A stretch of DNA of 64,000 nucleotides from Takakia lepidozioides. Its lineage: Eukaryota > Plantae > Bryophyta. The translations under genes and the position numbers were made by a program. The stretch's first letter is position 1, and each line of letters starts with the position of its first letter. Location of the stretch: contig CM060732.1 of NCBI GenBank assembly GCA_030704615.1, positions 37,696,001-37,760,000 on the forward strand. Direction: 5' to 3'. Shown in pieces: positions 1 to 64,000 of the stretch. The notes beneath the pieces are model-generated. The model worked only from the letters and a program-made list of their open reading frames with translations, was not told the origin of the DNA and did not search any database.

Positions 1-404
1 CTCACCGATTGCTCCACAATCGCCACCTTCACGTTGGGGTTCTTGCTCAATTCGTAAGCACACGAGAGGCCAGCAGATCCAGCTCCCACGATCACCACAT
101 CGGTGTCGGCATGAGTGATCATGTCCGTCATGTAGCGCCTCGTCATCTCCCGGGCAACAATCGACTCCTTGATGGGCTCGAACTTGTACTCATTCAGGTC
201 ATACTTGGCATCCGAGTAGAGAGCAGCCCTGACGCCAGAGGCATGGCAGACCCGGGGTGCAGGACGTGCAGCAGCTGCCAAGCGTGTGCCTGCGAAGGAG
301 GATCCCAGCACAGCAACCTGGGCACTGTTGGTAGACTTCAATTCCACCGCTATGCATCGGCTCACGACTGCGGGTGTCGCCGCCGAGGCTGTGCAGGCCG
401 CCAT
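1..404 (-). CDS. THI1: Thiamine thiazole synthase (THI1/THI4 family), plastid-targeted; 5' part only, runs off the left edge
   Basis: Manual minus-strand translation from ATG 404: [16 protein letters not shown]...(Ala/Ser-rich transit peptide)...[67 protein letters not shown]. This is the characteristic plant THI1 N-terminus with its GxGxxG dinucleotide motif. It is absent from the ORF track because it has no stop in the window. Confidence 0.96.
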
Positions 405-488
405 GAGTCAAGACTAGAAGAAATTTTGGGGAGCACAAAGGCGATAGGAAAGGTGGAGCGGAGGGTGGTGAAGAGGGAAGGGAAGCTC

Positions 489-499
489 GTTATATATAG
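489..499 (-). promoter_or_regulatory. Candidate TATA box of THI1
   Basis: Minus strand reads CTATATATAAC about 90 bp upstream of the THI1 ATG, followed by a CT-rich leader. Confidence 0.55.
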
Positions 500-2532
500 C
501 AAACAGTAAGAAGCAAAACGCCAACTTTGTTGCAAAAGATAAAAAAGATACTTCTTTAATGCTAACCGACATAGCTTTCTTTCCCATCTTCCCTGTTATC
601 AGATTACTGGGCCGACATTTTCAATTGGGTCCTTCGAAAAAATCTCGCATTCAGATTAGTTCATGAGGACGGAAATAGCTACAGTCTAATTTAAGTGACC
701 CTGGGATAATTGGGTCCAGTACAGCTTTCTTTAGAGGCTTTCTTATTTAGATGCTTCAACCCACTGTGCAGACATCGATTCGAGCGAAGTGGTTACGTGC
801 TTACATCCACAAGATTGCCTGTACAGATATTATTCCATGCACAAATGCACATGCAATCTCGCGAACTTTGATGCATGTGCCTGTAGGGTCCACCTACCCC
901 ACACACAGAGGCCCAGGCACTCGGGCCCCCAAGCTCGAATTGCCCCTCCAAACCATCAGGGGGGTAGTTCCAGGGAGAGCCCATCCTTAATCAACGGCCT
1001 CTCATGCCCCACAGGAGAGGAAACGAAGTACTTTGAGAAGGGGCCATAAAACTGAATCGCCCCTTTGTGAAGGAACCGGATTTTTGCGGACTCATGGAAG
1101 GGGCGATGTACTGGGGGGCCTCTTTAAGAATATCCTACCTAAACGAATGAGGGGTCTTTGAAGTTGGAGATGATTCACTTGGGGGTGCCTAGGAATCTGG
1201 CACTTAGCTCTTTGGGGTCCAAAAGGGAGAGGGAGTTGTCAATCTGACTTCGATTTTTTCAGTTGCTTCCCATCGATAACAAAGATGTAAATATTTAGTA
1301 TTAGGATTTGAACTTGCGTAGGGGAGAAAGCCTTGAGCAAGGTGGCTGAGCTGAAAGGTCTCCATATTACGTTGATGTTTGTACAGTTCAGCTCCAGCCT
1401 GCCAAGGAATGGTAAGCCCGTAGAGATAAGTGGATTCGGAGTTATCCTCACAGGAGAATTTCTGTGGACCAGGAGCATATATAGGGAGAAGTGTGGTTTG
1501 GCTCCCGTGCATCATCATGAAGAATATCTGACTTCATGGGGGCCACAGAGGATCACCACCCACGCGACAAACTTGGGCCGTTTCCGACACTCTTGCAAGT
1601 CATCCATTGATTCCACATACAATACAAACTCAAATCAGCAAAGATTGCGCTGCATGGGCCGTTGCCGAATTGCAAGCTGCAAAGTGAAAGAAAATGGATC
1701 GGATACATAAATCATAGACTCAGCAAGGTTTCAGAGCGATGGGCCTCCTCACTGCTTTATTAGCAAAATTGCTTCCAAGTTTGATGTCCACGAGTCACGA
1801 CTTCGTTTGGTGTGCTGCATTAACTGACTGCCGCAGGCATCTACAGGTGGGCAACTGACAGATTTTGCTCGAGCATACCCTCCTGGGGACAAGGCGCTGT
1901 GGGCAACGCTGATCGAGTACACAAAGCGACAATCCCGTGATGACTGTTGGCCGTGGCCAACCACTGGCCACCACTGGTTCTTGTCCTGGAAGTGTGCGCC
2001 ACTCTGCAACACCATCAGCGACCCCATTTCCAGAAATATCGGTCCTTCTGACGAGGCAGGCATGCATGCAAGGTGCGGTTTGTTCCCTGCTAAAGTTGCA
2101 CGGTGGGGCTAAATCAGTTGGGCATGATCATATGCGTTAAGAACCTGTTGACCAGGGCATCTGCTCACAATAGGGAACTCTAGGGCCACCAATATAGGGT
2201 ACTGAGATGCAGGTGGCCACCTTTTCCGTCATTCTATTCTTGTAAAAGTTTCTTCGGAGAAGTGGGATATTTTTGTGAATTGTGAGGTGAATTGCTGTAA
2301 GTAGTATCGAGTTTAGTGGAATCGTTCTGTATCTTTCCGAGTGAATAATTTTCCTCAGATTCTTTGGTATCTAGTTTGCTGCATGTGACTCGGTTGAATT
2401 CTGGTTGTTGGGGAAGACTGTCGCTTGAACGTGTGGTGTTATTGATCTCGGGTGGGGGCTGATTTCTCTTCAGATTGTTGGGAGCAGTTGTGTGTAGTGT
2501 TGCTCTTTAGAAGAAGCTCACAGGGTTTAGCT

Positions 2533-5485
<2,953 letters not shown>

Positions 5486-5932
5486 AGTGGAATGACTGGC
5501 CTCTTGTGGTTTCAATTGTAGGTTCTACACTGAATGCACTTCTTCCCATGTTTTTGAGATTTAAGTTTGTATGAGAAAAGTTTTGAAGGTGTGCTGGACA
5601 GAAATATTGGGCTGGGACGAAGGGGAAATGAGTGTGCCTGCAGTTGATAGCCTTTCTAGAGATGAACAACCAGCTCATGTATGACAGCTATGAACTTGAC
5701 AGATATTTGATCAACTTGCTTTGTACATTTGCAGGTAAAGAAGGAAGTTGTTGAAGAAGAACAGGCTTGTGGGCAAAAGGACCTTTTCTGTTTAGACTGT
5801 CAATGACTATGGTGATTTGCATCCAGTGTGCTTGCCGATGTACTAGAGTTGTGTAATTTGTGACAGACTTGTGCTTCATATCCCACAGCTTTGCCTTTGT
5901 TGTTTGCAGATATCAAACATGTGGACAATTAG

Positions 5933-5945
5933 CTGTTTGGTATGT
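5933..5945 (+). promoter_or_regulatory. Candidate riboswitch-regulated 5' splice site in the THIC 3' UTR (CTGTTTG|GTATGT; intron 5940-6064)
   Basis: CTGTTTGGT can pair with aptamer P4/P5 ACCTGAACAG (6145-6154) with one G-U pair and a bulge. The matching 3' splice site is CCAG at 6061-6064 inside the aptamer. A further UTR intron is plausible at 5735-5909 (GCAG|GTAAAG ... TTTGCAG|). Confidence 0.7.
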
Positions 5946-6056
5946 AAGTGTGTATGGTATGTCGATGTCACAGTAGAGAAACTCTAGTGTGTGCTTACAT
6001 GTTTTTGTAATGGCAATGGAAGAAGCTTGTTTGTACTTTCTGAGCTAATTCGACTC

Positions 6057-6180
6057 GGCACCAGGGGTGCTTGCTCAGGTGGTAGCACTGGCAACCATGG
6101 CTGCTAGTGCTCCGCACTAGAGCAGGCTGAGAGAGTCCCTTCGCACCTGAACAGGTTAATACCTGCGTAGGGAGCGTGCC
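6057..6180 (+). ncRNA. TPP riboswitch aptamer in the THIC 3' UTR
   Basis: GGCACCAGGGGTGCTTG...GCAGGCTGAGAGAGTCCCTTCGCACCTGAACAGGTTAATACCTGCGTAGGGAGCGTGCC has a P1 stem GGCAC/GTGCC, GGGG/CCCT, the conserved CTGAGA, and a P5 stem CAGGT/ACCTG. It matches the plant THI-box consensus. Confidence 0.97.
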
Positions 6181-6654
6181 AGACCTTTTTGTGTTTGTGT
6201 ATGCCACAGGCCCGCGACCTTCTCTCTCTCTTGCAATTTCAAGGACTGTTTCATCGGCCAACCTTCATGAGGCACCCTGAATGGTAAGAACTGTGGTCAG
6301 TCATGCTCCAATATTTCTTAAGCTTCATCACTTTGTTTGGATGCTGCTCTGCATTGTCTTGGATTGTGCATTTTGTGGAGTAATCAGATCTGCAGTAAGT
6401 AATCTGCAATTCATAGGGAGCCCTGTAGTGAATGCTCTACCCATCAATCCATGAATGAAGTTGAAAAGCCTTCATGCTAATGAAGGAAGCCTCTGAGGCC
6501 ACAAAAGAGGAACAAAATGCTTCCGTCCCTTGTTGCTTAGAATGAGATATGCTGGTGTGGCTGCAAAAGTCAAGCTTTCCTGGTTTCATTAAGGAAATCT
6601 GCGGAAGATGAGAGGGAGGGGAGCATATTTTTCCCCAAAGTCCAGTCTGCAAAA

Positions 6655-7235
6655 AGTGTGGAGGTGATCTTTGGAGAGTGACATTTTTATTTCAGAGTTG
6701 TTGCTAGATTTCTTAGTATCATTCAACCCATGATTTGTAGGCTGCAGTTCCTAGTAGTAAATTTTTCTTTAGGGTGGAAAGTTTACCTCATGCAATCATG
6801 TACAGTACCAACCCCAGGATTCTAAAACAAATGGTCACTGGTTATCCAATGTACATGTTGCTTATGGACAGAAATTTGCCAGAGAGTTCCTGATATTTGT
6901 TGGTCTTTTGCCTCAAGGACCATGTATCCAATTGTAAATACTAGGGTGTTGGTGCCTTGGCACAAATATTTGGGTTTGTAACAGTTAACTTCTAAAATTT
7001 GAGTTCAAGTGCGTTTCGAAAATTCAGTACTCTGCAAACTCCCACGATCTTCATCCTTCGAAACAAAAACTGTTTGAATGCAAAAATCTCTTGTCAAGGC
7101 CACAAACATTACTGTCTCTGAGATTACATATATGTATGCATCAGTCTGACTCTGTACACTCCAGACAGCCAAACACTTAAGTGTTGGGTCTCAATAAATT
7201 CTTCCACTGCAGAGGGACGAATACAGTTAAAAGAA
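6655..7235 (+). repeat. ~570 bp block present three times (6655-7235, 8653-9220, 15088-15680)
   Basis: All three copies start with GAGGT.ATCTTTGGAGAGTGACATTTTT and share CCCAGGATTCTAAA and GGTGCCTTGGCACAAATATTTGGG. Confidence 0.88.
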
Positions 7236-7570
7236 TCTTATTGTCTCCCTGGGTCTGCCTCACCCTTCTTTCCCAGTGTCTTCAGTCAATAGTAGAAATT
7301 TGGATGTCAGAAATGGGATGTCGTAGAGGAGAGCCATGGCAGAACCATTCCCATCCTAGAGGGCTGACATTCCACAGAGTCATCATTTGCAAGGCTACAC
7401 AATTTCTGAGATGTCATGCTTGCCATCAAAGAGATGCTGTAGCCTTTATCCCACAGGGTACCATACCTCCCAGTGGTGACAGAGATCACCACCCTAGTCC
7501 TTTGACAGCCAGCGGTATTGATTCATGAGTCTGAGCTTTAGTCTGCTCGCTGGACCGGTCTGGATAGAGA

Positions 7571-7638
7571 TTGTACTCATAAGACGTTGTTTGCCGTAGC
7601 CTTGTGGCCATTGACCCCGCGCCCAGTTTGAGCGGGAA
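7571..7638 (-). mobile_element. 68-bp 5'-truncated non-LTR retroelement end with a 14-bp TSD
   Basis: Flanked by direct repeats GGTCTGGATAGAGA (7557-7570, 7639-7652). Nearly identical to the element starting at 41994. Confidence 0.85.
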
Positions 7639-9229
7639 GGTCTGGATAGAGAGACAGAGACAAACCATAATTGATGTCGCTGTTACTCAGAGTCCTTACT
7701 CTGAATTTGTGAAAAGTCAAGTGAAGTTCTCCTTGATCTCCCTGTTAATTTGTGGAGTGTCATTGCTTTTATGTACATCTGCAACTCCATTTCTTTTGTG
7801 GATTATCCTCACAGAAATTGTAGCCTGCTTATGCCATTGGCACGTAAGATGTCTAGGGTGCATTGAAGTGCCCAGTTCAAGACAAAGTGTCACCCCATTG
7901 CAAAGAATTCGCCTGCACCCATGCCTACATGTAAGCTGGAATTTATAGTGCGAGCATTGTTGCTTTACAAGTCAATTGCAATTTCCAACTTTGCAAACTT
8001 CCCACTGCTCTGCATCTGCATATAAAGTTTAGAAATCATGTCCAGAAGAACTGGATGTCTGATCCTTCAACCTTCACAATATGACCCTTGTGTGATCTGT
8101 CTGACTTTATTTTCTAACACTTGGGTCCCTTAGTCAACCCATCATGTCAAGCATGTTACTACACTAACTCATAGCAGTGTTATCAAAGCGACATAGCAGC
8201 AGATCAGTGAAGGATATTTGTGTAACAATTGATGGACACATTGCCAAAGCTTTAGCAGCACGCAATTTGTTCCGACCACACGAAGGCCATGAAGGTTGCT
8301 TGATGCAGCAATGTCTATGAAATCAGCAAGACTTGAGGTTATCCCTTGCACTCTGATTTCACAACTGTCATTGTGATTTGGATGTAAGCTGACTTTCTGC
8401 CTGTGGTGCAGTATGAAAATGGTGTGAATCTTTGATTGATCAAGCAGGCAGAGATTGGATGACAGAACTGGTAAAATCTCTGGAGAAGGGGTTTTGATGC
8501 GGCAGCCAAATCATGATAGTGCTTGCTGCTGCTCTTTACATAAAGATTATCTACAGACTAGGGAGTTGTCCTTGCAATCACCATGACCTTCATTCATTTG
8601 AAGTCATAATACTGTAATTGAGACTTTATTCACACCATAGGTCTATAAGGAAGGTGCGGAGGTAATCTTTGGAGAGTGACATTTTTTATTTCAGAGGTGT
8701 TTCTTCGGATCATTCAACCCATGATTTGTAGGCTGCAGGTCCTAGTAGTAAATTTTTCCTTAGGATGGAAAGTTTATCTCAAGCAATCATCAACCCCAGG
8801 ATTCTAAAACAAATGGTCACTGGTTATCTAATGTACATGTTGCTTATGGACATTAATTTGCTAGACAGTTCTGTTGGGCTTTTGCCTCAAGGATCATGCA
8901 TCCAATTGTAAATACTAGAGTGTCGGTGCCTTGGCACAAATATTTGGGTTTGAAATAGCTACCTTCTAAAATTTGAGTTCAAGTGCGTTTCGAAAATTCA
9001 GTACTCTGCAAACTCCAAGCTCTTCATTCTTCAAAACAAATACTCTGAATGCAAAAATATCTTGTCAAAGAGTTTTTCCAAGCGTGCTACAAAATTACAG
9101 TCTCTGAGATTACATATATGATGCATACAGGCTGACTCTGTACCATACAGCCAAACACAAAGTATTGGGTCTCACTAAATTCTTCCATCCACTGGAGAGG
9201 ACTGAATACTAAAGTTAAAAGGACCATGC

Positions 9230-9910
9230 ATAGTAGGCCGGCATTGGAGCAGGCATCTGCTGTGTGAGTCAACAATTCCAACCATGCTAAACACCTAGAA
9301 TCCATTCAGGGCAAGGAAAGCATGTCAGCTTGATCTAAAAAAGCAAATGTGGCCATCAGAGGCGAGTTTGGTGAAAACTCCTGGAAGCTCTCGACTTGAT
9401 GAATTCAAGGTCCAATGGTGTACTATCAGATACCCTACAATAATCGAAGCTATTTCTTGGAAGCAAGGCCGTCTTGTTGACTCTGCTCAATGAAGCTGAC
9501 CTTGAGGAGGTTGTCCAAAGCCATGATCCAAAGACTATGATGAAAATGAAGTTAGGCATAAAACTTCCCTGAACTTGTTTCCAGTCTGGGATATGGGTGA
9601 GAACCTTGAGGATCTCAAGGGCCTATCTACCCTCGGTACTAGACTGAAATTTTAAACCCAGGGCAGGAAGCCTACCTTTGAACAATTAACAAGACCATCG
9701 AATGTTGTCCCTGCACCACTTTCAAAATCTTGAGACTGAGCCTAAAGCCCTAGGATCTAATTGCTGAGCAGCTCACACTCAGCAGATTGAAGCTTGTGTG
9801 AAGGGCCTTGTAGAGGAAATCTGGAAAGCCAGAGCCAGTTGGAAGTCCCACTCCTCACAAAGGTGGTCTATGGCCACAAGGCCATGGGCAAACAACCTCT
9901 CATGAGTACA
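9230..9910 (+). mobile_element. Degenerate LINE-like 3' fragment (second copy ~15690-16502)
   Basis: Ends in GGCCACAAGGCCA.GGGCAAACAA....GAGTACA, the reverse complement of the TSD-flanked inserts at 7571 and 41994. A decayed reading frame contains LVEEIWKAR, resembling the IWKxRN motif of LINE ORF2. Confidence 0.65.
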
Positions 9911-10444
9911 TTCTCTCTCTGCATGAGGCACTATATCTTAGACAATATCTTGATCAGTTGTAGTTTTGGGCTGCTTACAGTTGAGGGTCCCACTCTCCCT
10001 CTTATTTCATACATTTTTTTTTCCCATTTTCCCCTCTCTCTATGGATTGAGTTTTCTCTTAGAATTTGGATCCAACAGTCCATATGTGTATTTTGATGTA
10101 TTTGCTTCTGCTCTGTTCACTTCTCTACATTGGCGCTTTAACTGAAACTCATTCCATGCTTCAAAGAGGAGTGAGATCCATAGCAATCCTTCATGAATGC
10201 CTCAAAAATGGTATATGATCCTCATTCCAAAATCAGATGAACTACTTGAAATGGTCGTCAATGAACAAGGCTATTGTGAAAGAAGTTCAAACTATCAAAG
10301 AATTTCTCAACCTGTTGGACGACCCAGCTAGACAAGTCCTGAAATACAATTGTGCACCTCTTCAGCAGCACTCCAGCAAAGCCACCTTGGTTGGACCACA
10401 GTTGCATGTTGTGTCTGCATCCCATCCACCTCGTATTCCATTGT

Positions 10445-11480
10445 CTACCCATCTGCTACTGCTGCAGCAATTGATCTTCGGACGAAGAGATCTAAGATCC
10501 TTCGCTGTAACATCCATAAATCGATACTCAAGTGCTGACCAGCTAGGGAAGGCGGCACATCTGCGAGTGAAGGAAATACTACCTCTACCGGTACTTTGAG
10601 CATCGAACTGTTGGGAGATGAACACACATGCTCAGAAAAATTACGAGAGGTGCTTCTTGTAGCCCCTTGCTTTCGTGTGAAACAGAATAACTTGATAGTA
10701 TGTCTCTCTTCCACTATAAGGATTCCTATGGCGAAATTGCACTTGGAGGTCCAATCTTTTAACTCCTGAAGGAGTGCGCTCCTGGACTCATTCCTGTACG
10801 CTACCTCGAGTACCACAGTTGGACAATCGTCCAATTGGGCACTCACTGGATATATGCCCCCGTCGGGTTCTTTGATCCCCCTGGGTAGATGTACAGCTAT
10901 ATCATCGACAATGTCGAAGAGATGTTTTATGCCAAGCCGAATTAGCTCTACTACAAATTGCCCCTTGACCCATCCGGAGACCTTGGCGTGGACACCACTA
11001 GGATCTCCGTATAGCATCACCCTCCCAACACCTACTTCGTCTCCTTCTTCCCAAGAGAGCCTCCAGTGTGCTTCTTGGGTGTCCACCCACTGCTCATATG
11101 TAGATCGAGAAATAGCTTCTGAAACCAGATATGGACCCACGTTCCATCTGCCGTCTTCTTTAAGAAGCAAATTGTACTCCACGATGGCCTCCTGAAGGCC
11201 AGAATCCAACAGATCTGTACATCACCAAAAATTTGTCAACGCATAAAAGAGGAAGAAGAGGAAGAGATTTGTGAGAGAGAGTTTTCATGATGGTGATAGA
11301 ATTCTCACCAAACAACGATCGGCGTATCTTGGCATTGCGAAACCTCCACCTAAAGTTCACCAACAGATCAGACCAACCCATGCCTCACCTCACAGCCATA
11401 CACGATACAATACCAAAGCCTCGCAAAACAGTCAGAGCCTTGCAAAGCAATAAGACCACAGTGTAAATCTCCTCACCCAT
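10445..11480 (-). CDS. Uma2/DUF820-like PD-(D/E)XK restriction-endonuclease-fold protein; proposed exons 11480-11477 and 11214-10445 (257 aa)
   Basis: The ORF contains P-S-G-V-H, KEPDGG and PTVVLEVAYRNES, the pattern of Uma2/Crinkler-type REase domains. The track's start is TTG. A true ATG micro-exon (ATGG|GTGAGG) splices in frame to GTACAG|ATCTGTTGGAT, giving MDLLDSGLQE. Confidence 0.75.
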
Positions 11481-13479
11481 CGTGCCGCTAGCCGTTGCCT
11501 GCCTGCTCCTTTTCAAATTTACGATTCGGGAACGATTGTTGCCTTTGCTCTCCCCCTCAACTCTTTGCTATCTCCGCTGCAGTCTTCATCTAGCACCCGT
11601 GTCTCGTAGTTGCTTCTTACAAGCTATCGCTTATCAATTAACCTGTGATCTGCAAGGCAATACAGGACAACATCTCCACAGGGATATATCCCAAGCGGGG
11701 CACCTGCGCTCTGTCCCACAAGCTAGCTTTTTCCTTTAGTCTTTATGCAATGCCCCGAAGCTCGACCCGTCGATTTTGACGATTTTTCAACCCGGATCGG
11801 CGTGCAACTATCCAACGCCTAGAGTTGGAGAAGCCGGAATGTGCCGGTCTTATTTGCGCTCCGCTTCGGCGATTCTGGCAAGCTATTTCTCTTCGATTTT
11901 GGATGCTTGTGACTCAGTACGAGGCATTAATGCCCTACAGCCCTCCGATGTTGGTTTATTCTCAAATGGTCGGTTTTGTGGGCAGTGCCATTTCCTTGGC
12001 CAGGACCCCAATTCTGCCAGTGTTATTTTCAAGCGATGATAGAGGTTTGATGTGCTTGCAGGCAGGCATGAATGGGTTGGGATCTTCAGGAATCACGGTG
12101 GAAACAGGTATTGCCTGAAAGGCAATATAGCATGGGGATGGGTAGGGAGCATGCAAAGACAAGATCACAGGTTGCAGAGTGGTGTGGTTATGGAACTGGT
12201 CCACCATATACCTACTAATGACAGTTTGCTGGATAGTTCCAATGAGAAAATAGGGCTGAAAAGTGAAAGATCCAGGCACAAGTGTAGAAGAGAGTTGACA
12301 TGTTGAAAGTTTCTGGCTGCTTGTATATGACCTCGGAATCATTTGCTTGAAGAGTTGGAGTAAGTCCATAACAGTAGCGCATATGTATCACATCTCTGGG
12401 TAACCTGTCGGAACCCAGCCACGTACGTTGTTGCTTGTTTTCGTACCTGCAACTGGAATGAATGAAGCATTCTTACTGATGGAATAATATGGTGGAGGTG
12501 AACATTCGCTGCATTACATTTGGGAGGTGATAGTTGATATGATTATGCAAATTCTGCAAAGAAGATGAGGCATGCTTTGTTGTGGCTTGGAATTCAGATT
12601 AGTTGCAAACTTGGTTTGAGGTTGGAGCTGGGTCTGTTCTTGCAGAATATGGGTTTGGGTCTGCCTTTCCTTGGGTTGTGCATTTTCTCACTTACTACGA
12701 TAGGCCAGATGGAGCGATTTGGGGATGATTTGTCTTGGCTTGCAGTCGTTTGTGTCTTTGATGCTTTTGACAGTGCTTTGATGCCCTGAGCTTGGGTGTT
12801 GTTGTCGCAGCAGCAAGTGGATATTCTATTGCTAGTAATTTTGTTCCAAAGCTGTCTGAGTGACCAAAAGTTGCCAAACGTGCAAATGGGTGGGTGCATC
12901 TTGAACCTTGGCTGGATGAACTTCAGCATCAGGAAAAGCACGGGGGTCAAGGTCATAACCTTCAGCCTCAACACCAGCGGCCTCTTGTTCAACCGGTGTG
13001 AACGGATATGGCTTCGCACGCATCTCCACGGAGCCAATAAGAATGCTGAAGGTGCTTTGTAAATTTTCAGTTTTTCTGGTCACATGGACCTTCACGGCAT
13101 CCCTTTCCCTTCTCATAATCAAGAAAACTTGTTGTCTGAATTTTTTTTTAGTAGAATGTTTTGGATGCGAGCACGTGCTTGGTTGGATGTTACTAAGCAA
13201 ATTTGGTCAAGATTTAATACAATCTGAGCCCACCCAACAAAAGTTCTGGCAGTTTAAAATGCAACCCGAGAATCTTGGCCTGGTTGGCTAGGCAGGTAAG
13301 GGTTCTCATTTCATGGGGATCTCAAAGAAAGACCTATGTACATATGTCACTGTGAGGGTCGAATCTCCGGGAGAAGTACAGACTTATTTCATGTTCGAAT
13401 ATATTTCGTGTGTTATCTGATCAAGTATCCACAGGCATACTTACCTGGTTTATCCCTGTCCTGACTTCATACTGGATGA

Positions 13480-13880
<401 letters not shown>

Positions 13881-14502
13881 GACCGCCCTCTTGTGTTATG
13901 AAGCACAAGTCTGTCACAAATTACACAACTCTAGTACATCGGCAAGAACACCCCCTCCCTCCCTCTGCAGCATTGCTTACTAAGTTGTACACTACTGCTG
14001 GCTGCAAGGACCTCCCTTTACTCTCCCCTCTTTGCTAGTGTGACCTGCTGCAGGGATGATATTGATAACAAGTGTGACGTGGTTTAAGACTGGAGATCCA
14101 CAGGGATCTTTGTTGGTTGGCTGTGGATTCCACTTCACCTTCTTTTGTTGCAGAAAATGCTACTACGGGCAAGAGACTTTAGGGGTGAGGATTTGAGCTC
14201 CCTCAAACCTCAAATTTGTTTGTATGTGTTAGTTTTGCACGCATAATGGTTGTTGTTTTGCTCTGAATGGGTTTGAAGGATCCATGAGCTTGTCCCTACT
14301 TGAAAGTAGTTGCCATTAAGGAGACACTAGAGCACTTCCTACTTCTATTGTTGCTTTTTCGGATTGTGGAAAATTAGCTGGTTGGGATGTAAATGTGTAT
14401 GGTATGTCGATGTCACAGTAGAGAAACTCTAGTGTGTGCTTACATGTATTTGTAATGGCAATGGAAGAAGTTTGTTTGTCCTTTCTGAGCTGATTCTACT
14501 CA

Positions 14503-14611
14503 GCACCAGGGGTGCTTGCTCAGATGGTACCACTGGCAACCATGGCTACTAGAGCAAGCTGAGAGGGTCCCTTCGCACCTGAACAGGTTAATACCTGCGT
14601 AGGGAGCGTGC
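14503..14611 (+). ncRNA. Second TPP riboswitch aptamer (duplicated, detached from an intact THIC)
   Basis: GCACCAGGGGTGCTTGCTC...GAGCAAGCTGAGAGGGTCCCTTCGCACCTGAACAGGTTAATACCTGCGTAGGGAGCGTGC keeps all core elements. P3 is 13 nt shorter than in copy 1. Confidence 0.9.
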
Positions 14612-16602
14612 CAGACCTTTCTGTGTTTGTGTATGCCACAGGCCCGTGACCTTCTATGTCTCTTGCGATTTCAAGGACTGTTTCATCGGCCAACCTTCAT
14701 GAGGCACCCTGAATGGTAAGAACTGTGGTCAGTCATGCTCCAATATTTCTCAAGGTTCATCACTTTGTTTGAACGCTACTCTGCATTGTCTTGGATTGTG
14801 CATTTTGTGGAGTAATCCTTGCTGCATCTGAACCTTTCAATTCATAGGGAGCCCTGTAGTGAATGCTCTACCCATCAATCCAATGAAGTTCAAAAGCTGT
14901 CATGCTAATGAAGGAAGCCTCTGGGGCCACAAAAAGAGGAACAAAATGCTTCCCTGCCTTGTTGCTTAGAAAGACATATGCTGGTGTGGCTGCAAAAGTC
15001 AAGCTTTCCTGGTTCCATTAAGGAAATGTACAGAAGATGAGAGGGAGGGAGGAGAATATTTTCCCCCAAGTCCAGTCTGCAAAAAGTGGGGAGGTTATCT
15101 TTGGAGAGTGACATTTTTTATTTCAGAGGTGTTGCTAGATTTCTTAGGATCATTCAACCCATGATTTGTAGGCTGCAGGTCCTAGTAGTAAATTTTTCCT
15201 TAGGGTGGAAAGTTTATCTCAAGCAATCATGTACAGTACCAACCCCAGGATTCTAAACAAATTGTCACTGGTTATCTAATGTACATGTTGCTTATGGACA
15301 TAAATTTGCTAGACAGTTCCTGATATTTGTTAGGCTTTTGCCTCAAGGATCATGCATCCAATTGTAAATATTAGGGTGTTGGTGCCTTGGCACAAATATT
15401 TGGGTTTGAAATAGCTACCTTCTAAAATTTGAGTTCAAGTGCATTTCGAAAACTCAGTACTCTGCAAACTCCAAGCTCTTCATTCATCAAAACGAATACT
15501 CTGAATGCAAAAATATCTTGTCAAAAAGTTTTTCCAAGCGTGCCACAAACATTACTGTCTCAGAGATTACATATATGATGCATACAGTCTGACTCTGTAC
15601 CATACAGCCAAACACAAAGTGTTGGGTCTCACTAAATTCTTCCATCCACTGCAGAGGACTGAATACTAAAGTTAAAAGGACCATGCTTTGAACCTTAGTA
15701 GGCCGGCATTGGAGCATGCATCTGCTGTGTGGGTCAACAATTCCAACCATGCTAAACACCTAGAATCCATTCAGGGCAAGGAAAGCATGTCAGCTTGATC
15801 TAGAAAAGCAAATGTGGCTGTCCGGGGTGAGTTTGGTGAAAACTCCCCGCAGCTCTCGATTTGATGAATTCATGGTCCAATGGTGTAATATCAGATACCC
15901 TACGATAATCGAAGCTATTTCTTGGAAGCAACACCGTCTTGTAAGGGTAGATGAGATTTTCAGGTATCTGAATTTTTGCCAAGATGAATTGACTCTGCTC
16001 GATGAAGCTGACCTTGCGGAGGTTGTCCAAAGCCATGATCCCAAAGACTGTATGATGAAAATGAAGTTAGGCATAAAACTTCCCTGAACTTGTTTACAGT
16101 CTGATATGGGTGAGAACCTTAAGGAGGATCTCAATGGCCTATCTACCTTCGGCACTAGACTGAAATTTTAAACCCAGGGCAGGAAGCCTACCTTTGAACA
16201 ATTAACAAATGCAGAGAGGAAGACTATATCCATTTTCTGACACATTGTTTGAGATATTCTCAACAGAGAGTGACCCTCTTCAAGACCATCAAGAATGTTG
16301 TCCCTGCACCTCTTTCAAAATTTTGAGGCTGAGCCTAAAGCCCTAGGATCTAATTGCTGGGCAGCTCACACTCAGCAGATTGAAGCTTGTGTGAAGGGCC
16401 TTGTAGAGGAAATCTGGAAAGCCAGAGCCAGTTGTAAGTCCCACTCCTCACAAAGGTAGTCTGTGGCCACAAGGCCACGGGCAAACAATCTCTCAAGAGT
16501 ACACACTCTCTCACCCTTAGACAAACACTAGAACATTAGTTCTCATTCTTGGGTTCTAGTTTTGTTTCCTCTCTCATGTTTTCTTCGATTTTGTCCCATA
16601 AG

Positions 16603-16656
16603 CTCTATGAGCTTTCCGCGGACGTTATAAAGCACCATTTCATTTCATTTCATTTC
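16603..16656 (+). repeat. Short retroposon 3' end with a (CATTT)n tail; further copies at ~17299-17342 and ~47914-47950
   Basis: Shared GCGGACGTTATAAAG(CA/TT)CCATTTCATTTC in three places. The copies at 16603 and 17299 are absent from duplication unit 1. Confidence 0.7.
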
Positions 16657-17784
16657 TGCATGAGGCACTATATCTTGACCAGTATTTGGGCTGCTTACGG
16701 TTGAGGTCCCACTCTCCAGCTTATCTGATAGATTTTCTTTTCCCATTTTCCCCTCTCTCTGTGGATTGAGTTTTCTCTTAGAATGTGGATCCATACACTC
16801 CATATGCATATCCGATGTGTTTGCTTCTGCTCACTTCTCTGCATTGAGGCGTTAACTGAAACTCATTCCATGCTTCAAAGAGGAGTGAGATCCATAGCAG
16901 TCCTTCCTGAATGCCTCAAAAATGTTATATGATCTTCATTCTGAAAAGTAGAAGCATGGTATTGGAGGGAATCTCTGGCTATCCGTCAGTTAGTCTTCAG
17001 GTGCTTCAGATACCCCAGGCTTTGACTTCGTTTGTAAAATGGTGGGTGTGGTGGCATTGACCTCGGTGGAAACCACGGCAGGCAATGACTACACGCTTGG
17101 ACTGTATTCACCTATCCTAAATCAGGTGAAATGCCTTGATGGTTAATGTAACTATCAGGTAAAACCTTGTTTTGAGCCTAATTGAAAATGGTTGTCATTG
17201 AACTGGGCCCAGGCGGGATCCTTGGAAGATCCAGGTGACGCAAACATGGGGAAACAATACCTATAATCAATAGGTAACGTCTGTGTTCCATGCTTTCTCT
17301 CTATGATCTTTCCGCGGACGTTATAAAGCACCATTTCATTTCTCTATCCCAAGAGGTCAGCTTTGGCCGCAAGGCTAGAAACACACACTGCCGCAGACAT
17401 CGCCATCTCTTTGACGAGGCTACTGTAAAAGAAGTCCAAACTGTCCAATTGTGAGAACTACAAAACAACACACATCAATATGACCATTGTGGTCACCAAC
17501 CAGGTTGTTTGACTGGTTACATACACAGAACCATACCAGAAGGGGAGAACTTTAGAGAGCGAGGACGTCAGCAAGAGGCAGCTTCAGGAATTTCTTGGGC
17601 TTTAACAGGAGGCTTTTTTGTCCTTTATGCTTGAAGTAATCAAACTGGTCTGAAAAGAGCTACAACAGCCCTGTCATGGATGAGATGCAAAGATACTCTT
17701 CAGCAGCACTCCAACGAAGCCACCACTTTGGTTGGACCACAGTTGCATGTTGTATCTGCATCCCATCCACCTCGTTTCCATTGT

Positions 17785-18863
17785 CTACCCATCCACTGCT
17801 GCTGATGCAATTGATGTTCGGGCGAAGAGATCCAAGATCTTTTGCAGTAACATCCATAAATCAATAGTCTAAGCCAAGGAAGGCGGCACATCTGCAAGTC
17901 AAGGAAATACTACCTCTACTAGTACTTTGAGCATCGCCGTGTTGGGAGATGAGCACCTATGCTCAGAAAAATTACGAGAGGTGCTTTTCGTCGCCTCTTG
18001 CTTTCGTGTGAAACAAAATAACTTGAGACCTCTGTCTCTCTTCCGGGATGAGGATTCCTATGGCGAAATTGCATTTCGAGGTCCAATGTTTTAATTCCTG
18101 AAGGAGAGCGCTCCTAGACTCATCCTGTGCGCTCATTCCTGTGCGCTCATTCCTCATTCCTGTGCGCTACCTCGAGTACCACAGTTGGACAATCGTCCAA
18201 TTGGGCACTCACTGGATATATGCCCCCGTCGAGTTCTTTGATTGCCCTGGGCAGATGTACAGCTATCCAATGCCAAGCCGAATTAGCTCTTCTACAAATT
18301 GCCTCTTGACCCAGCCGGATACCCGGGCGTGGACACCACCAGGATCTCCGTATAGCATCACCCTCCCAACACCTGCTTCGTCTCCTTCTTCCCAAGAGAG
18401 CCTCCAGCCTCCAGTGTGCTTCTTGGGTGTCCACCCACTGTTCATATGTAGATCGAGAAATAGCTTCTGAAAGGATATGGACCCACGTTCCATCTTCCGT
18501 TTTCATTAAGAAGCAGATTATACTCCTGGATGGCCGCTTGAAGGCCCAAATCCAACAAATCTGTGTATACATCAATAAAATTCTGTCAATTAAAAGAGGA
18601 AGAAGAAATCCAACAGATCTACGAATACATCACCAAAAATTTGTCAACACTTTAAAAAGGAAGAAGAGGAAGAAATTTCATTGAGAAAGAGATTTCATGA
18701 TCGTGATAGGATTCTCACACTACGATCCTCGTATCTAAACCTTGACCTAAGGTTTTCCAACATAAGTATGGGACCAACCCGTGTCTCACCTCACAGCCAT
18801 ACACAATACAATACCATAGCCTCGCAAAGCAATCAACACCACAATGTAAATGTCCTCACCCAT
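17785..18863 (-). pseudogene. Broken copy of the Uma2-like nuclease gene
   Basis: Homologous peptides are split across several frames (SEAISRSTYEQWVDTQEAHW, IAVHLPRAIKELDGG, ESRSALLQELKHW). Small tandem duplications at ~18121-18168 and ~18401-18413, and KEPD has become KELD. Confidence 0.88.
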
Positions 18864-19279
18864 CGTGCCCGGTAGCCGTTGCCTGCTTTTTTTCAACTTA
18901 ACGATTCTGAAACGATTGCTAAGCGGAGCTCAACTCTTTGCTCTCCCCCGTCAACTCTTGGCTATCTTCTTCACTAAACTGTTCACATCTAGCGTGCCGC
19001 TATCCTATGTCTCCATTATGTGTTATCGTCCTCCCTTAGTTGTCGGCACCTCCTTTCTAAGGTCTACTAGCGCTTGCAGCAGTGTCCACCGCCGCCATAG
19101 CTCGGATCAGTATTTCCCATGGAAACCTACCAGCTCAAAATCAAGGAAAAATTAGCCTATTGATACAATTTATACAAATGACTGTTTTGAGATATATATA
19201 TATATATATATATATGGTCTTTTTCTGTCTCCTCTGTCAAAAACAGATCAAATTCATAAAGACAAAAAAGGGGATGATA

Positions 19280-19912
19280 CCGTACTGACCTAGCTTATTA
19301 GGCAATACTTAATTCAAATCAAGTGCCTAATTCAATTTAGAACATTTTTGGAAAATGTGCCTAAGACTTGAAATTTTTTCCTGAGAAGTGCCTAATTGCT
19401 CGAAAATTGTGAAAAACACCAAAATATCCAAATATGTGGAAACAAATGCCTAAATTGTATTATTTAAAGTCCAAAAAATGACAAAAATACCTGCAATTTA
19501 TAATTTCATGTCTGCACAACTTCCACATTGATGCACCTACATCTTCATAAGTCTCATCACCTATCTCATGTGAATCTTTTGAATGCGAGACAATGGTAAG
19601 GTCAAGAACATCATCATCCTCGATATGCATGTTTGCAAGACATCGGCTCATGCTCTCAATGACACTTCCATCAAGGTAATATCTATTTTCAAGACCATTA
19701 TGTTTTTTTTAAAGAAAATTATGTCAACAATATTTTTTGAGGCAGGTCAAAAATAATCGTTCATTATTATCCAAGGTCAACTGTGATACATGCCTAATCT
19801 TTGGAAATTACCTAGGTGAGGTGCCTAAATAATAAAAACGAATCTGCTTAATAATATTCCATTATTATTAATTATTAGGCCCGGAAGTGCCTAATAAACT
19901 AGGTCAGTGCGG
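19280..19912. mobile_element. Non-autonomous Tc1/mariner/pogo-type MITE
   Basis: ~25-bp TIRs CCGTACTGACCTAGCTTATTAGGCA / TGCCTAATAAACTAGGTCAGTGCGG, each flanked by TA. AT-rich interior with repeated GTGCCTAA motifs. Confidence 0.88.
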
Positions 19913-22554
19913 TAGAGTTCATACTAGTTAGTACATTTTGAACTTAGTATTGTTCTTACCATTTTATTTGTTGTAACTCATAATCCGATTATATATATAT
20001 ATTAGAGAACAGGGGCAGACGTGGCCCTAGAAGCTTTATTATAAGTAAGGAAAAAATAACCTTACAAAAGCTATGGAGGCTGAATAAAGAGGTACCACTC
20101 GTAACCAATAAGTCTAGAAGGGAGGCACTAAGGAGAAGAGAAGAGAGCCAGAAAGAGATAGGACCTGAGCCACAGGTAATGAGCTGAACAACCCGTTAAT
20201 TCAAGATACCAACGACATCCCCCAATTGCAAAATACATTCTACCAAGCGCAGCAAAGGAAAACAGTGGAGTGTTCTCAGCTTGCCCAAGGGAAGGGGTGG
20301 AAGAACATACCACACTCGACAATGTAGCAGGTGGCACTCGGTGCGCTATCCAACGGAGCTACTGACTGGTGGTCAAAATAATGGTATGGCTAGTTATCCG
20401 ACATTGTTCAACGTCAAACCCCTCCTCACAGGCAAAAAAGCATCATCAATCACATCCTAAACACATAAAATATGTTCGATCACATAGAGATCATGGATGT
20501 GGCTCCCGAGAGACTGCACCACATAAATACTAACTAAGCGAGTCACCGTCGTCGTGATCCTCCGCCTGGCAGCTGTATTCTTCTTTGTCTGCTTTGAATG
20601 TAAAGATGGCACCTTTGAACCAACACAATCACAATTTGACATCACAACCATAGATCGGACTAGCTCACCTGGAGTTCTTTGCAGAAACCAAAACTGAGAT
20701 CACGCACTCTCGTCGTTCTATGAACAAACATCAGCTGCAATCTGCATAACCTTGCAACTACTTCCACCTGACCCAATGACCTTGTAAGTTATATAATGTC
20801 CACAGTGTGACAGCCTACATATGCAGGCGTCCTCCATTGAATTTTGAGATTCCAGTTTAGAACGGTTGAGCTTCTATGGTACATGCGTTTGCAAGCCCAT
20901 TGCCAGATACCTCTGCGAGGCTGCTGTTTTACATTTTGCAGATTAGAAGACGATGAACCGCCAGCCTCGTAAGCCGAAGACACCTGCCCAAGACGATTTG
21001 TCTTCTTCTCTCTGTGCATCAAAACTGTGGTTTGTTTCTGTTTGCAAGTTCTGCCTGCAACTTTCCCGGCGAGGTACCCAATGTAACGAGATCAAAATGT
21101 CGCCCTGAATCTCACCATTCCGAGCATGCCGCCAGCAGATTTTTATCGGTCTTAAGAAAATGTGTGCAATGGAAAGTAGGATGTTCAGCTGGCTCAGATT
21201 GTTAGATGCAGTGGGCACAATCGTCTTGGTAACCATGCTTCCCTAGAGTCACAAATGCTTGGTGTTAAGTGTCCAGAATGAGTTGCTCGTCATTCGGATC
21301 TGAGCTTGCATTTAGGAAATATATCTTTGATGCAGGGGGCCTGCTGCTTCAACGGACGGTGAAAGGAAATTACGATGACTACAATGCATGAGGGTGAGAT
21401 GCACATGAACACCACACACGAGGTGCGTGTGCCGACATATGGCGAGCTGACTTCTCAGTTACGCGCTATGGAGGACGACATGAAAAGGATCCATCAGCAG
21501 GTTCAGGATATAATTAGAGCCTTGTCTTCACGAGAACATGTTCAAAGCAACTGTCAGGATGTCAAGAACCAACATATAGAAAGAACGGTCCGGCAGCAGC
21601 CGAATCTGATGAACGAAAACGACGAGGTTCAGGTAAGCTTAGATTGGGGCCATGCTAGTTGGGACCCTGAGATACCTACGTCGGCAGACCTGGTCCGTTT
21701 GCAGTACATCGAAGACACAACTTAACACAAGTGCAACCTTTGACAGGATGGCACGTCGGTTTCCGGCATGTGAAATCTTCCCCACCCTCTTTGAGAGTGA
21801 CATGGAACTGGTGCAAGAGCCGGGTTCCATATGAATCGGCCCAGGATTAACAAGGCGCTATTGGTCCAAATAGCATATTCCTTAAGGGGTGCCCCCACAC
21901 TTGCTAAGGGCGCAAAAAAGACGTCCCTTTCCCTGCGGGGCGATGGTCCCTTTCCCCGCGGGGCGATGGAGTTTCACGGCGCCCCCAACTGACACCTTTG
22001 TCTTTGCAGCCTTACATAATACTATTGATTTCCATCCAAAGTAACTTAGAACCGGTAAGTTCCATGCGCACTCCACCAAAATTACATGATCGATCCAGAG
22101 CCTATTGGGTTCTGTGGCGAGGCAGCCCCGACTCGCGCACACCCTTGCCCCTGAATTTCCCACGCTATCCCCGTGCACCTTGTCTCCCATTGGCAGGAAT
22201 GGGCGTGGTTGCTGCCAAGATGTTGACACGCACGCGCTAGTCACTTTGACTTAGATTAGGTGGCGTATTCGGGGCCTGAGTTACGGCGTTCGGGTTCAGG
22301 GCATGGAATGATATTCAATGGCCGCTTTTTCATGTGATAGAGGGTTCATAGTGCAAGGTGTGGACGTTTTCCGCCCACCTTGAAACTGCATACCCTGATA
22401 TTCCATTAGCGTGTTGGGTTCAGTGTAGGGTGGGGATGCTCTTAGCAAGGGGCGATTCTGTGGGGGGCCCCCTTAGGGAATATCCTATTTCGACCAATAG
22501 CACCTCGTTAATAGTGGGGGCGCTTGCAGCTACCCGTGGGACCCGGCTCTAAAC

Positions 22555-22945
22555 TCGAGTCATGGTTACATTGGGTTATACCATGAGGTGCGTACCTCCA
22601 CTTGGGGTTACATTGGATTAAACGACATGGTGTGTAACTCAACTCGGTGTAACTTACACTTGGTCTTGAAATTTGACAAGTCCAAATATGGCCAAGTATA
22701 AAATGGACTAACACAAAGTTATGAGAGACAGGGGTTACATAGGGTTTACATGAGAGATATGGGTTACATGAGACCGGGATTACAGAGGGTCACAGTACAA
22801 GAGCCTCCCATCAAGAATTGAACCTGGAAGGCTATCACCTCACCGTCACGCTACCCACAGAGCTTGAAACCCACTTGGATTTTTAAGTATTTAATAGTGA
22901 ATCCGAGGTAAGAGGGGGTGGGGAGGATTTGACAGGCCCCGCCGG
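22555..22945 (+). repeat. GGGTTACAT-rich dispersed repeat (related copy ~61370-61785)
   Basis: Both loci have many GG(G)TTACA(T) units followed by GAG.GGGGTGGGGAGGATTTGAC. Confidence 0.6.
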
Positions 22946-24214
22946 AGGAGCCCAGGCTGCCCGGACCCCGCAATTCAAGTACTACAGTTCTGATTCAAGT
23001 ACCGTCAGATCGCATGCATTCATTAAGTTCTTACGTTGTTCCTATTGTTTTCCATTTTTTTGTAACAACAAGTACTTTTTTTTTTTGTTTTTTTCTTAAA
23101 TATAAGAAAAATGGAGGAAGCCCTTGGAGCTTTATTTGCATTATTTCAAAGGGAAAAAAAATAAAACCCTTCAGTGCCCGAAGACGGCCATAAGGCTTGA
23201 TCTCACGAAGACCCTGAATGATAACTTCACGAACAGTAAGTACTATGAAGATGAAACAGCAAGTTCAAAGGCCCTATCAATGAGTAGTAACCGCTACCAG
23301 TAGCCAAGAAGCGGTAAACCATTGTTATGGATAAGAGCAAATGATAAAGAAGAACCTAGTAAGGCCCTATTAATTGAGTACTGCTACCAAAAGGGGCAGA
23401 CAAGAAACGGCGAACCAATGTTGTGGCAAAAAAGGATAGAGAAGAAGTACCCAGACAAATAAGGAATAAGGAGAAGCAAAAGCTAACAGTAGGGAGAAGA
23501 GCAGGGAGGGAAGGACAAGCATCCAAGGGGAGCCTACACACGAAGATACAGAGTGGGAGAAGTAGGGAAATAGCAAGCAATAGAAAGGAGATGAGCCATG
23601 TGCGTGTCGACCGCTAATCTATCTGTGGAAATGGAGCTAATTTGCCGCTGAGGAGGTCCTGACGTGTTTCCAATTAACCTCCGATCTTTCAAACTCGGGG
23701 GATGCCGAAGAGTTGGGATCTGGTCTCTGCCAACAGTTCAGAAGTCTGTCCGCCCAAACGTAAGAGAGATCATTAGTGCAGCTACAAATGATCCCATGCT
23801 TTCCCCATGTCGCTCTAAAGGAAGAAGGAGTGCTGGCTGACGCTCTGGTTTTCTAGCAGCCTCTGCACACAATAACGCCCATGCTTTCTTCTTAGCAGCC
23901 ACTGTAAGATCAAAGAAAACAAGAGTGAGAAGTACAGTAGGAGATACATTTTCATTGCTCAGAGTCCAAGCGCAACGTCTTTTCCATAGATTCCATAAAG
24001 ATAGAATATCTCAGAGTCTCAAACACAGGACAGTTGGAAGCTAGAGTTTTTCCCTGTTGGTTGTAGTTGAGGACAATTGTCACTGAAGTCATAGGCAATT
24101 GGTTCCAACACATGTAAAATGCTTGCGCCAAGGGCCATATGGTTGCTTGGGCAAAGCAGTGAAGAAGAAAATTGGCCCACTTTGAGAACCCTGTTAACCA
24201 CTTGCCAAAGGAAG

Positions 24215-25020
24215 GCACTGACTTTGTAGGGCCAATCAATCCTCCAGTAAGGAATACTCAGATCAAGTATATAATCACAACAACTAATTGTACTACTAAA
24301 TGGGTAGAAGCAAAGGCTTTGAGAGACAACACAGCTAATTCCACAACAAAAATATCATAACCAGATTTGGTTGTCCCCTAGAATTTATCAATGACCAGGG
24401 GAAGTCATTTTATCAATGAAACTATTGAGATACTGACCAAAGAACTCATGTTCACAAGAAGAGCACGACGTATTATCCTCAGAATAATGGTCAAGCAGAG
24501 GCAACAAATAACATATTGTGCACAATTCTTGCCAAAATAGTAAATGCCAACCAAACGGATTGGGATACCAAGTTAACAACAGCCTTATGGGCTTATAGAA
24601 CCTCATACATAGTTACTACCGGGCATACGCCATTTCAATTGGTCTATGGTATGGAAACTATGTTTCCTGTGGAATTCCTAATTTCTACCATGAGAACAGA
24701 AGGGGGAGACAGAATGGATTTGGAGGATTCAATCAAAGTGAGGAAGCATGAATTGTATCGTGTGGAGGAGGTACGTGCTGATGCAGCAAATAACATGACC
24801 GAGGAAGATCGATTGGACGAAGGCAAACTGAAAACTTTTAAGATAGGAGATTTGGTGTTACGGTTGCAGATGAAGGGAAAGATTAAGGTTTCTAAGCTCA
24901 AGTCGCCTTGGAAGGAACCTTATCTCATATAGAAAATGTATGATAATAACAAAGCAATGCTACAGACAATCAACAAGGAAATGCTTGGTAGAGTTAATGC
25001 TTACAAGCTTAAAGGATAAG
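24215..25020 (+). mobile_element. Ty3/Gypsy LTR-retrotransposon integrase remnant
   Basis: Frameshifted peptides DFVGPINPP, TKWVEAKAL, RFGCPLEFINDQGSHF, YYPQNNGQAEATN, ALWAYRTSY, GHTPFQLVYG and KLKSPWKEPY (integrase core plus GPY/F-like region). No LTRs recognised. Confidence 0.92.
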
Positions 25021-26429
25021 TTGGTATCCATGATAAGCCTTTACGACATTATTTGAATTTGCGAGCAGAAAAGAAAACGCAGACTGTGGAGGAACCAGTA
25101 TCAGCTCATGAGGTACTCTTCGTGGAACCTCATGGTCAAGGTCACATGAGGGAGCATGAGGGAACATACCAGTGTTGTACTAGTATGTGCCAATTGACTT
25201 GGGTATGTGCCCGGGTCTGAGTAAAGGTATCAAAGAACCAACCAGTCGGGGGTGTCGTTGAGCAAATACCCGGTTGAACGTAGAACTCAGGGTTTAGGGA
25301 AAATGACGTAACCACCTACAAACCATACCAGTCACAGTATGGTTGCTGGCAAGGTTACGATTGAGACCAATACTGAGGGGCGAGCAGTGAAGATGGGAGG
25401 GGTAGGCAGTATGACGTTACGGAGCCCCATGACGGTGAAGTTAAGAGAGGAGTGGAGGTTTTGCGGCTGGCTCTTTTATGTTGTGGGGCACCGCAAAAAA
25501 TTGAGGAGATCGGTATTGGGGGTGGAGGATTGATGCGTCGGCAAGGAGGAGGAGTGGGTTAAGAATCTGACCCCTTCCAGCCCCTCCTTTTCAAGCGAAA
25601 AAAAGCAAAATAGCACAAAAAAAAAAGGGCCCGCGACACCCCTATACAAAAAACAGCCAAAACCGGGCGGGCCCCCGGCGAGCTGGTGCCAGAAGACACC
25701 TGCGGAACCCACCCATTTCACCAGGGAACGGGGGAGCATGGCGCCCTAAATGCAAGGGTTGGCGCTCCATCGCACCAGGGGTCAACCACGATTTCGCCAC
25801 CTGCACCTATCTCCACCGTCTGATCTCCAGCCAGTAGCCATATTGCCCATATATATGTAGCCATATTGTAGCCATATATAAGTAACCATATTGCCATATT
25901 ACAGCGTTCGACCGCCATATTGCATAATACATTGCATACCTGTAGCCAGGTGGATTCTAGGTGGACAATGTCATGTCGCCACCTCTGCACTCAGTCCCAA
26001 AAATATTTCGCCAGGTCCACGCCAAGGCATAAATTTTTTAAAAAAAAAGAAAAAAAGAAAAAAGGCTGATCATCCCTTCCCTTATTTATTTCTTTGTAGT
26101 GAAAGACATTTGTTTGCTTCTGAGCATTGCGAGCTGGGCTTGATCTGCCCCTGCTTGCAATTTTCAATTGTGTTTTTCCATGGAGGGCTTGAGCATTTCT
26201 GACTTTGAGCGATCCCTTTATGATGAGGGGGATGAAACAAGAGTGACAACTAAATGCCTTGATGCCACAACTACATCCCACGCATCATCCCATCAAGAAC
26301 TTGCTGAATACAGCCCGGACGAGGTGCATCAGGCGGAGGAGGAGGCCATATGGAGAGTGTTGCTTTTGAAGATTGAGGATAATGCACGACCTTGGGTGCC
26401 TTTCATCGCACCAGCTCCATTTGGGGCTT

Positions 26430-27285
26430 CTACTTGTTAGCACATGTTGGGGTCAAAACAGATGTCACTGCCACCCAAATGATGAGTGCATATTGTGCCG
26501 CCCAGCCCCTTGCGTATCTGATGCTTCATCTTCAGCTTATAATACCAATGCCAGAAATTGAAAATGCTTGGTTAAATACAACCCCGCTCATGGCAGTACA
26601 TCAATGAAGAAACATCTTCACGATGAGCATCCAGGGCACAATTTTTCAAGTACAAGCAGCACCTAAAGGCCAAGGAAGGAGTTGCAGAAGGTCGGCACAA
26701 ATGTAAAAAACGTAAGACAATCCCTCATTCTTCAATTACTTTTTTTTTTTTGGTGGTGACACTAGTTATTCCAAAACTGACCACGCACATATTAGATTCA
26801 TAGAGGACCTTGTCCTCCATGTGACAAAGGGCTATGAGGCCCTCTCATCGGTGGAGTCCCCTTGGCTAAGGAGGCTTGTCATGAGGAGAGACCCTAAGGT
26901 GAAATTTCCTAACCGCAAGCAATTTGTGGCTGAGCACACCCAAGGCATGCTAGCTAAAACAATGGAAAGATATGTATTGCCTAGCCTTGCGAAGTGTGCT
27001 ACTGCCAGTGTCACATTTGACCCCTGGACGGGGTTTGACACTTTTTGCCTTGAGGTGAATTTTATTGATGATGTTTGGCAGCCCCGTCATGTGCCTGTGG
27101 GCATATTCGAAGCGCTGGACACTGCAGGTGCAGCCTTGGCAGAGATTGTGAAACCCTTATTGGCACAATACCAACTAACCAATAAGATACTGGCGTGTTT
27201 TGGCCATGTCATGAGTAAAGCATGCCAACATGCTACAGCTAATGATAAAATGTGCATCGGGATGACCCATGTGAGCACAATGTGA
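26430..27285 (+). mobile_element. hAT-superfamily transposase remnant
   Basis: Decayed BED-finger-like region (YNPAHGSTSMKKHLHDEH), then LSSVESPWLRRLVMRRDPKVKFPNRK, SVTFDPW and VNFIDDVWQPRHVPVGIF. Internally deleted. Confidence 0.8.
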
Positions 27286-29065
27286 TGAGGGCACCTTCCT
27301 CTTCAACTCATGTTTTCCTTCTTACCGAGTCGTCCCTAGTTTTCCATGTTGAAGTCTATAAGTTAGCTGGTTTTGTCGATCTATGGTGGTTTGGAGACAT
27401 GTAATTACTCCATGGCGAAGGAAAGTATCCAAAAACAAATAATAAAGATGAGGAGAAGCTTTGGAAGGAATGTTTTTCAGACACCAATCAATGGGTGGGA
27501 TAATGAAATAAAAAAGGTGAATGCCTACTAGATTATAGAGAGCAGCAGTAACATGATATTAACAAGCAAAGTTTTGTTAAAAATTGTCATCAGCTCTGGA
27601 AATGGACAAAATGGTGCATGGTGACATTGTCAAAGCTAGAATTGTACCAGATGACAGTCTGAACACTGCCCTAGATCGCCTGTCCCTTTGCTTCCTCAAT
27701 GTGGGCCCAAGCTACATCCTTGTATGTTATATGGGACAGTTCCCTTACTTACCCTGCATCTGCCTTGCTCCTTAATATCAAAGATGGTACCATTTTCTGT
27801 CCTTGCCTTGTTTGGGTGGCTCTCCGTGGCATGGTGCTCTGGCATATCTGGAAAATATGCCGCTCTATTCTTTTTCAAAGTTCTATTCCTTGTTTGCAAA
27901 AGGCTCTATGCTTAGCTCACTCAGACTTATTGTCTGAAGCTCGTAAGACATGGATTGTTCTTATGGTAGCTATTTTCAAGTGCAATGTCAACAGGAAAAA
28001 TCAGCTTCTTGCATGATTCGACAACACCTGGGGGAAAACATGGAGTCTTCTGCCGGAGACTTTCAGAATCTAGAATTGACTGGAACAACTCTGTCCCTAC
28101 CTGCTGGCAGCGTTAGTGCCAGAATTTCTCCTTTGGATGCGGAAGATGGGGAGGTGAACTGGAGGGACAAGTGCAACATTCAGAAAAGAAAATCCAATGC
28201 CTACTTGTCCTTTGAAGCTCCAAAGAGGAAACAAGGCTGCATTTTGTAATAGTATTAGCCTTGTGATATTCCTTTTCATAGATAGCTAGTTTGGTGCTCC
28301 TCATGGTAGATTGATGCTTGTGTTTCAGGTTGATCTCTTGCCTTGGGTAGTTCAGATTTTAGGCTGCTCTACTTCTGTTCTTTGATGTCTTGACAAGGGG
28401 GCCGGACCGGGCTTTTTGAGTTGCATTGAAATCGTTGAATCGTCGGCAGCAGCCAGGAGTCTGTCATTTCCAGGCCAAGAATAAGATCACAAATTGTAGC
28501 CTTGGCAATTTTGGTATTGGTACTACAAGGATGCAATGCCACTTGTGGGCTTTGTTCTGATGGATATGGGCAGCTTTTTGATGATGCTACGGCGGAATTT
28601 TGACGATGCGCCTGGCGTCAATTCCTCGTGTGAGAGCAGTTCTGTACAGGATGGCAAGCCCTAAGTTTGGTTGCACATAGATTAAAGGGGAGGTTTTGAT
28701 GGATTTTCTTTTTCTGGTTTTGGTACTTAGTTCGAAGGTCGTGCTTACAAATGAAAGCTCGAGTAACTAGTCCGAGGAGCTCAACGTTGGTACTACTACG
28801 AAGATACCTGCAACAACACCCATCAACTTGTAGTATAGACGGACGATCTTGTCACCTCCACCCTGCTCTTGAGCAAGCATGTACAGAAGTGTATTTCATG
28901 CCAAGTAATCAGAGCTCTGGGCAACAAAGAGAACCAACAGTGCCAGAACCAGGCTACACGAGTAGAACGAACTCCGAGCGTAGCTAGTTGGGTGCGAAAG
29001 TGTTACTCTCAAACCAAATTAATACGACAAGGGAGGCAAAGAAGAAGGATCCGCAGCGGTAAGAG

Positions 29066-29710
29066 CGGTGCTCGTTTCTAAGGTGCGCTCGTTTCTACAC
29101 GGCTCTTGTTTCCACATGGTGCTCGTCTCTAAGTTGGTGAGCTTGTTTCTACATGTGCTCGTTTCTAAGGTGCGCTCGTTTCTACTTGTGCTCTTTTCTA
29201 AGCTAGTGCGCTGGTGTCCACATGCCGCTCATTTCCAAGGTACGCTCGTTTCTATGCTAGTGCGCTCGTGTCCACACGGCGCTCGTTTCTAAGCTGGTGC
29301 GCTCGTTGTCTGCGGTGCTCCTTTCTAAGGTGCGCTCGCTTCTACCGGTGCTCGTTTCTAAGCTAGTGCGCTCGTTTCCACATGGCGCTCGTTCTCTACT
29401 GTGCTCGTTTCTAAGCTGGTGCGCTCGTTCTACCGGTGCTCGTTTCTAAGCTAGTGCGCTCGTTTCCACATGGCGCTCGTTCTCTACTGTGCTCGTTTCT
29501 AAGCTGGTGCGCTCGTGTCCACACGGTGCTCGTTCTAAGCTGGTGCGCTCGTTCTACCGGTGCTTGTTTCTAAGCTAGTGCGCTCGTTTCCACACGGTGC
29601 TTGTTTCTACACGATGTTCCTGTGTAGGGTGCTCTGTAGGGTCTCATGTCTAGTGCGCTCATTTCTACATGGGGCTCGTTCCTACACGATGTTCCTGTCT
29701 AGGGTCTACA
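29066..29710 (+). repeat. Degenerate tandem minisatellite, ~15-20 bp units GTGC(G)CTCGTTTCTA/CCAC
   Basis: More than 30 imperfect units with higher-order blocks, e.g. 29341-29420 vs 29429-29508. Confidence 0.9.
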
Positions 29711-29711
29711 C

Positions 29712-30599
29712 CAGTGTTGGGCGGTTACCCGCCTGGCCCCGGGTAACCGCCGGTTCCGGTTATGTGGAACCGGACCCGCCTGTGCAGAACCGGAACCGGA
29801 ACCGCTCATTGGGGATTGTGTGGGAACCGGAACCGGCGGTTCCAGCTACGACCACATGTGTGGGAACCGGCAGTTCCAGCTCCAAAGCGGTTCCGGTTCC
29901 GGTTCCGGTTCCGGTCCACCCGTGGGCTGTAGCCCTAAGTGTCTCTAGTACCTACCAAAGGGCTTCTAAGTCCGGGTCTTGGTTCTTGACCCCTTGGTGG
30001 GGCTGGTGGGCCCAGGCAAAACTTATTTAATGCTCTCAAGCTCCTGAGATCCTGGGTTCAATGCTTGGAGGCCATGAGATTCTATGTTCAATGCTTCAGC
30101 GCCATGAGATCTTGGGTTCAATCTCCAGCTCCATGATATCCTGGCTAAGTTCATTAATAAAATGTTTGAAGATGCCAATACTTGGTAGCTGAATAGTACT
30201 TTCAACCCATAAAATTTTACCCATTTTCTTCTACCAGTTTATTTAGAGTATTTTTGTTTGTTTTTTTGTGTTAGTGAAAACTAACAAAATCGTTGGATTT
30301 TAGTTCAAATATGTGAATACATTGCTATTTAATCTACCGGACTGATAAAATATTTTAAATCTAATTAAATTAAACAAATATATTTTTAAAATAGAACCGG
30401 AACCTAACCGGAACCTATGGTTTTTATCAGCAACTAACCGGTAACCGGAACCGCCCCCATGTTTAAAAGTTGGATCCGGAACCGGACCGGAACCAGCTCA
30501 ATAAAAAAAAACCGGAACCGGATCCGGAACCGTCTCTTGAAATAATTGTGGAACCGGAACCGAAGGTTCCTTCACAAATGCAAGAACCGCCCAACATTG
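29712..30599. mobile_element. Non-autonomous hAT element (MITE)
   Basis: TIRs CAGTGTTGGGCGGTT / AACCGCCCAACATTG, a perfect 8-bp TSD GTCTACAC (29704-29711, 30600-30607), subterminal GAACCG/CGGTTC arrays, and an internal 30-bp tandem repeat at ~30040-30145. Confidence 0.93.
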
Positions 30600-31615
30600 G
30601 TCTACACGGTGTATGTCCATGTATACTTTATATACAGAAATAAGTTAAAAAATATAGATTATAATTGAATTGAATTGTGAGTTGACAATTGAATTGAATT
30701 ATAAATTTACAATTCAATTGAATTGTAGTCAACAATTCAAATTAAGGTTGCAAATTAAGGTTGTTTTTGAACTAGTTTTAGCAGTTCAATTGAATTGCGT
30801 ACTTTTAGGGAGGGTGATCAAGTGAATTGCGATGCAGAGAAGTTTGCATGAGAGAATAACTAATTGTTAGGTTTAACGTCATGATCGAACCGTCGCTCTT
30901 GACATGCTGGCATGACACGACGACGACATCGGCAACCACAACGACAAAACTGGTAGAAGCACCGACTAGACATTGGAGACACTGGTTTAACACGAAAGCA
31001 TTGGATTGAGAGCATGAAGGACATGGAGACACCGGGTTGACATGGTGGCATGCCATCTTGTGCTCAGATGGCAGACAGATTTACAGCCATCCCTCATGAT
31101 GTTGGTGATGCTCAACGTGTCTATCTATAGAGGTTGTACAATATATCCACTGAGTTTCACCCATATGAATGCCACCAGCCACCCTAATCCATAAAATAGA
31201 ACAGTTTTCAACGTGCGCCTGACAGGTCGTGGACCTGGAATTAAACTGTTCGAGTTCCGGGCTAATGGATGCCCTAAGAGGGCTCTGAAATGTGTTTCAT
31301 GGAGTGTTGTTGTGTGGCAACTGCAATATGTTAATAACTCTGGTTACCTTCAATACAAACTTTGCGATACACCCTTGCCTTCTTATGATACAGACAGGCA
31401 GGAATCCGTGAACAACTAGTGAATAGAAAACTTTTCCACTGCTCGAGTGTGTCTTTCCTATGTATCTTTCGTGAGATCAGAATAGAAGCGCCAATGGCTT
31501 CCCAGACAATCTCTTCAGCTCTGCTGACTTTCCTCAATGTGTGGATTTTGCCTGTGAGCCCAAATGCAAGTGCCAACTTCTCAAATATCAGATGACAAAG
31601 AGGAAATCCTTCATC

Positions 31616-33029
31616 CTACCTGCCAGTCGGAACATAGATGTTCAATGGAAGTACATAAGGTACAGCGCACTGCAGATCACACTTGAGAAGGTAATTCGTT
31701 GCCCGTTCTGCCACCTCCACACCACCATGAATTCTGCGGGCCCCAAGCAAGGCACCCCATACCGAAGCATCTGGTTTGATCGGCATATTGATAATTAAGT
31801 CCTCTGCCTCATCCAATCGCCCTGCACGGTTGAGAAGGTCCACCACACAGGCAAACTGCTCCTTTGTTGGTTTGAGGCCATGATGTCGACTCATAGAAGC
31901 AAAATAGTGATGACCTTCATCCACTAGGCCTGCATGACTACATGCAGAACAGATAGAAAGATGATACTGTCTGGCTTCAGACCCTCCTGCCACATCTGTT
32001 CGAACAGATGCAGGACCTCCCTACTACACCCATGCTGGGCATATCCTGAGATCATGGCACTCCATGAGACCACATCGCGTTTAGCCATGGTGTCAAACAC
32101 TTGATGTGCATCCTTCATGTTTCCACATTTGGGCATACATGCGAGTAAGGGTAGTCTCCAAATTCCTATCTAACGGAATTCCAGCTTTGATGATGTCAGG
32201 ATGGATCTCTTTGCCCTTCTCCAGAGCTCCTAGGCTGGCACACGCATTGAGAATGCAGGCGAATGTGACCTTGTTTGACGCCACACCTTCCCATTGCATT
32301 TGCTTATATATCTCAAAAGCCTCCCCACCACAACCATGTTGGGCATATCCTGCAATCATTGTAGTCCATGAGACCACATCTCGTTGAGTCATAGTGTCAA
32401 ATACACGGCATGCACCCCTAAAGTCCCCACATTTCGCATACATGTTAACAAGGGTATTTTCCAAATGAGTATGTGATGAGATTCCAGATTTCATAATGTC
32501 AGCATGGACCTCTTTGCCCTTTCCCAGGGCCCCTAGGCTGGCACAAGCATTGAGAATGCAGACGAAAGTCACCCTGTTCGGTTTTATCCCTTCCCATTGG
32601 ATTTGCTCGTAGATCTTGAAAGCCTCCCTACCATACCCATGCTTGGCATATCCTGCTATCATTATATTCCAGGTCATCATATCTCGTTCAGGCATTTTGT
32701 CAAGCACTTGGTGTGCATCCCCTATACTCCCGCACTTGGCATACATGAGTAGAAAAGTGTATGCATTGAATCCACTTTGGATGATGTGGACATGCACCTG
32801 TTTCCCTTCTAACTAGGTCTTTCATGTTGATGCACTCTTGCAACACACTGGCGTAAGTGTTGGAGTCTGCTTGAATGCCTCATTGGTTCAAAATATGCAG
32901 AGCCATTTTGAGCCGGCCTGCCTTGTATGGTGGTCTCACATCCCACAAAGTGTCAGACGAGTTTCCCGCTCTTGGTGCTTTTTCGGTGATTGTAGTGCTT
33001 CCTCTGCTGCATGTATTCAACCCTGCCAT
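31616..33029 (-). pseudogene. PLS-class PPR pseudogene, paralog of the gene at 51036
   Basis: Has the same MAGL start and PLS repeats but is split over three or more frames. The TGG of the E-domain GRW motif is TAG, and no DYW domain follows. Confidence 0.9.
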
Positions 33030-33381
33030 TCTGCATGATCAAACACCTGATAAGGATGAGAACATATTGACATAACATTTGATATCTGATTCAAAGCAAA
33101 AACTCTTCATCCAAACTTTAGTTACAACCCCTTAACACTCAACCTCTCACCTTAATATCACAAAGCTCTTAGATACTTCAAATAAACATCTGATGCCGAG
33201 TAGTTTCTTGCATAACCAAGGTTAGGGAACCACTGCAGTCATTTACTTGGAATAATACTTCACATAAAAGTTTCCTCAGGAGGACCGGCTCTAACTATAT
33301 ATATCAATAGGGTTATACAACTACTGCAGCCCTCTCCTATACAGATAATGTACCAATTCTGCAATATTATCAAGAGAATAC

Positions 33382-33899
33382 CCACTATAATCTAGAATTC
33401 CATCGTGTACATCGACATCAGAACAATCGTCAAATTGTGCTCGTATCATGGAAGCTAGCTCTGCTTTCACCCAATGAGGGTTTGACCAATGCTCAATCCA
33501 AAGGACTTCCTTTGGGAGCTTATGCCTGAAGTCTGGTGACCTTGGACCTTTCTGTGAAAACCATCAGTGCAGCTGAGCAGTGATCACAGCTTCCCATAGA
33601 GCAGGCTATAACCGCAACAGTTTCAAGCATCCTTCCAGTACCAAGAACAAACTCAAATAACCCGCTGCACATGATGACAAGGAATCAGTAACATTTCTTT
33701 TTGCTGCTTTCTCGTGAGGAAGAGAAAATCATTACTAGTCAAGTCAACCAACATCTTAATTCCAGTGACAGTCCCTAACTTTGACAAACGTTTTAGTTCT
33801 TGAAAGAAGATAGCCTCATCTTATCAAACCTGTTGTCCCACCACTGTGAAGGGTCAAAGAAGAACTCCTGCCAAAGCTGTTTTATGCTCATTGATTGAC
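33382..33899 (-). pseudogene. Two exons encoding an OSB-type PDF motif (33899-33820 and 33551-33382)
   Basis: IKQLWQEFFFDPSQWWDNRFDK plus KGPRSPDFRHKLPKEVLWIEHWSNPHWVKAEL match the PDF motif of organellar ssDNA-binding (OSB) proteins. The first donor is mutated (ATGAGG). Confidence 0.8.
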
Positions 33900-34318
33900 C
33901 TGTGTGCAACAAATGTAAAAACTAGAGAACTTCGCCAGCTGCCAATTCCCCTGTTTCTACGGAGGAGGATTTCTCTAGTTACTTTGGACTAATTCTCTGC
34001 CTCATGCATACAAGTGGTGTAAAGAAAGACCGTGCACGTGATTTTAGTAGTTTTGGATAACGTAGTCAGCGAGGCCAGCATCAATATTGAAATGATGATG
34101 AATTACCCTTATTAAACTCATGTGAAATCCGGAAGAATAATCCGAAATGCAAGCGTCTGCACGATCTTAGAGCTATGCATTTTTAGTACAGCTCACGTAA
34201 ATGTTGTGCACACAGATCATCCATACATATGTAAATACGATCATATCAGTTGTTAGCGTGAAGAGTAAGACATGATCAAAACTGAACTGAAAATGATTTG
34301 GTAATGCAGGGGTCTCAC

Positions 34319-35008
34319 CTTTTTCCATCCATTCTATGAGTCTCTTCGATTCGATGTCCGTGGGCATCAGCTTCTTGACTTACATTTCTGTCACTAAAAT
34401 TCAGAACTGCAGCAATCGCAACGAGGATCCTGTATAATAAAGTGGGACTGTTTCTTGAAAGTTCTTGAGATCAGACCTTACAGGCACGTCATTCCGAGCT
34501 TCAGGGTTCGACATCTACAGAAGATTCAAAGGAGTCAACTGATGCATTCATCGACTTCCGAATCACTGATCAACAGTTATGCACAGGTGCCACTACTACG
34601 TCCCCTTCAGAGATATAACTTTTGACGATAGACGGACATCGGTCAAAAACGTACCAAGTGCGGGAACATTCTTGTCCTCAAAGTACTTGTCGGGAAACAG
34701 ACCCCTGATGTAGCATATGTTGAACACTGCGATGCGTAGAAGATTTCGAGTCTGGATTGGACAAGAAACGGTCGACCACATTAATTGTATGATAATTTCT
34801 AATTCGGCGTTATGCTGAAGACAACTACCTAATTGCAACATAGACTTAAGGGAAATCAAAAGATCAGCTGCAAACTGCTTGAATTAGTCGACTCCATTTG
34901 TACGTACCAGTTGCAATGACTCTAGCTTTGCAATTGTTACAGCCTCCGGCCTCATACCTGTGCGTGATGTGTTGGCGCATGGTTCCTTCTTGTGTATAGC
35001 TCTACTGC
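34319..35008 (-). pseudogene. ASY1: ASY1/HOP1-like HORMA-domain N-terminal exons (35008-34908, 34751-34655, 34387-34319)
   Basis: Reads ESLQL|[32 protein letters not shown]|EM*VKKLMPTDIESKRLIEWMEKG, with an in-frame TAA at 34382-34380. The rest of the HORMA domain was not found. Confidence 0.85.
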
Positions 35009-36035
35009 CTGCAGCATACGCACTGCTCACGGGAGTGAAAGATCAAATGTCAGGGCCACATGAATGTGAATTCTTGCTCTTCCTACATTCGCACATGCCT
35101 TGTCAAGTTAACATGTGACATGCAATACTGGGATAATGTCCAGAATTTGAAGTATATACATTCCCTTGTTTTCATCAAGTGATGGCACCAAGTAGGAGAA
35201 AGTACACCTCCGGGACATTCGCAACCAGCATGTCATGGGCAATACACAGACTTGCAGGCAACTATAAGATTGGATATGACATGCTAGAATTCTCCATTAC
35301 AACTCCGATCACAAGTCAAGGACAAGGCTAACGAGAGGACTATACCTTCTCAACACAAAGAACAGCTGTGGTAAACAGACATCAAGACAGGGGAGACGCA
35401 GCAAAATGTGCCTTCCTACTCAAGGGAGCTAAAGAGATTCACGGGGCGAAGGGGGACAAAGACAACAATGCAGAGGGGCCGAAAGCGGGAGCAGGGAGGC
35501 TACAGGCCGTAGGCCTTGCTCTCGAATCGCATATCCTGCGAATTGGATCGAATTGAATCCAATCGGAACATATCCCGCGTATCGCGGAGTGAGGCGCCAT
35601 CTGTGAGCTCATGTCATGTTGTGAAGGATAGTACAGGAGCACGAGGGACCTCCCGTCGCTCAATTTTTACGAGTACCTTATCGAGGTTTGAACACCAGCC
35701 TCTTTGAAATGCTGGGTACGTAATTCTGTGACCGTCGGATGCTGAGTAGTACTGGCATATTGCGGCTGTCCATAATGGCGCCATTCACCGTTTTAGCGCG
35801 CCAGTAGGTAAGCGGGTATAGCGGCAAGGTGTTTTTTTGCTTTAAAAGGGATTCACGCTGCTCGGAGGCACTTGTGTTGCTGCTGAGAGAGGAGGGTAGA
35901 CAGCTTGGGGATCTGATGTGTGTTTGACAGATATTAGTTCGGGCAGTGAGAGCTCGCTGCTTGATCCGATTGGGTACACGAGGGAGAGGGGCTACTTGGT
36001 TGCTCTAGGCTGAAGCGAAGGAGGTGGTCAGAGTG

Positions 36036-36170
36036 ATGTGGAGAAAGCTGGAATCCCTGATGGTTTTTGTCATGGTTTCCATCATGATTGCTCATGCGCT
36101 GGGAGGAGCAAAACGCTTACATCAGAAACATGTGGTTCAACCTCTTGTCTATGGTTGCACGGAGTACATG
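36036..36170 (+). other. Possible first exon or small ORF with a signal peptide
   Basis: MWRKLESLMVFVMVSIMIAHALGGAKRLHQKHVVQPLVYGCTEYM followed by a donor-like GTATGC. No downstream exon identified. Confidence 0.3.
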
Positions 36171-38631
36171 GTATGCTTCACCACCTGATTAGATACCTGA
36201 TTAAGTCCATGTGAGTCGTCTTGTTGTACCGTAGATGTTGATAACTTGTGCATCCGAAACTCACTAATCTTTGAAGTACAAGCTGCTACTAAGCCTTGGT
36301 AGAGCTCTCGTGATCAAGCGCGACCAACATCAAGTTGCTTCATCTGATAACGTCGGCACGAACAAATAGCGGACTGGCAATCTACGGGTAAGCTTGCATG
36401 ACAATGACATATTACCGGTAGGGCCAGAGAAGTCTTCAAGAACCGTGACAATGAATTCTACGAACATAGACTGATGTGTGGGCAATAAATTTAGAATTCA
36501 AGATGTATCTTTAGAGCAGCTTTCTGTACTGACTATGACATCGGATGTTGTGGTGAATTGTAAGAGCCTATTGCTCACGATGGTTCAATTCAATCGAGGT
36601 TATTTCTCACCTAGGCAAAGAAGTTAGCCTTGGAGTTTCGTCACACACACGCGGACCAGCTTGCGAGGAGCGAAGGCAATTTTGATGGACCGGCTCGCGA
36701 GGAGCTGAGGACAATTTTGATTAGCCTCTAGTGACTCTTCAGAGATCACAACTCTACAAAAACATTTTGTAAAATTTTGTGTGGCTAGTTTCTATCTAGC
36801 TCGATAGTGGTAGTAAATAGGACTTAGCTTGAGCTTACGTAGGAGAAGCAAGATAGCACGGGAGACCACTCGTCGCTGGAGCTCGACAGATTGATATTTG
36901 TTCCTATGATCCACCGCTACATTCCCAATAAACCGCATTCGGAGCAGTGCACGTCGGCCATGGTGTGTTCCCATGGAACCCGGGCGTCAAAACCCGCCAT
37001 CTACATCGTCCAAGAGCCGACACCTGAAGGTCCCGTCCAAGAGCCCAAGTTATGGAACTAGCATGGCCTGTGTTCCCCTGGAACCGGGGTGTCCCCTGAC
37101 CTGACAGTCCGACTGTGTCCAACAGCCTTATTCGGACGACATGGCGCGGGGCAAAGCCTGCCCGTTCCTATCGTGTGGCTTCTTGGAGATGCGGGTCTCC
37201 GGGCCGTTGTCACCCCACCCTTTCTGCAGAGACAGGGAGGAGCAGCAAGGATTGGAACCGGCGTTTGCGACCACGCCATTATGACTGCCAGTAACAGCAG
37301 TATGCGCTGAGCAGCTTCCGCGATGATGCACAAGTGGGCTCTGCCTCTGCAATGTTCGCTTGGAAAGATAACAGGAAGAACCAATAGCATTCTAAAATCT
37401 TTAATAGTGAGTCCCGGGTAAGACTTGGGGTTGGGGAGGATTTCCCCCCACCGGAATCTGGCAATAGTAGAGTCAAATGGCATGATGTTACATTATTGCC
37501 ATTGTTTTCCAACAAAAGTAAGCCCTTGGAGTGCTCGGGTACACCTACCTACCTAGCCTGCCTCCCATCCCTCTAACTTGTGATCAAACAACACAAGCTT
37601 CGTGTGGGGCTGACAAGATTTGTAGGACCCTCTTGATCATCACATGTTGGGTTACTGGATTGGGATAATTGCCCTCAATTTCTGGCTGTTCGCACTAGTG
37701 TGGAGCTATGGCAGCTGGATGTTGTTTGTGCTCAGATTCAGGGTGTAGAGTGATTGCCTTCTTCTGCTGCTCATGACACTTGTTTGAGTTGTCAAAAGGA
37801 AGGAGAAATGCAATTCTGGGTTGCAATGAAAAACAGAATTTCAATTTCCTAGTTGCATGCAAGGGAATCGGAGCTAACATGTGGGCGGGGCTGTAAGTTA
37901 ACTGTGATTAGAATCTGTTTATCAAGGTTGAAGATGCAAGATCATAAGACGAGATCAGAAGAGGTGCCAGGCCGCTTTTCTCCATTAGCTCCTGCTCATT
38001 CTTTCGGAGCATGTCTCAATCAGACAGGATATCATGCTTTGTTGCTTGAATGCATCTTAGCAAAATCTTACTATAGAATTGTCTGCTTTATACAAAACGA
38101 ATGAACGTCTGCGCGATGTGAAGCGAGCAGACGAACACATAGGCTTCTGTGTGATCTGCCTGTCCGTGATGGTTGGCCGCATCGCTGGGCACCCAAGCTT
38201 GTCCTTCTATCTGTGGCTGCCATGGACCACTTTTCAGACCCCTTTTTGTATGGTATGCATCATGGGTTGGGGCTAGAAGGCAGTTTCTTGCTGGGGGGAA
38301 GTTTGGGGCTAGTTATGATTATGGAGAAGGCTTACTTTTGGAGATCTTAGGGTAGTCTGATTCCACAGATATTAGATCTTTGGAATTTTCTAATCTGTTT
38401 GTAGATCTTGGACTAACTTGGTGGTGTGTAGAAAAGACCATCTCTCCTCTGCCATCTGTTTGCTTGACTGTGCTGGGACTTGGATAGTATGACTGGTTAG
38501 GGATAAAATCATCTGCATGTTCTGAAGAGTCGTGCTTCTTCGTCAACAACCTGTCGGGTGCATATCGTTTGGAATTCGGAGGGTGGATTCTGGCATAGGT
38601 TAAAGTGATAGCACAAACCCAGTCGAGAAAG

Positions 38632-39729
38632 ATGGAAGGATTGAGTGACGATGAAGTAGGGCAAATCTTGCAGAGAGTGAAAAGCAGGGCAGATCGCAGG
38701 GCATGTGCACAGGTGTGTGCGCAGTGGCACAGGGTAGAAGGCTTCACGCGGTCAGCGCTGCGGGTACTGGACCCCCAATTCTTGCAATCCTACCTTCCCC
38801 ACTTTCCGAATCTTCTTACCCTTGAGGCGACCACGGGTATTTGTGACAGCGACCTCGCATGCATCGGAGAGCAGTGCCAGAGCCTTCAAATCCTGAACCT
38901 GAATCTCAATAGATGGAGGCGAGTGATGGATTTAGATAGCTTTGACGACGTCCATGGTTACGATGGTGTCGGGGATTCAGGCTTGGAGGCCATTGCTGCA
39001 GGCTGTAAAGACTTGCAGCATATCAGTCTGAGGTGGCGACAAGGCATAGGCGACATCGGGGTCAGTGCGTTGGCTAGGAATTGTCATTCTCTGGTGCAAC
39101 TAGATTTTGCTCACTGCAAACGAATCACTGATCAAGCACTGGAAGCACTGAGTTCGGCCCCTTCAGTGCAGGTGCTCATCCTCCGAAGCTGTACGTTGAT
39201 CTCCGACTGGGGAATTGGGCTTCTAGGACGCGGCCGGATTGCCAGAACCTTGAGGCGTCTTGATCTGTGCGAGTGTGACCAACTTACCGATGGGGGAATA
39301 GTGCTTTTGCAGCTGTTGCCAGTGTTGCAAATTTTGAATTTGGCTGAGTGCGGGGCAAGAATTACAGACCTTGGAGGGGTGGCAATTGCAGGCATCTGCA
39401 CTTTGCAGAGTGTAAATCTTGCATGGCTTGTCAACATAACAGATGTCTCATTGCTGGCATTTGGGCAGAATTGTTTGGACCTAAGGGAGGTCAATTTGAG
39501 CGGCTGTGAATTGGTCACTGGGGTAGGGCTTCGAGCCTTCTCTCGACACGGTGCATTACAGGCTCTGACTCTGTCAGCCTGCTTTAACATTTATAGTGAC
39601 GATGTGGATCAAACAGTAACCTCTTGCTTGGGATTAGAATATTTGGGTCTTGATCGGACTTTAAGACCTTGGATGCCTGCAGACTCGCTAGAGAGACTTC
39701 AAAATCGCTGCCAAATTGAATGGCTATGA
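38632..39729 (+). CDS. Intronless F-box/LRR-repeat (AMN1/RNI-like) protein, 365 aa
   Basis: N-terminal F-box-like LSDDEVGQILQRV...ACAQVCAQW, then repeated LxxLxLxxCxxITDxG units. Confidence 0.9.
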   Translation: MEGLSDDEVGQILQRVKSRADRRACAQVCAQWHRVEGFTRSALRVLDPQFLQSYLPHFPNLLTLEATTGICDSDLACIGEQCQSLQILNLNLNRWRRVMDLDSFDDVHGYDGVGDSGLEAIAAGCKDLQHISLRWRQGIGDIGVSALARNCHSLVQLDFAHCKRITDQALEALSSAPSVQVLILRSCTLISDWGIGLLGRGRIARTLRRLDLCECDQLTDGGIVLLQLLPVLQILNLAECGARITDLGGVAIAGICTLQSVNLAWLVNITDVSLLAFGQNCLDLREVNLSGCELVTGVGLRAFSRHGALQALTLSACFNIYSDDVDQTVTSCLGLEYLGLDRTLRPWMPADSLERLQNRCQIEWL

Positions 39730-41195
39730 CCTAATAATCATCACTGACCTACAAATTGTATTGCATCAGCCACTCTGTCTGCCTATGAATAAATTTCTGT
39801 CTCTCTTCTGCGTACATGTTCTGCATACATGACAGTGTTGAAGCTTCCTGAGTTTGTATTACAGGGGAAATTTCATGCTGCGGTGCCATTTTGTGCCACT
39901 TGTCTGTATGCATCAGTTCACTCAGTTTCTTCGAGTTCCTTGTAAGTATACGTTCCATTTTTTGGGAGACCAGATTCACAGCATTAGTTAAAATCTTCGG
40001 GCCTGGTGGAGATGTGTATCCGGCCAGACGGTGGATTTAAGCATTTGGTTTCACGATTGTGAAGCTTGGAGAGATGGGTTGCCAACTCTTAACATGGATC
40101 AGCTGCACCTGACGTTGTGGCTTCACCGGTTGTTCTCTGTCCGAATCAAGGATGCAACCATTGTGAAACAGAAGCTGCGTCATAGTTTGAATCACAGATT
40201 CTCTGTGCTGTTGTCAAATTCCACCTGAGCATTCATTCAAAGGCATTCATGCAATCTCTACATATCCATTCAAGCTAATTTGAACTCTAGACTTCATCCC
40301 AGGGAGCCGTGTAAGGTTTTATAACTGCCATTAGGGTTCTGTCTTCCCCTTGCTCGGACTCTCCTCACTCTCAGATCAACCCTCGTCTCTGAATTTTTTG
40401 CTTAGCGATCAGCTTTGACTTGCCCTGTGACATGATTGTCTCTGGAGCCATGGTATCATCTTCTTCACCCAGGCTTAAATGATATGGCCAGGAGCAGAGG
40501 GAGAGTTACCTACCAATGTGCCTTGTTTCGGGGATGCAATTGGTGTATACTTGAGATATTAAACCTATAGTGATTGAACTGAGGATTGGAACTGCTTGCA
40601 CAGATTGGTTGGTTACAGGAAAACTTTCCAATAAACTCAGTGACGTGCCATCTATGCAAGGTTAGGTTTGGAGAGCAGATAAAATGATGGTGATCTAGGG
40701 CTTTTCGTTCTCTGTTGCAATAATGCAAATTCTTGGTGCATATCCGATGGCGCGGAGGGAATCAGGAATCCGAGGATGCCAGTGTCCAGGTTCCTCGTGT
40801 AAAGCCACAGATCTCAAATGCGGGCTTATGCCAGATTATCAATACGTGCCCAGCATGTTGGAGTGGCGGTATGACAATGAGAAACTTTATCATGTGATCT
40901 GTCAAATGTGTTGAAGAGTAGTTGTTGAAACTTCCTCTCTGTGACACGACATTTTCAGCTACCTGCGGCTCTGTACAGTGCGTCAAAGTGGGGGCCTACT
41001 GTGAGTATCCCACAAAACAAAGGCTCTTTTTGGAGATTAAAAAACCAGAGTCCCTTCCTAGCAAGTCACACTATGGGGAAGCATGGGCACGCAGGGTTCC
41101 CAACCTGCACACATCACTTACCAGAAGACACAGGCGAAAAGGGGAGGTTTGGACCAACAACGAGACTGGTACACAGGAAAAGCAGCACTGCACAG

Positions 41196-44100
41196 ATGTG
41201 GCGGAAAAGCACGATCAGGGTATCTCCTTGTGATCTTTGCGCCTCCAATGATGCAGCCGTTCGTGCAAAGAGATGGAGGGCAAAGGGCCGCAGCTTTTCT
41301 CCGGGAGAGCTTCTAGAGGCCTGTAAAAAGGTTATAGGGAGTTACGGGAAGAGGGCTGCACCGGGGGAGACACCCGATGCCTATGCTGATGTGTTTTTGC
41401 CTCTCTACAATATTGTGCATCAGTATGACATCGTTTTTGTGAAACAGGTATACATGCCTCTTCTTCCCGGCCTGTTTGTGATTGCCTTACTTCAATTGAA
41501 AAGACGGCTCAGTGTGCTTCCCCTTCTTCATACATATTCTGTCTGTGAGCCTGTAATGAACAGGCACCCTACGCCATCTCAGTATATGTGAAAATGACTG
41601 GATCACTGTCCTCCTTCCCATACCACAAACCAGTGCCGCAGGGGAATGGAAGGAGATGAGTTGATCAAAGGTCCCTGGAGTTGGTGATGAATTGGTTGAT
41701 AAATATTGTGAAGAGGCAATGGAATTTGAGACTTGGGGAGAGCAGGTGCTGTTTGGTTACTGCAGGTACCAGAGGCTAATAAACGTTCTGGTCAAGAAAA
41801 TTTATATGGTAAAGAGTGATGTGGTCCAAAGGGAGGACGAGCTACTGTACAAAGTTCTCTGCTACTTGGCTCTGATCCGTCTGGATGAGTTGGGTTGGAC
41901 CCAGTTCAGGTACTGTGGTCTTTTATTTTTTATCTTTGAGATAGAATTAGAGAATGCGGGGCAGGTTTGAGTAAGAGAGAGACTGGGTAAAGATTGTACT
42001 CATAAGACGTTGTTTGCCGAAGCCTTGTGGCCATTGACCCCGCCCCCAGTTTGAGCGGAAACAAAAGGGACAGAACCTACCTCTGTCAGGGGCTGACGCT
42101 GGTAGTAAGACTTACCTTCATATATAGAATTAATCCGGGTTTTCCAGATATCCTCTAGAAATCCCTTCACACAAGCATCAGTCTGCTGTGTGTGATTTGC
42201 CCAAAAACTAGGCCTCAGGAGGGCCTGGGCTTTTGGCTCAGCCTCGAGACTTTCAAAGTGGAGACTGGGTAAAGAGAGAGACTCTCGGGTCGGGTGTGAA
42301 AGTGGGAATATGTAAGCTGATTGATGGCCAAGCTTTGGTTGAGCAGTCTTTGTCTCAATCTTTTCGTTCCTTATCATTCGGATTTTTCTCTACATTCTTT
42401 AAATGATAAGTAAAATTGTAGAATTTAGATTCACACCTTATCAGTAGCTACCTACCACCAAGGGTGATCATCTCTACCTGCTAAAACCCAGTTTGTGGCT
42501 CAATTCTTACTTGCTGTCAAAGGTTGTGGAAGTTTCTTACCCTCGGTCAAAGAGAGCTCTATCTTGATATCACCTCTCCCGGTGGTTTGTGATGGCAGGC
42601 GACTCTGTGCAAGCCAGATACCCAATTCAATACTGCCCTTCATAGAGGCTTTATTTCTCGAACAGCTTACTCTCAGATATGCTAAAGAAGAATGGTTGCA
42701 GATCTATGATACTGAGGTCACTCCTCTCTGGTTCTGTAATTTAAAGCACAGTCTGACTCCTGTGGAATTTTTTTTTAAGGGTGCAACTGCTGCTAACTGA
42801 AGTTCTTTGGACATTGAATAACTTTCTCATGCCTGAGCTCCAAAGATCCAGGTGTAAGAGAACATGCTCCTGTCAATAGACAAAATAGTGCATACGTGAA
42901 GTTGAGTTGTTTCGGTTGACGAGGACAGAGATAGACTTGCTAATATATTCACCAAACTGAGCTACTTGTAAGGCACCTTGTGTGCCTAGGCTCCAGGACA
43001 TCACTCCATATGGAGCTCACTCTACTGTACAGCGACTATAAATGACCTCTCTGTCTGTCCCTCTATTTCTCATTTTCAGTTAAAGCCTAAAACGGTGCAG
43101 CGTCTATGGGCACAAGGCCTTGGTGAGGACTGGCATGAACCTTTAATTTCTTCTTCTCACATCTTGTCACCTTTCTTTTGGAATGGCAGTTCGTCAATGA
43201 TCTTCTCAGAGGCCTCACTCTTTTTGCCCCTGATGCGGAGGATTATGGCGAGAGGTTGGCCATGCTTGACCCAAAGCTATGTGTTAGCAGATGGTAACTG
43301 TTACTTAGCAGGGGAACACTCTTTTGTGCAGTGGAGTCCTTTCAGAATTATGCTAACCTCACTGCTTCAAGTTATGACAATTGTGACTGTTATGGGTGGT
43401 CTTGAAGCTCCGCAGATAGAATTAAGCACATCAGTCATATTGTGCTGCACATGTGACGACTTCTAGGTAGGGAAATTTAGGGCGATGACGTCCAGATTGT
43501 TCAGATTATCAATTTTCATTAGCGTCTACAATTCCAAGTGACAGGACATCAAGGGAGCCACCACATGTAGAGGGAGGGGGGAGTGGAGAAAGAAATAAAC
43601 TTATTCCACCCACAGAGAGAAAGAAATAAGGAACTTCATAACACGTAGGGGGCCTTCACGTCCCAATTATGGAAAGCATGGTCTAACAAAAGTGAGTAGG
43701 AGGATAAGTACGGACATATTACTACTTGAAACTGCAGATTGGCAAAGAGGGTGTATGCACCTGACCCTTCACTCAGAATTATGCCTCCTCCAACAACTGT
43801 CATACCATTCAATCTGTCTGAAAACAGATATATACCTCCTATACAGGAGGAGCCAGAACCGGTAAGGAGCTGACCACACTACATCCCCTTCTAGTTTTTC
43901 ACGTTACACATGCAGACTGTCAGTCTTCCTAGGGCTAATTTTGGTACAAAGGTATCAAACTGCATGCACAGAGGTTGTGTCAAAGCCTCTTACGTTGATT
44001 TGTTGATCTGCGGACTCATGTCAGTGGTCTTGGGCTTGTTTGTGGAATCTCTGGATTGAGATGACCAGTCAAGGCAGGAATCAACTACAGTTTAAGAGTG

Positions 44101-47100
44101 TTTGTTTGTTGAGGATGTTGGTTGAATGTTTCAGTACATATACCAAGCCAAACCTGCTCCGGAATGGGACAAAGGGCGGACACTGGAGATGAAGCGCATT
44201 TCAGCCGTCTTCAGATTGAACCGCAAGCTTTTGAAGGAAAAGTATTCAGATCCTAGGTTTCAGCCTTTTCGACTCCGGACTTTGGAACGTCCTTCAAATT
44301 TGGAAACTATTCGAGAAGAGGTGGGCTATGGTGCTTATACTTCAGCTGTGGATTGCCAATGCAATGATTCAGTATCTTTTTGTTTGTCATCAAAGAGTTC
44401 TTAATGTGGTTACCTTTCCCTCCTCTTTTTTCTAAGAAAAGAGAATTTGTGATGACAGGTTGAAGCCAAAAGGGCGGCCGAGCATGAGTATATTGTTGTC
44501 AAGGCGACCCCAGCCCCTAAAATGCCTGAGGTTGAGGTGAGTTTATGCAAAATTTTACGTCTCTCTCCCTCTCCCTCTCTGGTCATGGACATTATCTTTG
44601 GATGTTATAAAGTTTCTTTCTCCTCCTTTGTGCTACAGCGCTGTGTCCTCTTTTACAACAACGCATAGGATCAGGCTTATGTATATACATGGGTTTGCAC
44701 ATCAAAGACATTGAACATTGCTTATTCAAGTTTTCTCTTTTTCTCCAATTGCTGTAGATGATATGTTCCAAAAATTGAGACGGTTGGGTTATTTTGACAT
44801 AGCGGCATCAAGAAGAATTATTCTTTGATCGTAAAGACTCTTACGTGCTGCCAGACTAAGACATGCTGACGTTTTGCTAGTAGAGTGCTGCCTCTTTCTT
44901 GTATTTAACATTGGCAGCACACAATGAGATCATCATTATGGGAACATGGTTAAGCATAGGAGATCTGTGGGAGTTTGCAGGTGAAACTGACCACAGCTTC
45001 ACTACTGAGGGAACATTCCCGATTTCAAAGGCAAATCGACTCTGACAAGCTCAAGATGGAAAACTTGGAGAGGGAGCTTCGTGATGACTCAAATCTCAAA
45101 ATATATGAGGTACCTAAACCCCCATGGAAATTGTAAATTTCTCCTTTGTGTGGTTCTACTGTTGTGTTCTACAGACGTTGTGTGCAGGGAAAGATATGAG
45201 TGGGTACATCCTCTCTCTGTGTTGTTCTCCTTTGTCCCTTGGGTCCTTTTGGGCCTCGCACAGATATCAAATAATTTATTTCCGTCTCTTTAATATCTCT
45301 CTCCGAACATTTTACATGTCTGGCAAACAGGAAGATATGAGAGTGCAAGACGAGATAGAGAAAGCCCTGGACATAGAGTTCAAAAAGGCTACTGTTCTTT
45401 CCTCTGACCAAGCAGCAAGGGATGCTAAGAAGAAGCATGTAAGGTATTTTCTTGCGTGTGCACACAGCTTTGATGTTCTAGATCTTACATTCTGCCTTGT
45501 CAAGACTAGAATTTAGCAGAACTCTGGTGGAGGGAGTGTGTGTGGGGTCAGGAAGGTTGCAACAGAGACAGAGGGGGCACTCCAGCTCTACAATATTGTT
45601 TGGACAAGCTTGGGCAATTTTGTCTATCCGTGCATTATTACTGGGATTTGACTTGATAATGGTGTTTCTGATTTACAATGACCACCATTTCATGTATTGT
45701 CCTAACATTTTTTGACTTGGATGGCTGCAAGTACAATGTTTTCTCTTCATCTTCTGCAAGTTCGGCAGTAATTCCTTTCCATGTGCCTGTTTTAGTGGTT
45801 GTCAGCGGGCAGCTGGTTCAACGTCCATTGTCTTACAGAGAAAGGACATCTATACAATTGCGGTCTCAAATTTCTAGTTTCTTTTGAAACTTTTTCATGA
45901 GTGAACAAAAAAGCTCACACTGAGAAAACAGCTCTCTTTCAAAAGTTACTGGAAATTTCATTACTTCAGTTAGTTATCCTAGATTTTCCGATGAACCTAG
46001 ATTTTGCAGTGAATCTCAACCTAACTAGCAGTAGCCTGTGGATTCTATTGACTGGAATGGAGATGGGTGCAGCTATGCATGAATTGGGCAGCAGCCAGTG
46101 TTGTCAAAGAGGAGAAAGAGAGGACCCATCAAGAATTGGAAATGCTGTTAAGAAACATCTATTTTGCCAACAGATTCAAGCATCATTTGATCAAAGAGGA
46201 ATCCAATAAAGTCAAGGTGCAGCATCCCCTCCTCCTCTCTTTGCTAGCTTTAAAAGGCTGGTAGTTCACCTCTGTTGGCTCAGTTTGAGATTGTGAAGAC
46301 ACTTCCGGATCTGTCTGCTCGTTGTTTCTGAGTTTGAGGTCAATCCTCACATGCAGACCGCTTGTTATACCAGATCAAATTAATATGAAAGGTTATTCTA
46401 TTCATGCTGGCATCTTATTGCCACAAGGCACCGGCAAGAACAATCAAATATGTCCATGATCATGCCTCTCCCTCTGAGTCTACGAAATTGCTTTCTTTTG
46501 TGCCCATTTACACATGGACCATATATGAAGGCCAAATTTGACCTACTTCAGTGAATAATTGACCTTTGGTTGGCAGGTTGCTATGGATAAAATGCTGAAG
46601 GACAACAAACAAAAGGCCAAGGATTTGACTGCAGAGATGGAGGATCGAATGGCAATTAGTGCTCTCCAGCGTGCACGTGAGTATCAGTGTAGGCAGGAGC
46701 TCATCCGCCAGCTGCACGTGAGTACTAGCCCTTGCAGTAGCTATTAGGAGATCTTATCTGAATCTGCTATTGAGAGAAACTTTATGATGAATGAAGATAA
46801 TTGCTATTGGAAGTGTGAAGCTGGAGCCAGCCGTGGGCTCTGGGTGCTATATACTGGATACTTCATGTGATGCATAAGAATGTACTCATAAGATGTTGTT
46901 TGCCGTAGCCTTGTGGGCATAGGCCCTGTGATGATGTATTGGAACACAATTGGAAGGTTGGGCTGGACCAGATGGCCGGGTCATGGCTAGATACATGACC
47001 ATCAACATCTCTGGCTTGGTCTCTGCAGTGCTCTGAGATGAGTGTCGGACATCTTCCAGCACGCTCTCATGATGCTAGATGAGGAGATATTTGAGAGCTT

Positions 47101-48546
47101 GTGTCCTCACTTCAACAGATCCTGCATTGACAGCTGTTCTTAGAAAGGAGGGCGTAGAGAAGAAAGAATAAATCTATTACGTCCAGAGAACATTGTCTGT
47201 CATGTATCCTTCACGGCATAGTCCACACAGGATATCAACCCTGCTGGAGCTGGTTATGACATTCCTACCCACCAGGATTCAGATAGTCAGTCCAGAATGC
47301 CACATCACTTGGGCACAGCAAATGTGGTTATTAAGAAACTGAGTGTTTATCTATGGACTGTTAGAGACTTCAGTCCAGAAAATGTTGATTCAAGCACAGA
47401 TGTGACAGGTGGCTGTGATTGGATTGCAGTCTAGGAAAGTGGGAAGAAAGAAAAAGAGAACTTGTTTTGTGAATAGGAGGCTGAGAGGGGCCTATGGACA
47501 CAGTAGGATTAACAACAGAAAGAAACCAAAAACCAAAAGAACAAAATGAAACGAAATGGTACTTTAAAAGAAAAAGGCAGTCGCTGCCTCAAGAAGTGAG
47601 GGAGGCTTATTACAGAAATTACGTCCACTGGACTAACACATTTGGAACAACTAATTATCACTTTGTGGATCTGTATGCAGTTTTTGGAGAAAGAGAGTTG
47701 TTACCGGATTCCCAAGTTTGATATATACACCACAGCCAACCAGGGCTGCCTGGAAGAGATGTCGATAGCTCAGCTGCGTGAAGCGCTTGTTCAAGTAAAG
47801 GAGTGGCACAGGAAGGTAGAGGAGAGAAAGCGGAATAATATTCAGGCTATGCTAACTGAGGTTCATTCTCCTTACTTTGTCTTACTTGGAGAAAAAATGA
47901 ATCTCTCTTTCTCTCTGCGGACGTTATAAAGTTCCATTTCATTTCATTTCTATTTCCCCTCTTTTGTCTTTTCTCATGGTTTCGTGTAATGGCTCCTGGG
48001 ATTCACTTGAAGAAGTAAAGGTCTTTTTCATCTTGTCACAATAGCACATATCCTACATATCCTTCACATTTAATTCTAACATGTAAGCACTGGGCCATCA
48101 GTCCAACCAGTCGTAGACATTTTCATTGTCAGAAAGAGGGGAAAGGTAACGTTTTTCTTCATTTTCTGCGTCAATGTGAGGTCATGGTCCATACACCTCC
48201 TATTGTCCCTCATGCATTCTTATCCTCTTTAAGTCTATTCTTCCTTTGGAGATCTGAGCAATGGCTAATTCTGCACCCACCAGTAACCCTATATCTGGAT
48301 TTGGACCATTGGTAGATTATAAGGAGACAATGTTGGTAATCGTGTCTTAAACATTTGCAATTGCAAGCCATATGGCCAACTTGTGGGGGTGATATAAATA
48401 TGCAGAAACAGATGATGCTGGTAGAGACCTCCAGGGTTGTCACTCGAATGCGCCAAATATCACGTGCAAAGTATTTGTCCAAGAAAGCACTTGAGAGGCA
48501 CTTGGATGTAGCTGCAGTCAACCCTGCCAACCAAATTGATATGTGA
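41196..48546 (+). CDS. CFAP99: Cilia- and flagella-associated protein 99-like, multi-exon (start 41196 or 41073; exon set incomplete)
   Basis: GT-AG-bounded exons encode ELLEACKKVI..., YLALIRLDELGWTQFR, KEEWLQIYD, IPFNLSE, FRLRTLERPSNLE, VKLTTASLLRE...ELRDDS and FDIYTTANQGCLEEMSIAQLRE, recalled as CFAP99-family motifs, with a coiled-coil C-terminus. Confidence 0.72.
41994..42260 (-). mobile_element. 267-bp 5'-truncated LINE-like insertion with a 15-bp TSD, in a CFAP99-like intron
   Basis: Direct repeats GAGACTGGGTAAAGA at 41979-41993 and 42261-42275. Same family as the copies at 7571, 46881 and 54967. Confidence 0.88.
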
Positions 48547-49199
48547 AATAAGAGCGAGAACAACCAAATGGCTAAGTGGTCAACCTCGACAGATATTGAT
48601 GGGAGGGATGAATTTGTCAGATTGTGCCTCAAGAGAATCTGCTTATGAGTGGTGGCTGTAGCCTTCTGGACGAAGACACTTAAGAGATTCTACTCATTAG
48701 CTTCCCAAATGCCTTCTTGTTTCTTTTGGACTCTGTTGGTAAGTAAAGCATGTTTCTTTCTCGTGCAAGCCATGTATAACTATATATGCTGACTTGTCGC
48801 CTGGATCCAGGAACAGAAAAAGTGAGACGCATGCAATGCAACTATTGAAGATCATGAATGCAATGTGCATGAAACACTTGAAACCTCAACTCACCCCACA
48901 CTAGAGAGTAGTAGAGCTTGAATTGAGAACAGAAGAAGTCAACACTTGCATAACCAGTATTCAACTTGCTGCTTTGATAAAGGGGACCACCTTGACAAAA
49001 GCCACGTGCATCTCCCCCTCAACTGTTACCAGTTCTGGAACATCTCTCCCGCCCCCCTCCAGAAGCGGGTTCCACTCGTTGGGAAGTCCTGCTTCCTGAG
49101 AACATTCTCTCCTCTGCACACCTCCAGCAGGAGTGTACACAAAGCTTGATGCAGGTTTCTCTCTCAGGATCCATGCCAACAACTTCACTGGAACTGCTT

Positions 49200-49630
49200 G
49201 TAGAGCCAACAGATAGCTGAGTCTTAAGCCGTGGAATGTGGGGTTTCAATGTCCGAACCCCCACCTTAAGATAGCCCCTTTTGGTGAACTTGACTGCATT
49301 GAACACCTGGTTGATTTTCTTTCACGCAAACAACTTAAATAACTACTCCTACCAGCTAAGCTTCAGAAGTATTACCAGTATTACTTACTATACTTGACGG
49401 TCCTCACTCCTGACCTGTCTGCATTTGCACTAGCAACAACTAAGAAGATGAAGTACAATATTGAAAACACTGTCTGATTCTCCATGTAGATGGGTGGTGT
49501 GCTGAATGGTAGTTGATAGATCAAATCACTCGTCTGTAAGTTGCAGTTGAAGAGAGCTAAGGCTGGGGTGAAGGAATTACCAGATTCGTGATGACTTGCT
49601 TGAGGCGGAGAGGGTCACCAATGACCTGAT
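49200..49630 (-). pseudogene. Histidine-kinase HATPase N-box remnant
   Basis: Two exons, VIGDPLRLKQVITNL|VFNAVKFTKRGYLKVGV. No H-box, G-boxes or receiver domain found nearby. Confidence 0.7.
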
Positions 49631-51035
49631 AACAGTAATTCTCTGTCAGCCCTAATGATATGGGCGATCCCTCGATTGTATGAACGAGTTGCACGATACA
49701 CTCAGTATTGTCATGAAGGTTGGGTGCTCGCCTCCTTCCCGAGATCGCCCGGGATGGAGCTCGCAATAGTGCTTTTCCTGTGATGGTGGGGGGAATAAGA
49801 GCCAGTGGAGCTGTTGTGGGGAATCAAATAGCAACTCTCTCTGATATTTGATTGGAAGTGATCTCCTGTGGTGGTGGATGTAGTGAAGGTGCTGTGGGCG
49901 ATAAAGCAAGATCATCGATCACAAGGTGCTTGCGACGTGGGAAAAAAATTCTCTCTCTGCAGGAAAGTCTTGCCCACATTCAATGCTGTATGAGAAAAGT
50001 GGTCAATCGACTGTAAGGCTTTCCTCTTCTACTTTGAAAGAGTTTATCCTCAGCATTCATTTTAAGCTTTGGTTTTCTTTAACTTGTTGCCACATTGTCA
50101 AAGTCGGGTTTATCCGCAGTCTGCAGGGATTCATTAGCGGCAAATTGGCTTTACCAAACGGGTAGTTTGGCGGGTTGAGATCTCTTCAGTAGAAGGTAAT
50201 GGTAGTTTGAAACACGCTTGGTATCTAACCGGTCATCCATCTTGCTTTGTTCTATCTGTAATTTCCAGAGAGAGTCATGGTCATCTCTACCCTGCGGAGG
50301 CATGCAGCCTCAAAAGTGTCTTTCACGGGCACCAGAAGAAACATTCATTTGGCAGGGATCAGAGAGCTCCTCTACCAGGAGTTCGTCTCACAGTCGGACG
50401 ACAGCAAGTTTTTGAAGGTGATTCTATCGTCACTCATCACATGCAAGCTTTTGTCAATGAGGCTCTCAACTGAAGGTGGCATGGTTGTAGTCTGTGGATT
50501 GACTGTAGATTTAGGTCCTTGCATGATTGGCAATCTTTCTCTTTGTTCTGAGACAGCTGCAAAGTTTGTTTGTAGCCTATGTGCCAAGCTAATTCTCCCA
50601 AAATGGGCCTTAACTACCGATTTGTTTGGTATGGTAGTACATGTAGCCTTGTTTGTAGGTGTTTCTGATCATTCTAGTATATGTGTTTAAAGCACTTTGG
50701 TTTTCGCAGAAAAATCAGAAGTATATGGACTTCAAACATAAGCATAGAAAGACTCCATCACACCCTCCTTGGGTGAAAGCGGAGCTAACTGCTATGACAC
50801 ACTGCGGAGCACACTCTGGTGACGGTTCCAAGTGCAAGACTCCGCATGGACTTCCTGGCCTCGGTATGGTAGATTGAGTTGTCACAGTTGACTTTTCAGA
50901 TTAGTTGACTGCATTAGTGTTGCTCCCCTGTTATACTCACTGCAAAGTTTGTCCTGGTCAGAGATCCGTCTTTGAAGGGCTACAAGCTTTGAAATATATT
51001 AACACACTTCCTATTAAAGTTTTAAGTCATTCAGG

Positions 51036-53261
51036 ATGGCAGGGTTGCGTCAAGGAAAAATGCTCGGTGGACAATATACTGGCTGGGGTAGGACCAGCAC
51101 CACCAGAGCACCAATGGAGAGGTTCAGCAAGACTATTTCAAGCACTTGTGGGGATGTGAAGGTATTGTGTAAGGAGGGAAGACTGCGAGAGGCACTACAG
51201 ATTTTGGACAAATGGGGCGGTTGGGCAGATTCCAGTACTTATGTTTCTCTCTTGCACCGGTGCACCACCATGAAAGCCGTTGCAGAAGGGAAGCAGGTGC
51301 ATGCCCACATTATCCGGAGTGAATTCAAGCCAAACATCCTTTTAGTCAACACCCTTGTCAACATGTATGTCAAGTGTGGGAGCATGGTGGATGCACGACA
51401 AGTGTTTGAGGAAATGTTCCAACGAGATAAATTCACATGGGCTATGATGATGGCAGGATATGCCAAACGCGGGCATGCCGACGAGGCTTTTAAAATCTAC
51501 GAACAAATGCAACAGGAAGGTGTAACAACTGACAGGGTCACATTCATATGTGTTCTCAAAGCATGTGCTAGCCTAGGAGCCCTGGAAAAGGGCAAACGAG
51601 TCCATTCTGACCTCATGAAAGCTGGAATTGAGGCGGACATGATTTTGGAGACGGCCCTTGTTGACATGTATGGCAAATGTGGGAGCATAAAAGATGCGCG
51701 CCAAGTCTTTGACAAAATGGCCCAACAAGATGTGGTCTCATGGAGTGCAATGATCGCAGGATATGCTCAGTGCGAGCATGCTGAAGAAGCAGTCAGAATC
51801 TATGAGCAAATGCAGAGGGAAGGGGTGACTCCTGACAGGGTGGCATTCATTTGTATTCTCAATGCATGTGCCCGTCTAGGAGCCCTGGAAAAGGGCAAGG
51901 AGGTCCATGCTCATATCATCAAAGCTGGAATCAAATCATATATCAATTTGGAGACAACCCTTGTTGACATGTATGCCAAATGCGGGAGTATAAAAGATGC
52001 TCGGCAAGTGTTTGATAAAATGGCTAAACGAAATGTGATCTCTTGGAGTGCAATGATCACAGGATATGCTCAGGGCGGGTATGGTGAAGAGGCACTCATA
52101 ATCTATGAGCAAATGCAACAGGAAGGGGTGACAGCTGACAAGGTCACCTTCATTTCTGTGCTCAATGCATGTGCCAGACTAGGAGCCCTGGAAAAGGCCC
52201 AGGTAGTTCATACTGACATTGTTAAAGCTGGAATAGCGTCATATTTGAATCTGGACAATGCTCTGGTCGACACTTATGCAAAATGTGGGAGTGTAATGGA
52301 TGCGCGTCAAGTGTTCAACAAAATGACCAAACGCGATGTGGTCTCATGGAACGCGATGATTGCAGGGTATGCTCAACATGGGAATGGTAGAGAGGCCCTC
52401 CAACTGTTTGAACAAATGCGACTTGAAGATTTAAAGCCCGACTGTTTCACTTTCACTTCAGTTATCTCAGCATGCAGCCATGTGGGCCTTCCAGATGAAG
52501 GCTGTGGCTACTTTGTTTCCATGAGCCGAGATCATTGCCTAACACCTACAGTGGAGCATTTTGGCTGCATGGTGGACCTCCTGGGCCGTGCGGGGCGATT
52601 GGATGAGGCAGAGGACCTCATCAAGAAAATGCCGATTGAAGCAGGTGCTTCAGTGTGGGGAGCCTTGCTTGGTGCTTGCAGAGTCCATGGCAATGTAGAG
52701 ATGGGAGAACGTGCGGCCAACTGCATTCTCAAGAAGGATCCACAACATGCCTCAGCTTATGTGTTGCTGTCAAACATCTATGCTGCAGCTGGCAGGTGGG
52801 ATGATAAAGACAAAGTGAGGAAAATGATGGAGGACAGAGGTGTCACAAAGGAACCAGGGTTAAGCTGCATTGAGGTCAACAAGCAGGTGCATGCATTCAT
52901 CTCTGAAGACAAACTACATCCACAAATTGGGGAAATCCATGCTGAGCTAAAGAGATTGTCCCTCAAGATGGAGGATGGTGGGTATGTACCTGACACACGC
53001 TTTGTATTGCATGACATGGAGGAGGAACAAAAACGATTTTCTCTTTGCCACCACAGTGAAAGGCTGGCAATTGCTTTTGGGCTCGTAAGCACACCTCCAG
53101 GGACATCTATCCGGATCATAAAAAACCTCCGAGTATGTGGTGACTGCCACACTGCCACCAAGTTTATTTCGAAAATCATTGGACGACCCGTTGTTGTAAG
53201 GGATGCCCACCGCTTTCACCACTTCCAAGATGGAGTTTGTTCTTGTGGTGACTATTGGTGA
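51036..53261 (+). CDS. PLS-class PPR-E-DYW organellar C-to-U RNA editing factor; probably extended upstream by exons 50277-50417 and 50710-50868
   Basis: Uninterrupted 741-aa ORF with P-L-S triplets, E domain, PG box KEPGLSCIE, HSERLA, KNLRVCGDCH and terminal CSCGDYW. Confidence 0.97.
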   Translation: MAGLRQGKMLGGQYTGWGRTSTTRAPMERFSKTISSTCGDVKVLCKEGRLREALQILDKWGGWADSSTYVSLLHRCTTMKAVAEGKQVHAHIIRSEFKPNILLVNTLVNMYVKCGSMVDARQVFEEMFQRDKFTWAMMMAGYAKRGHADEAFKIYEQMQQEGVTTDRVTFICVLKACASLGALEKGKRVHSDLMKAGIEADMILETALVDMYGKCGSIKDARQVFDKMAQQDVVSWSAMIAGYAQCEHAEEAVRIYEQMQREGVTPDRVAFICILNACARLGALEKGKEVHAHIIKAGIKSYINLETTLVDMYAKCGSIKDARQVFDKMAKRNVISWSAMITGYAQGGYGEEALIIYEQMQQEGVTADKVTFISVLNACARLGALEKAQVVHTDIVKAGIASYLNLDNALVDTYAKCGSVMDARQVFNKMTKRDVVSWNAMIAGYAQHGNGREALQLFEQMRLEDLKPDCFTFTSVISACSHVGLPDEGCGYFVSMSRDHCLTPTVEHFGCMVDLLGRAGRLDEAEDLIKKMPIEAGASVWGALLGACRVHGNVEMGERAANCILKKDPQHASAYVLLSNIYAAAGRWDDKDKVRKMMEDRGVTKEPGLSCIEVNKQVHAFISEDKLHPQIGEIHAELKRLSLKMEDGGYVPDTRFVLHDMEEEQKRFSLCHHSERLAIAFGLVSTPPGTSIRIIKNLRVCGDCHTATKFISKIIGRPVVVRDAHRFHHFQDGVCSCGDYW

Positions 53262-54966
53262 AACATAAATACGAGGGACATATGTTGTTTCTGTAATGTA
53301 TTTGTTGTTTCTGTGAGCCATGAGTCCGTTGAAAGAAACGACAGTGAAAACCTCTCTTCAGGTGAACTGCCATTGGGATCACCACAATTGAAATATGAGA
53401 AGCAGCAAAGGTGCTGAAAAGTTTATCACAGAGCAGTTCTCCACACTTAGCATGGACAAGCAAGGATCAAGAAGCTTCTCAAGGTAGGTGGTCTGAGATC
53501 TAAGCACAGGAAAACTGGCAAGAGGTATTGGCAGTGATTTTGCTCGGTGTGACTGCGGGGAGCCAACATCTGAATACATGTTGACAGCTGTTCCTTCATA
53601 TTGCCACAAGAGATGGAGAGGTACAAGGCTTGTCAGATTGATTAATGTCAATCCAACACTTTTTGTCCACCATGTTGCAACAACAGATTTTTGTTATGGT
53701 CACACAAATGAAGGTATAACATGACCAGCTGCCAGAAGTTGTGCAGATGAAATGCATGTTCTGATTGATTACGAAATTACACTTTGTGGGGTAAGCCTGA
53801 GACAGCTTGTCAATTTGAGATTGACCCAATTTATGTAGAACTATCAGCATACTGTAGCCATCATCTAACCTGCCAACAGGGGCATATGGTATGTGCAGGG
53901 AAGGACAACATAAATCCACGGACACCACTAAGCACACCCAGGCCTGATGAAAAAAACTGTTACATGGTCTCAGGAGTTTCCAGGGAGAGTTCTCAATGCG
54001 ATGTTTCCTCACGTGATGCTCTGATCCTCCTGCTTTTCACTACAAAGCTTCCCTTAGTTTTATTTTGTGCTTTTTGTTTTGTAGTACAACGAATGGTTGC
54101 TGGGAAATAGCTTACTAATCTACTAGTGAGCCCACCTGCCTTCCCTGTCCCATCCTTCTTCTCTCCAGGGAGTGGTCCCTGTTACGGGAGGTTATGTTGG
54201 TGGGTCTGCTGAAAAGTTGCGCAGAACCAAGGCAGTGAAGTTGCAGTAGTTCTATTTTGCTTCAGGATGGGCGAAGAGTTGAGGGAGGTCGGTGATGGGA
54301 TGCTAGACCTGTGTTTAGACCATGAAGAGTGTCTCAAGCAGAAATCCTGTCTTTGAATCTGGAAAGGCGGGGTGCAATTTCTTTGTTTACTGAGACAGAT
54401 CTTTGATGTTTCAGTGGTCCAGGGAGAGTTATGAACACAAGATGGCTTTGGCATGGTATTGTGTGTGGTTCGCACTTGCTTGTAGTGTAAGTCGATTGTC
54501 AAGTATTGGCTCGAGATTTCAATCAGAGTCGTAGCTCCCTTGTATATAGTACATTCACTTATCACCCTGGACTAAAAGCAGAGTTCAATGATGCAGCATG
54601 AACTGACCTCTTGTCAGTCCAGGGAGGAAAACTGCATCAAACTCAAGTGGTGAGCCACGGCTTGGCAGTAGGTTCAATCCATGGTGCCAAATTCACATTC
54701 CAAGATTTGGTTTTTCGAGAACTTGGTAGAGAAAGGAGGATTACAAATGCCCAAACTCCTACATACCCCTAACTTATTGATAGCTAAGTTATTGAGTTTG
54801 CAAGATGACAGAATCTTTTGTTATTGACAGGTTGGACTAATAAGAGAGTTGGGGTTGTAATCCAGCTTGCGCTTGCTACCTGATAAATGTGGATCCCAAG
54901 TTGATGGAAAATAGAAACAGCTAGCAGTAGGGCCATGTTGGGACAACTTGGGATTGCATGCAGGAA

Positions 54967-55210
54967 TGTACTCGGAAGACTTTGTTTGCCATAGTCTTGT
55001 GGCCATAGTACCCATGCCCAGTTTGGATGGAAACATAGGGAATAGACACTACCTTTGCGAGGGGCTCACGCTAGTTGTGTGACTTTCCTTTATGTAAACA
55101 CTTCGTTTGTGCTTTCCGGATATACTCTAGAAAGCCATTCACACAAGCATCAACTTGTTGTGTAAGCAGCCCAAAAGCCAGACCCCAAGAGGCCGAGGGC
55201 TATAGCTTTG
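54967..55210 (-). mobile_element. Diverged copy of the same LINE 3'-end family
   Basis: TGTACTCGGAAGACTTTGTTTGCC...CCATTCACACAAGCATCAA is colinear with 41995-42240. Confidence 0.75.
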
Positions 55211-55705
55211 GGATGGACGTTTGTGTGGAGGAATGGTGTGAGAGAGAGAGCGCTGGTGGATGGGTTGCCTTGAAAGGGTTGCTACCAGTGTTGGGCAATT
55301 CTTTATTCTTGGCAAACCCCCAGCATTCCAGGACCGCCCCGTAACATGTGGAGGGGACACTATTGAGAAATTGGACATACATGGAAACTGCGAAGGTGAA
55401 GTGGGGTCATACTTTGTGCACCCAACCGGACTTGCAGCCTGAAGGCTAGTGGTTCTTAGCACCACCATAGAACCTTGTGGGCTGCAAGTTTATATTTTAT
55501 TCTTGTTTTTTTAAGGGAAACATCTGGGAGATCACCGCCGACAAATCAGGTCCCTTAAGTCAATGAGAGGGAAAACTAACCTCTTCTAGATAACCTTTTG
55601 TGAGTGCCAAGCACAAAGTTCAAGGCTTGGCACATCCCATTGACTCCATGGGGAAGACAAGACGGGGGTGGGGAAGTAATATTTAATTGGGGAGACAACC
55701 AACAT

Positions 55706-55760
55706 TTAGCCTAGTGGTAAGGGCATAAACCGCTTCATTGGTTGTAGGTTCAAACCAGTG
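55706..55760 (+). repeat. Possible tRNA-derived SINE head (similar motif pair at ~54640-54682)
   Basis: A-box-like TAGCCTAGTGG and B-box-like GGTTCAAACC at tRNA spacing, but no cloverleaf. Confidence 0.35.
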
Positions 55761-56351
55761 TTGGACGGTTTCAGTTATATATGTATGATCTCCAGTGGAG
55801 GGCGCTAGATCATGAGCTTAGCAACGTGAGCTGAACTTGTCCGAACCTGTGGATCGATTATCGTGGGGGAACTAGCCTTGAAGGGTGTGGAGAACAACAC
55901 AAATACAACTGTCATTGAACAGTAAAAGAACCCCCATTGCTTGAGTAATTGGTAGGCAATAAGCCACAAACACAATAGCACTAGAAGAAAATTTTGCTTG
56001 TGTACTTGTGACATCCCATCATCATTTAACCTGCGTAGTAGATAAACTTGACACCTTGCTTGTAGTGCTAGTTCTAAATCTGACTTCAGTTGGTTCAAAA
56101 TGCCTTAAAATAATTTGTAAGAATCCGAAAACACTGTGTGTTGATGGACTGGATGAGGGCAACAATACCGACACTTGAAAAGAATTAAAATCTAAAAAAA
56201 GAAAACATCCAGTATCAGTATCGCTAAGTTGTCAAAAGCATTTCAGGTAGATACAAAAGTCGTCCGGATAATGTCAGGAATCACCAACAGTTTAACTAAT
56301 TTAACTGATGCTATCAACTTCAAATTTTTAGCCTGATCGTTGGTGTAAGCA

Positions 56352-58210
56352 GGAAGGTGGAGGAATTGCAGCTAGAGGTTTCACTTTTACACAACAAGCT
56401 GCAGAACCTACAAGCTCAATGTGAAGAGAAAGATTCCCAGGTCTGGGCCATTTTCTGTATTCTACTCATCATTGACATGATAGGTGTTTGCCTGAGAAAA
56501 CTTCACAGCACTATGGTTCTTTTATTTCCTTCAGTCATTCTTGTACAGGTGACGATTGTCCCTATATATGCTACGAACTATTGTTGTTTTCTCCTTTGCA
56601 GATTCAAAATTCGGAAGCACACATGTCAGAGTTGATGCTTTCAGCAGAGAGGCAGGCATCAGATTATCGGGAGAAGGTGATTTTCCTTTTCTTTCTCCCT
56701 TTGTCCTACTGAAAGGTTTGTGAGGCGATTCAATGGACTCTTTATGCTTCTGATGTCATGGTCTTTCGCGTCATTATCTGAAAAGTGGTTGTTTTGCTTT
56801 CTCAGTTAAAAGCCTTGCAGTCAATGGTAGAACAAGTCAAAAAGGAAGACCGTAAATCCAGCTCAGCACCTCCAACCACTCCGAAGGCAGCAGAAAATTC
56901 ATCCAAGGGCAAAGGTTCTGGTTCCCCATTCACCTGTATAGGTTTGGGGATGGCCCACCAGATGCACTCGGAGTTGGATGCAGAGCTGTATGCAAACCGT
57001 CGGCGCATTCAAGAGCTTGAAGCTCTTGCCACGTCTCGGCAAGAGGAGGTTTGCATGTTCTTTCTTTTCTTTGTCAGCTTTTTCCTGCTTCAAGCTGTTC
57101 AGAATATAGTTTCCTTATCATAGAAACAATTAGAGCCCACCTCATTGTGTTTGCTCTCGCCCATTGTCATTTGAGTCCTGCTCTTAAGCAAAAGGGTATA
57201 GCGTCTGATTCCAGCATGAGACAGTGGTTTGAGCCCACAGCAACCTACTTGTTGTCCAGTCTTTCAGAAAGTGTGGGGAGGAATAATGTCTGGGTGGTCT
57301 GGCAGGTCTTCTTGTTAAACACAAAGCTTGCTGAAATTGAGAGCAGGAGTCACGATGTAATGTGCAGTCTGCTGGATATCAAGCAGAATGTCTCCAACTA
57401 CAAGGTACAATTACTATTTTCAACCCAGCCATCCACATACTGGTGTTGATTTGTCTGGTATGAAATTCCAGCTTTGACTAAGCGTTCCTGTGGACATATC
57501 TTGACATTGACTGTGTTGAATGCAGGATGTACAGCAAAGTGGGGAAATGCTTCCATACCGTTTTGTGGAAAGCCATCATAAACAGGAGGATGATCATTTA
57601 AGATCACAACTCAAGGAGCTTAGTGAGGAGAGAGAGAGAGGTAACTTACATGATGATGGTCCATGCTGGATGGAGCTGCATACTTTAGGATTCTTGGTCG
57701 TTGTTTCCCTATGTTGGTGGATCTCCTATGATTGTTTGTCGTTTGGTTTTGCTTGGACTTTCATATTGCTTTGTCAAGTGCAAGGCTGACATGAAATATA
57801 TTCTGCAGCTGGCTGAAGGAAATTGAACGGAGGCAAGCTGAGATGGTAGCTGCTTGTATCTCAGCCGAGAAGCTAGGCTCTCACATCCGATGAAGGTATT
57901 GTTATTCCCCCATGTCTTGTCTTTGTGTCCCTACTACAGGAGATTGGCTGAATGAATGCAGAATGAGAACATAGAGCATCAAAGAAGAATAGGGCAACTG
58001 GACCAGGAGGTTAAGAAACTTTCTGGGCAACAAAATCTCCAACAGCGCATTCATCATCATGCCAAAATCAAGGTATGAACAGTTATTAGCACATGTAGTT
58101 TAGATCAGTTAGCAGCTGAAGCCATCTTTCTGTCATTGACTCGGATCTGATGCCATGTCATTTGGCCCTCGACAACAGGAAGAGAATAATGCACTACGTT
58201 TACACGGAAT
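56352..58210 (+). pseudogene. Kinesin-12 (POK1/POK2-like) C-terminal coiled-coil exons without a motor domain
   Basis: Exons encode GSGSPFTCIGLGMAHQMHSELDAEL...RIQELEALATSRQEE, VFLLNTKLAEIESRSHDV, KLSGQQNLQQRIHHHAKIK and EENNALR. There is no motor domain between here and the PPR gene, and the frame looks disrupted near 57880-57960. Confidence 0.75.
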
Positions 58211-59579
58211 GCAGCTTGCTGCGGAGGCGTTGCTCCTCATCAATATTTGGAAATGGGGTTTTGCTGACTGCTGTTCGGTACCATGCCAGTTCATCATTCA
58301 CTCGCCCAAACAACATCTCAGTATGCCTTAGCTTGCTTGGAAGAAACCCTCTAGAACGTAGCTGGAAGGGCAACTGGTAGTTATAGGGGGAGGTGATGGG
58401 GTCGGCATTGATTTGTGATTCGTGAGACCAACTTGACAGTGGATACAGAGAAAGACGGAAAAGTGATGCTTATTTGGGTGACAAGGGCGGGGCACATTTA
58501 TGTATTAGAACGGGAATGATATTTAGTTTGACAATATATGCTTGTGTTGGTTGAATTATCTGACAGGAAGCTGAAGATGCTGGTATTGATGTGGCCAAGA
58601 AACTTGTCAGCCTCTGCACTAATTTGTACAGGCAAGTTCTCATTATTGGCTCGATTCCACCACTCCCTGCTCGCACATGGTTTTTGGCATATTCTAATGA
58701 ACACACCTGGGTTTTGCAACAACAGCTAGCAGGTTTCTCACAATCTGGAGGGGAACTCGACCATTCTTTGGCACTTGACACTTAGAGGATCACCTCCAGT
58801 AAACAGAACGAGAGCTGTCAGAAGTTAAGCTGAAGGGGTGTGTGTTGTGGATCTCTCTCATGTATGCAGTTGGCTTAGAGAGTCTTAGAGAATCTGAGGG
58901 TGGATTCTAGTGATGGTTGTGGTGGTAGGTGTTGGGTGCCTACGTTCTCTCCTGTTTTCTATTTTCCTTTGTCTCATAAGCTCTGGGTGCTTCGTGTGGA
59001 AAGTATAGTATAATCTTATTTTCTTGACTGTTTGTCTCCCTCTAGAATTTTGGGCAGGCAGACAGATTTCTGGTGACATTCTTGATTTTGAAACGGTGAT
59101 CGGATGTGGCATGCAGACAAGGATAGCAGGAGAGAAGAGACGAATGAGCAATCTTCGCGCAGCTCACTTTACAGCCTGCAAATATATCTGGACCACAAAC
59201 TATTTTTGGCCTTATCTATGATGTGCGCTAATCTACTCATTTCGCTGCAACCCAAATTTCATCTTGTCTTGAGACAAGATTGTAATGTATTGAGATGGGA
59301 GCAAGGACTCAGGAGTGTACATATCCTTGTTGTACACATTCTGTAATTTATTTGTCCAGAGTTCTGAGTTTTATTGTACAATGCATACGGCACAATCAAT
59401 TCTGATATTGCACAAAGAGGTTTTGCTTCTCTTGGCACCACACAGCACCACCACTGCTGGCTGCAAAGTTATCCTCCCCTCTTTATATGATACACACAGA
59501 AGGGATCTGTTGTCACCTTCTTTGACCAATAACCAAACACTTGGATTCCATTTGACAACCAAGCTCCTGACAAAACAGT

Positions 59580-60907
59580 TCATGGGTTCAGACTAGGTAC
59601 CAACTCACTACACCAATCACTGGCGCTGTTCAACGCTAGGGTACTCTTCAGTGCCCAATAAAAGCGGACCCACGTAAACTGCTGCAAATATGGTGACAAC
59701 AAACCGTAAAACACCCCAGCTCTCTGATAGAAAGATGGCGTAGGATTCGTGTGGCCCCCTGCTACTCGTACCAAATCCATGACTGAACGCGCCTGAAACT
59801 TAGGTGGCATGTTCATAATCACATTATCAACCTTGTGCTCATAGATCTTTCCATCCTTATCCAGTTTGTATTCCGAAGTTCCATCAAAGTGGCCTTGTGC
59901 TTCCCAAGGGACTCGTGGGACACCTCGGACAGTCCACCGCACCATGATTACCTTGTCCGATGGCTGCCAAACCCGTACAATGTCTACACAAAGAGCTTTG
60001 AAAAAGATGCGGCCATGAAACCGAAGAGCCCAAAACACAAGTTTGTAATTGTCGAGACCTGTAAAAGTGTTCAGTGGATCCCTGAATGTGATGTCATCCC
60101 TGCATTTCACATCAAAATGCCTGTCTGGTGAGCACAAGCACTATCCAAGCCAAAACAATCAATAACCACCAACATAACCCCTACAACAAACCCACAGGAT
60201 ACACGCAAGGAAGCAATTAAGGAGTACCTGTAGATGTCAAAGTTAAGTTCCTTGTAAAACATGGCAGGTAGCTCCTCTCTTAAGCTGCGAATTGCAGAAC
60301 CGGTGTTCACATAGAAATCGTCTCGCTCCGAACTCTCCTGTTTCTGCCTGGGAGGTGGAGTGGACTGCACAGCAGCACTGAGCACCGGTACAAACAAGTC
60401 TACTTTATCCACCTCATCCTTGCCGACGGATTGGCTGAACGGCACAATCCAACTGCGATACAACGTCTCCCCTGAACTACTTGCAGTTTCCGCAAACATC
60501 TTCAAACCCTCATTCTCATTCTCAGCTGCATCTCCGTCATCTTGATAAGAAACCCTGGAGTTAGCTGTACACCCCAGACTCTGCAGATCGTTCGCCCCAC
60601 CATCGGAGAACGGCCAGCCCAAGGGCGGCCGAAACACCTCCTCCTCTCCCCTCTCCGTATCCAACACCGCAGGGCAGCCGGTCCTCAACTTCGCGGATTC
60701 GCACCTGACACTCTCCCTCTCCTTATCCAAGACCGCAGAGGAGCAATTCTTCAACTTGGTGGATTCGCACCTGACACTCTTGTGACTGCCATGGCGCAAT
60801 CTTACACAACCAATTAGCCGCCCATTCTCCAGCATCTTTAAGTGAGCTTGCCCATGGCTGCCGCCCGACACGCTAGGGAGAGTTGGAGAGGGGCAAGGGT
60901 ATGCCAT
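59580..60907 (-). CDS. DUF2358 (SnoaL/NTF2-like) protein, probably plastid-targeted; exons 60907(or 60985)-60228 and 60099-59580
   Basis: FYVNTGSAIRSLREELP...FDIYR|DDITFRDPLNTFTGLDNYK...RVPWEAQGHFDGTSEYKLD...IYEHKVDN, with an in-frame GT-AG intron. Confidence 0.9.
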
Positions 60908-63482
60908 CTCTCTCACATCAATCCATGCACAGCAATGCTCCAAACCTCCACACAAATTCATGCACCTAAGCACTGCAGCATACATGCAATCTCTGGCCTC
61001 TTCTCAATGCCCTGCGATAAAGAAACCCTGAGGGAGATGAGCAGGGCGGTGTTGTGGCAGTCGACGCGTCCTCGTGCGCGTCACTGACTGGATGGTAGCG
61101 TGGTTGCGATGGATCGTCTCGACGAATAAAGACTATTCCTGCTGATGCCGGCCACGACGGCCTAAAAGCTGGGCCTGGCTAGGGTTATCGGCAACCGACC
61201 AATGACTGAACCTGAACGAGACACATACCACCTCGGAAGTGGTTGTGGGTTCGATCGTTCGATCCACTGATTGGGGTCACAAAAGTGTCCACCGTCCTAT
61301 CGAAAGGCAGTAGCCTTTGTTCATATACACACCATATTTTACGCTTTCTTAGGGAGGCATTAGTTACACTGTTCGGGTTACATGGGGCGGGGTTACACGT
61401 GGGGTTACAAGATGAGGGCTACATGGGGCGGGTTTACGGGGAGGTGGAGAGGGGTACATGGGGTCAGGGTTACATAGAGGTGAGGAATACATGGGTCGGG
61501 GTTACACGGAGAGCATACATGGGGTGAGGGTACATGGGGTTACACAGGGGGGTACATGTTACATCGAGGTGAGGGGTACATCAGGTGTCTCAGCACATGG
61601 GGTTGACGGGTACACGAGGCGGAGTTACAAGGGCTGGCCTGCATGGGTTACATGGGGTGTGGGTTACAAGGGAACTGGCGGGCCGGTGGAACCCGCGGAC
61701 TGGTGTCGCAGGACGACGCCGCGGCAGCGACGTCGTCGATGGGATGAGAGCGGGGTGGGGAGGATTTGACCGAGTCCCGTCGGCTGGCGATGGCTGCCGG
61801 AGGTTGGAAAACCGGTGGTACGGGGTGTCAGGCTATAAGAGCAATCGGTCCATAGTTGTTCCAAAGCTAACTGGAGAATCAATGAGATTTTGAAGCACAA
61901 TGGATATGTGAAGCTAAATTAGTTATAGCAATGCCGCTGTGTACCCCACTTCCAACAATTCGACTGGAAACCTTAGCGGCTTGGAGTGACTTTGTAATGT
62001 GCGGACCACCAGCTCTTCAGAAAGTGTGAGTACCTTCCGTGGGGCTGCCACAACCATCATCAAAGATGGAGAGCCTCATATAAAACAGGCTGCTAGTGTA
62101 GCCATGTTCAGGAAGCTCTAGTATCAAGTCAATCTCCTTCCTTGTGAATGCCACTCAAGCATGGTGGAGACAATGAGGGGAATATGTGCGTATGCCCAAA
62201 TGACCATGGCGAAAGGGCCAGGAGAGGGAAAGCAAAACCCAACATGTCCATAAGTCGGAATACAATCCAGACAACGGTGCCCATGTAGCTGTTATAAACC
62301 TAATACAGACGAACAGAAGCTTAAGCAGGGGCCCCGAACATACGAGATTGTGCAGCAGCTCAGGAGATCAGAGTTTCCTTGTAGACAATTATTTTTCAAG
62401 CAGGGGATGGAGTAGTTCCTCATAAGATGCTTGAAGAAGTTCACCATGGCTTTACACAAGCTGTGGGAAAATCCATGAAAGAGCAACGTGCTGGAATGTT
62501 TGAGGGGGAAGGAGAGAACTGATGACGTATGAGCTTACCAGTATGAGCTTAGTGTGAAAGTCGTGGAACTCTGCTCGGCTACTTCATAGTAGATTTGTTC
62601 ACAAAGAAAGGGCATAAGTAAATAGCCTGATATGCAAGTGTCCCCATGTGACACTACAAGTCTAGTTGTAGCATGAAGCCTAATTTGACGACCAGGGGAC
62701 TTGTCATGTGGAGACAATGTTTGGCATTCTACAGTTGGCATCGGGTTTTCAAACACTGTAATCGCACGTTTCTATTACTGCCTGATCTCCAATACATACT
62801 ATGCAACTTCTGAACTGGATTCTACCGCATAACCACAATTTAGACGGAATGGGTTTTCTTGACCCAAACTCAAACTTTCTTGGAATCCTGAACAATGTCA
62901 CCTTAGTTGAGGCAGATGTGAAGGTGTAGTTAGGCTAATAGAAAAGTACCTGTGACCGACAGAGCGCCATTAACATCATATTATGTATAGAGTAGACCTC
63001 TGAATAGACTTTAGAATGGAAAGTGGAAATTTACTGAGACCACAAGTGACCACTTTCTAGTAATGTCAGACAAGTGACATGGGTGCACCCTGCTCTCTCT
63101 TTCAATCAAAATTGTACGCAGACGATGTTCAAAATAGGCACGAGAGGCTTGGCCAGAGATCAAATGAGTGATCTGTGATATGGTACGAGCCTGTAGCCGA
63201 AGAGCCTTCCAAGGGGATATAACGAGACTTTTCATGAACATCACATTCACCTAACTGATCCATTGACGCATCACCCGGCCCTATGTCTGTGCAGTTATCC
63301 ACTTTAAATAGTCAAAATTTCGGACAACTTGTACGTAATCCAGCACACATAACAGAGTCAATATCCGATGTATTTGTTTTTGCCGAGATTTCAAGAGAAC
63401 CGATCCCCGGTATGCCGTCAAAGAGACCGTGTACACTGCGATCATCTCTCATGTGGGCTGAACTCTGTGTGACAAAGGGCCA

Positions 63483-64000
63483 TCAGAGATGTGCGTCGTC
63501 CCTCTTGCTATAAAAGCTCAGTAAGGAATCTATCCAGGCTGGGTTCGATATTGCGCCCTTCCGAGTCTTTTGAACCCTCTCAGCCTGGCACATCCAATCG
63601 TCGACGTGTGGGTAGCTCTGCACAAGCAACCTATACGGAGCATCTCCGAGGTCAAGAAGTAGAGACTGCGGGTTCTTGAAGTTTGCCTCGATCGCACGTC
63701 TAACTATTGCCTCCGAGTTGCATTGTAAGCCCACCTCAAGAATGGTCAAAATATTCTTCTTGTTGAAGTCCACGTTGCCCTCGACATACTGCTCGCATTG
63801 TTCCTTCAGGGCTGCAACCTCATATTCCGTGGCCAGCACAAGGAGGTCCATCCATATGTGCTGGAGGAGAGTGGCAGACACGGATGCCAGGTAGAAGTAG
63901 TCGACAAATGCCTCGTACACATCCTTGTCGGTAACATTGCTACCGAATCTACATCCTCCGAGCTGCAGAGACGGTAAGACCAGATCACCTCCGTTCTCCA
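63483..64000 (-). CDS. BTB/POZ-domain protein, 3' part (5' end beyond the window)
   Basis: The frame is open to the right edge. VYEAFVDYFY...DLLVLATEYEVAALKEQCEQY...NILTILEVG is a BTB C-terminus with BACK-like helices. Confidence 0.78.
   Translation of the reverse strand, partial: ENGGDLVLPSLQLGGCRFGSNVTDKDVYEAFVDYFYLASVSATLLQHIWMDLLVLATEYEVAALKEQCEQYVEGNVDFNKKNILTILEVGLQCNSEAIVRRAIEANFKNPQSLLLDLGDAPYRLLVQSYPHVDDWMCQAERVQKTRKGAISNPAWIDSLLSFYSKRDDAHL

Follow-up and report, generated by a model that had tools for sequence, protein, structure and literature searches.

Head-to-head THI1 and THIC genes in the moss Takakia lepidozioides: a probably lineage-specific and probably neutral adjacency

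Introduction

In bacteria and archaea, genes for thiamine synthesis occur in operons under the control of a TPP riboswitch, in which thiC is found together with thi4 or thiG and others. Both precursor enzymes are costly to make, THI4 being a single-turnover enzyme and THIC a slow radical-SAM enzyme. Plant metabolic gene clusters consist of at least three non-homologous, co-regulated genes of one pathway and mostly serve specialised metabolism. Divergent neighbours are operationally assigned to a bidirectional promoter if their start sites are separated by less than 1 kb.

In prokaryotes, Thi4 genes are reported to be clustered with genes for sulfur relay (PMC13325395). According to PMC11521341, the 3' UTR of Arabidopsis THIC contains a TPP riboswitch (Wachter et al. 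2007; Bocobza et al. 2007, cited therein), and in non-seed plants the 3' UTR of THI1 contains one as well (Bocobza et al. 2007, cited therein). In the same paper, the PLAZA-based survey of THI1 synteny makes no mention of THIC as a THI1 neighbour, and a literature search on linkage of THI1 and THIC, on a head-to-head or divergently transcribed arrangement of the two and on a bidirectional promoter returned nothing relevant. Here, we describe such a pair in a stretch of 64,000 nucleotides from Takakia lepidozioides (GCA_030704615.1, contig CM060732.1, positions 37,696,001 to 37,760,000, forward strand), which we refer to as the window.

Results

The left edge of the window cuts THI1, leaving its first 134 codons and its upstream region inside:

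1–404, minus strand: first coding exon of THI1 (thiamine thiazole synthase, THI4 family), from translation, Pfam and a transcript contig
405–453, minus strand: 5' UTR of THI1, delimited by the transcript contig end at 453
489–498, no strand assigned: TATA-box-like TTATATATAG, ~40 nt upstream of the THI1 transcript end, from sequence and a motif scan

Translated from the ATG at 404, the minus strand is stop-free down to position 3 (134 residues). The N-terminus resembles a transit peptide, and residues 85–134 match positions 2–51 of the 235 positions of the Pfam Thi4 profile (PF01946; E 3.4e-18), a match to the N-terminal part of THI1 only that scores 66 bits at a cut-off of 26. This part of the protein contains the Rossmann GxGxxG region at the start of the dinucleotide-binding fold; the active-site cysteine that acts as sulfur donor in suicide-type enzymes would be encoded to the left of the window. 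A Logan transcript contig of 2,423 nt from RNA run X5 covers positions 300–453; 22 further letters beyond 453 have no match in the window, and there is no splice acceptor at 454. The TATA-box-like element is probably part of THI1's own core promoter. Elsewhere, the same contig carries the reverse complement of 6045–6075 and then ...GAGCAGGCTGAGAAAAACCC..., interpretable as a TPP core whose P3 is short; the depth of the contig with this sequence is that of THI1 and not that of THIC. The THI1 transcript appears to bear its own TPP aptamer, of which ~60 nt are seen via the transcript contig, the aptamer itself lying outside the window.

THIC follows on the opposite strand:

2451–2532, plus strand: 5' UTR of THIC, minimum extent, from the X5 contig start at 2451
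2533–5485, plus strand: coding region of THIC (phosphomethylpyrimidine synthase), from the gene model, RNA splice joints and Pfam
5518–5734, plus strand: GT..AG intron in the THIC 3' UTR, 32 nt past the stop codon, removed in both RNA runs
5940–5962, plus strand: group of GT sites resembling splice donors (GGTATGTAAGTGTGTATGGTATG), upstream of the THIC aptamer, from sequence only
6053–6191, plus strand: THIC's TPP riboswitch aptamer, its P3 extended by a long insertion (61.2 bits and E 1.5e-9 to Rfam RF00059)

The gene is intact and has five exons (2533–2885, 3069–3196, 3568–4356, 4515–4867 and 5099–5485; ATG at 2533) that encode a product of 669 aa. All introns are of the GT..AG type, and spliced contigs from two RNA runs of two studies reproduce the four coding introns as well as the one 3'-UTR intron. 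Exons 3, 4 and 5 match positions 1–244, 247–362 and 365–419 of the 420 positions of the ThiC_Rad_SAM profile (PF01964) with E values of 3e-97, 3e-60 and 1e-12, respectively, and the translation of exon 5 contains CSMCGPKFC, a CX2CX4C motif that we take to be the C-terminal iron-sulfur cluster motif of the ThiC family. The protein is 84–92% identical to moss THIC proteins and falls inside the moss clade in the THIC tree (99/99), as sister to Sphagnum (96/85). The Pfam matches for both genes and the THIC tree bear out the gene identities assigned in the preliminary description of this DNA.

The THIC aptamer scores above the RF00059 gathering score of 54.3 bits and has the conserved CUGAGA and ACCUGA...GGGA cores; in an alignment of four moss species the core is invariant. 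A contig from RNA run X6 continues unbroken from the coding exons into 5735–6299, showing that the aptamer is transcribed in the 3' UTR, in a transcript continuous with the coding sequence, as expected for the 3'-UTR riboswitch that had been proposed. The donor-like cluster at 5940–5962 may, by its sequence, provide the 5' splice site under riboswitch control, with the candidate donor at 5940–5957 and candidate acceptors at 6062–6063 and 6208–6209. Across the aptamer, the contigs, which drop rare isoforms, show the unspliced form alone, and in a crude duplex test the region upstream of the aptamer paired with P4/P5 no better than shuffled sequences. By homology with other plants, we infer that TPP feeds back on THIC via 3'-UTR splicing.

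Farther downstream in the window, the 3' end of THIC recurs in truncated form:

13438–13879, plus strand: pseudogene fragment with frame changes, duplicated from intron 4 and exon 5 of THIC
14498–14623, plus strand: second, orphan TPP aptamer (Rfam RF00059, 62.8 bits, E 6e-10)

The orphan aptamer, also above the gathering score of 54.3 bits and with the same conserved cores, is part of a truncated copy of the 3' end of THIC, in which the first two donor-like sites of the 5940–5962 cluster are mutated; copies of THIC exons 1–4 are absent near 13438–13879. Both features are part of a segmental duplication that relates 4937–11573 to 13438–18967, and the THI1-THIC region is locally rearranging. 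A natural orphan aptamer of this kind could help to pinpoint the flanking elements required by the switch.

THI1 (ATG 404, minus strand) and THIC (ATG 2533, plus strand) are head-to-head with 2,128 bp between the two ATGs, confirming their divergent orientation across ~2.1 kb, and their transcripts delimit one further feature:

454–2450, no strand assigned: spacer between the transcript 5' ends, unique, non-coding and without transcript contig

The spacer had been described as devoid of genes, and this holds on all counts examined: the interval 405–2532 occurs just once in the window and has no ORF of more than 125 aa, no Pfam match among its six longest ORFs, no Rfam match above threshold and no tRNA, and no transcript contig lies between 454 and 2450. 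A snoJ26 hit at 479–586 (25.7 bits at a gathering score of 50, E 0.21) was rejected as a chance match. Repeats and palindromes that might serve as a shared element were limited to chance-level matches of 12–18 nt, and the spacer has no similarity to the THIC loci of other species (THIC plus up to 10 kb per side). With ~8 kb per gene as a rough figure for the window, the 2.1 kb between the divergent genes is comparatively short. Other genes in the window encode a Uma2-like protein, a PPR-DYW protein of 741 aa and an F-box/LRR protein. A protein search with the PPR-DYW product gave no match above 55% identity.

The preliminary description had also suggested a shared bidirectional promoter, for which we find no positive evidence. 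The transcript 5' ends, at ~453 for THI1 and at or before 2451 for THIC, are up to ~2.0 kb apart, i.e. beyond the limit of ~1 kb, with the reservation that contigs do not map true start sites and that a longer THIC 5' UTR could shorten this distance. THI1 has its own TATA box, and no symmetric or repeated element is present in the spacer beyond two short CCA1-type motifs. These motifs, which resemble CCA1-binding sites, are located at 638 (plus strand) and 2479 (minus strand, just right of the 454–2450 spacer), each near the 5' end of one gene and in like orientation relative to its own gene; two were seen and 0.15 expected, an excess that is weak given that nine motifs were tried. The two motifs could reflect a common clock input to THI1 and THIC. 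In X5 the THI1 contig is ~15x deeper than that of THIC and in X6 THIC is deep and THI1 has no contig, contig depth being a poor measure of expression. Enhancers or a common chromatin domain could nevertheless couple the two genes.

The preliminary description had named an assembly join between the genes as an observation that would speak against the pairing. Single Logan DNA contigs of 4.7 kb span 300–5023 with 5 base differences, in two runs that derive from one sample, maybe the one behind the genome assembly. Because these contigs cross the whole spacer, an assembly join at this site is most unlikely.

We compared the locus with those of ten other streptophyte species: mosses of three genera, among them the sister lineage Sphagnum (Physcomitrium, Sphagnum balticum and Ceratodon), three liverworts (Riccia sorocarpa, R. 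fluitans and Calypogeia), two lycophytes (Diphasiastrum and Selaginella), a fern (Adiantum) and a zygnematophyte alga (Closterium). For one THIC paralogue per species, with 10 kb on each side, THI1 was absent from 10/10 loci: the flanks contained no called Thi4-family gene and no tblastn match at E <= 1 to a THI1 probe consisting of the first 134 residues. Sphagnum contigs from metagenomes likewise lacked THI1 near THIC. Five of the compared loci have exactly one aptamer, downstream of THIC. In tblastx comparisons, THIC and the aptamer were all that the window had in common with the three other moss genera, and there was no flank synteny around THIC beyond these two. Of the two origins that had been left open for the pairing, these loci speak against an ancestral arrangement and fit a lineage-specific one.

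Discussion

Combining the gene models and transcript contigs with the comparison of THIC loci, we suggest that the adjacency is most likely lineage-specific and probably neutral, with each gene under its own riboswitch; to a neutral adjacency of two separately promoted, separately riboswitch-fed genes in an early-diverging moss we assign a probability of roughly 0.62. Under such an arrangement, THI1 and THIC would be ordinary, intact and expressed genes that supply the thiazole and the pyrimidine half of thiamine, respectively, each from its own proximal promoter, and each mRNA would carry its own 3'-UTR TPP aptamer through which thiamine diphosphate would exert feedback on the two transcripts independently. 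Judging from characterised THIC homologues in plants, this feedback would act through 3'-UTR splicing and the choice of the 3' end. Coordination of the two branches would probably come from the shared ligand, and perhaps from shared transcription-factor inputs, and not from one bidirectional promoter. The adjacency itself would have arisen within the lineage, in a locally rearranging region, and would most likely be neutral. Because ten related plant and algal genomes lack the pairing, it looks like a chance feature of local gene order rather than a conserved regulatory module.

Alternatively, the pair may be a selected two-gene module in which the 2-kb spacer is a shared divergent regulatory region that balances the thiazole and pyrimidine branches, working via common enhancers or an open-chromatin domain, with the two riboswitches adding parallel TPP feedback. 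The divergent orientation, the empty spacer, the TPP aptamers on both mRNAs, the CCA1-type motif near both 5' ends and the cost of making either enzyme are all consistent with this proposal; however, the transcript ends lie ~2.0 kb apart where 1 kb is the usual operational limit, THI1 has a TATA box of its own, the pairing is absent from the ten other species, the spacer is unlike the THIC flanks of other species and, as a weak point given that depth is a poor measure, the contig depths of the two genes diverge in X5 and X6. We consider selection for such a module rather unlikely. A bolder version of a shared regulatory region, which strikes us as distinctly doubtful, holds that the two costliest thiamine-precursor genes have been united, in one deep moss lineage, as a divergent pair with a common regulatory region; the pair would then be a eukaryotic, riboswitch-bearing counterpart of a thiamine operon and a rare cofactor-metabolism gene cluster in a land plant. 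Over at least 31 nt, the 5' flanks of the THI1 and THIC aptamers do not differ, and this identity may stem from sequence exchange between the two nearby, inverted aptamers.

A very improbable scenario, in our judgement, is that the arrangement is ancestral to land plants or mosses, was repeatedly lost elsewhere and has been kept in this lineage alone. The THIC tree places the species on a deep moss branch, and PMC11521341 treats THI1 riboswitches as an ancestral trait kept in non-seed plants; against this, independent losses would be needed in Sphagnum, Bryopsida, liverworts, lycophytes, ferns and zygnematophytes, and the surroundings of THIC retain no synteny of any sort. That THI1 and THIC were joined by mis-assembly is hardly credible: we found nothing in its favour, and although an assembler might conceivably be misled by the duplicated region downstream of THIC, the spacer occurs once in the window and is crossed by contigs of an independent k-mer assembly in both DNA runs.

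As the evidence stands, the value of the locus is mainly descriptive. For a deep moss lineage, it provides a well-supported model of the THIC gene together with its riboswitch, and it adds transcript evidence that THI1, too, appears to be riboswitch-bearing in this lineage. Should the pairing prove functional, it would offer a naturally occurring case of coordinated transcription of both thiamine branches and a rare primary-metabolism gene pair in plants, and it would be useful for vitamin B1 engineering, in which THI1 and THIC must rise together.

Compared with plant metabolic clusters, the locus is alike in that non-homologous genes of one pathway adjoin and different in that THI1 and THIC, two genes of cofactor metabolism whose pairing is not conserved, are the only thiamine genes in the window, short of the three that define a cluster. 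Of the 'mini-cluster' that had been proposed, the adjacency of two thiamine genes stands, whereas the word cluster overstates a pair. With plant and animal bidirectional promoters the locus shares two functionally related genes in head-to-head orientation; it differs by the ~2.0 kb between the THI1 and THIC ends and by the TATA box of THI1. The prokaryotic thiamine operons likewise link thiazole and pyrimidine genes and respond to TPP through RF00059 aptamers. However, the operon has one 5' aptamer and one co-directional polycistronic transcript, whereas the Takakia pair would comprise two divergent monocistronic genes with their own 3'-UTR aptamers, predicted to act on nuclear RNA processing.

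The closest resemblance is to the single genes. THIC is like the Arabidopsis-type plant gene in enzyme family, in its 3'-UTR aptamer, in the constitutive intron just past the stop codon, in the donor-like sites upstream of the aptamer and in a CTAAT branch-point-like motif with an AG (ACCAG|GGG) at the aptamer 5' edge; nothing essential differs, the long insertion in P3 being found in other mosses as well. As in other non-seed plants, a TPP-core-like sequence is present in the THI1 contig, which fits riboswitch control of both branches in bryophytes; what sets the Takakia THI1 apart is that it adjoins THIC.

A divergent pair of THIC with a TPP aptamer and THI1 with a putative one

Translation, Pfam, the exon model and Rfam bear out the divergent pair of THI1 (thiamine thiazole synthase) and riboswitch-bearing THIC (phosphomethylpyrimidine synthase) reported in the preliminary description, and the observation is both correct and richer than was described. 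The features of the window are as follows.

Features of the window
404 to 3 (-): THI1, stop-free, 134 residues, extending past the left end of the window
2533-2885, 3069-3196, 3568-4356, 4515-4867, 5099-5485 (+): THIC, five exons, all introns GT..AG, 669 residues
6053-6191: TPP aptamer of THIC (Rfam 61.2 bits; gathering score 54.3)
10445-11209 (-): Uma2-type endonuclease-fold-like ORF, 254 aa, next to THIC
13438-18967: copy of 4937-11573, with part of THIC intron 4, a frame-shifted exon 5, the 3' UTR with aptamer and a degraded Uma2-like gene
14498-14623 (+): orphan TPP aptamer (Rfam 62.8 bits; gathering score 54.3)
18147-18575 (-): degraded second Uma2-like copy, within the duplicated segment
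32093-32797 (-): second PPR fragment
38605-39729 (+): single-exon ORF, 374 aa, resembling an F-box and leucine-rich-repeat protein
51036-53261 (+): intact PPR-DYW protein, 741 aa, with C-terminal DYW tripeptide

The THI1 stretch begins with a Ser/Ala-rich, transit-peptide-like N-terminus followed by the dinucleotide-binding start of thiazole synthase, and matches Pfam Thi4 (E 3.4e-18; 66 bits, cut-off 26). ThiC_Rad_SAM (Pfam) spans THIC exons 3 to 5 nearly end to end, and the product carries a CSMCGPKFC motif at its C-terminus. All four THIC coding introns are reproduced exactly by contigs from X5 and X6, two RNA-like sequencing runs of different studies, in which an additional intron (5518-5734) beginning 32 nt past the stop codon is also removed; an X6 contig is unspliced across the THIC aptamer and reaches at least 6299. 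THIC intron positions vary by lineage (L005 and L012, Sphagnum, versus L001 and L006-L009): in the window and Sphagnum alike, exons break near residues 161, 425 and 541, and residues 161-659 form one unbroken tblastn block in the liverwort and lycophyte loci.

In a maximum-likelihood tree built from 41 THIC proteins, the window THIC falls within the moss clade (99/99) as sister to Sphagnum (96/85) on its own long branch, which places the organism as an early-diverging moss. The PPR-DYW genes fit a lineage rich in RNA-editing factors; the intact protein has no database match above 55% identity.

In the X5 contig covering THI1 (2,423 nt; depth 184, THIC depth 12), the reverse complement of 6045-6075 precedes TCACGAGCAGGCTGAGAAAAACCC. 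In THI1 mRNA orientation, these letters form the core of a TPP aptamer whose P3 is short (GGCACCAGGGGTGCTTGCTC, loop TCAC, GAGCAGGCTGAGA, ACCC), and the THI1 transcript, whose 3' UTR lies to the left of the window, also seems to bear a TPP riboswitch, in agreement with the 3'-UTR riboswitch retained in THI1 as well as THIC in non-seed plants (PMC11521341). Roughly 12 of the 31 letters identical between the THI1 contig and THIC lie 5' of P1, a stretch that is variable among moss THIC genes. This flank contains a CTAAT motif resembling a branch point, as well as the AG of ACCAG|GGG, so its identity could stem from constraint on a splice platform; alternatively, sequence could have been exchanged between the two inverted aptamers. 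Just 3' of the THIC aptamer lies GCACAGGCC (6201-6212), which does not vary between the two aptamer copies of the window or in Sphagnum, Physcomitrium and Ceratodon; its sequence is like that of a splice acceptor (CAG|G), and it may belong to the expression platform.

The tandem segmental duplication that gave rise to the orphan aptamer is 75-98% identical and internally rearranged, with an inverted 55-nt piece (5826-5880 versus 13951-13897), showing that the region is structurally dynamic. THIC exons 1-4 are absent from the copy, and its exon 5 is 75% identical at the protein level. The orphan aptamer, absent from the preliminary description, has a nearly intact core (two point changes and a 13-nt P3 deletion), and the first two donor-like sites upstream of the aptamer (GGTATGTAAG) are mutated in the copy.

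The spacer between THI1 and THIC

The spacer (405-2532) has no second copy within the window, no tRNA, no credible Rfam match, no ORF above 125 aa, no Pfam match among its six longest ORFs, and internal repeats at chance level only. Between the end of the THI1 transcript contig at 453 and position 2451, where the leftmost contig of THIC starts, there is no X5 or X6 contig. Beyond 453 the X5 contig has 22 extra letters (CAAAGTTCCTTTTGGAGGCCTC, plus strand) that match nowhere in the 64-kb window, and there is no splice acceptor at the 453-454 boundary; they are probably an assembly or library artefact, a distant 5' THI1 exon being a conceivable source.

The transcript ends lie ~2.0 kb apart, an upper estimate since contigs cannot map true start sites, and twice the usual operational limit for bidirectional promoters. 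A TATA-like TTATATATAG at 489-498, ~40 nt upstream of the THI1 transcript end, suggests that THI1 possesses its own core promoter. The proposed shared bidirectional promoter has gained no positive support and fails on distance, the sole defining feature tested. CCA1-binding-site-like motifs (AAMAATCT) occur twice in the spacer (0.15 expected), at 638 (+) and 2479 (-), each near one gene's 5' end and in the same orientation relative to that gene; because nine motifs were tried, this excess is only a hint of a common clock input.

Origin of the arrangement

The survey covered THIC loci and up to 10 kb of flank per side, with one paralogue per species, in 10 species besides metagenome contigs.

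Called THIC neighbors in surveyed loci
Physcomitrium patens (L001): WEMBL, LUC7
Sphagnum balticum (L005): ATG11, DUF1218
Sphagnum metagenome contigs (L012-L015): DUF1218 downstream of THIC; Helitron-like fragment at one end
Ceratodon purpureus (L007): ATG14, DUF2921
Riccia sorocarpa (L006): CBS, thioredoxin
Riccia fluitans (L017): Exo_endo_phos, methionine synthase
Calypogeia fissa (L009): none
Diphasiastrum complanatum (L008): none
Selaginella moellendorffii (L010): Med26, CN_hydrolase, others
Adiantum nelumboides (L011): none
Closterium (L016): P5-ATPase

No called neighbor within these flanks has a Thi4 domain, and tblastn with the window THI1 N-terminus (first exon only) returned nothing at E <= 1 from any surveyed locus. 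Of six loci scanned with Rfam, five have exactly one aptamer, downstream of THIC, and the Calypogeia locus has none; a further aptamer, which would point to a THI1 close by, is missing from all six. The window shares nothing with the Sphagnum, Physcomitrium and Ceratodon loci beyond THIC and its aptamer.

The absence of the pairing within 10 kb of THIC in the surveyed loci of relatives contradicts an ancestral arrangement, one of the two origins first entertained, and makes it improbable. An assembly artefact is less credible still: single 4.7-kb Logan DNA contigs from two runs of one sample, possibly the sample used for the genome assembly, cover 300-5023 with five base differences, and the THI1-THIC junction is therefore not an assembly join. 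Real shared regulation, to which the CCA1-like motifs might point, is in our view unlikely but deserves more weight than either. We favor, with a probability of about 0.6, the most economical account, that the juxtaposition is lineage-specific and probably neutral. Chance adjacency of one named gene pair is unlikely (~2 / gene number), but such pairs will turn up when many genomes are scanned window by window. In this lineage-specific, neutral account, the thiazole and pyrimidine branches would be coordinated through one ligand that acts on each gene's own aptamer, and perhaps also through transcription-factor inputs common to both genes.

We found no paper reporting THI1-THIC linkage in any plant, and THIC is not named among the neighbors of THI1 in the synteny survey of PMC11521341. 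All components belong to known kinds: divergent gene pairs, THIC with a riboswitch and, in non-seed plants, THI1 with one.
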